Assembly: GCA_036172245.1 (NCBI GenBank)
Contig: JAYWIR010000015.1
Coordinates: 3,100,001-3,164,000, forward strand
From: Raillietiella orientalis
Lineage: Eukaryota
Direction of reading: 5' to 3'
Length of the DNA: 64,000 nt
Within the stretch, counting starts at the first letter, position 1. The number at the start of each line of letters is the position of its first letter. Below the pieces are notes generated by a model, which worked only from the letters and a program-made list of their open reading frames with translations, was not told the origin of the DNA and searched no databases. Shown piece after piece: positions 1 through 64,000 of this stretch. Position numbers and translations under genes: made by a program.

Positions 1-3000
1 AGAGGCACACCCTGCGGGATCAGCATGCCGTACAGCATCGACGTGCTGCCCATGAATTCGGTAGTCTGCAAGGCTTGCTGCAAATGGGTCTGGTCAGTTA
101 CGGATCGCCACGTGGATGAACTTTTTCCATTGGTGGATTTTCAAGCCAAGTCAGAAGAAGCCGCCGCTCACCTTTCGACGAGGGCATCGACTAGCTGCAG
201 GATTTGCAGGACGAACGTGTGCGCGGACGAATCGTCTGCGGGCAAGGTCTGAACGGAGGTCAGGTACGCCGAGAAGCTGTCCACGATCCCCAAGGCGACG
301 ATGTAACTGCAATGGCACAGACATGCAGTGGGACGCGCGCGACGCATTGGTCGGCTACGGAGGATCGCGAGACCGCGTAAGCGCTTCGGGAACGGTGAGC
401 CACTACTAGAGGCAGGCCCCGGCGAAGAGGGGAAACGAAGGAAGGAAGGGGATTTTCGGCAAGTGGAAGACATTCGAGAGGAAAAGATGAAGGGCAACGA
501 CGTTCCGCCCGAGCGACCCGATCGCAGGGGAAAGTTCGAAGCTCGCCACGAGGGATCACGCTGGGTGCTGGGATACCACGGTCAAATGCGTGCTTGGTGC
601 GGCAGCGAGCACGAGGAGTCGCACGAGGGTGCAGAAGGGAGTGGGGGGAGACGAGAGGGGGAGAGCGACAGGTGTCTTTTAGTTCGTAGGTACCCGTTGA
701 GAGGGAGGGGAGGGACGGAATGTCCATACATGCGCGCACCTTGCAGCGGGTTAGGGGGGGAGGGGGGGGGGGAAGGAAAGGGAAACGCGTGCAGCAACAA
801 CCGCCGCCACGAAAGGACCCGATCCTTTTTACATGTACGGATGGAAGATGACGTCGCACTGCAATGCCAGGCGGGAGACGATACGTCGCACACGCCCGTC
901 GCTGTCGGGATGCCGATCGGAGCCGCGCAACGTCTCCAGATGGTGTACGTACGCACGCGCAGCAATGGCTGGCCCAGAAGGCACTCCAGATTCTAATAGA
1001 CGAGCCCGGAAGACTTCACTGCATCAAGGATATCAACCCTTCATGATTCAATCTATCATAAACTAATCCTCAGAAGAGGGAGGGAAGGAAGAGAGCTGGG
1101 GGGAAAAAATAGGAAGGGTGAGGGAGAATACTTGCAGGATATCCGAACCCGAATGCGTAAAGGCCGTCCCCGGCGTCGCCTAAAAAGTGCAGCAGATATT
1201 ACTGCAGAAGGAGTACTTGAATTCGTTCAACTATCACGTCCAAGAGCCAACTCTTCCGCTCCCGTGACCTCGCTGAGGGAAGAGAGCGCACTATTTGCAG
1301 AGTATTTCTTCTTCGTCGTCATCATCGTCTCACTTTTGTCCTCATTTCATTTTTTCTAATTTTCACTTTTTCTTCTTCTTCTTCTTCAGAGAGAAAAAAA
1401 AAAAAAAAAACAACGGAAGCGCGCGCACTTGCCATAAATCAAAGGCTGTCCTACCGAGCGTATTCTCTAATAAAACCGAGCAGCGACACTCGTAAATTTC
1501 TCTTTCAAAACACACGGCTAATCAGTCGGAAGAATTTTCGGCTTCCGGTTCCCCCAAAACTCCCCCTACTACCAATACTCATGAAAGTCACCGCGTCTCC
1601 TACGGCCGATTGTCAGCGACATCATCAGCAGCAGCAGGCAAGAGGCGATTCTATTGAACCCATCAATAACCGGCCTAATCATTCGTATAATCTATCAAGC
1701 AAACGAAAAGATACACACACACACGCACGCACACACACATGTACACACACATCCTGGCGGCGGCAGCGGCCTGAACACCATTTGTTAGATTAGCTTGATC
1801 TTCTCCCGGAGCACATCTATCACCGCAAATGCCAATGAAAATTTCAAAAGCGCAGGGAGGCCTTGGGGTGCACTGAACAGCAGCAGCAGCAGCAATGATT
1901 TCCCCGGCAATCGAGAGGATTCGCCAGTCCTCCATGCAGGTTGGTACGTACACGAAGGGACAACTCCAAAGAGAGGGGGAGGGACGGAGGGAGCGAGGGA
2001 GAGGGGGGAATAAAGCACCCTTTCATCTGCGAGACGCGGATGGGATGCTTACGGCAACGTGCACAGACGGCTGTTGCGCCCGCCGCCGAAGGAACAATGC
2101 CGGTGCCATCTCGAGGAAGGACAGAAACACCGCCAAAAAAAAGGGGAGCGCCAAGAGAAACTCGACGACGGAGTCGCCTGGGAGAACATGTGCGCGCGCT
2201 GCTTCCTAGGAAGACTAAGATGTGGTTCGCCTCGCGAAAGATCGGAGCCGCATTTTCTACGTTGAGACACACTCCTGGAAACGATGCCTACACCCCCCCC
2301 CCCCCCCAAAACAACAACAACCATACCAACACGCTCGCCAAGACAAAAAGAAACGAAAGTCAAATCACGCGTCGCCACGGAGCCAAGAGCAAAGACGATT
2401 CTCCAAAAAAGGCTCGAGCCGCCTCGGAGGACGCCGGGAGACGCGGGCGCAATCCGACGTCCTCCGATCATCAATAGCGAGCCTTGTCCGGAGTGGCCCA
2501 AGATTGCAGCGGCGGAGGCCGACACCCCGGTGCTCTCGGGGGATCGGAGCGTCCGGAGAAGCGACTTTAGCAGCCAGCCTTGAAAAGGGCCCCGCCTAAA
2601 ATGCGAGCAGCTCCAGAAAACGAGCCGCGCACGTCATGGAAACCGGACATGCTGGCATTGGGCACGGTCGAAGAGCGGGACGCTTTCCGCTGCGCGCGCG
2701 GGCAGGCACGGAGACGGCGAAGAAGGCAGCAGCGACTACGAATCCGACGCGTGCGACATGGGGAGGTGGGGAACGAGGGTGGTGTGTCCAACTGCAGCGG
2801 GCTTCGCCAATAGAGCTGCGGCGGTGCGTCGTCAGGGAATCCTGGCAGGGGACAAGAGAAAACGCGCAACAAAAGTTGAGGAGGTCGGAGGATCGTCATC
2901 CCCTCTGGGAGAGGTGGGGGGGGAGGGGGGCAAAGGAGGCAAGCGGGATCGTAGCCGCGATCGGCAGGTTCCGGATGGTACGCTACGGCGTGCCGTGCGA

Positions 3001-6000
3001 ACGACGAAGAGATCGCTCTTGGGAAATGCAAACAAACAAAAACAAAAGCGCGCATTGCTGCTTCTGCTGGCGTCGCTCCCGCTGTCGAGTGCGTGAGTGC
3101 CGCTGCCTCCTATGCCTAACAATCCAATCTTCATTTCGCTCAATGAGGTCACCGTTTTGATGACCATAATGCTCCTGCAGTCCGGAGAAAAGTCACTTCG
3201 CTGATCCTCCGCCGAATCGAGTTTAATTTAATTAATGCTGAGTAATGGACGCAATGGGTGTTTCCCATGCTACTTATTCAATTTTCCCCCAGCACAGAAA
3301 GGGACACTAAGCAGAGGAGGATCAATAAAGTGCTCGGCTTACGGGATTTACTCGTTCGTGTCGCGGAAGCACAGGCGGCGAAATCGCACCCGGGCACTGC
3401 GGACGGAACGGCGGAGGCGAGCCGTCGACGCGCAAATCGTTGGTGGCCCATCGCGAGCACGTGATGGTGAAGATGGAGACTCGGTAACCCACCCCCGGAG
3501 GGGGGAAACCAACCGCAGGGGAAAGAGACGCAGGGCAGGAGCGAGCGGTAAGTTAAGGCCAAGTCCTCCCACTGAAATAGGGCACCCAAACTTCGCTTTT
3601 TGCCCCCCTCCCCCCCCCCCCTTTACCTGCTCGCAACTACGCGAAACGGAGAAACGGAACGATGCACGTGGAAGCAAACATTCCGTACGACTCGCATGAC
3701 CGGCATGGATTTGCACAGCGGAATCGATACTATAAATAACTCCGGGGAAACGTCTCCTTGCCTACACTCTCAGATAAAAGTCGACCAGAAGAAAATCAAA
3801 GATTTATTGCGCCAGATTGACGCTGTCCTCTAAACTGCGCGCCTTTGTTTTTTGTTTCAATAAAAGTCCTCGCTCCGAGAAAGACGAGGAGTCTCCGTTC
3901 CGGTGCCACTCTTTCTGACCGTTTCCACGCAACAAGACGAGAGCGGGATTCGCAGAGGAACGCTGCTTCCGCCGCCCAACCAGGCGGAGGTCGAACGCTG
4001 CCAATACGGAGACGCGGCCTTCGCTTTGATGGCGAAAGAGAACACCTGGCGAGTCGACGGATGTAAATTAACTGGATGGATTTTCAATGGTTTTCACACA
4101 CAAGGATAGAGGGAGCAAGAAAAGAAAAAAAAAAACTGACCACCTAGAGAAGGAAACATTAAAAACTGCAGAGGCAGCAGCAGCAGCAGCAGCACACACG
4201 TCCGCCCGTGGCTCCTCATAGCCACTGCGTAGTTTGGATTCCACTTAGTGTTATTTACCGTTTCGGATTCGAGAGCGAAGTTGACTGCAACCTGGAGCGC
4301 GAGTGTGACCCCCACCCCTTCACCCTATCAGTTCTTCAAGTGAGCTTTCCAAGGTATTTGCAAAAGACGGAGCTCTGCAAAGAGGACGGAGAGCAGACCG
4401 AAAGTGACACACGTGATGTCGCAACGGGCCGCTTCCTCTCCTAGCACTCCGGTTCGAGCACTTCCGGTATGCCAATCCCCTGAACCTCCCCCTCCTCCGT
4501 GCTCGCCGAGAGCTTCCGGGGTAACCGTTCTCGCACACGGTGAAGAATCGAACGGATTTTCGGGAAACGGAAGCGCCAATTGAGCTCTCGAAAGGATAAT
4601 CTCGGACGGGGACGCGCGTGCTTCCGGGGCTGCCGAGACAGCCCACAGGCGCTTCCAAGGAAACCCACCGGCGCTTCGCCCTACCGCGGTGCCTCCTTGG
4701 TCGCGCCAGCGAGGGAACTCGCTCGAGTACGCTCGGCGGTGCCCAAAATGATACGCGGGGCGTGCGAGCCGAGCAGGTGGGGCGAGCGCACCCTACCCCA
4801 ACAGGTGTTTCTCACACACTTCGTGCACCACATCCGCGGGGACGTTCATAAGTACCGTGCCTAAGCAGGAACGAATTAGCAGGAAATAGAAAGCGCGAAA
4901 AGACGGCTGCAAATGGGCGGAAGACTGCGACAGACATTACCATAATAACCTTTTAATCCACGAAAATTGAAAGGAGGGGAATCAGGAACAAATCACACTG
5001 CAAGGCAGAAGAGGCAGGGCAGGAGGAACAGTTGAGCCCACAGCCCGAGGGTGACTGCGAAATTTGCAACGCTGCAAAGAAAAGCACTCGAGGGCAGTAT
5101 GTCGCGCGCGGGACGCGCAGGCAAAAACGGAGCTTCGAAAACCACTGAGCGCGCAGGAACTCTTCGGAAATGGCGGCTGCGCATGAACTGCGCAAGGAAG
5201 CTGAGCAGAGACGCAGGGAAAAGGAGGGGCGGGGGGGGGGAGGCTGCAAAAGGGCTATTCATTTGCACCTGATCAGATCCTGACTGCCAAATTCCTTGAT
5301 GGTCGTCAACACGGTCCTCGAGTTGACGAGTCTGAGCAATGCTGAGCAGATGACGTCAGCGGGGGAGTTCGCCAGGCATTCCGACTCCTACGGAAATCGC
5401 GCACGCATCACATTCCCACCTGCCACACCTCCTATCCCATCACCTGCATATACCGGGAGAGCAATTCCATGAGAAGCCCTATGTTCCCCGAACTAATCGT
5501 ACAGCACGCTTTTTCGAAACAGCGCTGCAACACTTGGCACACGTTGAGCAACTCCTGTGAATTTGCGGAAGCCTTGTTTTCGGATAGCCTGCCGAGGATG
5601 CGAATCAGAATGTTCGCCTCCCAGGAGCCTATCTCCAAGGAGGCTCTCTTTTTGATCAGAATGTGGTTCAGATCGCCGAGCAGGCGGCTGAGCTGACATC
5701 TACTAGCTTTGGGAAGAATCAGCTTCTCCTCCCAGCCGCTCAGGCTCATTACTTCACACAGGATGCGCTGCGCGGGTCCTTTACTGGCACTCTCGAGAGC
5801 CACGCATCCGGTCTCGCGTTCTGAGAGCAGAAGAAGCTTGTGCTTCAGTTTGCGGCGGTGTTTCTTCAACGTCCTTTGTCTCTCTCTGATCATCGCAGCA
5901 CGGGGATCCACGTGGTCGACAGGCACGTCAACTATGTACTGCAGGCTGCATTCCGACAATTCTTTGCTTGCCATATCGGGAACCAAATCTCCCAAAATCT

Positions 6001-9000
6001 TCTGGTGACGTTGGCCCCTCAGGTGACTAAGCAAATACACGTCGGAGCTTAAGAGGGTGTTGCACAGCGTGCACATCTTCTGAGTTTCGTAAGGGACTAA
6101 GGAAGGAGCGTCGTCCAGAGAGCTGAATCTCATGATCCTCAGCTCCAGAGCCTTCTGGCGGATCTGCTCCATGTTTTGCTCGTGACGCCTAGCGCTCTTT
6201 TCTTGCTTCTCTTGAATTTTCTTCTGTAGCTCTTCCATGTTCGCTTGGTGAGCGGCTTGTATTGCCGACAGCCTCACCTCGCGGTCCCTGCCAGCCCGGG
6301 TCGACATGTGACTGCCCAGCTTATGGCGCGCGCTGTGTTACCTGGCCTTCTCTTTGGCGGCCTCCAGACGTTCCTTTTCTCGTTCCTGGATTTCCTTTTG
6401 CCATTTCTCTTGGCGTTTTTGATGTTTGGCCTGAAAAGAACGGTTTCGTCTACCCAATGGCCTCGTCAACGCACCCATTCTCTCTTACCATAAGTTCGGC
6501 CATTCGTGATTTCCGCTTGGCTTCCAGCATCCGACGTCTTTCTTCAGCTGCAGCTTCTTTCGCTGCCCTCGCCTCGAGCTTCTGCTGACGCTCCTCGTGC
6601 AAATCCGCCAAACGCGCTTCCGCGTTCTGGTGCTGGTCCATGATGTCGTGTCGCTTGTTCTGAGCCTCCAACTCATTGATGAACGCAATCTCTTTGGCCT
6701 TCTCCTCCTCATCATGAGCTTTACGAATGCGTTCTTGGAGATGTTTCTGACGTTTCTCCTCTGCTATCATCTGCTTCCTGTCCACTGCCTGTCGGATCCG
6801 TTCCTTGATTTTTTCTTTTGTCTCACGTACTTCGTTGATCTGGGTAACGAAACACACACACATACAAAAAAAAAAAAAAGAAAGAAAGAAAAAAAAAAAT
6901 GCTCCTGAGAGTAGGAAGATGAGATAGCGACGTACTCTTCTCGACAACTCTTTGAGTTTCTGTGCTTTTTGTTCCTGGATTTTACGACGTTTTTCCTGGG
7001 CTTTCTCCTGTTTCTCCTTGTACAGTTTCAACGTTTCGTCTGTGTTTTTTCTGCGGCTGTTGCGTGAAAACTTCTTTGGAATGTGTAGCATGGTTTTATG
7101 ATCTGCAGGAAGATGAACCAAGCCGGCAGGAGGAAAGCGAGCTTACCAAGGAGGCCCAAATCGGACATGCGCAATGAGTAGCGATCGCAATCTTCAAAAA
7201 AGTTCGAGGCGTCGTCCTGAAAGCACACAAACACTCCTGGAACCATAACATCTCCATTAAACCTCGAATTCCTCAGAAGCGAGGGAACAGCTCCACACGT
7301 CGCATGGTTCCTTTCAAATTGGGGGAGGAGGAGGAGAAAGGGGAGGAGGAGGAGGAAAGGAAGGACGAATTCCGGAGAGTTGAGCGTGCTGAGCACAGCC
7401 CTCCAAAACTAGATGGATATTTCAGACCACGTCGCCGAGCGTCGCATACAGCCGCGCAAGCAAGCGTGAGTACTCTGAGCGATGTGGTTCCATGTACAAC
7501 GAATGAGATAATACGCCAACCTCCCCCCCAACCTCCCCTGTAGACCATTAATCACGCTCAAAACATTCTCTATTCCATTTCCCGCGTATTTGTTGCATCT
7601 CTGCAGACTCTGCAGCCATCCTCCAAATTCCAAAACCAAACAGGGCAGCAAACAGCGTATTGCACCCCTCTTGAAAAGGATCTTAGCAGGCAGGCAAGAC
7701 ACCTTAGCAGCACGGGTCCCTCGACACCACCTGCGACATCACGATGAAACGCGTGTCCGTGAGCGTGAGGATGGTGCTGAGGTGGAGAAACCTCCACCTC
7801 GTGCGTGGTCTTCCATACATGTCCCTGAAGCGCCGCCGCTGATGCGAAGGGTATTACTGATTACCCCCCACTGGGGTATATCCTCTTTTTTTTTTTTTAG
7901 AAGGCATTACGTGCTGTCCCTTTGATCGGGGGACCGGGGAAAAGGAAAAGGCGAAGCGTGCCGGTACATTCCGTGAGCTCCTTTGAGCACGCATTCGTTC
8001 AGTGAGGGTCCAATATGCTAAGAATCTGTGATTTCACATCGATTATTGATCCACCTTAATCTTGGATACACATGCGTTCCCTCAACACACGAGCCGAACG
8101 GTTCCTTCTTTCACTTCCACACGACCTGTTTACTCAGCTCTCCGCCCCTGAGTTTCGTTGCTACCGTCATACGGAACCTGAATTCGGCAGGAGATTCGGG
8201 AATCGTCTGCAATGAGCACCACGGTTCTCCTCCAGCAGCCCGGGATATTCCTTCTGGCAGGGTCCCCGCGACGATGACTGGTGAGCCATCACCGACAATG
8301 ATTTGAATCATCTCTTCGCCACCGGGATACGTGCGTTCCTTTCGATAGCTGCTGCTTCTCCGGGACTTGTTTGAACAAGAACGGAAAATCGATGGATGCG
8401 AATGCTGGGTCTGGCATTACCAAACATCGGGAGGGGGGCGTCAATCAGACTTCCGATAGCGTACGAATCATCAAAACATGCCGAACGCACAGACCAAATG
8501 CAGCCGCAGCAGGGGCCAATCGAGGCGAACGGGGAATCTGCACGATCTGACTTCTCTTTCCAGCAAAAAAAAAAAAAAAAAAAGAGGCACAGAACCCCCC
8601 ACCCACGCCCTCTCGCTGCCTTCTTTCCCTCCCCCGCAGTACGCGATAACGATCACTCTTTGATTTAACAGGAGCGTCTCCTACATACAAGGAGTGCCCG
8701 GCTCTGGTGGAACGCAAGCAATGAACGATCTCTTCGAATTCCCGCACGCCCGGAGATGAAACTTTCTGCACGGAGATTCGCTTTCCTTTCAGCCGCTCTT
8801 CGACTGCACCCTCCCTGGCACTAACTACCATCCTGCTTTTATTTATTCCGCCTGTCCTTTAATGGAGCCAATCCAGGAGTACAGAACAAAAAAAAAAGAA
8901 AGGGAGAAAAATTTGGATCCGTCGCTAGGCACCTTGAAGCCTGCTTTATCAATACATAGAAACCTGCGCCATCCTCCCCCTAGGACTCTTAAAAAGAAAA

Positions 9001-12000
9001 AGAAACTAAAGGTCCACAATCGGGAACGCAAGGGAAAATCTCGTGAAATGGAAAACCACACTGAATCTGGTCCGGGCACTGAGGCTTCCTTTAATAGAAC
9101 AGTCCTTCCTCTCTTCTGAGAGCATAGGGCCAGCTCTGGTAATGAAAAGCAAAAACACAAACCCCGCTTGCTGCTCTCGGCGGCTTTCGATCGGACACGA
9201 CAAGGCAAGCGGAAGTTGTCGTAGAACCAGACGTCTAATTACAGATGTTAAGGAAGAACCCGCTAAAAACGAGAGATGGGTTCTGAGCAGTGAAAGAAAG
9301 TCGTGCACAAAAATTTATGCCGGACACAAAATTGGAAAACCGCAAAAAAACGTCACTACGAGTGACCACGTAGCAATTCTTGCTGACACAGCATCAACTC
9401 CTGGAAAGCACTCACGATGCGAGCAGTTTCATTCTAATGAGACTCCCTTTTTACACGCGTACTGCACACACGTACACACACACACGGTCAAGCACGGTTC
9501 CTCGCATTCATTCGTTCTTGGAATACTACACTGTGGGGGCTCAACACCAGGATAATCGTACCATACCCGTGATTCATAATTCCACTGCTTTTCTATTTCA
9601 CGTTCTAAATGTCTTTCTTCTTGACGAACAGTTTCCAAGGCCAACGTGTGTTCTTCCATTTCCAGTTCGTGCAGTTTCAACTCGTCGACATCAGTAGCTT
9701 CGCTTAAATTACATATAGAAATACACACGGTACAGTCAAATGAATACAAATCCCACACATGCCAATGAAACAATACAAAGAGAAAACGGAGCAGTTTCTG
9801 CAGAAGAAAAAGAGACTCTACGTGTGTTCTTAACACGTACTCTCTCGCCACGGGTCGATATTTGGCAACTCATCAGCTCGGACGAGTTTGCTGTGGTCAA
9901 ACAGACCCGAGAAACCGACTCGGAAAGGTTTCCATTTTCGAACGCTTCCATCAAACTTTGCATTCGGCGAAGAGTTCGGAAGCAACGAACACGCCTCACC
10001 CATTGCCTTTCCATTGCATACGAACAGAAGGATGCCTTCCGTTCGCGGAGGCACACGAGCTGCGGCGAACACTTCCTACTCTTCATCACAATTTGGCATA
10101 CATCCGGAACCTCACGACTGAGGTCAGAGTCCAGGGGAAAAAAAAAAAGACCTGGGCTTCATGTTCTGGCAGCTCGAAACTCGTGGTGACAAAGAGAACA
10201 CGAGGAGGACACGACGAGGGACTTTTTCCAAATTGCCGCCAACACTTTCTGATGACTGCTGTTTATGAAACGCCTCAAAAGCCGGAAGCACACTCAAAAT
10301 GCGCGGCGCATCAGCACTGCTTTAAAGCATCCCATTGCCGTTCTCTCGCTTTCTCAAAACAGGGAACATCTCACGTTCCTCACACATTTACTCTTGCGCT
10401 TCTACTTCGTGGAAGAAGTCTGCGCAGAAATTCAGGTGCATCAATTCCACCTTGGACCTGTGTATAATATGAGCGAACGGTCACGAGCTAACACAAGAGA
10501 TAAACGGGAAACGTGTAATTTTATTCCGTGTTCCAATCGCAGTGCCAACGGCTTCGTGGTTCTCAAGGGAATCGTCTTTAACGGAAATGAAAGGTATCAG
10601 GTAAAACGTCCCTTTCGGACGCATTCTTCTCGGAAAACACAAGAGCTGAAGTATGCATGGCAGCGACATTCTTTCAAATTTGTACGATTCGCACGCCTGC
10701 GAAACGACAGGAAGGAGGAGAATGACAAAAGACACAACCGCGAAGAAAATGGAAGCCCATCTCTTCATCCCAACCACCCTGCGGTGCCCACGGTGGTAAC
10801 ACTTGTTGACTTTTGTGTCCCTGATGAAAGCAAACAAAACCGGAAACAAAGTTGGTCGAATACGCGCTTTTCTTTCTTTCTTTTTTTCCCGATACTATTG
10901 GAGATTGTTTACCGCTTTCGCTTACCATTTCGGAACACAAGTGATCACTTAACGAAACACAGCAAAAGATATTTCGTAGGGCGCCGCCAAGTGGAGCGCC
11001 ACCAGAGGCAACTCCACGTACTCTGGAACCATGGAAGGAGCAAACACACAAAGTGATGGTTCAAACTCATTAATTATTTCAAATTGCTCTAATTCGCGCT
11101 TGCTAGAGACATAAATTGGAGCGGAGTTTCCTACTGATGGAAGAACATTCACAAACATTTGATCTACCCTCGACCTCTTGCATACGGGCCACTTCCTGTA
11201 TGCAATGACACGTGGTTAACGCTTCCAATTCCAAGAACCAAGGGCGCGAACTGGAAGGTACGAGGACTCTCACAATTCGTGATTGCTGTACATTCCATGA
11301 AAATGATCCTGACTGGTCACTGCACACTTACTGCGTACCGAAAATTTATTTATCCGACACTAGGCAATTAAAAATACTTCACAGCCGGCATTGATCTTAG
11401 GAAGGAATATTAGAATGTGTTCTCTGGTCTGAGGGTACGAAAAACCATAGAGAATGTTGTAAAATTGCATAATCCACAATTCGCTCACCAACTATAACAA
11501 AAATCTGATCTGTCAACAACGGGGAATTAATAACGAAGGAAAACGAAAACATGTTACAGTATTTTATTACTAACACACAGAACTGTATAAGGAAAGTAAC
11601 TGTATAAGCAAACTCGACCGGTCATTGCACAAGTAGAGACAACTAAATGCAATTACGAAATGGCATATAAACATACCACCTGTGTCTTAGAATCGAAAAT
11701 CACAAGCTGTTGTAAATAGTGAACTGATAAAAAAGACTCGCTAAACACCTGCAGTCAAACGTCAGATGCACGCACATTTAAAAGCACAAAGTTAATACAA
11801 TATATTTGTCCAATTCAGTTACCTGCTTTCTTTTAAGTTTCTACAAAAACTGGAAGCATTTGATAACGAAGATCCTTTGTTTGCATCAATGAGATGCAAA
11901 GCTTCTAAATTTGCATCACCGATTTTGCACTTTCCTTTGAACTCCTTTATCCCTTTTTCCTGAATTTCCACTTCTCTGACATGCTTTAAAGGTTGAGGAT

Positions 12001-15000
12001 TTATTACGACCAAGGTTTCCTTATTATTAGATGAAACTTTATCATAATGCAACGATCGCTTCTTTTTGTTCAACGGCTTGTTTGTAATAACTCGAGACTT
12101 GCACAAACTTTGATAGTTTGTGAGAATTTTTCGTTTTCCAAATGCATGGAGGACTGGACACGATTTTGCTTTATTTGAAGAACAGTGAACCATGTTATTC
12201 CAATCTAAAAAAGTAAAAAAAAAATAATAATAATAATAAAAAAATCCATGATTTGAAATCAAATAGCAAAATTCCTCAAATTAAATAATCAATCAACTGA
12301 TCACGTTTAACTCTTCTTACCAATGATACAAGTTTTAGACTTACGCTTACGCATTCTAAAATACAACCTAAAGAGTTTTAAGCTGCATTCTAGAGAATCG
12401 TAATACAAACATCCTACAAAAACAAGGATGAGCAGTCTGCAATGTTATTCTCAGGAGAAGTATCTGCTGCTTTTTAACGCAGCATAATGGAAATCATTGT
12501 CAAATTATTTTTCATGCTTTGACATCATCTCAGAAACTATAACTATCGGGAGAGCACCTGCAGTTTCTAGGAAACACTCTAAAATTTGCCTTTCATGGCA
12601 GCACTAATAGTCAATAAAAATTAGAGCTTGTCAAACTAATTCCGATTTTTCGATTACATTCAAAAACAAATACGTACACCTTTGTAAAGAGTCAGTTTCT
12701 ACAAAAGAGCATTGGAGGAGCACTGGAGTTACTGGAACAGAGAAGGCAAAGACAAGGTTCTACTTATGTTTATGTCTTATTGCAAACGACAACAAAATGA
12801 CATGGAATAATCATCAAAATGCGAACTAAAGTAATTCAGGCTTCAATTGTATAGATAACAAGAAGTAACGGTTAATAACGATTCCTATTACCATAAACTC
12901 TGTTAGATACAGGAGAGTGGAATCACTGGTAATTAGAGCAACACTGAAATCAGGGACAAATCAATGAAATGGGGATCCACGAAACTGGTATTCAAACTAC
13001 GGAAACAACAAAAATATTTGCAACATGACTGGTGTAAAGCACGGAATGAATTGATTCAGAAGATACCTCAACAAAGCTGTATGTAATGTGACTTCATGTT
13101 TAGAGTGCATAAAATTCTTAAAGGTGAATGCTGATTACCTGAGGAAAGAACATGCAATATTAGCAAAATCATCATTCACTATAAACCATGGTTAGTCTAC
13201 GCATAATTTATAAAACTGACAGTTCACATGATGATAATACAAAACTGTTGCACAGTACAATGTACTTATTAAGAGTCAAACACATAAAGCATCAAAAACT
13301 CAGGATGCAACTGTAAGTACACTAATAAAGCTCAACAGGATGTGCAGTACTACAAGAATAAACTTTCAAAGAAACGTATGCTGCAAGTTTCCATAAAAGT
13401 ATTTTATTTCCACCGAATTCAATAAAAATATTCAATGTTGTACTTCCAAAGCATAGGTACTGTATTAGGTACATGTATTAGGTACAAACTCAAATTTTTG
13501 TAAATATCACGCAAGGATACACAAGGAGACCAAAGATACTTTACATTATCTCATATGCTCATGGCGCAAATTTATGCAATGTGATCCAGTTCTAAAAATT
13601 AAAGGATAATTATGTTTTTTTACCCTATAATGAAAGAGCAGGTGAGATATAATAGAATGCTAATAAAAGAAACCTTGCTGGACACTCTTGACACTATCAT
13701 GTATCACTTTTAAGAGGAGGGTTAATAAACAATTAAAAATTAAATCAGTGTGAACTAAACAAGGAAATTCCCTAAATACTGAAATCCTTTAGATGATTTA
13801 TAAATACAGAACATATAATTGCTGAAAGGAAACACAGTGGTATTCATAACACTTATTTCACAATCTATCTACCTCATATCTAATGATTATGACAGTTTTA
13901 CTACATTGTTCGGAAAAGAAATTTATGCTTTAAAAAAGTATAAATTGAACTTTTTGAGAATAAGTACAGTATAAAATTGGATAAACAGATATATTAATAC
14001 ATTAATCACTTCATATCAACAATTCAATTTTTGGATTGAACTATTTCAATGTCGAAGTTTCTCGACTTTATACATGTATCTTTTCAAATTATAAAAACTG
14101 AATGCAAAGATTCTCTTTTTATGATGGAAAACATTACTCAGTCAGTTAACCATATATTATAAAGAAGGTTACCATTACAAAAACAAAGATTCTGTTCAGG
14201 AACAGTTAAACTTCTTTTGTATTTTTGATAACTTCTGTAGCGGCTCTTGTTGCAAACAAGTTTCCAGCCTTCATCTGTAACAGAAATATTGCAGAAAAGT
14301 TGTAAGCTTCAAAAGTATCTTGCAGTCATGAAATAACAGCAATAATAATAAGGTCAAATATTTACTCCATTGCACAATAAGAATTGGTTAGAAAATGTTA
14401 TAAAGTAATAAACATGCTTAAGGAATCAAGGGAAATATAGAAACATTCATTAGATATCACAAAATAATTCAGCAGCTGCTGTGAGAAAAACATTGACACC
14501 AATGAACATTCTGTAGTTTTGTTTTATATTCCAAGTCCACACACATGATGCTAAAAGTCAATATGGCAAAGAATTTCATATGTGCATGCAGGCACAGACT
14601 GCATATCCAAACATTTTAAGTTTGCCATACACAATAAAAAAAAAAGTCAAAGACAAAAGTAGTGCATATGACTTTCGCACTATAATACACAGCACAGATA
14701 ACAAAATGGTCTATGAATAATAAATGCCTGAATTTAAAACAAAACAGTAGACATTTGCACCTGTTTACAACTGAAAACTACAATTTAAAATTAATCCAAA
14801 TGACAGTGTACTGTCTAGGAAACAAACTGAGAAAAGAAGAATCAAATGAAATTAGTAAACCAAATGCCTTGGAAATAATTTCTTATTAGTAACTATAAAA
14901 ACATCCTATGACATAAAAGGATTATTCATGGTTATAAAAGGTATAATAAACAAACAAAACATCAGTCAAAGATGATTTATTAATACTATATTAATGCATA

Positions 15001-18000
15001 TTTTTTCATTTATAATACAGTAACACAACTAGCCCAAGAAACTTCGATCTATAAATTCAGCTGTCAAAGCAACACTTTAAAGCTTTACACATTTATTGTC
15101 TCTTTTTATTGTCATTCAACATCTACGTTTCCTTAGAAAATACAGCATCTTATGCAAAACTATGGTTTGGGGATTTACTAGAAAATATTTTTCCATGTAA
15201 AGACATTTTATAGTCCATTCTGGAATGCATGAGCTTAACAAGTAGATTTTCCGAAAAACACTTCAATATTTTTTCAGTCAAGTATATTAAGGGAAAGAGT
15301 GAATAATTACAAATTCTAATTATACAAAAAATAATAATCATGAAAAGCAATATTATGAAAACACATAACAGAAAAAGGCATATTTTGGGAAAAAAATCCA
15401 ATGGCTTTCTGCTGCAATAATCCATATGCATTCTCTAAGTCATAAATATAAAAATTAAGCTTATCTAAAATAAAATAATAAAAAAAAAACTATTTTCCGA
15501 TTTCCTCAAGTACATCATGATGAGTTTATAAATGCAATTCCAAAGTACAGTGAATAATGAGATTTCTAACCATTAAACAAAACATCCTGATTGGAAGAGG
15601 TTCTTATCTCAGCAGTTTCAATGATATCACTCTTCAGAGATTTCATGTCATTTTGGTTTGTTAGATTTTTCCCCCAAGCTTCCAATTTAGAATTCTGAAA
15701 TATTGAAAGCTCATTAAGTTCATCAATGAACATCTGCATAATGTAAAAATACTATTGAATCAAAATTTTGTAGAATTTAACAAGGACCAAATGGTATTTT
15801 TTGTGAATTTTCTGCTTGCGTCAAAATAAAACACATCTTTTAGGATTGTAACACTGAAATTCATAAATTACTTATGGTAAATATGTAGCATGCAAAACTT
15901 CAGAATTTTAGATTTTATTATTTTTGACAGTCTCATTCAACTTCTATTATTACGTTTACTCTATCAATCTGCAAACACACAGCAATAACAAATCATTCTA
16001 AAAATTACTTGAAATTATAACATTGTATCTTACTTTGCTAATTTTTTAAAAAAGTAGCAATTTAAGGACTTATCCAGATAGTCCTAGATCTGGATGCATT
16101 GTTGGATATGCAACATCATGAAAATATGTAATGTTGACAAATATAAGTCTTTAAATAAAGATGAAAATGATGACGCAGAATATAAGTTCTAGTTTGATAC
16201 AATTCTGTCAACAACAAAATCAAACGTAAAAATTGCTGTAAATTCAAGCATTACATTCCTGTTTATTATTAGAAGCAGAAAAGAATTCAATACAAAAAAT
16301 TATTTAATCCACAGACAACAGTTACTTTACATAAAAATCCAAAAAATAAATACATGAGCTTAGCTCATCAGCAGTTTTAAGTGAAATATGGCGTTCTGTA
16401 CATAAGAACAATTCTAACAGACCAAGATAGTCTTTTTTTTTTTTGCAAGATAGTTTTGTATTGAGAAATGGAAACAGACAATGAAACATTAGGTGATAGA
16501 AGGAAACATCAACTGTCTTCAATAAATAACAAAATTTTAAATTTCTGAAATAAATTATAACATACAGGATCTAAAAGGTCATTAGTCTCAAGGTTTTTAG
16601 GTACACTATGTGGAATTCCAAGTCCAGATGCAGTCCCATTCATCCCATTGATCTCAGATGAGATAGTTTCCAAAAAATGCCCAGCATCATTCATAACTGA
16701 AATACTTCTACTAAAAATAATTGAATAAAAGCATATCAGATTTACACACCGTAAACTGCTGCAGTCTTGCTACTATCAGTTTCAGCACATTTCTCCCCAA
16801 ATGAGGAAAAGTTTTTGTTCACCAAACATGAAGTTACCTCATCTGATTCAGAGATTTTCTTCTTTCTTCTTAAAATAACCTGCTGTATCAAATGAATTAA
16901 CCTCAGAACAGTAGGTTTAATTATAATCACTATCAATCCAAGATACCTCACACTTACCTTTAATTATTATTAATGATATTACAGTCTTTAGAATCTTCCA
17001 AATAAAACACTAATAATTTTTACTGTGATCATAAACTGATCTACTGACTAATTATTGGGATAATTTCACAATTACTCATTTCAATAAGAAATTCAATACG
17101 TAAAAATCTCATTATCAAATCTGCAATCAGCAACATCAACTGATTATACTATATAAAGAAGGAGGAAGGCTATTTAGACGCTCAAACATCACAAGCTATA
17201 CATTCTTCTCTGTCCCTTTCAAATATTTTCTCTGCATGCATATATGGGAAATTAGAATAAATGAATGTTTACAAATAGTTACATGTGCTTGTAAATGTTC
17301 ATTTATGAGTAACGAGTTACGAAAAACGTTCTGGCCAAAAGAATAAAACAGTTCACAGAACAATACATGTATTTCATATTAAAAATTAAAAGCACTCACA
17401 TCGTGCAGAATTTTTATCAAAATTTTAACAAGCTGGGTCTTTCACACTATTTTCTGATAATCACTAATCCTTCTAATGACTTCATTTATGAACGTACCTT
17501 AATCCAATGGTGATAAATGCATCCCTCGGAAAGCCACTTCGATTTACTATTTTCATCTGTTATTTTTTTCATATTGCTTGTTAACAGATTAATAAGATCT
17601 TTGAATTCTTTTAAATATATCGTTAAAATATGGATTACTTCCATACATTCATCAACATTTCCATTCAGTACACATGCTTCATATACGTCCGTGACAATTC
17701 TTTTTAGATTTTTTAAAAGTTGCCACCAATACTGCAAACCTATGTGAATTTCAAACATTTTGCTAACTAAGTACGACTCAGTAAATTAAGGGCTTAAATT
17801 AATTTATGATGTTCAATTTGAAAATACATAAACAACTGATCATACCTTTACACTTGCATCTATCTTCCAACGAATGAGAGCGTATATAACTTTTGGGCAT
17901 TTTCTTAAGATCCAAACTCAAAAGTTCGCTAAAACAATTGTATTTGATGAAAACCAAATCAACATTCACGTCAACTATGAGAACCTTGCTGACAATTAAA

Positions 18001-20109
18001 ATAAAAACCTTACTACATACTACTTATCCACAAGCGACAGTTTTCAAACTACCATTTGGAACGGTTTACGCTTGCCAACTCTCACTATTTGGTCTAGTTT
18101 TATGAGCATGCTTTGGAGGACATGATTATGGCTAATATTCCCAAGCTTATTCAGCTTTCAGTGATATCTCCTAACCAATCATGAAAAAAAAAAAACAGAA
18201 AATTTCTATACTTGAACGAAAAGGGCACTGTTCATTCGAATTCAAGACATCTTTGGCATATCGTATTCTTTGAAACATCAACACTGTACAATGCCTTTAG
18301 AGGAAACGTTTGTGTGCATCAAAAATGATCTTAGTCAAACTTAAAATAATACCATGTAGTCATTGTGATTTCAAAAAAAAAAAACATAGCTCAATAACAT
18401 TCTATGATAACAAATTGATTTCAATTCCGTGAAGCATTTCAGGGGTGAAGAACATTTAGTTTTAATTGTATTAGATCATAGCTTGGCCATTAGAATTATC
18501 TTTCATTCATTCAAATCATGATCACTTCGATTTTCTCCATCTAATGGATCTATTTTTGTCCACTGAAGAGTTCGGATTAAAAGAATACGATCAATATATT
18601 ATTTCAGTTTATTTAAGTTTTTAGGAAAGCAACTTCATTAACAACTTTACTTTTACTCCTTTTAATATCAAAAAAATGAAAAATATTTTGCTATTTGTAT
18701 TTTTGATTAAATAATCTTTGACCATGGAATGTTATGATCTATGAAATTTTTATAATCTTGTTTTATTATTTCTTGCATTTGTACTCATCATCATAAAAAA
18801 ATTCATCCCGGTTCATCTATCCAGTTTTAAATTGAATACCGTAAATTTGGGCTCAAGATTTGATAGAGAAGTAGCAGGAATCGTACTAGTTCCCTTTTGC
18901 CCAGGAGATTTATTTCTGCTTTCATTTCACCTACTCATGTTTGAAAGCCTTGGATACAATTTTTCCTTTTTAACTGCTTTCATATAGATACAGTATATCA
19001 TGATCATGTTTTGCTTCCTGAAATTTGATACTGCTTTCTATTAAAACGTTAATGAAATTCTAGCCTTATCTCCAATTCTACCTAATCTCTACATGACTAT
19101 GACTACTAGAACAGTCGGTTGAGATGTGGTAATTTACAAAATATTTTGAAAACTTTAGGCCAGTAAAAGACAATGAGTCACCGTACCATCACTACAATTG
19201 TCAACAATGTTTGCCCTTCTAGAGTTTTTATTTCCATAATTAATGATCATGAACACAAGAAATAACTGACACTTATTCCTATATCCGAAGACTGTCATTT
19301 ACAGATATCAGAAGACTAATGACTTTGGAAATCTCAAAGGTCTACATTTTCATGAAGAATTAAGTGCGAAGTAATAGATTTTTTAAAGTTTAACAAATAC
19401 GTTTTTTTGAATCTTGTCTGTACTACAGTCTTGAAGATTGTCGTACAGACAAGATGACACTGACTTAATGTATAGGGTTAGTTAAGTATAACTTATAAGT
19501 AATTCTGAGCCACAAGTCCATCATACAGCTACCATATCCTCGAGGGTTGATAATACAAAGTGAAAAACAACAACACAAAACATGCACGCCCCAGGTTCCT
19601 TATTTGTTTCCTTACAAACACTTTTGGGGTGGCCAACACCATCGTCCAATATCCTGAATAAATCAGAATATATTTATTTCATGAATAAAAATGATTACTG
19701 AGCTCTTAGAAAACTTCTTTGTAAACAGTTGCAGAAATCGCAACTCCCAGTCTTTTTTTTTTGTATATATATTGAAATTATCGCTTTATTGCGATAAATA
19801 CCTTGAAGTGTGATAAATAAACTCTATTTTACATTTTCTTGTTGAAATGCTGAAGATAATTGCACAGTCTCTACTGTTGAAATGGTAAAGAAAATGGTCT
19901 TCCGTAATGGGGTATACCCCTGTTAAATCAGAACTTCATCTAATAACTTGAGTTGATTTTTTTTTGGAAAAAAATATTTAAAGACTGGCAGGAACTACTC
20001 ACACAAGTTTCTTTTGTTTCCTTATCCTAGTAGATGAAGGACAATGGACCATGTTTTTGGCTGATTCGCTGTTTGCATCTGGTGGCTGCGTTAGACGAAG
20101 TGACGGCAT
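1..20109 (-). CDS. SCAPER: S phase cyclin A-associated protein in the ER (SCAPER) orthologue; multi-exon, 3' end lies beyond the left edge of the window
   Basis: Phase-consistent GT-AG exon chain (minus strand): 20003-20109 (tentative first exon), 17846-17928, 17498-17739, 16750-16879, 16566-16696, 15571-15694, 14173-14274, 11823-12204, 9567-9702, 7147-7216, 6936-7102, 6489-6839, 5444-6430, 5269-5387, 172-306, 1-120. Recognisable SCAPER segments: N-domain LQYWWQLLKNLKRIVTDVYEAC...ECMEVIHILTIYLKEFKDLI; DEGWKLV; coiled coil [26 protein letters not shown]; C2H2 finger [24 protein letters not shown]; C-terminal DLISYIVALGIVD and LQTTEFMGSTSMLYGML. Confidence 0.92.
1714..1751. repeat. Interrupted (CA)n/(CACG) microsatellite in a SCAPER intron
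   Basis: cacacacacacgcacgcacacacacatgtacacacaca read directly. Confidence 0.7.
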
Positions 20110-20360
20110 GCAAACTCGTAATTGGTGATGTTTGTAAGAATTGAAAATTTGAAAGTTACGAAGTTTTCCGAAAGTTTACGTGAGTAATGATTGCAACTGC
20201 AAATAATAATTATTCACAGCGGCATACGTAGTTAGCAGCAGTAATCACAAGTTTGCATAGAAATGGAGTATCTATCTAAGGTATGGAAAAGGGCTGTGAA
20301 GGAATAAGACTTTCAGAGTGGCAACCGAACAATTCCATTGTTTTATAAACCTGCAAAGCC
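20110..20360. promoter_or_regulatory. Probable bidirectional promoter / 5' UTR region shared by SCAPER (-) and SMIM15 (+)
   Basis: Lies between the inferred SCAPER ATG (20109, minus) and a plus-strand donor GTAAGT at 20361, which could pair with the acceptor TTTAG ending at 20665 just upstream of the SMIM15 ATG. Position-based inference only. Confidence 0.45.
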
Positions 20361-20698
20361 GTAAGTATTGTAAATATCACCTGTGATTGCCCACAAAAAA
20401 TTTTTTCAGGAGGAAATTGTATTTAGCAAATTGGTACAAAGATCGAGGTACAAAAAACTAGTTTCTAGTAGTGTATTAGGAAATTGGACACGGTTTGGAT
20501 TTTTATTACAGTGGCATACGTTTTATTAAATTACAAAATACCCACAAGTTTATAGTAAAGTGCACAGCAATTTCAACCCTGGAATGACATTTTGTGGAAT
20601 CAATAATATTTTGTAGGATTATTGCATTACAAAGTAAAGCGTTTTTTTTTTTTAAATTTGTTTAGCCATATGTTATCTTGTTTGAGAAATACTATACG

Positions 20699-20962
20699 AT
20701 GGATTCGAATGAACGTTCCTCCTCACATATGGTTAAAGAGAAGATAGGTTACTTTGAAAACTTACTAAAAGAAATTATCATATATGCAGCAAAAAATCCT
20801 TGGAACTTTGTTTATTATGTAGTTTTATGCCTTACTCCCTTTTTAGTAATTTCTTTAATTCTCTCTTGGAAATTATCCAAAGAATTGGAACTTAAAGAAA
20901 AGAAAGCAGCCAAAATTAGAAAAAAGAATAAGCATGAAGTAAAGAAGAGCAAAGCTGAATAA
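20699..20962 (+). CDS. SMIM15: Small integral membrane protein 15 (single coding exon, 87 aa)
   Basis: ATG at 20699; protein ...YAAKNPWNFVYYVVLCLTPFLVISLILSWKLSKELELKEKK... matches the SMIM15 pattern (AAKDP-F---V-L-LTPLF--S--LSWKLAK-IE--EK), with one TM helix and a basic tail. Confidence 0.9.
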   Translation: MDSNERSSSHMVKEKIGYFENLLKEIIIYAAKNPWNFVYYVVLCLTPFLVISLILSWKLSKELELKEKKAAKIRKKNKHEVKKSKAE

Positions 20963-21009
20963 TTGGAAAACAGCACTGCATTTCATAAATGTATTTTGCT
21001 TGAAGCTTC

Positions 21010-21562
21010 TCAAGTTTTGGAGCCAAGGTCATCATATGTAGGGAATGTGGACTTCGTACTCTTGGACATGATTAGTATGAAAAAAATATAATCTAAACTT
21101 ACTGCCTGTTTGCTTGAACTATCTGATAATTTGTGTCTTTGTTTTTGCAACATCAGTCGATAATTTTCTAATATCTCTTCCTTTGTAGGAGGATCATTCC
21201 TCCTATAATATAACCATCCTTACATGCATCAAAGTAAAATACTTATAGCAAATCTGTAAGCTACCTTTCCATTCGGGAGGATGTTCAACATCAAAATCTG
21301 TCTTCCCAGGTAAAGGCACAAACCAGCGCCTTTGATGCTTTGTACCTCTTTGTGGTGCTAAAACAGTAATAATTAAAGCAACATGAAAAACTATGTATAC
21401 TAATGAAACTTATTTGAAACAATAATGATTGAGCTCACTGGCTGACTCATAATATTTGTTTCCATACTGATCTTCTCCAACAAATTTAGCTTTAAACCTA
21501 CTGGGCTTCAGAAAACTTGAAAAATTAGTTAAGATCACTTCAAATAAACTTTTTCGACTCAT
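21010..21562 (-). CDS. NDUFAF2: NADH dehydrogenase 1 alpha subcomplex assembly factor 2 (mimitin; NDUFA12 family), 127 aa, 4 exons
   Basis: Not in the ORF track. Exons 21439-21562, 21265-21357, 21103-21218, 21010-21060 join in frame: MSRKSLFEVILTNFSSFLKPSRFKAKFVGEDQYGNKYYE...RRWFVP...DFDVEHPPEWKGWLYYRRNDPPTKEEILEN...FPTYDDLGSKT*. VGxDxxGNKYYE and PxEWxxWL are family motifs; PPTxEEILxN is NDUFAF2-type. Confidence 0.88.
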
Positions 21563-23630
21563 GACTACTGATTCACCAACAATACTTGAGTTCCTAAATG
21601 ATAAATAAATGCAGTCCTTGAATACATATCAAACACTTTAGCTAAATAGATTTCATGCTAAGTGGATTTGATAGAATCCTCAGAAAAATGCAAAAGCTTG
21701 TTAATTTTAGTAAAAAAAAAAAAAAAAAGTCGATTTCAAGAAAGTTTAATTTATAAACTGCTTTAACAGCAACTATCAGCATGAAAATATGTAAAACTTT
21801 ATAATATTACGTATGCACATACTTGTTCTATTCCGCTAAAGTAAGCAACATTACACTTTACTACTAACTGTAGTAAGTATGCAAGTTTTCTGTAAAAAAT
21901 TTTTCCTATGAAGACATTCGTATAAAAGTTGTTGCAATGCTTCCTTTTGTGCATTGAAATATCCAAGGCTATACCTCTACACCTTCAACTATTGTAACTG
22001 CTTAATACTGCAATATAATTCTCCCTCCAAAATACACTTTCGAAATGCTTGTGAAAGTTCATTTTGTAGGAAGACTGTATTCAACATAGCGCACTGCACA
22101 CATCTGAAATAAACTGGAGGGCATGTAGTCTTCATGCAAGCATACATAATAGGTGTCATTGATTATCCAGTAAGTATTACTGCTAATCAAGTTCAAGACA
22201 TTCAAGAATTACAATTTTTACCAAATTGTACAAAATGTGTACAGTCGGCTACTATTCCACTGTGGTAAGCATAGTACATAGCACTGCATCTCAAACGCCA
22301 CACAATTTTGCCAGGAAAGTTGTTAAAGCGCTCTAAAAACAGAGTTGGTAGGCCGCAAGACATAGTGACTCCATCACACACATTCACTCGATCCTACCCA
22401 ATCTCTGAGAAATATCCAAGTCTGAAAGCACTTGAAAGTAGAAGGCCCCCTGAGATTGCGATTAGCCCATCTCGGCCCCATGTCAAACGAATATTTTTCT
22501 TCGCCGTGATTGTGGAAATTTGAAGACTAACATTTAGATAATTTCTGATGCAAAAGAACGGCTTGTGAAAGCTAAATTACATAACACGGAAAAGCAGTTA
22601 ACACTCGTATAGAACGAGTCTCTAAAGAGCTCGTATGAATACGAACTCTTCGAGATGGATTGGGATGCGACGAGTGTTCCTTGATATGTAGAAAATGACC
22701 CTTACAATAATGGATTTGTTTATCGAAAAATACATTGTATATATTTTTACTTCTGCATTCTGAATATCGCCTTTCCTCTGATAGTTTAACCGAGTGCTAT
22801 TAACAATTCTGCTCAAAACTCTATTGACATGAAAACACTGAAATGAGTAACGATCTTGTGTTTAGTGCACTGGTCACTTTTAGCGTGCTTTCCATAAGTG
22901 AATTTTTTGGAAAGAAACAAGAAAACAACAGTTTGGGAAGGTTTGTGCAGATTGTTGTAATTTCGGTTCACCTCCAAATTTTCCTATCAGACTTGCCAAT
23001 AGCTTTTCACACGTCACATAAAGAATGAAATATCAATGAGGAAATTGTGAAAATGTCGAAATTTTCTTAGCTCAGCTAAAAAAGAAAATCGAAAATTCAA
23101 CAAAAAAGACACAAGCTGTGAAGTATTATGAAATTTTGTAAAGTAATTCCAAAAGTGTGAAAGAACATTTCAAAGAAGAATAGATCAAACTAATGAATTC
23201 AAGATCGCAGAGATCTTATAGGAATGTGCAACTCTAAATCAGAAACAGAGTCAACTGGATTTACAAAAGTTGACTCCATTAGCAAATAATGAAAAACCTA
23301 AGACAAATAAGTGATTTGAATACAAAAAATAAGTGAAGAAAGAATGTTTTTGCAACATTTTAGACTATATAATCTGGAAGTATTGGGTTCATTATGCTCG
23401 CTAGATCCCATGTGCCTTTTAATTTTGAAAATTCAGTATTTAGGACTAAAATGTTCTTTGTGTTTTGAAGTCCAGCAAGTTTTTGTTAATTTTTCCGAAT
23501 GCTTCCAAAATCCCAAGGAAGCTTTCTTTGAAATCACACTCTTCCTCAAGTGAATGAAAACCTAGATACGCACTCAAAAGCAAATGAAGAGAAATATTTT
23601 CTCACCTTCCAATTTTTATTCTAGAAAAAG

Positions 23631-23676
23631 AAAACTTTTAGCACTCATTTGCAAAAACTTTTAGCACTCATTTGCA
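23631..23676. repeat. 23-bp perfect tandem duplication
   Basis: aaaacttttagcactcatttgca occurs twice in a row. Confidence 0.8.
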
Positions 23677-24576
23677 ATTATAAGCAGTTCGCATTATTGC
23701 TGTTGTAACTAAATGTACAAGATCTTCACGTATAAAAGGCAATTGTATAAGTTGTGGAATAAGAAAGAATTCAGAGAAATTATTACTCAAAACTCATCAA
23801 GATAATACAATAGCTTTATTTTTTACACAGTAGATGTCCATGCAAGGTGAAGCAAATGAAATGGTCAGAATCGAATCTTTAATATTATAATTTAATGGAA
23901 AGTGAAAAATTACAATATCAAAGGCTTTTTAAACTATTAGTTAAGTTAAATCTTGAGAATGGTTTTTGTGCTGTACATTAGAAGAACTACAACCAATTAC
24001 TTTTCAGTGATTCGAAGCTGTTCTTAAGGAATATATGCCACTTGCCAGTTAAATTTTCAGGAATGAGACCGACTTGAATGTTTTCTCTGAAAGAATTCTC
24101 TTGAATAGCTTGATAGGGTAGAAAGAAAATCGTATAAACTCATCATCACTTTCGGAAACTTCAGCTTGGAACTATTTCCCTGCTGCAATACAGCACATGC
24201 ATACACATTACTCTCTGGTGTCGATCACAACCTATAAGTACCACCAATCACATGCAAAATTTTTAGCTTTCGTAAGTTTGAAACAAAGTGCATTTTAACT
24301 CCATACTCCTGATGTACATCCGAATTTATGGAATGCTTTTTCTGAAATTGAAAGCTAAATCTTAGATCCCGTATGCCGGAAAATTCCCGAATCTATGATC
24401 AAAACGGGAACAAGAGACGGCAATCCCTGCAATTTGGAGGGGGATGTTCTGTTTCTGTAATTGTAACCTTAAACAGACCCGCGGTTCTCTAACTGCAGTA
24501 ATGGACTCCTATGTAGCTCATTCGCAGGAGCTCAATCTTCAGTTCGTATTGTTGTTGGATTTACACTTTCGTTAAC

Positions 24577-25018
24577 TCATGTGCTCTGATTAACGTGGGA
24601 CCTAGAGAAACTGGCTGGAAAAGCATCTTCAAGATTCGATTGCAGAACGTTTGATCCCAGAAGCATCAGGACCGACTGGTCCCCGTAAAGACGATCTTCG
24701 CAAGAATCGGCGTTGGACAACGACACTTGAGTGTCCACATCATGATCCAATCCCCTTTCCTTTGATCCAATCCCATCCAATCCAATCCCATCATCCGTAG
24801 ATGGACAAAAGGAAGAATACTGGAGAAGCAGAAGTCCATTTTTTGTTAGCACACATTAGTTTCTTAAGCGGCTGCGATGCCTCACAGTCCTTCGTCTCGA
24901 GTCTTGTGCAAATGTCACGTTGATTCCATGATGCTCAATTTCGTCTTTGGGGTGCTTTGAATGTTTCGCAGAGGACTCTTCGAAGCTGCCTTCGTCCAGC
25001 ACGTGACGGCGCTTCTTT
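24577..25018 (-). CDS. Candidate spliced hypothetical protein (two exons, 5' end unresolved)
   Basis: Exons 24886-25018 and 24577-24819 join in frame across a 66-nt GT-AG intron; a further 45-nt GT-AG intron candidate lies at 25019-25063. No recognisable domain and no confident start codon. Confidence 0.3.
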
Positions 25019-27747
25019 CTGCGAAATCGAGTGCCAGTCGGTGCGTCCAATGAAAATTCTTACCGTATTCTTGACGTCTTCTAAGAATTCATATGTGTTG
25101 AGGAATGGACACACACATACTTTTTGACTGCGAAACTCGGAAAAAAATTTTCAAAATGGACTAGGCTTTTTTCAAAAGTGAACGGAAGCGCGTACAAACA
25201 TGCACGGCCGTCTTGCTTGCGTGGCGTTCTCCCATGGCTGTCTCAGGGTCCTCTTTAACGAACCGCATCGATGGCCGCTGAGGTACATGCCCGGAGGTTG
25301 GCGTTCACCTAGGGCTGCATGCAAAAGATGCCTCCCTCCCATAAAGACCTGTGTGCAGTCATCCTGTGCGCGTCCCATAGGACGTGCGTCGTGGAGCCGA
25401 TGATGGCGAACCCTCTTCTCCAACCTCCGGAACGGAAGGCGCACAGGCGGTTTCCTGCCTCGTTCGCACTCACTACCCGGCCTTGCCTCCTTGGCGTCTC
25501 CAAGGACCGGAACCAACGTGCAACCCACCAACGATCCTTTTCTTTTTCTCCATCCTCAGAAGAGAAGTGGAGAGGAGAATGGAATCTAGTGGAATCTAGG
25601 AAGGTAGAAGTCCGTCATGTTCTGTCGTGTAGTTCTGAACTTCTGTAGATCCATCTTAAGGGGGAGGGGAATAGAAAAAGAGGGAGGGAAAACTTGTCCC
25701 CGAATTCAATGACCTCTGTTCAGCAGAAACAGGGAGCCCCAGGAAGCCAAAGGCTCACTTGGCAGGGAATATGGAGAAGCGCGTTTCCCTTTGTTTTTTC
25801 TCGAGGTCCTTTCCTCCCAAGGTGCCTCGGTTCCCCGTGGGTAGTGCCCCTGCGCGACCCAAGGCAGGGAAGAGATGAACTCCCCCTGGCACTTGCTGTG
25901 GGCTAAAAGGAATGCAGCAGCATCCCCATAGAGCATCCAGCATGCTTCTCGAGGACTGATTCCCCGCTTTGGTCGGTCAAGAGAGCGAGAAATCGCCGCA
26001 AGAGCGAGCTGGAAAGGGGAAGGAAGGAAGAGCGCAAGGAAATACAGGATGAGGATCCCGCTGAGGACAAGAGGGCATAGGGCAGCAGTTTCAAGACGGC
26101 TTAGAGCAGTTTGGCCTTCCTCCGGGTTCCCGAGGTGATGGAGCCGAAGGGGAAACCGCGGCGTCGGGGCTGTCAGCAGTCGCTAACCTACCACCGCCTT
26201 AGGCGTTTTTCTGAGGGCGTTCAGAATGACCAGGAGCACGAGAGCAGAGAGGCTCTCTCCCACCCACACTCCTTTCCCACCCGCCCCTTTCCAAAGAATC
26301 ACTCCAGCGATGGCTGCCGTCTCCGCGACCGCTCCGGGAGCTGCACGGAGTTGGCGGCAGCCACGGGAAGCGGAGAGGCTCGGAGAGGTCCTTTGATCCT
26401 CTTTGGCTCCGGATGCCGGATCTCTCTCCTCCCTCTGCCTGCTCCTTGCTGGTCCCGAACCCCATCGGGACCAGCAAGGAAATACTCTTTCTCGAGGGCA
26501 GCCAGCTCGCCCTCCCGACTTGACGCGCACCTCGTATGCCTTCCGGAAGCTGGGAATGCCTTGATCCCGTGGTGGCTGCCCGGTCACGTAGGAAAGCAGG
26601 CGAGAGTTGCCTTCTCCCTCCCCCTCATTCCTTCTTCCATTCTCTGCCGGCCCCTCCGTGAGAGCGTCAAATAGGGCAGGAAGGGAATTTGTGTGTGGGG
26701 GGGGGGATCAGCGACAATCGAGGGAGAGAAGGGAAGCGGCGGCGGAGGACAGCGATCCGGAGTCCCGTAACAAGGTGCCGGGCAAGCTTTCCCGGTGTCC
26801 CCCGAGTGCCTTTCCAGAAGGCTTCGTCTTTCTTGAGGAAGGGTAGGGGAAAGAAGCAAGGTCGGGACCCGTCGTGTCTGTAGCGGTTGCTGCGCGACAC
26901 CGAAGGGGTTCCGATCGCCGTGAGGATCCTGTGAAAGTATTTCCCACCTTCGCTTTCAGGAGGTAACAGGGAAGGTCCTCCCCTTCCTAACAGGGCATGC
27001 TGCTGGCTCGGTTCAGCGTGTGGAAGGGCGCGTTCCTCCCTCCCTCTCCCTGCTCCTTCTCCTCTCTGTCGAGCCGGCGGTATCCCCGGGCTTCGCGACT
27101 GTCCCGCGCCGTCGCCATACGGACCGCCCGAAGAATCGCGACCGCCGAGAGCTCTGGCTTTAAAAGCTGAGGGTTCGCCCCGGATTCATGGCAAACATCC
27201 GTTGCGACATGCGGAGTCGGATCATTACCGGACATGTGAAATGTGTATGAGGTTGCGTGTATGAGGAAGAGATGAGTGAAATGGGGGGTGAGTAGGAGGA
27301 GGAGGAGGAGGAAGAGGATAGGGGCCTCCGGTTTTCAATGGCTCCTGAAGGACCGTCTCGATTACCGCCTGCTGTCTTGTCGATGCCTTTCATCGTCTCA
27401 CGCTGTCGGCTGCCCTGGAGACACCTTCTCGTTTCCTCCCGATCTCCTGCCCTCCTCCTGCAGTGGCAACAGCCTCGAATACTCTTCGCCCCCTGTGGCC
27501 GCTCCCTGGGGACGTTGGCCTCTGCTCTGCTTCCTCCTTCCGCGCCTCTCCGGAGCATCGAGCGACTGTCCGGGAAAGAGACCTCTGTGGCTCTGCGCTC
27601 GTCGGATGAAAGGTGGAGGAACAGAGGCGCTTTTTGGGTGGGGAGGGGAGAAGTGAATCATCCTCCGCTCCATTCCTGTTCAAGTGCTCCTATGCTTTCT
27701 CATTCGTCTCAGGTGGGCAGCGGCGGCGGCTGCGGTCTCTCCCTGGG

Positions 27748-30452
27748 ATGAAATCCTGCAGAGTGTGCGGCAAGGATGAGCCGGAACACATGTGCACTTC
27801 CTGCGGGCGTGTCCACTTCTGCAATGAGCACGTGAAGGAGAAAGAAGACCATCAAAAGGCGTGCCAGAAGTGCGAGATAGTCCTGGCCTCCGGCAAAAAA
27901 CGCTCCGCGTACATGGTGACGACTTGTTCGCTGGAGCCCGGGGCGCTGGTCCGCGTGGAGGAGCCCATAGTGCTGATTCTCAACTCAAATAACCCCCACT
28001 GCGCGGGCTGCTTCGCACAGGTCCCTCTGGTCTACCGCTGCGAACTGTGCAACTGGCCTCTCTGCAGCGCGCTCTGCCAGTCGAGTCGGCACCACCAGCC
28101 CGAGTGCCAGCTGTTCTGCGGGTTTAACACCCGATTGCGGCGGATGCCGGTGACCTTCGGAATGCTGCCGGCCCTGCGTGTGCTGGCTCTGCGTAGCCAG
28201 CAGCCCAGTCTCTGGGCGAAGCTCCCGTACATGGACTCCCGGGATCCCAACTCCAAGCTCAAGCAGAACTACACGCAAATCATCCGGCGGTGGGGGATCG
28301 AGGACTTCCTACGCTTCCATTTTCCAAACCACCGTTATTCCCGGGAGGCGCTGATGCTGGTGTGTTCCTTGCTGGCGTCCAGCACGCTGTCGGCAGGCTC
28401 GATGCCAGGCGGGACCGGTCACCTCTTCGGGTTGTACCCGGAGCTCTGCTGCATGGAGCATAGCTGCTTGCCCAACTGCTACCTGGGCATCGGAGACGCC
28501 ACGGACCCCGTGGCCTTGAGCGCGGCGATCTCTGGGGACATTCGTAGCAGCAGCTACATGATCTTCGCGCGCTGCACCCGCAACATCCCTCCGCGTGCAC
28601 GTCTGACGATCGACTTTATCTCCAAGCTGTCGCCGACGGCCGTCAGACAGTACAAGCTGACTCTCAGGGGCCGCACCTGCAACTGCTCCCGCTGTGCGGA
28701 CCCCACCGAGCTGGGCACGTACATAGGCGCGTTTCAGTGCTTGAAAAAGCAGTGCGAAGGCTCGGTGCTGCGCGTGCCCGAAGACGCCTTCGACAGCTTC
28801 TGGTCTTGCGACAAGTGCAGCATGCAGCGCTGCAACAAGGACATTGCCGAACTCGCGGACATCATCGCCAACCAGTTTAGGGAGATCGAGAACGTTCCTT
28901 TGACCGATATCCCTTTGACCGATATCCAAGTTGAAACGAAGAAGGATGAACAATCAGAGAAAGATGAGGAAGAGGAGCAAGGCGAGTCAAAGGTCAAGCC
29001 CACGAAGAAGGCAGCAGCACTCCTGCTCGCCAAGAAGGCAAGCTCGATAAAGAAGATCAAGGAGTTGAAGGAGGCTGAGAATTCACAGCCGTACACCCTC
29101 AGGCAGTCCTTGGAGGAACTACTGCGGATGCGCGTCATGCAGTGCCACAGCTTCATAGACTGCATCAAAGAATTGGTACATCCCAACTACTTCCTTATCC
29201 TACGCTCCAAAATGATGATCACCCATTGCTACGCGGATGCGTGCGCCATCGGGGCAGTGCAAATTAGAGAGCTCATGGAAGCTTACGACTTGTGCAAGGA
29301 AGTCCTCAGCGTCCTCATTAGGATCGAGCCTGGTAAGTGGTTGCGTGAGCCTCGTACTTTAGGCGGATCGCCCGGTGTACGCGGGATGGTGGAGATCGAG
29401 GCTGCGCTCGGTTTTCTCCCCTCCCTCCTGTCCTTTCTCGGAGGGGATAAGCAAGGGGGTCTTGGGATGGGCGTGCAGCCTCACCGGACAAAAGTGACGG
29501 AGGAAGGAAGAAACTCTTTTTGAGGGCAGCACGCGCTTGAAACCGGGCAAGATGCCAGCTCTCCCTTCATTTCCTGGCCACTTTTTCTTTTTCCGTTTGG
29601 GAAGGCCGTAGAGCGCGGTGCAGTGGAGGCAGGGTGGCTCCCGTCAATCCTGCCTTCAGTTCACAGACCCATTTTCACCTCCTCTTCCTCCAAACGGGAG
29701 AGTGCAGAAAGACTGGTGTGTCCACTTTCCATTTCCATCGGCCTTTTTCCTCTTCCATCCTCGGTCTCCCCTTTTTTACCGGGCTCCGGCTGACAATCCT
29801 CGTCTCCCGGGAGTCCTTGCAGAGGCCAAACTATTCCTTCTGGATGGGGGAGGAAAATGCGCCTCTTGGAATCCCCCTCCACACCTTGGTACTTCTCACC
29901 GGATTTTCCTATTCTGCCTTGTAAGGAAAATGGAACGTGCCGTAGGGCAAGCGGGGTGGCGATATGGGGGAAGGGAAGTGAGGGTGGGAAGAAGAAGAAA
30001 AAAACATCGCCTTTCTGCTTTCAGGGGCGTTCCCAGGCCGCGGGATCATGGAGTATCGCTCTTTGCTCTTCGAGCAGATCCTCAGAAAACTGACGATGAT
30101 GAGCTCCCCTGCCACGATGAACAAATGGCTGGCGGAGGTGAGGCCGGGATCGAACGGGTTCGAGGGTGAGGGTGTGCTCAAGTGTCCCCTCCTGCCCGCC
30201 GAAGGGAGGAGAGGGAGTGAGTGAGCAGGGGGAGGAGGAGGTGTAGGAAGGGTCAACGTGCTGATATCTACCAGTGGGTCATCTCGGTGGTTTCAGAAAG
30301 CCGTTCTGGAGCGCCTCCTGAGCCAGATGACCGTGTGGTTCGATAGAGTAGAAGGAAATCGCCCTATGGACATTAAGGCCAAGAAAATGCTCAACGCCCA
30401 GATGGCATTCATTCGGCTGCTGTTGAGGATAAGGAAATGGGCAGAACCCTAA
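27748..30452 (+). CDS. SET and MYND domain protein, arthropod SmydA/msta-like (paralogue 1, ~617 aa from this ATG)
   Basis: Exons 27748-29332, 30025-30137, 30297-30452. N-terminal MYND-like finger (CRVC...CTSC...C..H...H...C), split SET with inserted MYND (CAGC...CELCNWPLCSALCQ...HQPEC), MEHSCLPNC, post-SET CNCSRCADPTELGT, LVHPNYF, IEPG. An acceptor ending at 27712 suggests an additional upstream exon. Confidence 0.9.
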
Positions 30453-33400
30453 GGGGGTGATCGCCGCCGACCCACCTGCCCACCTGCCCCCCCTTTCTGA
30501 AGACGTAGCCAGGAGGCTGATTAAAAGTGACACGATCTCTTTCGTCTTTGTTGTCGCGAGGAAGGAGGAGGCACCGGGAGGCGTTCGGTTGCACCAATTC
30601 CTTGGTTGTCTCGGGTAGAGTGGGGGAGAGATGAAGGAGCGATTCACAGGAACAGGACAAGACGGGAAGGTTCCCAGCGCCGTGAGGCTGGAGTGACCTC
30701 GGCACCAGAAAACATCGCGCAGCCGCCTCCTCTCTTGTTGGTCTCCTCCCAGACCCAAGGGAGGAGATCCTGGATGGAACACGGTGCCTACGGCACGAAG
30801 ACAACAGCGCCCCTTCTCACCGGTTTTTGCTTTGATTCCCGAGGGAAGACTTGTGCACCCTTTCTAGCATAGGAGTGAGCTGTGGGATGCGACTGCGGCC
30901 TACCTCGGCTCCTATGATTGAAAAAGTTTTAACCTGGGGAATTTATTATAATTTGCAAATAAGCATCCGTGAGCCAAAGAAAGGTCATCTCATCGCATGG
31001 GGATAACGAATCCCACCAAGGCCACCGCATCGGTAGGAGTTCAGGAGGCGTCGGCAAGCAGGTTGGCCAGAGAGGTCACAAAGTTGGAGGGGAGAATGGA
31101 AGGGAGCGAAAAAATAATAATAATAAACATCATGAAGATTTGTCTTGAAAATCACGAAAAAAACTATGAGGGCATAGGGTTAAGGATGGGATCACCAGCA
31201 ACCTCCCTGGAATCCTTAGCATCCTCTCGAGGGTTCAGATAAGATCCTCCTTGTGAGACCTCAAGTGAGGCAATCTTGCCGTGATCGTCAGAAAAGAGAG
31301 CACAACAGACGTGAGATCTGCTAGTCTGGCTGCTTTCGGCGTAGCTTCTCGCTACCAGTGATCCTCTCAGTGATCTATGACTGTAGAGGAAACCAACTAA
31401 TAGCCTCGCAACAATGCCATATCGAAGACAGAAATGGGACACACGGAAACGGATGGATGCGCCAGAGAAGAAAACACCAGGGGGATCTCGAGGTTTTCCA
31501 GGGATAGAAGGCAGGGGTAGAAGTGTCAGCAAGCTGAGTCGCCGTCCAGTATCCCAGCTCTTGCCTTCTTCCTACGATATCCTTGGCAAGAGACCTCCCA
31601 TCTTGCCGGCTGGTCACTGCGGTCGTTCTTCCGCAGGATGGCACGACGCCGCTGAGAATGTGGGCTGCCTTGTGCCCACGCGTTTCTTCTTGAGACTTTT
31701 TACGACCTCCTTCGACGAGAGCGGCTAGAGAGACGCTGGCACTGCGGTTGCTCCAGACTTCAACCACGTCTAAACCAGGCGCTGCCGTTCGTCGGCAGGC
31801 AGCAGATCCAGGAGGCGCTCCGCACCAACGCATTCGTCTGCCGAGCTGCTATGCGCGTCGGTTTGATCTTTGATGGCCACTCGCGGAGGAAGATGTCGGT
31901 CAGTCCCTCGGAGCCGACTGCTCTCCTGGAGAGGGGACGGATGTGCAGGGACTCACGGGCGTGTCACCTGGCCTCTAGGGTGAGCCTTCGAGATCGTAGC
32001 CGTCACCGCTCCATCCGCTTCAGAACCCATCCCGACGCGGGGCTGTCAGGTCTTTCAAGAGAACATGGGGGCTCCCTGCGCCGCAAAGGGCTTTCCGTAG
32101 GAAGCCTTGGGTTCGTTTTTGACTACACTACGGAAAGAACAAACAAAAAGCGGGAGATGAGGAGAGCGGTCCGTTCCGGAAAGAGAAGCTTGCCGTCCAG
32201 GAAAGGGCCAAGAGCCGATGCCTTCCGCGGGCATCTGGACCAGATTCGTCTTCTTTTTTCTTTACCGCCTCCCCCTTTCTTTTCCTGGCAAAATGCTTGC
32301 GAGCGAAAGCACCTCCTGGACTCGTACCGACTCATTGGACTTGGTGATCCATTCCACTGAGATGGGATGATCTTTTTTTTGGGCCACGACTTATTTGTAA
32401 ATTCTGATGAACGCCCCGGGGCGATCGGGTAGCAACTCCCCTGCGGACAGAACCGATATGGGGATTTGGCGCTCCGCCAGCTTCCGCCAGTGGCTGTCGT
32501 TTCCACTGGTCCGCGTGGGTTTGGATTCGGCACCTGAGCGGCGACAGTGTGGCAGAGATGCCAGCAGTCGTCGCTAACGAGGGAAATGATGACGGGAGAA
32601 CCTCGTCACACCTGTCCGTGGAGGCGGAATGCTGCAGTCACGAGGGAATTGACTCTCGGAAACGGGAAGGCATGAAGCCAGGTGACTGCCGTCTGGACGC
32701 CCGCGGTCCAGGCGGAAACGAGGGTTCGCATGGCCAAAGTTTCCGAGCCGTCCTTGCTGTACAAAGAGGAGATTTTGTTGGGGACGTGCCATGTCCAGCA
32801 CGTCTCCCGGAAACGTGTCCTCTTCCCTCCGGGAAAGAGCGAAAGAGGAGACTGCCATCTCGTCCGGTCTCGCTCGTTGGGGAGCATTCGGATAGGACGA
32901 TCCCATAGTCCCTGGCTTCCGGCTTCTCCCGACAAACGCGAGAGAAGCAGCAAGAAAAGAGATTTTCGGAAAGGGAAGAGCGCCAGGAAAAGAGATTTCG
33001 GTGGCATACCTTCTGTTTCTTCCAGGAAACTTCCTTGAGATGGAGGGAACATCGCGAAGATCTGCAGATGAGACTGAATGGTTGTCGGGCGGGGCTTCAC
33101 TGGGAAGTGCGTGGCACTGGGGAGGGGATCCGTGGACTGACTTTCAATATGGAGGCGGGCGAATTGCTGACCGAGAAGAATCTCTCCCTGGATCGCTGGG
33201 GATGGGAAGAGAAGGTAAGAGGAGGCAAGCGAAGATGCATCCGGCCATCGTGCGATACCGTCCCTTCGGCTGAGTTGCGTCTTACTGCCCCGGCGCGCAA
33301 GAAGAGCGCTCTCTCGGGGGAGGACCTCATTACTCTGAGAGTCCCTCAGCTGAGAGCTCTTGCCGTTCTGGAGCTTCTCCTGTTTCTCAGGGGCAGCTCC

Positions 33401-33927
33401 AGTCGCTTGTCGCTTGTCGGGCGACGGCGAATAGCCGTCTGTCAGGATGCTGGGAAGTACAGTTTCTCCTCCGTCCTTTTCTATCGCTTCTCATTCGCTG
33501 TCACCCCATTGCAAATTTTTTTTTTCAACCAAAAAAAAAGGGGAGAGGGGCGCAAGAGTCCATGAGGACCACTGCCTCCACCCCGAGTGGGAAAGTGGGC
33601 CGAAGGTGGTCGATGCCAAAGCGGAAGCGACCCCCTTCGGAGACGAATGGGGGAGCCGCTGACGACCTTGAGGAAACCGTGCCTTGGGGCTACCCTGGTT
33701 CACACCAACGAATTTTTGCTTGGCAGCGCTGGGGACTTGTTCGTTGCTAGCCGTTCTTGGAGGGCAGCATGGAACTTTGAGCCGGAAGCTGCTACGAAAG
33801 ATCCCAGTCACCGAAGTTGTGGGGCCCAAGGTACGCTACCCACGAGTGGTAAGGGAATGTGAAAGATGCTCCTCCTCCTCTCCTGAGATAGCGCAGCTTT
33901 GCATTTCAGAAGAGTCCAATCTACTCG

Positions 33928-36342
33928 ATGCTAAGTCACTTATCCTCCGGAGAGGGTGCCTGCACCCCAGGCCCTGGAGACGGAATGCAAATGGAGTTTG
34001 ATCCACCCTCTGTATCCACGAATTTGAGAAGGGGCACGCTGGGCGCCGGCACTGTGGTCTTGAAGGAAATTCCTCTGATTGTTGCTCTGGACACCAAGGA
34101 ATCTTACTGCATGGGATGCTTCTCTGATGACGAACTGGTGTATCACTGCACCACGTGTGGGTGGCCACTATGCAACCCTAGATGCCAGAGCAGCCTCTAC
34201 CACAAGCCCGAGTGCAACCTCTTCAAAAGTCACCAGAAAATGCTGGAGGTGATCCCACCGCCCTACCAGGCCACGCTGCTACTGAGGGCGCTAGCGTTGC
34301 ACTATGGGAAGTGCTCCCGCTGGACCAGTATCTTGGAGATGTACCCACCCTCGGGACAGCACATTGACTCCTTCCTCGCAGAGATTCCCGAGGAAGCCCC
34401 CGAGAGAGAGATCATCTTGCTGAAGTTCCTTCGCGCTCACTTCCCGAAGGAAGAGTTCACCGCAGGGTTGGTCCGGCAGATAGCGGAGGTGGTCGGCGCG
34501 GCGCATCTGCGGTGCATCATAGAGCTCTCCATGATCACCAGGAGCTTGCTCCTGATCGCCGGCACGGAAAGCGCCAAGCTGGAGCACAGCTGTATCCCGA
34601 ACTGCTACGTGGTGTTCACGGACGGAGAAATCATATTGCGCACCTGCGAGATCCTCAAGGAGGGCGAGGCGATGACGGTGAACAAGACCTGCTCCTTGCA
34701 GCCCACATTCCTGCGGCGACGAAGGATGTACGAACACCGCGTGCCGAGGTGCCGCTGCGCCCGCTGCGCCGACGTCACAGAGCTGGGCTCGTTTGTCGGA
34801 GCAATCCGTTGCGACGCCTGCAAGGAGGGGTTCTTGCTGCCTTCCGGGCCGGACGATGACAGACTTCCATGGCACTGCAGCAGGTGCGATGCGTTGTCGT
34901 ACCAATGCCGGGATTCCATCGGATTCATCGAGTCTCAGTACAGCCAGCTGGAGCAGGGCACCATGATCCTTCTCGACAGAAACGACGTCTCCCTCCACCT
35001 GGACTGCGCCAGTAGATGGAAGACCTTCGTGGAGTACTCTCTGCAGTTCGTTCATCCCAACTACTTCCAGATAGTGAAAGCCAAGATGATGATCGCCGAG
35101 ATCTTCTGGAAGGTTTCCCAGAAAAAAACCCTCTCGGCTGCCAGTTGCGCCCTTGCTGGACAAGCGTGTTCCCACGCTCTCGATGTCATCCAGATGATCG
35201 AGCCAAGTAAGCGCTTCTCCACTTCCGAGTTCTTTCGGCTGCAAGAGCATCCCTACAGTGGGGGGGAGTCCTCCACCCGCTGCGAAGACTGCACCCGTCC
35301 TGAGAGGTAAGGAGAGGGAGAGGTCAGATCAGCTGTGAAGGGTGAGCGTACCCGACCCTTCACAGTCTCCCTCTCCGGATGCATTCTGGTAGCATCTCCT
35401 CGGCAGAGGGCTCCACCACCCCTCCAAGGAAAGCGACCATCCCACCCATGTTTCGGGGACGGTGAGCGATGATTCCGCTCCTCTCCGAGTCACCCATCCC
35501 TCTCTCTGCTGTTCTTCAGCAGATCTAAACATGTGGTTCTTCCAGGGATCTCTTGCTCGAAGGCCAAGCTCAAGTACCAGAAGTTCATCTTCGAGAGAGA
35601 ACAGAAGATGGTCTGGGGAACCGGTGTTAGACCTGAAGAAAGGGACGTAATGAAGCAGGTAAACGAGCGAGGGACGTACCGCGAACGGAACAGGATGGCA
35701 GCAGAGAAGAGGGACCCTAGTTTCGGGAGATGCATCGCCGCGGGCGCATTCGATCTCTAGATGACGGTCCTGTCCGACACTACCTTTGCATTTCCAGAGA
35801 GCTTCTCCTGCCCCGCACTTTGCCTGTCCCACCCCGCAGAAATCGAATGCTCTTCCTCCTTCCCCCACGCCCACACTCCCCCCTTTCCGCTCATGCAACC
35901 GAGAATGTTCTTTTTTCAAGGGGAATCCACGAGCAGCCTGTGAGAATGATCAGGTCTCAATTTTGATCTCTCGGTAATATTCCGAATCTGCTCCTCTCCC
36001 TCTCCCTCTCCTTTGCCCGTTTGACAGGAGGATGAGAAGAAGAGAAATACTCCAAGACGATCTGAGTTGCTGAGGTTTCACAATCCCTCTGAAGGACCTT
36101 TTACCTGCCACTTTGCCACCGCGTACTGGCGTTGCTCCCATGGTGAAGCGCGTAAGCCGATGTTTCTATTCTCTCTCCTGTTCTAGGTGTTGCAATCGCA
36201 GTTGAGGATGCTGCAAGACTGCTCGTTTGCACTGTGGTACCAAAAAGAAGGATCATACTTCGACGCCCTGAGATTAGATCTTTCCAGGAACCGAAACTGG
36301 GTGAGACTGATGCATGCATACCACTCGAGCAAGGAAGATTGA
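33928..36342 (+). CDS. SET and MYND domain protein, arthropod SmydA/msta-like (paralogue 2, ~515 aa; start uncertain)
   Basis: Exons 33928-35206, 35546-35658, 36187-36342. CMGC...CTTCGWPLCNPRCQ...HKPEC, LEHSCIPNC, CRCARCADVTELGS, VHPNYF, IEP. The last two exons (113 and 156 nt) have the same lengths as in paralogue 1. Confidence 0.88.
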
Positions 36343-39300
36343 TTATGTCATGACAAGAAGGACGCCACTCGCGGAGGGAGTGATTAGAAGTTTTTAAGGG
36401 CAAAGGAATAAAAATGTCTGGATACTTTGCAAGTCGCTTTCGAAAGCGTAACGAGTATGGGAGGCAGGAGAGGGAGGGTTAGCTCAAGGAGCTATGGTGA
36501 TTACAAAAGAACAAAAAAGAGGCACAAAAAAAGACCATTTCCTTGGGTTTTGGTAGCGCTGCTGACGTTTTATGCTAAGCAGTAGGTTGCCGAGCTACCT
36601 CCTTTTAGGACTCTGTCATCCCTCTTCCTCTCCCTTCCTTCAGGGAAGTTCTGGGCTTTGAGTCTGTAGCTAGATGGGTTCTTCCCACTCCATCACAAAG
36701 GCATTGGACTGCCTGACGGCGATACGGCTGCACCTCCTGTAATAGAATGAAGAAAGGATTCTGGAAGGAAAAAGCATCGAACTTGAAAAATTCCGACACA
36801 CCGAACGAACGTTTTGCGAAGAAAAGCCACTTTCTTGAAAACCACCGCAGGCTGTTGCCGGAGCCTGCCTTGCAGAGGAGTGAACCTGTACGTTTGCGTG
36901 CACGTTTTCTGTGGTGCGCGTGCCGCTTGCATGGAAGCCGCCATGTTGGATGAGCTTGCGCCTCCGGTGGCATATCGAAATGCGCTCGTTTCACCTTTCG
37001 CGACCCCCCAAACGGAAAGTCGCTTTTGCCAGCTTTGTCGCTGCTAAAAACCGAACAAATGAAACGACTAACAAAAGAATATCCTTACGCTCCCGATCGC
37101 CATCCCACCGCCAGAACTGCTGAAAAAGTTTGCGACTGCTCCGCCCCGCTGCCCCCTCCTTTTCACCGCGCGGATCGTATCCATGGAAGAGCGATCCTTT
37201 TCCCCTTCCTCTCTCTTTCTCTCGTTTTTGCTTCCTTTCTCGAAGCAAACGAAGATAAGGCGAAGAAAACCCGAGAAAAAGTTGATTGGAATCGGCACTT
37301 GATGCAAATCCTGGACCACCGAAGGATCAGATCTTGGGAAGCTGCTGCACGAGTGAATCAGGTCTGCGCGTGAGCTATTTATTAGTCGAAGAGCCGATGC
37401 TTCCTATCCTACGTCTTCAGTCCGCATCCGAGAGGAAATGAGCAAAGTAACCGAATGAGCGGGGGGAGGAGGGGGGGGTGCCCCGCCTTCATATCGCTGG
37501 CTGCTGCAAACGACTTCGCAGAGAGCTCCGAGGCACTTCCTTGGCAGGCGGATGAGTCGGCGGGACCGCTGCCGCTTTGGAGAAACCGCACGGACCTTCC
37601 CACCCACGCGCCAAACTCGAGGAGACCACGTGCCGGGATTCGAGGAGTGAAGGAAGGAGCGGGAGGGAAGGAAAACTCAAATGCACGCACGCAGGTCGTC
37701 GGGCAGCCGAGGCAGTTCTCTTCCTTGGGGTCCCTCCCCCCCATCCCCGCATCCCGATCCCCGCAGAACGATTCCCACACGAGAGGGTGGGGAGGGGCCC
37801 ACAATGAGGTAACGCTTTCTTCCGCCGAATGCTCCGGTCCGGGAGGTTCTTCTTTCCTTTGGTCCGCTACCGCCGAAGCTGCTGAGCTCCTCAGGAGATA
37901 TCTCCGCGTGTCCGGGGATCGCGCAGTTACCCCTCCCTCATATCGTGGGATATTGCGCGCTCGCCTCCGGGTCCCCTCATCCTTCATCCACCATCCCTGA
38001 GGCGCCTTGACGTGCCGAAAGGAAAGCGCCGCTGTAGAGATGCTTCTGCTGGAGGCGCCCTCGAGGAGACCCCAGCAGCTCCACGCGGGCCCTACCCCAA
38101 AAAGGGAGGGAAGAGAGTAAGTAGGGGATGCTGGTGGTGACGGAGAGAGAGCAAAATAAGGAATCAGCGTGATGAGGGGCTCCTGGGGCTCGTCCACCCC
38201 AGTAAGGCGAAGTAGCCGCGAGGAAAGCAAGGAACCCCATTGGTATGGGAAGGAAAACTTTTGGGGGAGGAGGAGGGGGGGGCACATGAAAGGGAGAAAG
38301 GAGGGATGAAGGTGGACAAGAGAGGCTGTCGCTCCGGAAGAAGCGCGCGTAGCTCGATCGAATGTTCCGTGGCGAGGCGGAGTGAGGGGTCACTGAGGTC
38401 ATCGTTGAGGGTGCCGAAGAGGAGGGAGGGAGACTGTCGACCGGAAGGACGCTGCAAGCCTCCCCCCTCCTCCTCCTCCCTCTGCACGTACGAGCTCATC
38501 CCTCAAAGCTCCAAGTCAAGGAAAGATCGGTGCCGCTCCGCCTTGGCCTCCTCGCCGGATCGGTACGCAGACAGCAGAGGCTGAGGCAGTGTCATGAGCC
38601 CAGAAGGGAGGGGGGAGGGAACACCCTCACTTGCATCTCCACCCCCTCCACTCCCCTTCTCTTGATTGCATGCCTTCTGGCACCGCGGACCTCCCGATGA
38701 GTGCGCCCCTTTCCGGGTGCTCCGGGCCCAAAACCCTTGCGGCCCCTTTCTTACCCCTTCCCCTCCATCGGTCGCACGCGTGACCGGAGGGGTTTCGCGC
38801 TGCCGAGTTTCAACCTCCCTTCTCCCACAACGTAGGGCACGCTCTACACGACGCCCCCTTGCCCTCTTCCCTCCAAGGAACGAAATGCGCGCCTGCGCTC
38901 ACGCGTGGATTCCCTCCGAACAGCGACAACTGAGGCTTGAAGCGGAGGGGGGGGGGCAAGGGGAGTCGTCCGTCTCTCTCTCCCATCCCCTCCAGGGTGC
39001 AGCCACGCCAGCCTTCAGCTATGCTTCCTCTTTCCCTCTATTCTCGTTCCCTCTCCCACTTCCGCGTGTACTGCCATCGCTACGGAACCTCGGGGAAGGT
39101 CCGATCGCCCCGCCCCGCCCCTCGCGCGAGCGCACGCGCACGCGCACTGTCGCAGCCGAAGGAAGAACAACAGGGAAAAGGGGAAGGGGGGGGGGAAGGT
39201 CGACGCCTTTGAAAATCACCTGGGAATGACTTTCCGAGGTCAGTAGTGCCCCTGATTTCGAGGCCGAGTGTCAACCGCCCTTCAGACGCCGCTTCGCCCT

Positions 39301-39396
39301 CTGGCTGCCGGCATCGCTCCTTCGGAAGTTGGAGGGGACTAAGGAAAGAGAGACGCACGCGGAGGAGGTGGAAGCCGGAGAGAACCCGTCGCCCTC

Positions 39397-42300
39397 ATGG
39401 TGCCTCAGGCGGCGGCGCCCGGCAAGAGGCGCCCGCGACGCAGAAGAGGGGGAGATTCCTCTGTCGCTGCTGCTCCTGATCCCAATGGCGTTTTTGCCTC
39501 CTCTGCGTCTGCTTCCGATGCTGCTGCTCTCCTTGCTGTTCCGGCAGCCAGTGAGCCTCATGACGCTCGCCTTGGTGGCGCTGCTGGTCTGCTCGATGTT
39601 CCTGCCGCCGCTGAGGTTCCCAGTTCTGGTCCTACTGCTGTTGATCTTAGTGGTGCTCATGCCGCCTCTAAGGTTCCTTGTGCATCTGTTCCTGATGCTG
39701 CTACCGGTGCTGTGCCGCATGCTCACCCTTCCAAGGAGAGAGGTAAGGGAAAAAAAACGCGCACGGAGGTGGGGGGGAGAGCGGCGAGGAGGCGGCTCTC
39801 GCGGTGGGAGACCGAAAGGCGGCGCCCGAGAACCCTCATGGTCCGCCTCCCTCCTCCTTCCCTCTCGTCCCATCCAGCCCGCTGTAACATGACTCCCTCC
39901 CCCGACCGGTGAAGCTCGCCGTCTTGGTACCCGGGGAGACTCGCTGTCCCCGTGGCCATCGTCATCGCTCCGGCGCCCGGTCATCCGCCCCGGCTCCATC
40001 CTGGTTCCCGGCTTTTCGGTTTCGCTTCGGAGGGACAACTGGGCGCGCAGAGGCACCGCGCCCGCACTTCGCGCACGAGGACTTTCTCTCCGGATGAAGG
40101 CGACGTGCGTGCCTCTCAGCAGCGGAGGCCGCAGACCTCCAGCGCATGCGCTCCGCTCACGCGTGCGCGCAGCCGTCGCCGTTTCCGCTGTCGTCGCCGC
40201 CACCGCGCTTTGCGCCCGCGCGGCTCGGGTCGCACGGGTGGTGTGTCGCCGGTAGCGCAGGCAGCAGCGGGAAGGAAAGTTGGCTCGACGGTCGCGGGCC
40301 CGCAAGGACGGGTCGCGCGCGGAAGATGCGGGGCCGACCGGCCCCTGGATGTGACGGATGCCGCCGTTCCTCTTTTCACCCGAGGATCGCTGCTGTGGAC
40401 GAGGTAACCAAGACGACCGGGGCGAGTGGGCCGGGTGAGATGCACACACCTGGACCGGGAGGAGGAGGAGGAAGAAAAACAGGCGGGTGCGCGAAAGGGG
40501 AAGGAGGGAGAAGGGAAAGGAAATTCGTGGCCTCCCCCTCCCTCCTCCCTGCTGATAAAGTGCATCCTATCGCCTGCTGGGTTCCCCCTGCGCATTCGTC
40601 CCGCGGGAAAGGGAAGGAGGAGGGGGGGGGGCGGAGCGGCGGGTCTACCAACAGGGGCAACGGCCGCTGCCAGGCTCCCAGCGCAACGCTTCCGTGCGCG
40701 CACGCGAACTTGCGCGGCGTGCGCCCGCGCGCTTTCGCCCTGCGGCGCATTCCTCCGTTCCGGTCGAGAGTCGGACCCATCGGTTCCTGCTCGTGCGCTC
40801 GGATGGGAGCGAAAAAAATCAGCAGCGAATCGACGGATCCCCCCCCCCCACGATCCGGGTGGGAGAGGCCCCGGGATGGATTGCCGTCGAGGTGGACCTC
40901 CTCCCTGCAGCTGCCCTCCCCTTGTCGCGAGGAGCCGTCCCCGTCTCCTCGGGACGTCAGCAGGGAGGCGCTCGTGGGTTCGGGACGCGCTCCCGCAGCG
41001 AGAACGGCGGACTTTTTACCTCCTCGAGGAAAGAGCTTGCGGTTTGCTTGTCCCGGCTGAGCTTTCGCTTCACTCCCTTCCTCTCCCTTCCCTTCCTTTC
41101 CCATCCTCTTCCCCTTGAGCATCGCCCGCCACCGCTGCCGCTCTCTTTTGCAGAGGCTGCCAGGCACCTCCCAATGAACTGCGCCGTCTGCAGGAAGAAG
41201 GCTTCCCTCGCGTGTACGGTGTGCCAGACCACGTTTTACTGTGGGGAGCAGCACCAGGAGAAGCACTGGAGAGAGCACCAGAAGGTGTGCAGGCAGTTCC
41301 GCGTGGACATTGCCGAGACTGGCGTTTACTTACGTCTGGTCGCCAAGCAGAAGATCCAGATCGGCGCCCTGCTGATGACGGAGGAGCCGCTGGTGATGGC
41401 TCTCTCCGAGACGAACCCTTACTGCCTCGGCTGCCACGCGGACCTGCGCGGCAAGGACGTGGGCACCTTGACCTCCCGCGTCTACCGGTGCCGGCGCTGC
41501 AATTGGCCTCTGTGCAGCAAGGCGTGCCAGCAGAGCGCGCGCCACCGGCCCGAGTGTACCCTGTTCTCCAGCCGCAAAACCAAGCTGAAATGCATTCCCT
41601 TCTCCTACCTCATCGTGCCCCTGCTGCGCTGCTTGGCGCTCAAAGACCGGAATCCGGAATGGTGGCTGTCCCTCATGAAGATGAACAGCTACCACACAGA
41701 GAAAAAGCACAACACTGTTTACTACCTGGAGAAGAGCCGCCTGTCAAACTTCGTGCACATCCACCTGTCCTCCCAGGAGTTCCCCCACGAGGTTCTGCAT
41801 CACCTGTGGAGCGTCATCAACCTGCGCGGCTTCCAGGTCTCCTATCCCCTCGCCTCCGGCAAGGAGGAGCGCACCTTCTGCCTCCTGTACCCCGAGGCGT
41901 CGCTCCTGGAACACAGCTGCGTCCCCAACTGCTACGCGATGTTTGACGAGGAGCGGCGCATCATGGTACGCTCCTCCAAGGAGATCGCTCCCGGGGGGAT
42001 ACTTACCCTGAGCTTCGCCCCGCTTTTTCTTCCCACCCGTGAACGACAGGAGTACCTATCAAGGTTCCGCCTGCGGGACTGCAACTGCCTTCGCTGCCGC
42101 GACCCCACCGAGTTCGGCTCCCGCCTGTGCTCCATCCGGTGTCCAATGTGCCAGCAAGGGGGGTACCTGGTGCCTCAGGATAGGGGAACCTATCTTGTGT
42201 GGGAGTGTAATCGCTGCTCGGACGCTTCCGTCACGGAGGACGCCTTCAAGCTTGTCGAGGAGACAGAAGACCGGTACTTTGAGATTAAGGAAGAGATGGA

Positions 42301-43963
42301 GACCAAGTTGCGGGAGGCCCGGCTTACAGGGAACGGCCAGCTGTCCCTCTTCACCTTGGACGATCTCTGCAGAAAGTGGGAGGTCTTCATCGGCAGCATA
42401 CTGAACCAAGTGCACGACTTCTACTACCGCGTGCTGATGGCCAAGTGCCACTTGGTCTTCCTGTACTACGAACTCAGTAAGCTGAGGGCTCTCATGAAGG
42501 ACCAGGTGGAGATCGGCTTTGCCTTCAGCGTCCAGAAGTTGCAAGTCATGATAATGCTGGAGGCAGGTAAGATATGCGACCTCCTACCCTTCCCATCCTT
42601 AAAGAGACTTGACTTGGCGAGTCTGGAGAGGAGGAGGACGCGCTAGACGCTCCAAGAACTCTCCCCAAACGAGAAAACTCTACAACCTTCCGCGTTGTTC
42701 CCTTTACATTTCGCTTATTCTCTCTTTTCCTCCCTTTTTCAAGACCTGTCTTCCTCTCTTCCTCCGTGGCAGGCTCGATGCTCGCCAGGCGAGCCATCTC
42801 CATTTTTCTCTCACCCATTCTCGCCTTCTGATCCTTCGGCGTGGCAGCGCTGTCAGGGTTTTGTTTTTTTTCTTCTTGATGGCGGCGGCGGCGGCGGCGC
42901 TTGCGAAGGCAGTCGCTTCCTCTTCCTCCTCTCCCCCTAACTTGGATGCGCAGGAAGAAGGCGTATCTTTCAGCTGCGCGTTCGGCTGCTGGGGAAAACC
43001 CCGTCGAGCGAACTAGTCGGACGTCAGTCCAGCTAGCGTTGATCCCTCCCCTGTCTTACAGGGATTTCGTCCAACATGGGGACCAGCAAGTACCGACTGC
43101 TCGGCTTTGAAAGGATGAAAGAGGCATTGAAGGATCCGCGGCAAAAGACTCTTAGCGAAGAGGAGCAGGTAAGGTGCTTCATCCTCTCTCTTTCCCAGTG
43201 TGTGTGTGGGGGGGAGGGGAAGCGGTGACGCCATCATGGAAAACACTTGCCGCTAACAGGAGGGTGGGCACTTTCGGAAGGGCGTGTGAAGAAATCCCAT
43301 CGCAAACATCCGTCCCGAACCCGTCGGCCGGCATAGGAGCAAGACTGTCCTTTCTTCCCTCTCATCCCACACCTTTCGCTCTTTGAAGCTCACGCATCGT
43401 GATACTGCTCTGTAACCATATTGGCGGTAGTAGGCAGCCGGTTTCCGCTTCCGGTTCCGGTCGCGTTCGCGGAGTTCATCGTGCCGCTATTCGCTTCTGC
43501 ATTCGGCCTCCGGCGACGTGTCGGCGAATCCGCCCAGAGGCTCACGCCCTCAAAAGCAGCGTACACGTTCGATCGGGTCGACCCCTGATGGCGTCACAGC
43601 GCAGCGCATCCGCGTTAGTCGTCATCCCGACAGAACGACCTTGAAGTGCTGCCTGCAACTATGCTGGCGACGCCGATGCTGCGGTCCGATGCTTTCTCTG
43701 AGAAAAACAAAGAAGCGCGACTCGTCCTCGGGGCGCTAACGACGGCGACCGCCGCAGCGCCCCGCGTGACCTCCTGACGGTGCTTATCACTGATGCTCTC
43801 GTGCATTGTATGCCAGGAGTTGAAGGAGTACTTGAACAAGCTGAAGAACTGTCACTTCCTCCTGAAATATGATCCGGACCATACTACCGGAGGAAAGATG
43901 AGGCAGGAGATAGAAAGGGAGATGGAATCCGTGATCACGAAGCTGAGTCAGGGCTCATCCTGA
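39397..43963 (+). CDS. SET and MYND domain protein, arthropod SmydA/msta-like (paralogue 3, ~670 aa with Ala/Pro-rich first exon)
   Basis: Exons 39397-39742 (tentative; phase-1 donor GTAAGG joins the acceptor at 41153 in frame), 41154-42566, 43062-43168, 43817-43963. Canonical N-terminal zf-MYND CAVC...CTVC...YCGEQHQEKHWREHQKVC, CLGC...CRRCNWPLCSKACQ...HRPEC, LEHSCVPNC, CNCLRCRDPTEFGS, C-terminal LLKYDP. Alternative start ATG at 41174. Confidence 0.9.
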
Positions 43964-46023
43964 TGCCTGCCGATTGCTTCCACATTCGAATCGAAGATCC
44001 CTGTCTGGTCGCCGCCGATACGAAATAGCAGCGGAATAAAACCAGTTGGTCTTGGCTGTGCCAAACAACGGCCCTTGATTTATCAGTATTTCTCTGTGGC
44101 CCTCGGAGGGAATCACCAGGAATCTATTTTTCTCCGGAACCCTTCCCGGACCACCCCATCTGTCTGTCTCAAGACTAGATGTCTCCGAGGACGTCACTAG
44201 AACGGTTATACTTAGGTAATCGGGGAGAGCTTCCCTTCCACGGAGGACCTCGGAGCTTCATAAGAGCAACCTTTCATGATGTCTTCCCTTTCGTCGATAT
44301 CTTTCAATTACTGAGGAGTACACCAAGGAAGATTCCCACGAGAGGTACTGTCGAAAAGTGACCATTTGAGATGCTCCTTAGTGACAACTGCTGGAAGCAA
44401 AGGATGAGAAACGTTGTTTCGGAAAATCTCTTGCAGCCGGCCGCCATAAGGGTTCTGCTCTTAGGTGAAAAAGAAAACGGCAGCTATCGGAGACACCGTT
44501 GTTCGCGGCAATCGTACCGACCGATGTCTGTGCTTAGCCAGACTTCCTCATAACCGGGATCTCCACCAAAAAGTGGCGAAAGACTGCAGCAAGCAATGGA
44601 TGGCTATCGTGCATTACTTCTTCATTGGTCACACGTGACCTTCCCCCCCCCCCTCCCCCGCATCTCTCACCCATACCATGCAGTCTCTTAACGAGACCTC
44701 TACGCGTTGCATACTTTTTACGCTCTTGGCATTAAGGAAGTCGTGAACAAGATTAAAAGGAAACTATGTGTCACAAGACTTGAAGATATGAAGCTAAGAA
44801 TGCACACGACTTTCTTAGTGTATTTCTTTTAACGTTTCAAGAAGAACGAAGCCTCGTAAGTTCCCCTCTGGAACTGCGAAGCGGACGGAGGCACAGAGAT
44901 TTTCAAGGAGAGGAACTGCTATTGGTATCTTCGTAAACCCTTTACCCCCCCCCCCGTTTTCGTAGACCCCTTCCCCCCTCCCCCTCCCTTCCCCCCCACC
45001 CTCCCCCCAAAAAACAGGAAGGAAGAAAGAATTTTCGTGCAGAGGGTTCTTGAAAAGGTTCTCGGAACCTGTGGAAGATGTTTTGGACACTTGCGTTTAG
45101 CTAGAGCACACGTCTAGGAAGGATGGTCCAGAGGTCCATATCTCTCGCTACCTCAAGTCGTTGCTGCTGGATTGTCGTGGCTTGCCACAGTATTGATTGG
45201 GATAGCGGTTGGGAACGATGGCGGGCATACCTGTCTGATTTCTCAGGTTTTCGATAGTTCCAATATTCCTAATCAGCTTCGGTTATGAATGGCTCCAGGA
45301 TGCTTTCATGGAATCCTGAATGATGAGAGGTAGCCGAGGTACCCACCGTTGAGCAACGGGAAGTTTTGACAAGGGTCATAAAAAATTACCAATTTGTAAT
45401 TTCAGACGCGCTTCTCGCGAAGGAGAAAACATCAGGTCGCATGCTAACTGGTGAGGTTAACATCGTGCTCCTATTTGGGATGCTCGAATTTGGGATGAGT
45501 CCAGGAAACATTGACATTCGAAATCTTCGAAAAGGACTCAGGAGATAGGCGATTTCTTTTGAGTCTTCATGAATGATGCGTACAGGAGGACTCGACGGAG
45601 GAAGGAAAACGAGGAAACGAGATTCATTTGGATCATTCTCAGGAATAGATCATCCTGAAGCATAGCTCCTGCTGCAGAGGATGAGGACTCACGAGCCAGT
45701 GGTAAAGGTCATAGTGACGAGGATGACCAAATAGGCAAGCGTGGTTATCAGAAAGTAGAGTGAGGATGAATCTGGACTGGGAATAAAGGGAAAGGTTTGG
45801 AATAGGTTGGGAAATCGTTGGCATTTGCCAGTATGTAAGCACGATAATTAGAGCACACGGTCACAAGTCGTGGTCACATGATTCCGAAGACACACCCGGA
45901 ATTCTCTTTCCAAGAGAATTCCGGAGGGGAGATAAAGCTCAAGAGATTAAGAAAGCACGCAGATTCTTTATGCATCATTTCCCAATTGGTTGACAGCGGA
46001 TGAAGTTTTCCAAGTCCGTACCT

Positions 46024-46122
46024 CAACATAGAGATATCCAATACAGAGAGCGAACTCCAACATAGAGAAAATATATTCGAGAACTACATAAAGAAATACA
46101 ATATAGAGAACTTTCATATAGA
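46024..46122. repeat. Degenerate short tandem repeat (caa[c/t]a[t/c]agaga-like units)
   Basis: caacatagaga / caatacagaga / caacatagaga / caatatagaga recur within ~100 bp. Confidence 0.5.
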
Positions 46123-47380
46123 TCATACCTCTCAATATGGAGATCGAACGTAGATTGAATATAGTTTAGGAGGAGGATAACAAAAGACCGCGAGTATGAT
46201 GAAGATTAGGTAAGAACAATCTTTGCTTCGTATGATCTGAGCTGCAAAACCTTCAACTTCGAAGTCAAGCGAAGTTACTGATTGAGCGAAAGGGATTTCA
46301 CGTTTAGCAGACCGGTGGCTACGACTGTGTGAGCGTGTATGCACCTGCCAGGCAGTTTGGAACGCTCAGCTGACCATAATCGCCGCTATCTCTGCTGCCT
46401 CTGATCTCTTCGGAAAATCTCTCTCGTTCTCTCTCCTCCCCCTTTCCCATTTCACAGAAATCGGCACTCCTGATAAGAGAGCTCATGGGGAGGGCTTCGG
46501 TTCCGTGAAGACCACTCCAGTAGGCCTTGTCTCAAGCTGGTTGGCCATACTTTGCAGACGTTTCGGAAAAACCATCAAGGAAACGAAACCACTTCGGTAT
46601 GAGGGAAGGCCAAGAAACGAAGCATGAATTCGTTGCTCAGCCGCACATTGAGAACCCTGGCAGTGTTCTATTTGAATTATGTATCGGGCTCTATTCACCA
46701 AAGTGATCAACACCACGGGATCTCCTCAGCCGCTCTTATCGTCATCTGCCTCATTTGCTGCATGTCCCTTTGTGCTTATTGCAGGAATGGAAGCGAGAGG
46801 CTCCCATCGACCTAGAGAATTTCGCTGTCAATATTGTCAAAGTGCACAGAGATCCGTTGATCTTTCCTTGTTTCCTGGCTGGTGTCGGAAACTCGCCATC
46901 AAGCGCCTTGCAACATGCGCACTTTGGCATGTTGGTTGAGCAAAGCGCACTTTGCACGCGTAGCAAAAATGCATGTTTCTGAGGACAACTCGGTTCTGCA
47001 GCTCTCCAGAGAACACCTTCTAATAACACTAAAGTTAGTTGCTCCTTTGAACATAATGCCTCGCTACACCAAACAATCGTCTACACCTGAGTCGTTGGCA
47101 ATCGAATGCCATAAGAGAACCACTCTGCAGTGGATCCAGTCCACTGCCTTGGGCTCGATGATCGAGATCATGCTCCGGAAACTGCATCAGGTTCCATTCT
47201 CTGCTCCCCACCCCCAACTTGCTCGTTTCCATTATTGGTTTCTGCTGCACCAACTTGCTGTTCTCGGTTCACTTCTACCTATCGCCATACTGCTGAACAC
47301 GATCCAAGTGGGGAAAAAATTTCCAAACCCAAGTGGTAAAATTTCGAATTCTGGAGTGCCTTCAGGCAGATCTCACATAT

Positions 47381-50300
47381 TCACAGGTATACATATCCAC
47401 CCATGTGAAATATGGGCGTAGAAGTCCACCCCACACTGTAATCTCTCTTTTGATTTTCAAGAACGAGCCACGTCTTCAAGGGCTGGAAGTATTCTAACAG
47501 TGGATCCACGTTGAGCCGTGACGTGTTAGTGAGCATATTCAGAGCATCTCTCCAGGAAACAGTAGATCCGAGGCTAAGCATTTCCCTGAAAAAGGCAAGT
47601 GGTTACGAAACATCTTCATTCTGGATCACTGGTCCTGTAGAGCACGCTTCTTATCTCGTTCTCCCAGTTGGGACGCACGCGTGGGTTTCTACCTCTGGAG
47701 ACTTTCGATGAAAGACACGACTCCATCGGCAGTAATCAGTGGTGATTTGGAAATCACGAAAGCGTGCTATAATCTACGCGAAGCTCAAGGGAATTCTATA
47801 AGAATATTTTAACTACTCTGGTAGGCACAGTGCCTTTCCTGGGGAAATTGGAAGTGTCACAGGGCTCCATCAGGTAAGTTTGCTCTGCTTCAGATGCTGA
47901 TGGCTACTTTGGTCCGTTTCCTTAACGAATCCTCCAGTCAAGGAATCTGTGAGGGAATAGTATTCCGATCTTTACGCTGAACGCGGAATGGCAGGATGCA
48001 TTTTTATCGCTTGGATATGGCCATTCGTGCAAAGCCGAGAAAATGTCACCTTTCCCTTGTCAAGGCTTTTTGTTCTCACGGAAGCAACAAGTGAAATCTA
48101 CGAGTCTTCTCCGAAACGGAATCTACAGTTTCGGTTTTGGAGAAGCAGGCGAATGGACAGATAGCTGCCTATACTTGCCTAAATCTGTGTCCTGCTGACT
48201 TTCGTCCAGAAATATCGCATTTATGAAGTGGTTTCTCGGGATCTTCGGAGTCGTATTTCCTCGCCTCCAAGCACAGTGCTTTGTGAAATTGAAATTGAAG
48301 AACGGTGGCAATGAAGTAGCTTAGGAAAATTTTAGCTTTCGTTTTGAACGGAAGATCGTCTTACTTCATCATCGGGTAGTCAGCAACTACATGATACTTG
48401 GAACCAGGAAAGAAATCTTCTTCTGTTACAGGGATCGGAGAACAGACTCCAAGAAGAGACTCGCTGTAATACAGTCTTTTTAACATCGCAGAAATGAATT
48501 CCAGACATCATCTCCCCTCCCAATCGGATCATTCGTCAGAAATCCCGAAATTTGTAAATCACGTCTTGAGAGAAAGCAAGAGGCCAAAGTCATTCTCGAT
48601 GCTTGAATTCCAAGAGCGAACAGGTGCTGACAAGAAATCACAGGCGCATACAGGCCGACTGCGGATTCAGGAGAAATACTCTTGGCCGGATCGTGACTAT
48701 GCCAAGACGCGCTTCCAGCTTTGCAAACTTTCGGCCTTGTAACGCAGTTCATGAAAGCATTTCTCATTTCTAATATTCAGAAGTAAAACTCCGCACGACG
48801 GCTTTGTTCTCAAGAAGAGAGATCGGAAATTCGAAAAGTTCCCGGATGAAGACATCAATGTTTGCTGTGATCAACCTGAATGTTTTGCTGGTGAATAAGT
48901 CGAGTTGTGCTGCTCTGCAAAAGATGCTTTTTCTTATACCGTCATCGTTTTTTATTGGATTTCATTCGTTTTCCTTCCCTTTAGAAAAAACAAATGAAAG
49001 AATCGTTCTCGACCATATCGAAACATTGGTCTCTAAGGATCGATTCCTTGAACACGTGCCTTTTTAAGAAAAACGTTTTCTTCATACCACATGCGCCACC
49101 ATTCAGCATTCATGTATTTTGTGCTGATTGTGCGGCTGAGGACGTTCCACCTCCAGATGTCGATCATAAAAGCGAAAATCATGGAAGGTATTATATCAAG
49201 AGCCCTGTTCATCAAAAAGTCCACTTCTATGTTTTCATTTTCTTCTCCACTGAAATTGAGCAACCCGAGAGTGGCGAGATGCTTAGGGGTCAAGACTGAC
49301 ATGACTACCGTTTCCCCTATAGCTTCGTGGAAACCTAAAAATATATTATTTCTTATACAATCGGAACCTAAGTCATCAGATGGTGGATGCTTGTGAGGGT
49401 GAATCGGATAGGATGCTGTTCTTGCTCACCTGGGTTAGGGCTATCCCGAAATGCTACAGGTAAACTCCTGTACGACATCGAGTAAACGGTGTGTCCCATT
49501 TCGTGGTGCGCAATTATAAAATCTGTTAAATCCATCTCAGCACAGTGCTTAACTCTGAACCAATAAGCATAATAATGAGGATGATGATGAGGATAATTAT
49601 GGTTGCTGTCTATAATAATTCGAAGAAGGATACAGTTCTGCGTGGTCATTCGCACCTTATCTTGGAAGCTGAACTCGAGAAACATCTTCGTCTTTGATGG
49701 ATGAGCACTCGAAGAGAAGTTTCTCTATGTTCGAAATCAAAATCGATGTTTTTGGTAGTTGAGATGCATGAGGAGGTGAAATGAAAACACCTTCATCCAC
49801 AAAGAGAAACAGCAAAGGCCCCAAACAGCAAAGCTGTCAGCTTTACACCTTAGACTTCCAAAGATAGGAGGTACAAGATGGTTCATTTTGGACAACTACC
49901 AAGTCCCGTTCGGTTGGATAATACCAATTAATGCATACAAGACACTGTTTCTTCTAATAAATTCCAACACAATAAATCGCTTTCAACGATAAACACAATA
50001 AATCTTGGAGAGATCTTGCAGTGCATAAGCATTTGTTTCAATCTAGCCTATATGAAGTTTGCTACTTGTTACAACAGATACAGGGTTGCTCTGAGGAGCA
50101 GTTCTTCATGTGTTGCAATAGGTTTCATGGACACTGCTAGTTCGAAATCATCGGAATGCATAGATCAGTATTTTCTGCCGAGGCAAAACCAGTCATAAGT
50201 GAGCGATATAAGATCATAGAAACTGAATTTTGATAAGCGATCGGCGCATACCAAGGCAAACATTCAAACGACGCTATCATTCATAAGAGGAAGACGTTCA

Positions 50301-53300
50301 GATCGAGAAAAACATAAATCCTGAAGATACAAATGCTGTTTTATTCTGTGAAGACATTTATAGTCAGTTGGAATACATAATGAAATGACTCTGACAGTTC
50401 ATTTTTTGGGAAGCGAGTGTATCTCGTGTTACATCAGTATCCTAGATAGTTTCGCAGCTTCATTCCGGAATAAATTCCAAAGTTTTTAATGATACATTTT
50501 GGGAGCGGTTACTAACATTTACTTGCTTTCAGTCCTCTTTCTTCAACAACAGCACATGCACACACAAAAGTAAGCTTGTTCATATCTATTTTTTTTCTAA
50601 ACTTTCATTACTGTTCGTGGAGTGAACTAAAAAACATTCCCCATGCGAATGCTTGAGTAATTTAGAAATTTCGTCTGTTCGCAGATTATATACATTGAGA
50701 TTCCATACAGGATACGTAAAGGCGTAAGGAAAGTGAGATGTAGAGTGGAAAGCTGCGATCGTTACCATTTCGAAAGAAGTTTTCCAATTTAATGGTCATG
50801 TATGAGTGTTTTATGCATGTCTATTTTTCAGTGAGTTCATATCCACTGCTGTCCATTCGATGTTCCAAGAGCTGAAAAAATGATGGCGAAGATTCATAGA
50901 AAGGGAATCATCACGTATGTAACCCTGGAGTGTGAAGTACTGCTAGTTAAGAGTTTTGGAATAGTGAAGTGCACACTTTTGCATTATCGGCGGATTTGGA
51001 ATCCACTGCATGGATTCTCCGATTTTCAAAAGTTCTCCAAAGTTGATAAGTAAATGCAAAACAAAGCAGGAATGCCCTTAATGCTGAATGTAACTCTGCG
51101 ATGACAAGAATAATGATGATCATAAGGACATCATCTTGAAGAACTTTTTTGAATTACGACCCACAAGAGAATCACATACAGTCAGTTCCCGTCGGCTGGC
51201 TACTCTTTATGGAACAAGAACTGGAATTCCGAGTTACACGTCGAGTACTCCATACTACTACTCTATCATGATTACGACTGATATGGAGTAATCAGATAGC
51301 GGATCACATGTTGTAACCGAGAAGAATAGATAGTTCTTCATTCACCTACTCTATACAGTCTGATATGATTTTCTTCCTACAAAACCCCATGTGACATGCG
51401 AAATCTTGATTCTGTGAGTGAACTGAATAACCAGGGAACTGCAATGGTGCTCCAACAGAAAAAGAGCTGCTTTTGTTTTTCATCGCATCTTGAGAAAACC
51501 TAGCATGTGACGTTAGAGCTTACTATCGACTCTTTTCGAGTACTGTTCTTCAGTTCTTTCGAATTTTTAACAGTAACTTCTGCTCAACTGCTTCCGCAGC
51601 TCAATATTTTTGATGTTTTTTCGTGCATATAAAGCAGACAATGCATCGGGTTTCTCGTTCATTTCCAAATTATATTCAAAAGAATTCTAGAAGCGAAAAC
51701 GAAAAGTAATCTAAGAATAACTAAAGCAGCGTGGTCCATGAAGTCCAGTTTTGTGCTCTTTTAAGTCCTTTCAAGTTCTGAAGTAATTGGCAACTAATGA
51801 AATAATTTGAATGACGTGCACAATGTTTTCAGAGGGATCTCAAAGTGGAAACCTGTAACGGGGAAGCCGAAACTATTACAGAATAAATTTTTAGTTCGAA
51901 TCTATAGATACAGATGATGGAGCACTCTGTTCGTATCCTGATCCGATTTCGATTTGTTACGAATAAGAGAAAACTATGAGCACATTTGAAATCAAGGATG
52001 TTTCTTCTGAACCATGAAATGCATTCGTTCGGTTCGAAGACGAGTTTCGAGTTTGTTTCAATTAGCTCTGAGGAATACTCAAAGCTCAAGCTGAGGAGTA
52101 AGTGATGCATAATTTGTCGCTTATACACGATCATGTTGTACTTAGTAAAACCGGCGGCTTGCAGTCACACAGTTACCTGTAATCCTGTCCGTCGCACATA
52201 TCGAAAGATGTTGGACTGCAATCCATGTTCCTGCCGTCATCTGGATATTCAAAGATGGACCTATGCCAAAATTCATAGGTCATTTCCGGCAATCCAAGAG
52301 ATACGAAAAAGTTTTCTGCTGTCTTGTAAATCCGTTGGGGGGAAAAATTCTGCAACGTATTGTTTCTGATAAATACAGTCATTTGTTCCTGAAAAAATGC
52401 ATTGTTCCATGAAACTATCATCTGGCTTAGGAAAATGTCAGAAATGAAACCAAAGCACCCATCGGTCATGGGAGTCATTCCAAGACAACAGTTCTCTTCT
52501 GAAACGTTCAGAGAATCGATGAGCACCCCGAAAATGTAAAATTCTGGTTCAGTCAACTACCAAGTTTCTCAACATGCTTCACACAAAGTGAAAAAAGAAA
52601 ACAGTACATCATATCAAGCTAGTCCTCCCAAATGGGCCCCCTATTGAAAATTTCCTCGACTGTCATGGTTTGAAAATTTTCATCAACAGACTGCAAGGTT
52701 AACGAAAATCCACAACACCTTCTTCCTTTCGTTACAGAAGTGACGTCTCGAAGATTTATTACCGAATTTTTCCAATATTTCCCATTGCACATATCGGAAA
52801 GTACCGGAAATCTTTACGTGACGTTAACAGGCTCAGCAACTTTGTCTTGCGATCATTTTTCGCGTGATTTCAGCACTACATCTTCATTTATTCTCGTGGT
52901 TAATTTTATGCGATTAAGTAATCAGTAAAATTGTGAACCTTTGTACGAACTAATGTTGTACTCAAATGCAGCCTCATTCTCAAAGGATTGTGGAATCAAA
53001 AGCGCTATCGAAAACCAACGAGCAAAGCAAACGGTGCGGTCAAAAACACGCGCGACGTGGTGTAAACTTTTAAAAAAAAATGAATCGTCAAGTATCGGTG
53101 GCGAGAAAAACAACATGCAGCCCAGCGATCGTTGACATCCACTCATGGAGCTCCGATTTGTTTGAGCTTCAACTGATCTTTAGCATATAATTACAAAGAC
53201 TACCATTCACTGGCAATTCCCATTGAGCGAAATCAAGCCTTCTCAGTGCTGATTCCTTGAGAAGGCGCAGTGCTTGACCACCTGCCTGGATCTTTGTGTT

Positions 53301-56300
53301 CACCTGAGGGTCTAAAACTTCGGGAGGTTAGTGCCTAAGGATTACGGATAACGAAACATAACAGTGTTTGAGTTATTAAGCCCTATGGAAGGAAGGCGTT
53401 AATTTAAAGAGAAAAGATTAGCACTTGAATAGCATCCTCTCCGTATTAGCATGAACTGAAAACAACGTGAATTAGAAATGTTTCCACGAATAGAAAAAAC
53501 TAATTGTTGAAAAAGAAACCACCCTTCTCTATAGAAGAATTCAGTTTACTTCAGATGCATCTTCATTCGCATTATTTGAACCCGTCCAGGATAATCTACT
53601 CAGCAGGCATCATGAGCTATAGAGTGGGGGCAGCGTTGATTCCTGGACATAGACCACAGAATAATACTGTGGTCCAATGTAGATTTCAAAGCTATAGCTC
53701 TGTTTCGTTTTTCCGAGATTCCAGACAGAGAACAGCACTTGCGTCCATCTAGAGCAGATGATGGAAGGTACTAGTAACTTCTCATCGAACTCGCCAGCAA
53801 CACGATGGGTACGTTGTGGACTTGCTCCTCAAATGAAAAGCTGTCTTAAAGCAGCTGTTAACACGGATGTGTCTCCTCACACAAACATCTCCCGCAGCCA
53901 AAGTTGAATTAAACTTTCCTTCAGTCCCATTTCCTTGTTCACTTGGTCTGCACAATACTTGCAGTCAGATTCGCAAAACGGTTCTTGCATGTGCAGCATA
54001 TTTTTCTGTCCTGTAGAAAAAACGCGATTTGGATCATCGTCTTTGGATGCATGTGAATGAAGAGTGATGATTTATGAGAAAACCTCCGAATGGTTTGAAC
54101 ATTGTGTAGTACTACGAGTCGAGTTAAAGCTAAATTTTGTAAGTCCAACAGCTGATTTTGTAAACGAATTTTCACCTAATAAGACACAGATACGGATTCT
54201 TTTCGATACTCTTTCACATTCTTTTCACATACTCTTTTACAGCAGATATAAGAACAGAGACTTTAAAAGATTCACTGAAACAAGATCAGCAGGAATCTCC
54301 ATTAATTCCGGATTCTTGTCTTACTTGATACAATAAAAGGAGATGAAGCAACATTAGAAGCGGTAGAAATCAAAGACTAGAGGAAATCTTGGATTTGCAA
54401 ATATGGAGGAAGACTGATGTTGGTCTCTGTGAACGTAAAAGGTCCATTGAAGGAGCCATAAGATTTTGTTCCTTCGTCATGAATCCGTAGCGAGCCTTCG
54501 TCAGACAGTTGACGAAGACTTTGTGAAGGTTTCGAGCGACTGAAGGGCTAATTTAAGGAAAACATCTTTGAGCTATTTGAAAAATTCTTAACGTTCTCTG
54601 CACACTGCGGACTCCATTCAAGAATTTATCCATTCAAGAATGTTTGCCTCGAAGAAGCATCACATCCTTCTCATTCACCTGATCTCTCCCCAAGAGGATT
54701 TTCTTTATTCCTGGCGAATCAAAATGAAATCGAAAGGTACGGAATGACCTGATAACATTCCATTTATACAATAATGATAAGAACTCAATGAGCCCTCGCA
54801 TAACTTCCACGACTGGTAGAAGTACTTGATCACGATACACCTTCATGGGGAGCTCAATGTGGGGGCTGCTTTTAAAAGTATCCTGAGTCCGCTCTTCTTT
54901 TAAGGGAAGGATAACTCTTATAACTTTCTGATCATCCTTTTCCTCCTTCCGTATGACAATCCTTTCAGACAGAAGTCCTGTCCTTCTCATTTGGGAAACG
55001 CAAGCATCAAAAAGTTTTGCTCTACCCTTTTAGATGTACTCAACATGTGCTGACAGAAAACTTTTGAAGATCCACTAGTCCTTATTAATCTCAGTCGTTT
55101 TTCTTCTAGTAAGCGGGGATTCATAGTTTCAAATTTGCCTACTCAAGCTCCATTGTCTCAAACTTTTTCAGGCAATAGGCGAACAGCGAAACAGGAGTAA
55201 TCTTTATCGTCTTGGAAACGAGATCCCTAATGTGCTTGCACTTCTCTATGACGGACTCTGTTTTCCAAAAATCTCTCATGAATGTCACCGTGCCAATAGC
55301 TTTGTGCTCTTGTTTCTCATGGAGAGGCTTTCTTGATGCAAATACGTATCAACGATTCCAATCTGTTTCACACCTCTCATTCAAGTTCCGACCTGGTCGT
55401 GCAGTCGAATATTCCTGCCATGCCACACATAATACCGAAAACCCTCCCTGTTCAGCATAAGGGATTCTACTGAAGTCTTTTCTTAGATTCTTAACGAACG
55501 GGAGTTCCAAAGAGAAGTTAGAACCGAAACATCACTAAATCTAAATCTGAGTCCGGAGACCGAGATGGATTTCGGCAAAGTGATTCAATAATTTCGCTTC
55601 TTACTAATCCTAAATCCAGCAAATTTGCTCTCTTCAGCTAGGAGAGCATTTGTTTGCGAAAGCTTATGGAGCTTAATATAGTAGGCGTTAGCAAGATTTG
55701 AGTTATGCTTAGGTTAATCAAAATGCAATACAGTTCTGGGATTCCTTGAAAGAAAAATATAATTTGAAAACTAAATTAGAGTACTAAAGACACGATTACA
55801 CTTGCAGATGGTATTGGGAAATAATCGATTTATCAAACTGGCCTTTATCGACAAGGAAAGCTGGTTAAAAAATTTTCCGTTTCGAAGAAGCCAGTGACCC
55901 TTGCGATCCTAAATGTCAGCATGACCATCGAGTGTACTAACAGAGAGCTATCTCAATCTCTTTTTGCCCTATACTCAAAGTTTCGCTTTTAAATCAGTTT
56001 GAGTTTTGTTCCTTATGTCTCCCCATTTCGCAAACTAACCAGCAAGCTAGCTCATAGCAAATCAACGCACACAACAAATTGCAAAGCAAACCATGGAACA
56101 TTTTCCATTCTATACATTCTGAACAACGCCCTTATCACCCCTACTACAAACTACCCCACTATAACATTATTTTGTCTATCCTTTGCCCTCTTACTGTCTT
56201 TCAATGGAATGCCTCATCGCCTTGAATTCTATTAATATCATTACCATTAACTCCTTATTCTCAACCATCACTCCCTTCGTCTCATTTGTCATCTCTTAAC

Positions 56301-57573
56301 AGGCAATAAGACTTAAACCTGACACATACTTCTCTGTAACTGAGAATGTTCTCTCCTCAACCATCCCGTCTTCTATTGCCACGCACTTTCCCGATATACC
56401 TTAGGTAAACTGGCGCGTGAGGAAGGAGGAGCAGAATTACCATGTGATAGAGCTTTTTGTTCAGATCATAGGACGATTTTCCCGAAGCGAGATAGAGCCA
56501 TTTTTCCAACGTATTCCAGGACTGTCCCCAGACGCTTGCTGAAGAAGGTAAACAGAAATGTGGTCTCCGGCTCGAGAAGGAACGCTTTCCGACTGACCCA
56601 GAAGATGAGCAGGAATGTAACCTCCTCTGTGATGCTGTGGTGCGGCGGAACCATGTACGCGCTGCAACTCTCCCCGTATGAAGGCGTGGAGCTGCTCGTA
56701 TAAAGGTTTCACCTTGCCTAAGATTACCGACGTTTCATGAAGAATCTCTGGAAACTGATAGATAGATATCTGCTCTTCAGCTGCATTTGCGTATCCTTGT
56801 ATGGAAAAATTGTTTTGTTTTGTTTTTTTTTTTTCATGACAAGAGAAATGATTTACCATACATTCTGGCTACTTCATTGCTGACCAGTACGAATTCCTCG
56901 TACCAGGGTCGCACAACGCGACCTGATTTCTCTTGCCACTTGGTCCAGTACCATAACATTTCGTCCTCGTCGTTGCTTCCTGCCATCAGAGCATGCAGTT
57001 TATCTAAAGGAATGTCGCAATCCCCATTGCGGTAACCGCACACTTTGGCCATAGCATAAACATTCGTCATCTGAGTCGACAGCGAAACCATCTGAACAGA
57101 GTTCTCAAAGAACCGGGTAGGAAGCGGAGAGGTTTACCCTTTCCGACTGAGCAGTTCGTGAATCGTAATCAACATCAGCACTCTGCACGAAATAATTTAT
57201 GTGCTCCACTAGCATGGAGTCTTCAAATTCTTCAGCGTTCACGTCCAGGAGCAGCTCGTGCATTTCGTGAAAGAACCTGTCATAATCTCCGTTGGCTTCT
57301 TCCTGATGAGAAAGGTGAGAGAATCATAAAGTATGCACCTGGCACTAATCCGATGCATACCCACACAGCAATGGTGTAGTCACTAATATCGACTTCATAA
57401 TTGAAATTAGCGAGACGTAATTTATTGCAATAGTGTTGATGCAACCTATCGACACGCACCATGTACTTTTTCATCTCTTCTTCGTAGTCACATGAAGTTT
57501 TTACGACAACGAGGCAAAATACAAACGACAAGCAAAAAGCAGTAGACGGTTTCGTGATTACAGTTCTATGCAT
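47381..57573 (-). CDS. Angiotensin-converting enzyme-like peptidase (family M2), single domain, signal peptide, ~632 aa, 11 coding exons
   Basis: Phase-consistent exons 57361-57573, 57138-57302, 56857-57091, 56598-56795, 56441-56538, 52177-52349, 49430-49554, 49088-49334, 48365-48463, 48179-48319, 47381-47585. Motifs: hydrophobic N-terminus, KPLYEQLHAFIR, IPAHLL, AENFFVSLGL, HHEMGH (49491-49508), NPGFHEAIGE, FQFHKALC, PLLEYFQPLKTWL, VGW. No TM helix seen before the stop. Confidence 0.93.
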
Positions 57574-60500
57574 CAAGTACACCTGGAGATTCTGGAAGGC
57601 AATCCCCTATTATCATCAAAAACTACTTTCCTTTTCTTTACGATCGTAATCACGGAGAGTAGTGGTGAAAAGTGCAAAGTGGTAATTAACAGCAAATTAA
57701 CGACAAAGAACACGGTATTGCACAGAACATTTGCCTCGGCTATTTTTATTGCTGCATTCGTTCCCCCCTCCCTCCTTCCCTCCCCCCCCCCCCTCCCCGC
57801 GCGCCCGCCTACTCTTCCCCCCTAGTCCTCCCGATCCTTTGAACTTTCGAAGTTTCACCCTGCACACACAGAAGTGCAGAACACTGTCCTCTCCACGAAA
57901 AGTTTCACAAACGGATTCGTGAAAGGCATTCAACTTTTGATTCCAAACGAACAAACTTTTTCTCATCGCGCGCGTATAGACGTAAATGCAGTAAACGCGT
58001 GCACAAAAGCATATGCGTATGTATACAACTCTTGAATTACAATACTAATATAGTGATACGCAAGCACATGTACACACTCTTATAAAACTGAATCAAATAG
58101 ACACTGATTCGAAAATACATTAAGATTCTTTGGATAGTTCCACACGCAAAATACAAAATACTTAAAATGCAAGCCAGCTAAATGAAGCACAATGTACCAA
58201 ATATTAAAAACAACTCTAGGTCAGAATAAAATTAACCAAAGATTGATCCAATAATTTAATGAAACAGATTTGATCGGGAAATTTTTTTCTCGCTTCACAG
58301 GCAAAGCACGAGCAGAGCAATTTGAAAAAAGATTCAGAACCAGACTTTCTTGTACTTCTTCCTATTGTTACATTAGAAAATTATAAACACAAATTAGATA
58401 CTTCCCATACACAAAATTTTTATAATTTTAACTCAGAAAGTGAATGATCGCAGTTACTGCACCAAGCAGTGACTGGGGCACCGATGTCACCATGGAAAAA
58501 CGTTTTTCGATGCTAAAGTGGTGGTAGGCTTATCAAACAGATACAATCAGGCTTTGCCTTCCTTTTCATGCCTAAGATGCATTTTCACAAGCGAGTGGAA
58601 GAAATGATTGAGAGAAATTGAACGAAAATCCCGAACATCAACCCAGCTCGCTTCTTTTTCAAATATGTGTATTATGATGGCCTGCCAAAAAATATGCAAT
58701 ATATTGCGTTCACTTGGCTTCACTTATTACTGGACACATTTTATCCCCTTTCTCTTTAAAGAGCTGTTTATCGCTCTGAAGAATTTGCTTCGTAGTTTTG
58801 AAAAATTTAGAAAACTCTTGAATCCTCTACATGAATACAATGTTTCAACATCTTTATTATGAACGATGCTTATAATAATAAATAATCATCACAGACTTGA
58901 GTAGATAATGTTATAATCGTTTGCGGGCCCATCACAGTCTGAAGTGTTGAAAATAATGTTTCTCTTTTCAAGTTTTTGCTCGCTGAGGTGTAGCTGAAAA
59001 CACCTTGAAAAAAATGCAAGCTAATCTGTGAGGCTAAATACACGGAGCATGAGACTGTTCTTGCGTTACAGTTCCAAACAGCAAACAAATTACTACTTGA
59101 GAATTGTACTACGTAAAATGAATTCGAAAAATCAAGAGGCATTTTTTTCCTGTGTATGCATGTATGTGATCAGTTATTCCTCTTGTGTACCGAACTGGTA
59201 GATACCTTTTTATCAATGCCTACTTGTTATCAGTATCTGAAACAATTCCGTATAAGGTTGGCTCGGGTCCTTCACTCGTTGATCGAATGACCGTCAACTG
59301 CCTTCTCTCTTACACAGGAGTTGTTACTCAACTCGAGGCTTTTACTTCATTTTCATGATTTCTTTATTCAGTTTTCTAACGACTCCATGTCTAGCAATAT
59401 TGCTAACTTTTCGATCCTGTTTTCGTTGTTGCTAACACTGGTAGTAAACATCACTTAATCAGCAAAGCATTTACTTGCATTTCTAGTTTATTTCCAGATA
59501 TTTTCAGTAAATTTTTTCTAAAATTACAACCGTTGACTCATGATGAGAATCCCGAATTTACTTTGTTTGATTTTTGAGTTGTTTGTTTTCTTAATCCAAG
59601 TAATGATTCGACAATTAAAGTTGCAATTTTGCTGATCTGGTTCCTTTATCCATTTCTATTCAAGTTAACCTTTAATTTTAAACCCATTCCATAAAAGCTT
59701 GTTCGGATTACTAAATGCGTCTTGTGAACATTTGCGAAAGATTAATGTAGCAAAAGAACCAAGATCAAAACGACTTTAAAGTTCGACTCCTTAAAATTAT
59801 CAGCTTGTAATACGCCCAGAGATGATCCAATGGAGTCTGAGATACTGGAATTTTCTTTCTGAATATACGTTTTTTTCCCTGTAGATCATAGGTAAGCAAT
59901 CATTAGATTTTTTTTATGAGAATGAAGTAGCTTGTGTTGTTTCTATAAAGTTTTCAAGTAAAGTCATGCTTTAAAGCTTTTCTCGAAGCTCTCATACCAG
60001 ATCGAATGGCCGAATAGGTTAAGTTAATTCAATACGTGAAAAATTCTATTTTTTTCTCTCCTCCGTAGATGAATGCAAGAAAGATTTGGTGTAAAAATGA
60101 AAATCATAAAACTTATTTACAAGCATTATTTTCCCCGTGGTCATCTTTTTCTGAGACCTTCTGCCAGCTGGAAACCCATATTTGCTTTCGGCAAAAGCCA
60201 TGTTGAAACTCATCATCACTTTTGGCGCTCGCCCGCGAATGTTCCTCATTGGTTGGCCAAACAGGATGAATGTCTACTTGACGCTGCTGAAAGCACACTG
60301 CATGTGGTGAGTAGATGGGTTAGGTGACACAACTCAGGACTCATGGACTTTCTAATGTCTTTTACTGTCCGCAAACTAGTAAGCAGTCTGACCTATCGTG
60401 CAAGGGACCATATTTCTTTTTCTTAAAAATTGTTTTGTTGAGTCTATGGACTCTTTTAAAGGTCGAGACGTACTCCCGGTTGTTGCTTTCATCTCTATAA

Positions 60501-63500
60501 TGCAAACCAGATTACCTGCTATTATATCCCAGAGATCGAAAGGCTGCTTATGTCTCGTCATCCAGATTAGCATCCTCCTCGTTTGGCGAGCTAACATGCT
60601 TCCCTTACCCTTCCAGCTGTGCTTCTAACAATATTGCAGCATCCATGACCATGTTCCAGGCTTGTATAAGGAAGAATTGAGTACTCTTCACGCGTTATGA
60701 AAACGATGACAGCTCTCTGCGCTTTGCTATGGCATTTGATAGGACAACCTGCTACTGTATTCAAATCGAAAGCTAAATCCTCAGAAATAAAACACATCAA
60801 GTTACGTCCTTTGGAATCTGAAGAAGGATGTGGATGAAGCTTACTGCAGTGACCCTTAGTATCTGATATTTCAACTCGATCGCTTTGTCTTCACTGTTTC
60901 TCGAGCCAGAGCAATTACCACTAATTTATTCGTTTTGCGACTCACTGTAGCTCCCATAGGGTGCTGTGAGGAAGTTTTGATGGACACATTTCATTAACGG
61001 ACAGGGTTAGCACAAGAATCGCCTTGTACTGGTACGGTTGATAGAATTTTGAGTGGACAAGTGGATGCACACCTAAAAGAGAATTCCAGATCGGAAGTTG
61101 GAGAGATGGATTTCAAAGCATTGCTTTATGCGCCATTATTGCTTCCAAAGGCTTCCCAAATCCCCTTTTTCCTGAAAAGATTATGTTGCAAGTGCAAAAG
61201 GAAAGAAAATTTTTGTTTTTGACATGAATTGGCAAAATGGTGTTTGTACGCAGGATTTCCGCAACAATCAAATCGAAGCAGCTTCATGTGGTTTCGGGAA
61301 TACAGAAAACACCGGAGGCACAGAATGACCGCAAATGTCCCGACACAGGATCTTTACACGAAAATTACCGTATACCTTGCTTCCAAACGATGGAGGTTTA
61401 CCCTCACGTTCGTGCAGTGTGTTGCAGACTTCATTTGCATTCCCCACGTCTTCAAGCCACTGTCCTGTCTCCGACGACTGCCATTCCTCTAGACTTCAGT
61501 GCTTCCAGAGACCGAGTTGATCCTGCGTGCTGTAGTACTTCGTGCTGGAGGTGCCGATTTCGGGCGTCCCTCCTTTCCGTTGATCCCCTTCCTCACGCGA
61601 AATCGCCGCATCTTCTGGACGAAACAGAAAGCCCGGATGCTGGTGCTCCCAGCCGACCCTTTCTCTGCTAACAGAATCTTGCAAAAAGTCTGCGAATCAC
61701 GTGGAGTGATGACTCCCTTTTCACAGCGACGTCGCCGATAGCATCTCCGAGATCGAAGAGAAAAAAGTCGAAGGCTTCTCAGACATATCAGATCGATTTG
61801 CAATGTGTGCTGCAGCAGTGGCCGTTTTTCCCAACTAGCAGGGAACAGATAGTTTCAAGGTAGACCTCCCAATTCCAGAGCAGTTTTTTTTGGCGGTATG
61901 AGAATTTCGGAGGAACAGGAGTGCATAAGGACGGAGAAGGTGAAACGAAAGTAGCTGAAGTGGATCGAAGGAACCACGGTCGCTACTTTGCCCAGGACAA
62001 GAAAGAGTGCCCACCTTCCTTGGCACTTGGAGGAAATTTTTCTACCGCACCGAATTTCACCGGTGGGGACAATCCCTGAGACATGCTGCCGCATGTGGCA
62101 GGGATCAGCTAACTCGGCGAAGGTTTCTGCGAGTTGCACAAGGTTTTTGCTTTGTTCCTCACGTTGCTCATTCCAGTTCTATCCCGCGCCTCTGTCCGTC
62201 CCCCTCTCCTCGTTTCCATGGAAGTTTCCACTCATAGGTCCATGGTACCCTCTCCAGCGAGGATATCATAGACCTAAGAGACTTCACGAGACATTGCAAC
62301 TGCCATCCCGCTAATCCGAGGGAACCACAGCCACCGTTTCAAGATCCTATGTCTATTGTTCTTATTAGACCACTGGGCCTCCTGACTCGTAATAGGACTG
62401 TGATAAGGCGTGTTGTCGTGAGAATCCATCACCTTCATCCTCTGTGTGTAAGTCGATCGCCGTGGAACAAAACAGAATGGATTTTCGGTAGTCATGGTAC
62501 AGTTCTGACGATAAGGGAGAGTCATAACTTGAACCCAAAGTCGCTAAAGGGTAATTTTGAGATTTTCCAAGTCGTCGAGTAGAGTTTTCAACTTTCTAGT
62601 TGCTTGTGCATCTTCTGCTAAGTGTCCATTATTGTCCCCGTCCCACACCCTCAAAGTCTAGATTCGAAATAGGCATATTGCTATCACTGAACTGCTCGCT
62701 GATTTTATAAACGCGGACACTTGGTCTTCGTTTTCGTTATCGCTCTCCTCCCACTGATTTCATCTCTATTTGATCTCATTGGTAGTCGGTTAAGTTACTT
62801 GAAGACCTTCGGAGTTACTCAAATTTATAAATTGAAAAAAAATGCCAAGTGATACGAAGAGGGAAAGCTGTAGTTGTGTGAATTTGAACAAGGAACATCC
62901 CGTTGTCTGTATTGTACAAATTTGAAAGCTTTGGTTTGAAAGACCACAACACGAAAAAGGTCAATATTCAGTTAAGTACTTCTAAAAATTCAATTTCTAT
63001 CCAAAAATAAATATGGAAGATCGAACGGAATGAAAATGAAAATAGACAAAGTTTCAGCTTTAAAGGCCTGGCAGTTTTCAGAGCTGCACGACAGCCACAT
63101 AGATTTCATACTTACACACATATGCATTCCTAAAAATTGAAAAACACTCAAAAACCATGCTTAACCAGAATTTTAGAAACAGACTAGACTAGAATAGAGC
63201 CAGAATTCTAGGAAAAAAAACTTGATGCAAAACTATTATGGACTCCTTTCCATGCTTTTCTATAAGTCTGTAAGCCCTGGCAAATCTGTTCAGCTGTTGA
63301 ACTCTTGCTAATCGACGAAACTTCTTGACCGTGAAATCGATGCTGTGATTCCACACATAAGCAACAAAAAATGCTTTCCATATTCAGGGAATTTTCCGAT
63401 TTACAATCTGTTTAGTATAGGCAACTTGCCTTGGTGGAAATCACAGTAACAGAACAAAACTCGAAGCTTCTTTTGAAGTATTATAGCTTAGTGGAAATTC

Positions 63501-64000
63501 GATCAGAGGACAAGTAGCAAAGTTCTTTATATGCATAACACAAATGAATACAGTTTCGTGCTCTCGTTCAGATAGCTGTTCGCGCTCTGTTAAAATTGCC
63601 AGCCAGTGCTTCACTTCTCCTATTATGTAATTGTATCGACCTGTGCTTAACTCTATGAGGTACTTATCATCTATGGTACCATGAAAAAATCTCGAGTGTC
63701 TTCAGGTAACTAATCTTCGAAGTCTTATTTATGAAATCCTAATCATTGGCTTAGGGCAACTGTCTGTTATTACTTCTCTCTATGGCTAACATTGAATTCC
63801 AGCGGCATAGCAAGAAGAAACATGAAAGCAGTTTGGAAAATCAATACAGTAAAAATCATACATATGTGATATTCAAAATCTGCGAAAAATTCAAGTTGCC
63901 ACGCAAAAAAGAAAAAAAAAGAAATAAAATATAAGATATGCAGAATATACTGCTTTGCACAGACAGATCAAGAATATAAAAATTCAAACAGTACAAACAG

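Follow-up and report, generated by a model that had tools for sequence, protein, structure and literature searches.

The question raised by this locus is whether three SmydA-like genes in tandem, none of which has a tyrosine at the catalytic position of its SET domain, encode methyltransferases of an unusual kind, relics of such enzymes, or proteins that have kept the fold for another purpose. The ORF listing of the window (the whole stretch of 64,000 nucleotides that was analysed) contains three long open reading frames on the plus strand, at 27610-29523, 33892-35310 and 40559-42646. The plus-strand genes (g1, 27748-30452; g2, 33985-36342; g3, 41174-43963, the stop codon of which is the end of the stretch described here) each consist of exon 1 and two short 3' exons (Table 1), with GT-AG boundaries at all six introns and with intron phases (1 then 0) common to the trio. 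Exon 1 of g1 encodes an N-terminal MYND-pattern finger, the split SET domain, the post-SET region and the greater part of the C-terminal helical domain, and exon 3 of g3 matches a profile of the C-terminal tails of its relatives (E 6.9e-6). The start of g2 is uncertain, since its frame is open from 33892 and candidate ATG codons are present at 33928, 33985 and 33991; with 33985 taken as the start, the spliced product is 496 aa. The frame of g3 is open upstream to 40559; that part has no Pfam match, and the relatives begin at the Met of 41174. The earlier note had described the reading frames as long and intact, and so they are, though each gene is multi-exon: the spliced genes have 617, 496 and 548 codons (g1, g2 and g3) with no stop or frameshift inside, exon 1 has no in-frame stop in 528, 407 and 464 codons where 14.5-18.5 would be expected (0 of 2000 shuffles for each exon 1 had this outcome), and GC3 is 0.75-0.82 compared to a GC2 of 0.39-0.42. 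Such unbroken frames, canonical splice sites with their shared phases, and a strong GC bias by codon position are difficult to reconcile with the possibility that recent loss of function has left one or more of the genes (likeliest g1 or g2) as unexpressed relics, with frames that survive from past selection.

Table 1. Positions in the window of the exons, zinc-binding motifs and substituted pocket residues of g1, g2 and g3 (a slash marks the exon-intron junction).
Feature	Position	Strand	Details
g1 exon 1, from ATG	27748..29332	+	donor CTG/GTAAGT, phase 1
g1 N-terminal MYND-pattern zinc finger	27757..27864	+	Cys/His ligand pattern kept; Pfam zf-MYND not reached at E 0.1
g1 internal MYND-like zinc finger, within split SET	28000..28107	+	
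g1 Ser (AGC) at family Asn column (SMYD3 Asn181)	28381..28383	+	
g1 Phe (TTT) at catalytic Tyr column (SMYD3 Tyr239)	28615..28617	+	
g1 Arg (CGC) at post-SET Phe column (SMYD3 Phe259, stacks on adenine)	28672..28674	+	
g1 post-SET CNCSRC zinc ligands	28678..28695	+	
g1 exon 2, 113 nt	30025..30137	+	acceptor TTTCAG, donor GAG/GTGAGG
g1 exon 3, 156 nt	30297..30452	+	terminal TAA; product 617 aa after splicing, no internal stop
g2 exon 1	33985..35206	+	donor CAA/GTAAGC, phase 1
g2 internal MYND-like zinc finger	34108..34215	+	
g2 Ala (GCG) at family Asn column (SMYD3 Asn181)	34501..34503	+	
g2 Lys (AAG) at catalytic Tyr column (SMYD3 Tyr239)	34684..34686	+	
g2 Pro (CCG) at post-SET Phe column	34744..34746	+	opposite SMYD3 Phe259 in gapless HMMER alignment
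g2 post-SET CRCARC zinc ligands	34750..34767	+	
g2 exon 2, 113 nt	35546..35658	+	length as g1 exon 2
g2 exon 3, 156 nt	36187..36342	+	length as g1 exon 3; terminal TGA
g3 exon 1, from ATG	41174..42566	+	donor CAG/GTAAGA, phase 1
g3 N-terminal MYND finger	41180..41290	+	Pfam zf-MYND E 2.6e-8, 34.2 bits vs cutoff 22.7
g3 internal MYND-like zinc finger	41423..41557	+	lineage-specific insertion between first two Cys pairs
g3 Arg (CGC) at family Asn column (SMYD3 Asn181)	41825..41827	+	
g3 Phe (TTC) at catalytic Tyr column (SMYD3 Tyr239)	42014..42016	+	
g3 Arg (CGG) at post-SET Phe column	42074..42076	+	opposite SMYD3 Phe259 in gapless HMMER alignment
g3 post-SET CNCLRC zinc ligands	42080..42097	+	
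g3 exon 2, 107 nt	43062..43168	+	acceptor CTTACAG, donor CAG/GTAAGG
g3 exon 3, 147 nt	43817..43963	+	TGA at 43961-43963; product 548 aa after splicing

The three proteins have the sequence pattern of the SMYD superfamily, in which a Cys/His finger splits the SET domain and a post-SET CxCxxC motif comes after it. The SMYD-type layout of the relatives comprises a canonical MYND finger at the N-terminus, usually present ahead of SET, and an internal MYND-like finger within the split SET domain. Both fingers are found in g1 and g3, the N-terminal one being recognized by Pfam in g3 and by its ligand pattern only in g1; g2 has the internal finger only, and a six-frame scan of the window for the ligand pattern, which a degenerate finger could escape, found no N-terminal MYND for it. 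The claim that the zinc ligands are all kept therefore holds for the post-SET CxCxxC of all three genes but not for the N-terminal MYND of g2. The 16 invariant Cys/His columns of the family are all present in each of the three genes, and the other consensus columns are kept at 30 of 42 positions in g3, 26 of 42 in g1 and 24 of 39 in g2 (the median among relatives is 36 and the minimum 19). The Pfam SET score of g3 (28 bits) is above the cutoff of 22.4 bits, and those of g1 (14.6) and g2 (18.3) are below it. AF2 models of the exon-1 proteins are confident for g3 (pLDDT 92.3, pTM 0.88) and g2 (88.1, 0.84), a confidence that, with a deep alignment, speaks of fold and not of function. VIA-align superposes them on the SMYD2 chain 3tg5_A with Z 21.2, rmsd 6.2 and 353 residues aligned for g3 and with Z 20.0, rmsd 6.0 and 342 residues aligned for g2, and Foldseek finds SMYD2 at E 2.9e-17. 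The predicted structures of g2 and g3 thus have a SMYD-like three-dimensional fold that includes the C-terminal helical domain.

Within this fold, the motif that carries the catalytic tyrosine reads RARLTIDF in g1 (28594-28617), GEAMTVNK in g2 (34663-34686) and GGILTLSF in g3 (41993-42016). HMMER aligns both GGILTLSF and GEAMTVNK with GEELTICY of SMYD3, and ARLTIDF of g1 with EELTVSY of SMYD1, in each case without gaps, so that Phe, Lys and Phe stand opposite Tyr239 (numbered by counting along the full-length SMYD3 chain 5ccm_A). Two family alignments give the same result and bear out the earlier reading of these codons; the column is Tyr in 135 of 142 relatives aligned by MAFFT and in 141 of 150 domain rows of a query-anchored phmmer alignment. 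A real catalytic tyrosine at a shifted position, hidden by an alignment artefact, would be a concern at 14-19% identity to the solved SMYD proteins, and the motif I and ribose His columns do shift between alignments; however, the motif in question lies between the fixed anchors HSCxPN and CxCxRC, it is gapless in the HMMER, MAFFT and query-anchored alignments, and neither the motif nor the next five residues contain a Tyr in any of the three genes, which makes this explanation scarcely credible. Tyr239 of SMYD3 has been called "absolutely conserved in all identified SET enzymes", and its replacement by Phe, Ala, Lys or Gln is reported to abolish activity completely (Xu et al. 2011, PMC3105404), which agrees with the premise that Tyr-to-Phe makes a dead SMYD. 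Loss of this tyrosine is not unique to the trio within the family: 7 of the 142 relatives in the MAFFT alignment lack it, and over a tree of 145 rows (the domains of the best 142 relatives plus the trio, with Smyd3/4/5 outgroups left out) the state of the column changes at least 7 times.

As read from the alignments, the defect extends past the tyrosine, two more near-invariant family residues being gone in all three genes. The column of SMYD3 Asn181, which is Asn in 136 of 142 relatives (MAFFT) and in 130 of 149 rows (query-anchored phmmer), is Ser, Ala and Arg in g1, g2 and g3; for g2, HMMER against SMYD3 picks the adjacent Ala instead, the residue being Ala in both alignments. The post-SET Phe column (Phe in 132 of 142 relatives by MAFFT and in 136 of 148 rows by query-anchored phmmer) is Arg, Pro and Arg; in SMYD3 this residue, Phe259, pi-stacks on the adenine, and F259A is reported nearly to abolish activity (Xu et al. 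2011, PMC3105404). Tyr, Asn and Phe are all kept by 126 of the 142 relatives, and two (P0132 and P0140) have none of them, like the trio. Asn or Phe is also missing from 4 of the 7 relatives without Tyr compared to 9 of the 135 with Tyr (Fisher p 0.0013, kinship ignored), a pattern by which the three sites act as a single unit across the family. Part of the pocket survives, since all three genes read EHSC, which keeps the (N)HxC His, and Glu is the commonest family state at the first position of that motif (E 44, N 31, A 29, S 27 of 142 relatives). The ribose-contacting position (Asn132 in SMYD3, His in the family) is ambiguous, being aligned as R/P/Y or R/Q/Y in g1/g2/g3, with a His at the next residue in both g2 and g3.

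Since the entire fold is kept, as are the PN motif and the His of HxC, and since the family in general differs from SMYD3 at the NHxC Asn in any case, it might be supposed that the trio still methylates lysine (or another substrate) by way of a non-canonical active site, in an ordinary fast-evolving SmydA expansion. Drosophila SmydA-1 to -9, of which msta is SmydA-8, belong to an arthropod-specific class (Calpena et al. 2015, PMC4521844; Jiang et al. 2017, PMC5459927) that resembles the trio in being fast-evolving and multi-copy and in forming tandem arrays, such as the 4.2 kb of Tribolium DNA that contain three copies of SmydA-3. The same papers argue that histone methyltransferase function is kept in the class, and locust SmydA-2, the Tyr-column state of which lies outside the present comparison, is described as methylating histone H3 in vitro (PMC5459927); the trio differs from the class as there described by the absence of Tyr, Phe and Asn, and it has no close orthologue in the libraries searched, the best relative of g3 having 32-37% identity across most of that protein. 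A second point of comparison is the Toxoplasma protein PCKMT/PCR12 (TGME49_292170, chain 9ya0_IA), which is the best PDB sequence match of g3 (E 4e-11 over 92 residues) and, like AKMT (6fnd), has a fold similar to that of g3 (Z 18.2 and 19.7, respectively). PCKMT, a member of a large cytoskeletal assembly, carries Met where HMMER aligns the tyrosine, and published work treats it as dependent on catalysis in vivo (PMC13518913), so absence of the tyrosine may not always mean inactivity. Unlike the trio, PCKMT keeps the post-SET Phe, and its catalytic His is reported to be needed, as judged by complementation with H542A (PMC13518913); both apicomplexan proteins are far larger and belong to another family, the likeness being confined to the SET/post-SET core. 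Against continued catalysis stands the absence from every copy of three near-invariant pocket residues. SMYD3 is dead or nearly so with Y239F, Y239K or F259A (PMC3105404), changes that the natural F, K and R/P of the trio equal or exceed; Arg or Pro in place of the Phe that stacks on adenine sits badly with SAM binding; and co-loss of the sites across the family is what would be expected if one loss frees the others. Methyltransferase activity of a non-canonical kind is thus distinctly improbable. Human SMYD1-3 share the fold (for the best chains of SMYD1, SMYD2 and SMYD3, Z is 18-21 and 331-362 residues align) and are 14-19% identical to the three proteins, which differ from them in that the changes are natural and multiple, in the extra N-terminal MYND of g1 and g3, and in an extra invariant Cys cluster after the post-SET motif.

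The description of the genes as an old, lineage-specific expansion of SmydA type agrees with what was found of their ancestry. The nearest Atlas clusters, with g3 as the query, are annotated "SET domain-containing protein SmydA-8" with Arthropoda as the commonest phylum (score 0.95, 212 of 256 features in common), and the sole relative with a named organism (P0092) is "protein msta [Eurytemora carolleeae]", from a copepod. Judged by the adjoining SCAPER gene, the host is an arthropod: this SCAPER-like ORF (5435-6337, minus strand) has its best matches in arthropods, all 21 organism-named matches above the first non-arthropod one (Haliotis rufescens, rank 32 of 46) being arthropod at 36-54% identity, with no close lineage among them. 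In the tree the three genes group as a single clade (SH-aLRT 88), and they have nine rare residues in common, compared to a maximum of three among 300 random triples; the introns match, mutual identity is 26-33%, and pairwise dS is saturated at 1.35-1.61.

Rates of change differ among the copies. The end branch of g3 (0.69) is exceeded by those of 46 of the 135 Tyr-bearing rows, and from this ordinary family rate it may be argued that g3 is under continuing constraint without catalysis. The end branches of g1 (1.56) and g2 (1.48) are approximately 2.6 times the median of Tyr-bearing rows, just one of the 135 being longer than each; such lengths would be compatible with relaxed constraint and equally with a new function. 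Together with the low Pfam SET scores of both genes, the loss of the N-terminal MYND from g2, and insertions in the SET core and C-terminal domain of g1, they could be taken as signs of the recent loss of function considered above, but neutral drift along branches of about 1.5 changes per site would erase the Cys/His columns, of which 16 of 16 are retained. These columns, the coding state of the genes and the confident models of g2 and g3 make it unlikely that any of the genes is a relic, and the earlier suggestion that they have been retained is upheld.

From the computed residue states, gene structures, conservation, predicted fold and ancestry, we infer loss of activity, continued function and a mode of action. 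The probable reading is that three old tandem SmydA paralogues (msta/SmydA-8-like) have had the pocket dismantled and the SMYD fold kept for a non-catalytic job; the cluster of pseudo-methyltransferases is probably real and functional. Each paralogue of the array is predicted to have a complete SMYD fold stabilised by zinc, made up of a split SET domain with the internal MYND-like finger, the post-SET motif, the Cys cluster that follows it and a C-terminal domain that is helical and TPR-like, with the N-terminal MYND in addition in g1 and g3. All three would have lost the hydroxyl of the catalytic tyrosine (F/K/F) and the Phe against which the SAM adenine stacks (R/P/R), and on these substitutions the trio is most likely unable to bind SAM productively or methylate lysine. 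That the proteins are catalytically dead, as first proposed, is favoured by the match of these natural states to sites reported as fatal when mutated in SMYD3 (PMC3105404), the Asn being lost too. With the residues for the methyl donor and the reaction lost and the fold intact, the products of g1-g3 are likely to be non-enzymatic binding proteins, which may use the MYND finger, the substrate cleft and the C-terminal helical domain to bind partner proteins and may act as scaffolds or adaptors or compete with active SmydA enzymes.

A bolder and rather doubtful extension is that the trio might be "anti-enzymes", SET-fold decoys in which the MYND finger, substrate cleft and TPR-like domain remain but SAM cannot be bound, and which regulate the active SmydA enzymes of the same animal by sequestering their substrates or partners; the Lys of g2 at the Tyr column might even fill its own lysine channel. 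The at least 7 changes of Tyr state, the co-loss of cofactor-binding residues and the faster evolution would then make the SmydA family a recurrent source of pseudoenzymes. For the probable reading, a non-catalytic job for the kept fold, zebrafish Smyd1b offers a precedent: its methyltransferase activity is reported to be dispensable in myofibrillogenesis (Just et al. 2011, cited by Li et al. 2013, PMC3826989), where the SMYD fold, with Hsp90 and Unc45b, acts as a binding or co-chaperone-like protein without methyl transfer. The active site of Smyd1b is itself intact whereas that of the trio is gone, but the case, as presented there, is one of a SMYD function independent of catalysis, such as the three paralogues may have.

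The three long open frames on the + strand (27610-29523, 33892-35310 and 40559-42646) contain the first exons of three tandem SMYD-type genes, designated g1, g2 and g3, each of which is predicted to continue into two short downstream exons; when the exons are joined by coordinates, all three genes give clean products. The 528 (g1), 407 (g2) and 464 (g3) codons of exon 1 are free of in-frame stops, where 14.5-18.5 are expected from shuffles, and 0/2000 shuffles of each gene were stop-free; GC3 is 0.75-0.82 versus a GC2 of 0.39-0.42. The genes leave the family alignment at a common point (IEPG, IEPS and LEAG, respectively) through a G|GTAAG-type donor in phase 1, all six introns are GT-AG, and the phases are 1 then 0 in every gene, with exon 2 of 113, 113 and 107 nt and exon 3 of 156, 156 and 147 nt in g1, g2 and g3. 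The last exon of g3 also matches a profile of the C-terminal tails of its database relatives (E 6.9e-6). The ORFs that an earlier note had described as long and intact are thus free of stops, but as whole genes each frame needs the two further short exons. The start of g2 is ambiguous (candidate ATG codons at 33928, 33985 and 33991), and for the second exon of g3 the range 43062-43168 was chosen over a candidate around 43640-43765, because its splice sites are strong and it is similar to the corresponding exons of g1 and g2. Exon 1 of g1 carries two lineage-specific insertions that are absent from g2, g3 and the relative P0004 in the alignment: one adds some 20 residues to the SET core directly after the HSCxPN motif, and the other, acidic/Lys-rich, adds about 50 to the C-terminal domain.

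Coordinates of genes, active-site codons and other features of the window
Feature	Coordinates	Strand	Product	Basis
SCAPER-like gene (S phase cyclin A-associated protein in the ER), C2H2 zf-met finger	5435-7142	-		arthropod SCAPER matches; Pfam (finger)
g1	exon 1 27748-29332, exon 2 30025-30137, exon 3 30297-30452	+	617 aa	
g1 motif RARLTIDF, last codon TTT	28615-28617	+		translation
long spacer ORF	32609-33490	-		no Pfam match
g2	exon 1 33985-35206, exon 2 35546-35658, exon 3 36187-36342	+	496 aa	
g2 motif GEAMTVNK, last codon AAG	34684-34686	+		translation
long spacer ORF	37412-38389	-		no Pfam match
long spacer ORF	39271-40566	-	431 aa	no Pfam match
g3	exon 1 41174-42566, exon 2 43062-43168, exon 3 43817-43963	+	548 aa	
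g3 motif GGILTLSF, last codon TTC	42014-42016	+		translation
Peptidase_M2 (angiotensin-converting-enzyme-like) exons	49036-52556, probably to ~57000	-		Pfam

The spacer upstream of g3 (37400-41170) has 63-65% GC, and both of its strands carry very long ORFs, which are probably an effect of composition or a CpG-island-like promoter region. The long ORFs of the GC-rich spacers, which lack a Pfam match, were taken as effects of composition, and so were the 205 codons in frame ahead of the g3 ATG, in which Pfam likewise found no match. A striking compositional step is formed at 12001-24000, where GC drops to 28-34% over 12 kb between flanks of 43-60%; only one ORF of at least 110 aa touches this block (11819-12280, - strand, at the 5' edge), and it contains only one small tandem repeat (23631-23677). 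The Peptidase_M2 exons lie in AT-richer sequence than the SMYD array, with matches on three ORFs (E 1e-22, 6e-14 and 1e-17) and an HHEMGH zinc motif in the ORF at 49368-49724. Rfam (gathering thresholds) and ARAGORN gave no match in the window.

Among the SMYD expansions of arthropods, that of the SmydA genes is the largest and the least understood. Pfam recognizes zf-MYND (E 2.6e-8) and SET (28 bits, cutoff 22.4) in g3, and SET falls below the 22.4-bit cutoff in g2 (18.3 bits) and g1 (14.6 bits); for g2, neither tblastn nor a search of the six frames of the window for the ligand pattern found an N-terminal MYND finger. A HMMER search with g3 exon 1 of 1.84 billion representatives returned 3085 proteins at E <=0.001 and 78 at <=1e-30, of which the closest share only 32-37% identity along most of the length, and therefore no orthologue of g3 is on record among these representatives. 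Word-indexed homologue searches returned two proteins for g3 and three for the family profile. Among the relatives, the sole one with an organism name is 'protein msta [Eurytemora carolleeae]', and the nearest ESM Atlas clusters are annotated 'SET domain-containing protein SmydA-8', with Arthropoda as the commonest phylum (score 0.95). For the neighboring SCAPER-like fragment, all 21 organism-named matches that precede the first non-arthropod (rank 32 of 46) come from arthropods at 36-54% identity (insects, arachnids, a millipede and a mantis shrimp). This places the window in an arthropod to which no sampled lineage is close. The 'SmydA-like' label of the earlier note stands, and an apicomplexan origin, hinted at by the top PDB match (Toxoplasma PCR12), was rejected because of the arthropod character of the neighboring genes and nearest relatives. 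As described in parts of Calpena et al. 2015 (PMC4521844) and Jiang et al. 2017 (PMC5459927), SmydA genes are arthropod-specific, multi-copy and often in tandem, and their internal finger deviates from the MYND signature. Among the relatives, P0006 (1066 aa) consists of two complete SmydA units fused head-to-tail, and P0094 (918 aa) has 13 MYND fingers at a spacing of 71 residues.

In HMMER alignments against all PDB chains, the motifs of g2 and g3 align without gaps to GEELTICY of SMYD3, and that of g1 to EELTVSY of SMYD1. The motif Tyr is residue 239 when counted along the full-length SMYD3 chain, so the claim that Phe, Lys and Phe replace the catalytic Tyr in g1, g2 and g3 is confirmed at the motifs and codons originally quoted. 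In the same ungapped alignments to SMYD3, Phe259 faces Pro in g2 and Arg in g3. A MAFFT L-INS-i alignment of the SET-covering domains of 142 relatives and the three genes has 58 columns with a consensus of at least 70%. In sixteen of them a Cys or His, presumed to be a zinc ligand, is invariant or nearly so, and each gene keeps 16/16; the other 42 are kept at 30 positions by g3, 26 by g1 and 24 of 39 filled by g2, compared to a median of 36 and a minimum of 19 for the relatives. The losses common to all three genes are at the most conserved non-Cys positions: the Tyr (Y in 135/142 relatives; F/K/F in g1/g2/g3), the Asn of the GIxxxNxFE motif aligned to SMYD3 Asn181 (N in 136/142; S/A/R), the Phe two residues ahead of the post-SET CxC, which is SMYD3 Phe259 (F in 132/142; R/P/R), and a Gly-Pro past the first SET strands (G in 116 and P in 130 of 136 filled; IL/AL/AL). 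A query-anchored phmmer alignment agrees (Y 141/150, N 130/149, F 136/148). All of N, Y and F are kept by 126/142 relatives and none by only two (P0132 and P0140), and N or F is also absent from 4/7 Tyr-less relatives versus 9/135 of those that bear the Tyr (Fisher p 0.0013, with no correction for phylogeny); the three pocket sites go together within the family. The N-terminal GR (motif I) and the ribose-contacting His, first scored as lost, were discounted, as their positions shift between alignments. At the Asn of NHxC the commonest family state is Glu, and this position is therefore uninformative on the three genes.

The consequences of two of these changes can be read from SMYD3, for which the portions of Xu et al. 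2011 (PMC3105404) bearing on the active site describe Tyr239 as 'absolutely conserved' in identified SET enzymes, complete abolition of activity by each of Y239F, Y239A, Y239K and Y239Q, stacking of Phe259 on the cofactor adenine by pi interaction, and near abolition of activity by F259A. Judged by these mutants, g1, g2 and g3 carry by nature two changes that each inactivate on their own, to which they add a third at the family-invariant Asn of the pocket. Against a loss of catalysis speaks the apicomplexan SET protein PCKMT/PCR12 of Toxoplasma (PDB 9ya0_IA), which in the HMMER alignment to g3 has Met in the column of the catalytic Tyr and Pro where NHxC has its Asn, yet is called catalysis-dependent from H542A complementation in the part of PMC13518913 that deals with it. 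PCKMT retains the post-SET Phe, however, whereas g1, g2 and g3 do not. Relevant sections of Jiang et al. 2017 (PMC5459927) treat SmydA genes as histone methyltransferases and report that locust SmydA-2 acts on histone H3 in vitro.

The SMYD fold is predicted to be retained in g2 and g3. Structures were predicted for g2 and g3 from the exon 1 proteins; AF2 with a 103-row alignment gave pLDDT 92.3 and pTM 0.88 for g3, and pLDDT 88.1 and pTM 0.84 for g2. The best Foldseek matches of the g3 model are SMYD2 (E 2.9e-17), SMYD1 and SMYD3. In VIA-align, g3 aligns with SMYD2 chain 3tg5_A at Z 21.2 and rmsd 6.2 over 353 aligned residues, followed by AKMT (Z 19.7), SMYD1 (19.3), SMYD3 (18.8) and Toxoplasma PCR12 (18.2), and g2 aligns with SMYD2 at Z 20.0 and rmsd 6.0 over 342. 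Because the SMYD2 alignment begins at about residue 36 of g3, the N-terminal MYND of g3 is an addition to the SMYD fold.

On a maximum likelihood tree (quick search, LG+C20, 347 columns, 145 rows comprising the 142 relatives and the three genes), g1, g2 and g3 form one clade (SH-aLRT 88, not starred). Their end branches are 1.56, 1.48 and 0.69, respectively, compared to medians of 0.6 for all 145 rows and 0.57 for the 135 Tyr-bearing rows. Since the long branches of g1 and g2 could attract each other, shared derived states were examined: the three genes share nine residues that each occur in <10% of relatives, a number reached by 0/300 random triples (mean 0.30, maximum 3). These rare residues, the shared positions of the introns and the arrangement in tandem on one strand support local duplication from a single ancestor. 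In pairs, the paralogues are 26-33% identical, and Nei-Gojobori estimates among them (dS 1.35-1.61, dN 0.79-0.95) are so near saturation that dN/dS is uninformative; low identity and saturated dS make the duplications old. The old expansion proposed from the sequence alone is thereby upheld, by the clade, the nine rare residues, the shared introns and the saturated dS. All three genes have Leu at the family Pro column, and g1 and g3 have Arg at the family Phe column; these shared states suggest that the pocket may have been degraded already before the duplications, an order that the tree cannot root. The end branch of g3 is exceeded by 46 of the 135 Tyr-bearing rows, and this rate, ordinary for the family, points most clearly to constraint that still acts. 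The acceleration of g1 and g2 fits new function or relaxation alike.

Loss of the Tyr is recurrent: it is absent from 10/145 rows of the tree, including g1, g2 and g3, which requires at least seven changes of state. Tyr-less relatives have a median end branch of 1.20 versus 0.57 for Tyr-bearing relatives (Mann-Whitney p 7e-5; n=7 and 135), a length that also depends on sampling density. Judging from these sequences, SmydA repeatedly yields members with a degraded pocket, and the window holds a whole array of them. Pseudoenzymes in general are widespread, and SmydA genes in tandem arrays are already known. Full-text searches of the literature found no description of inactive SmydA members, and 'pseudoenzyme' and 'catalytically inactive' are absent from the text of the SmydA papers searched.

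The best explanation, which we consider fairly likely, is that g1, g2 and g3 are functional pseudo-methyltransferases. Cofactor binding and catalysis would have been lost, and the fold with its zinc sites, the C-terminal helical domain and, in g1 and g3, the MYND finger would have been kept for binding, in agreement with the readers or scaffolds envisaged in the earlier note. A precedent for a SMYD protein acting without catalysis is zebrafish Smyd1b, as mentioned in a passage of PMC3826989 citing Just et al. 2011. An array that keeps the fold and has lost three pocket residues indicates that part of the SmydA expansion is probably non-enzymatic, and the recurrent Tyr-less relatives point in the same direction. 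If so, the label 'histone-lysine N-methyltransferase' on such SmydA genes would be misleading, and the array would provide natural equivalents of SMYD3 Y239F/K and F259 mutants for catalysis-independent functions of SMYD proteins.
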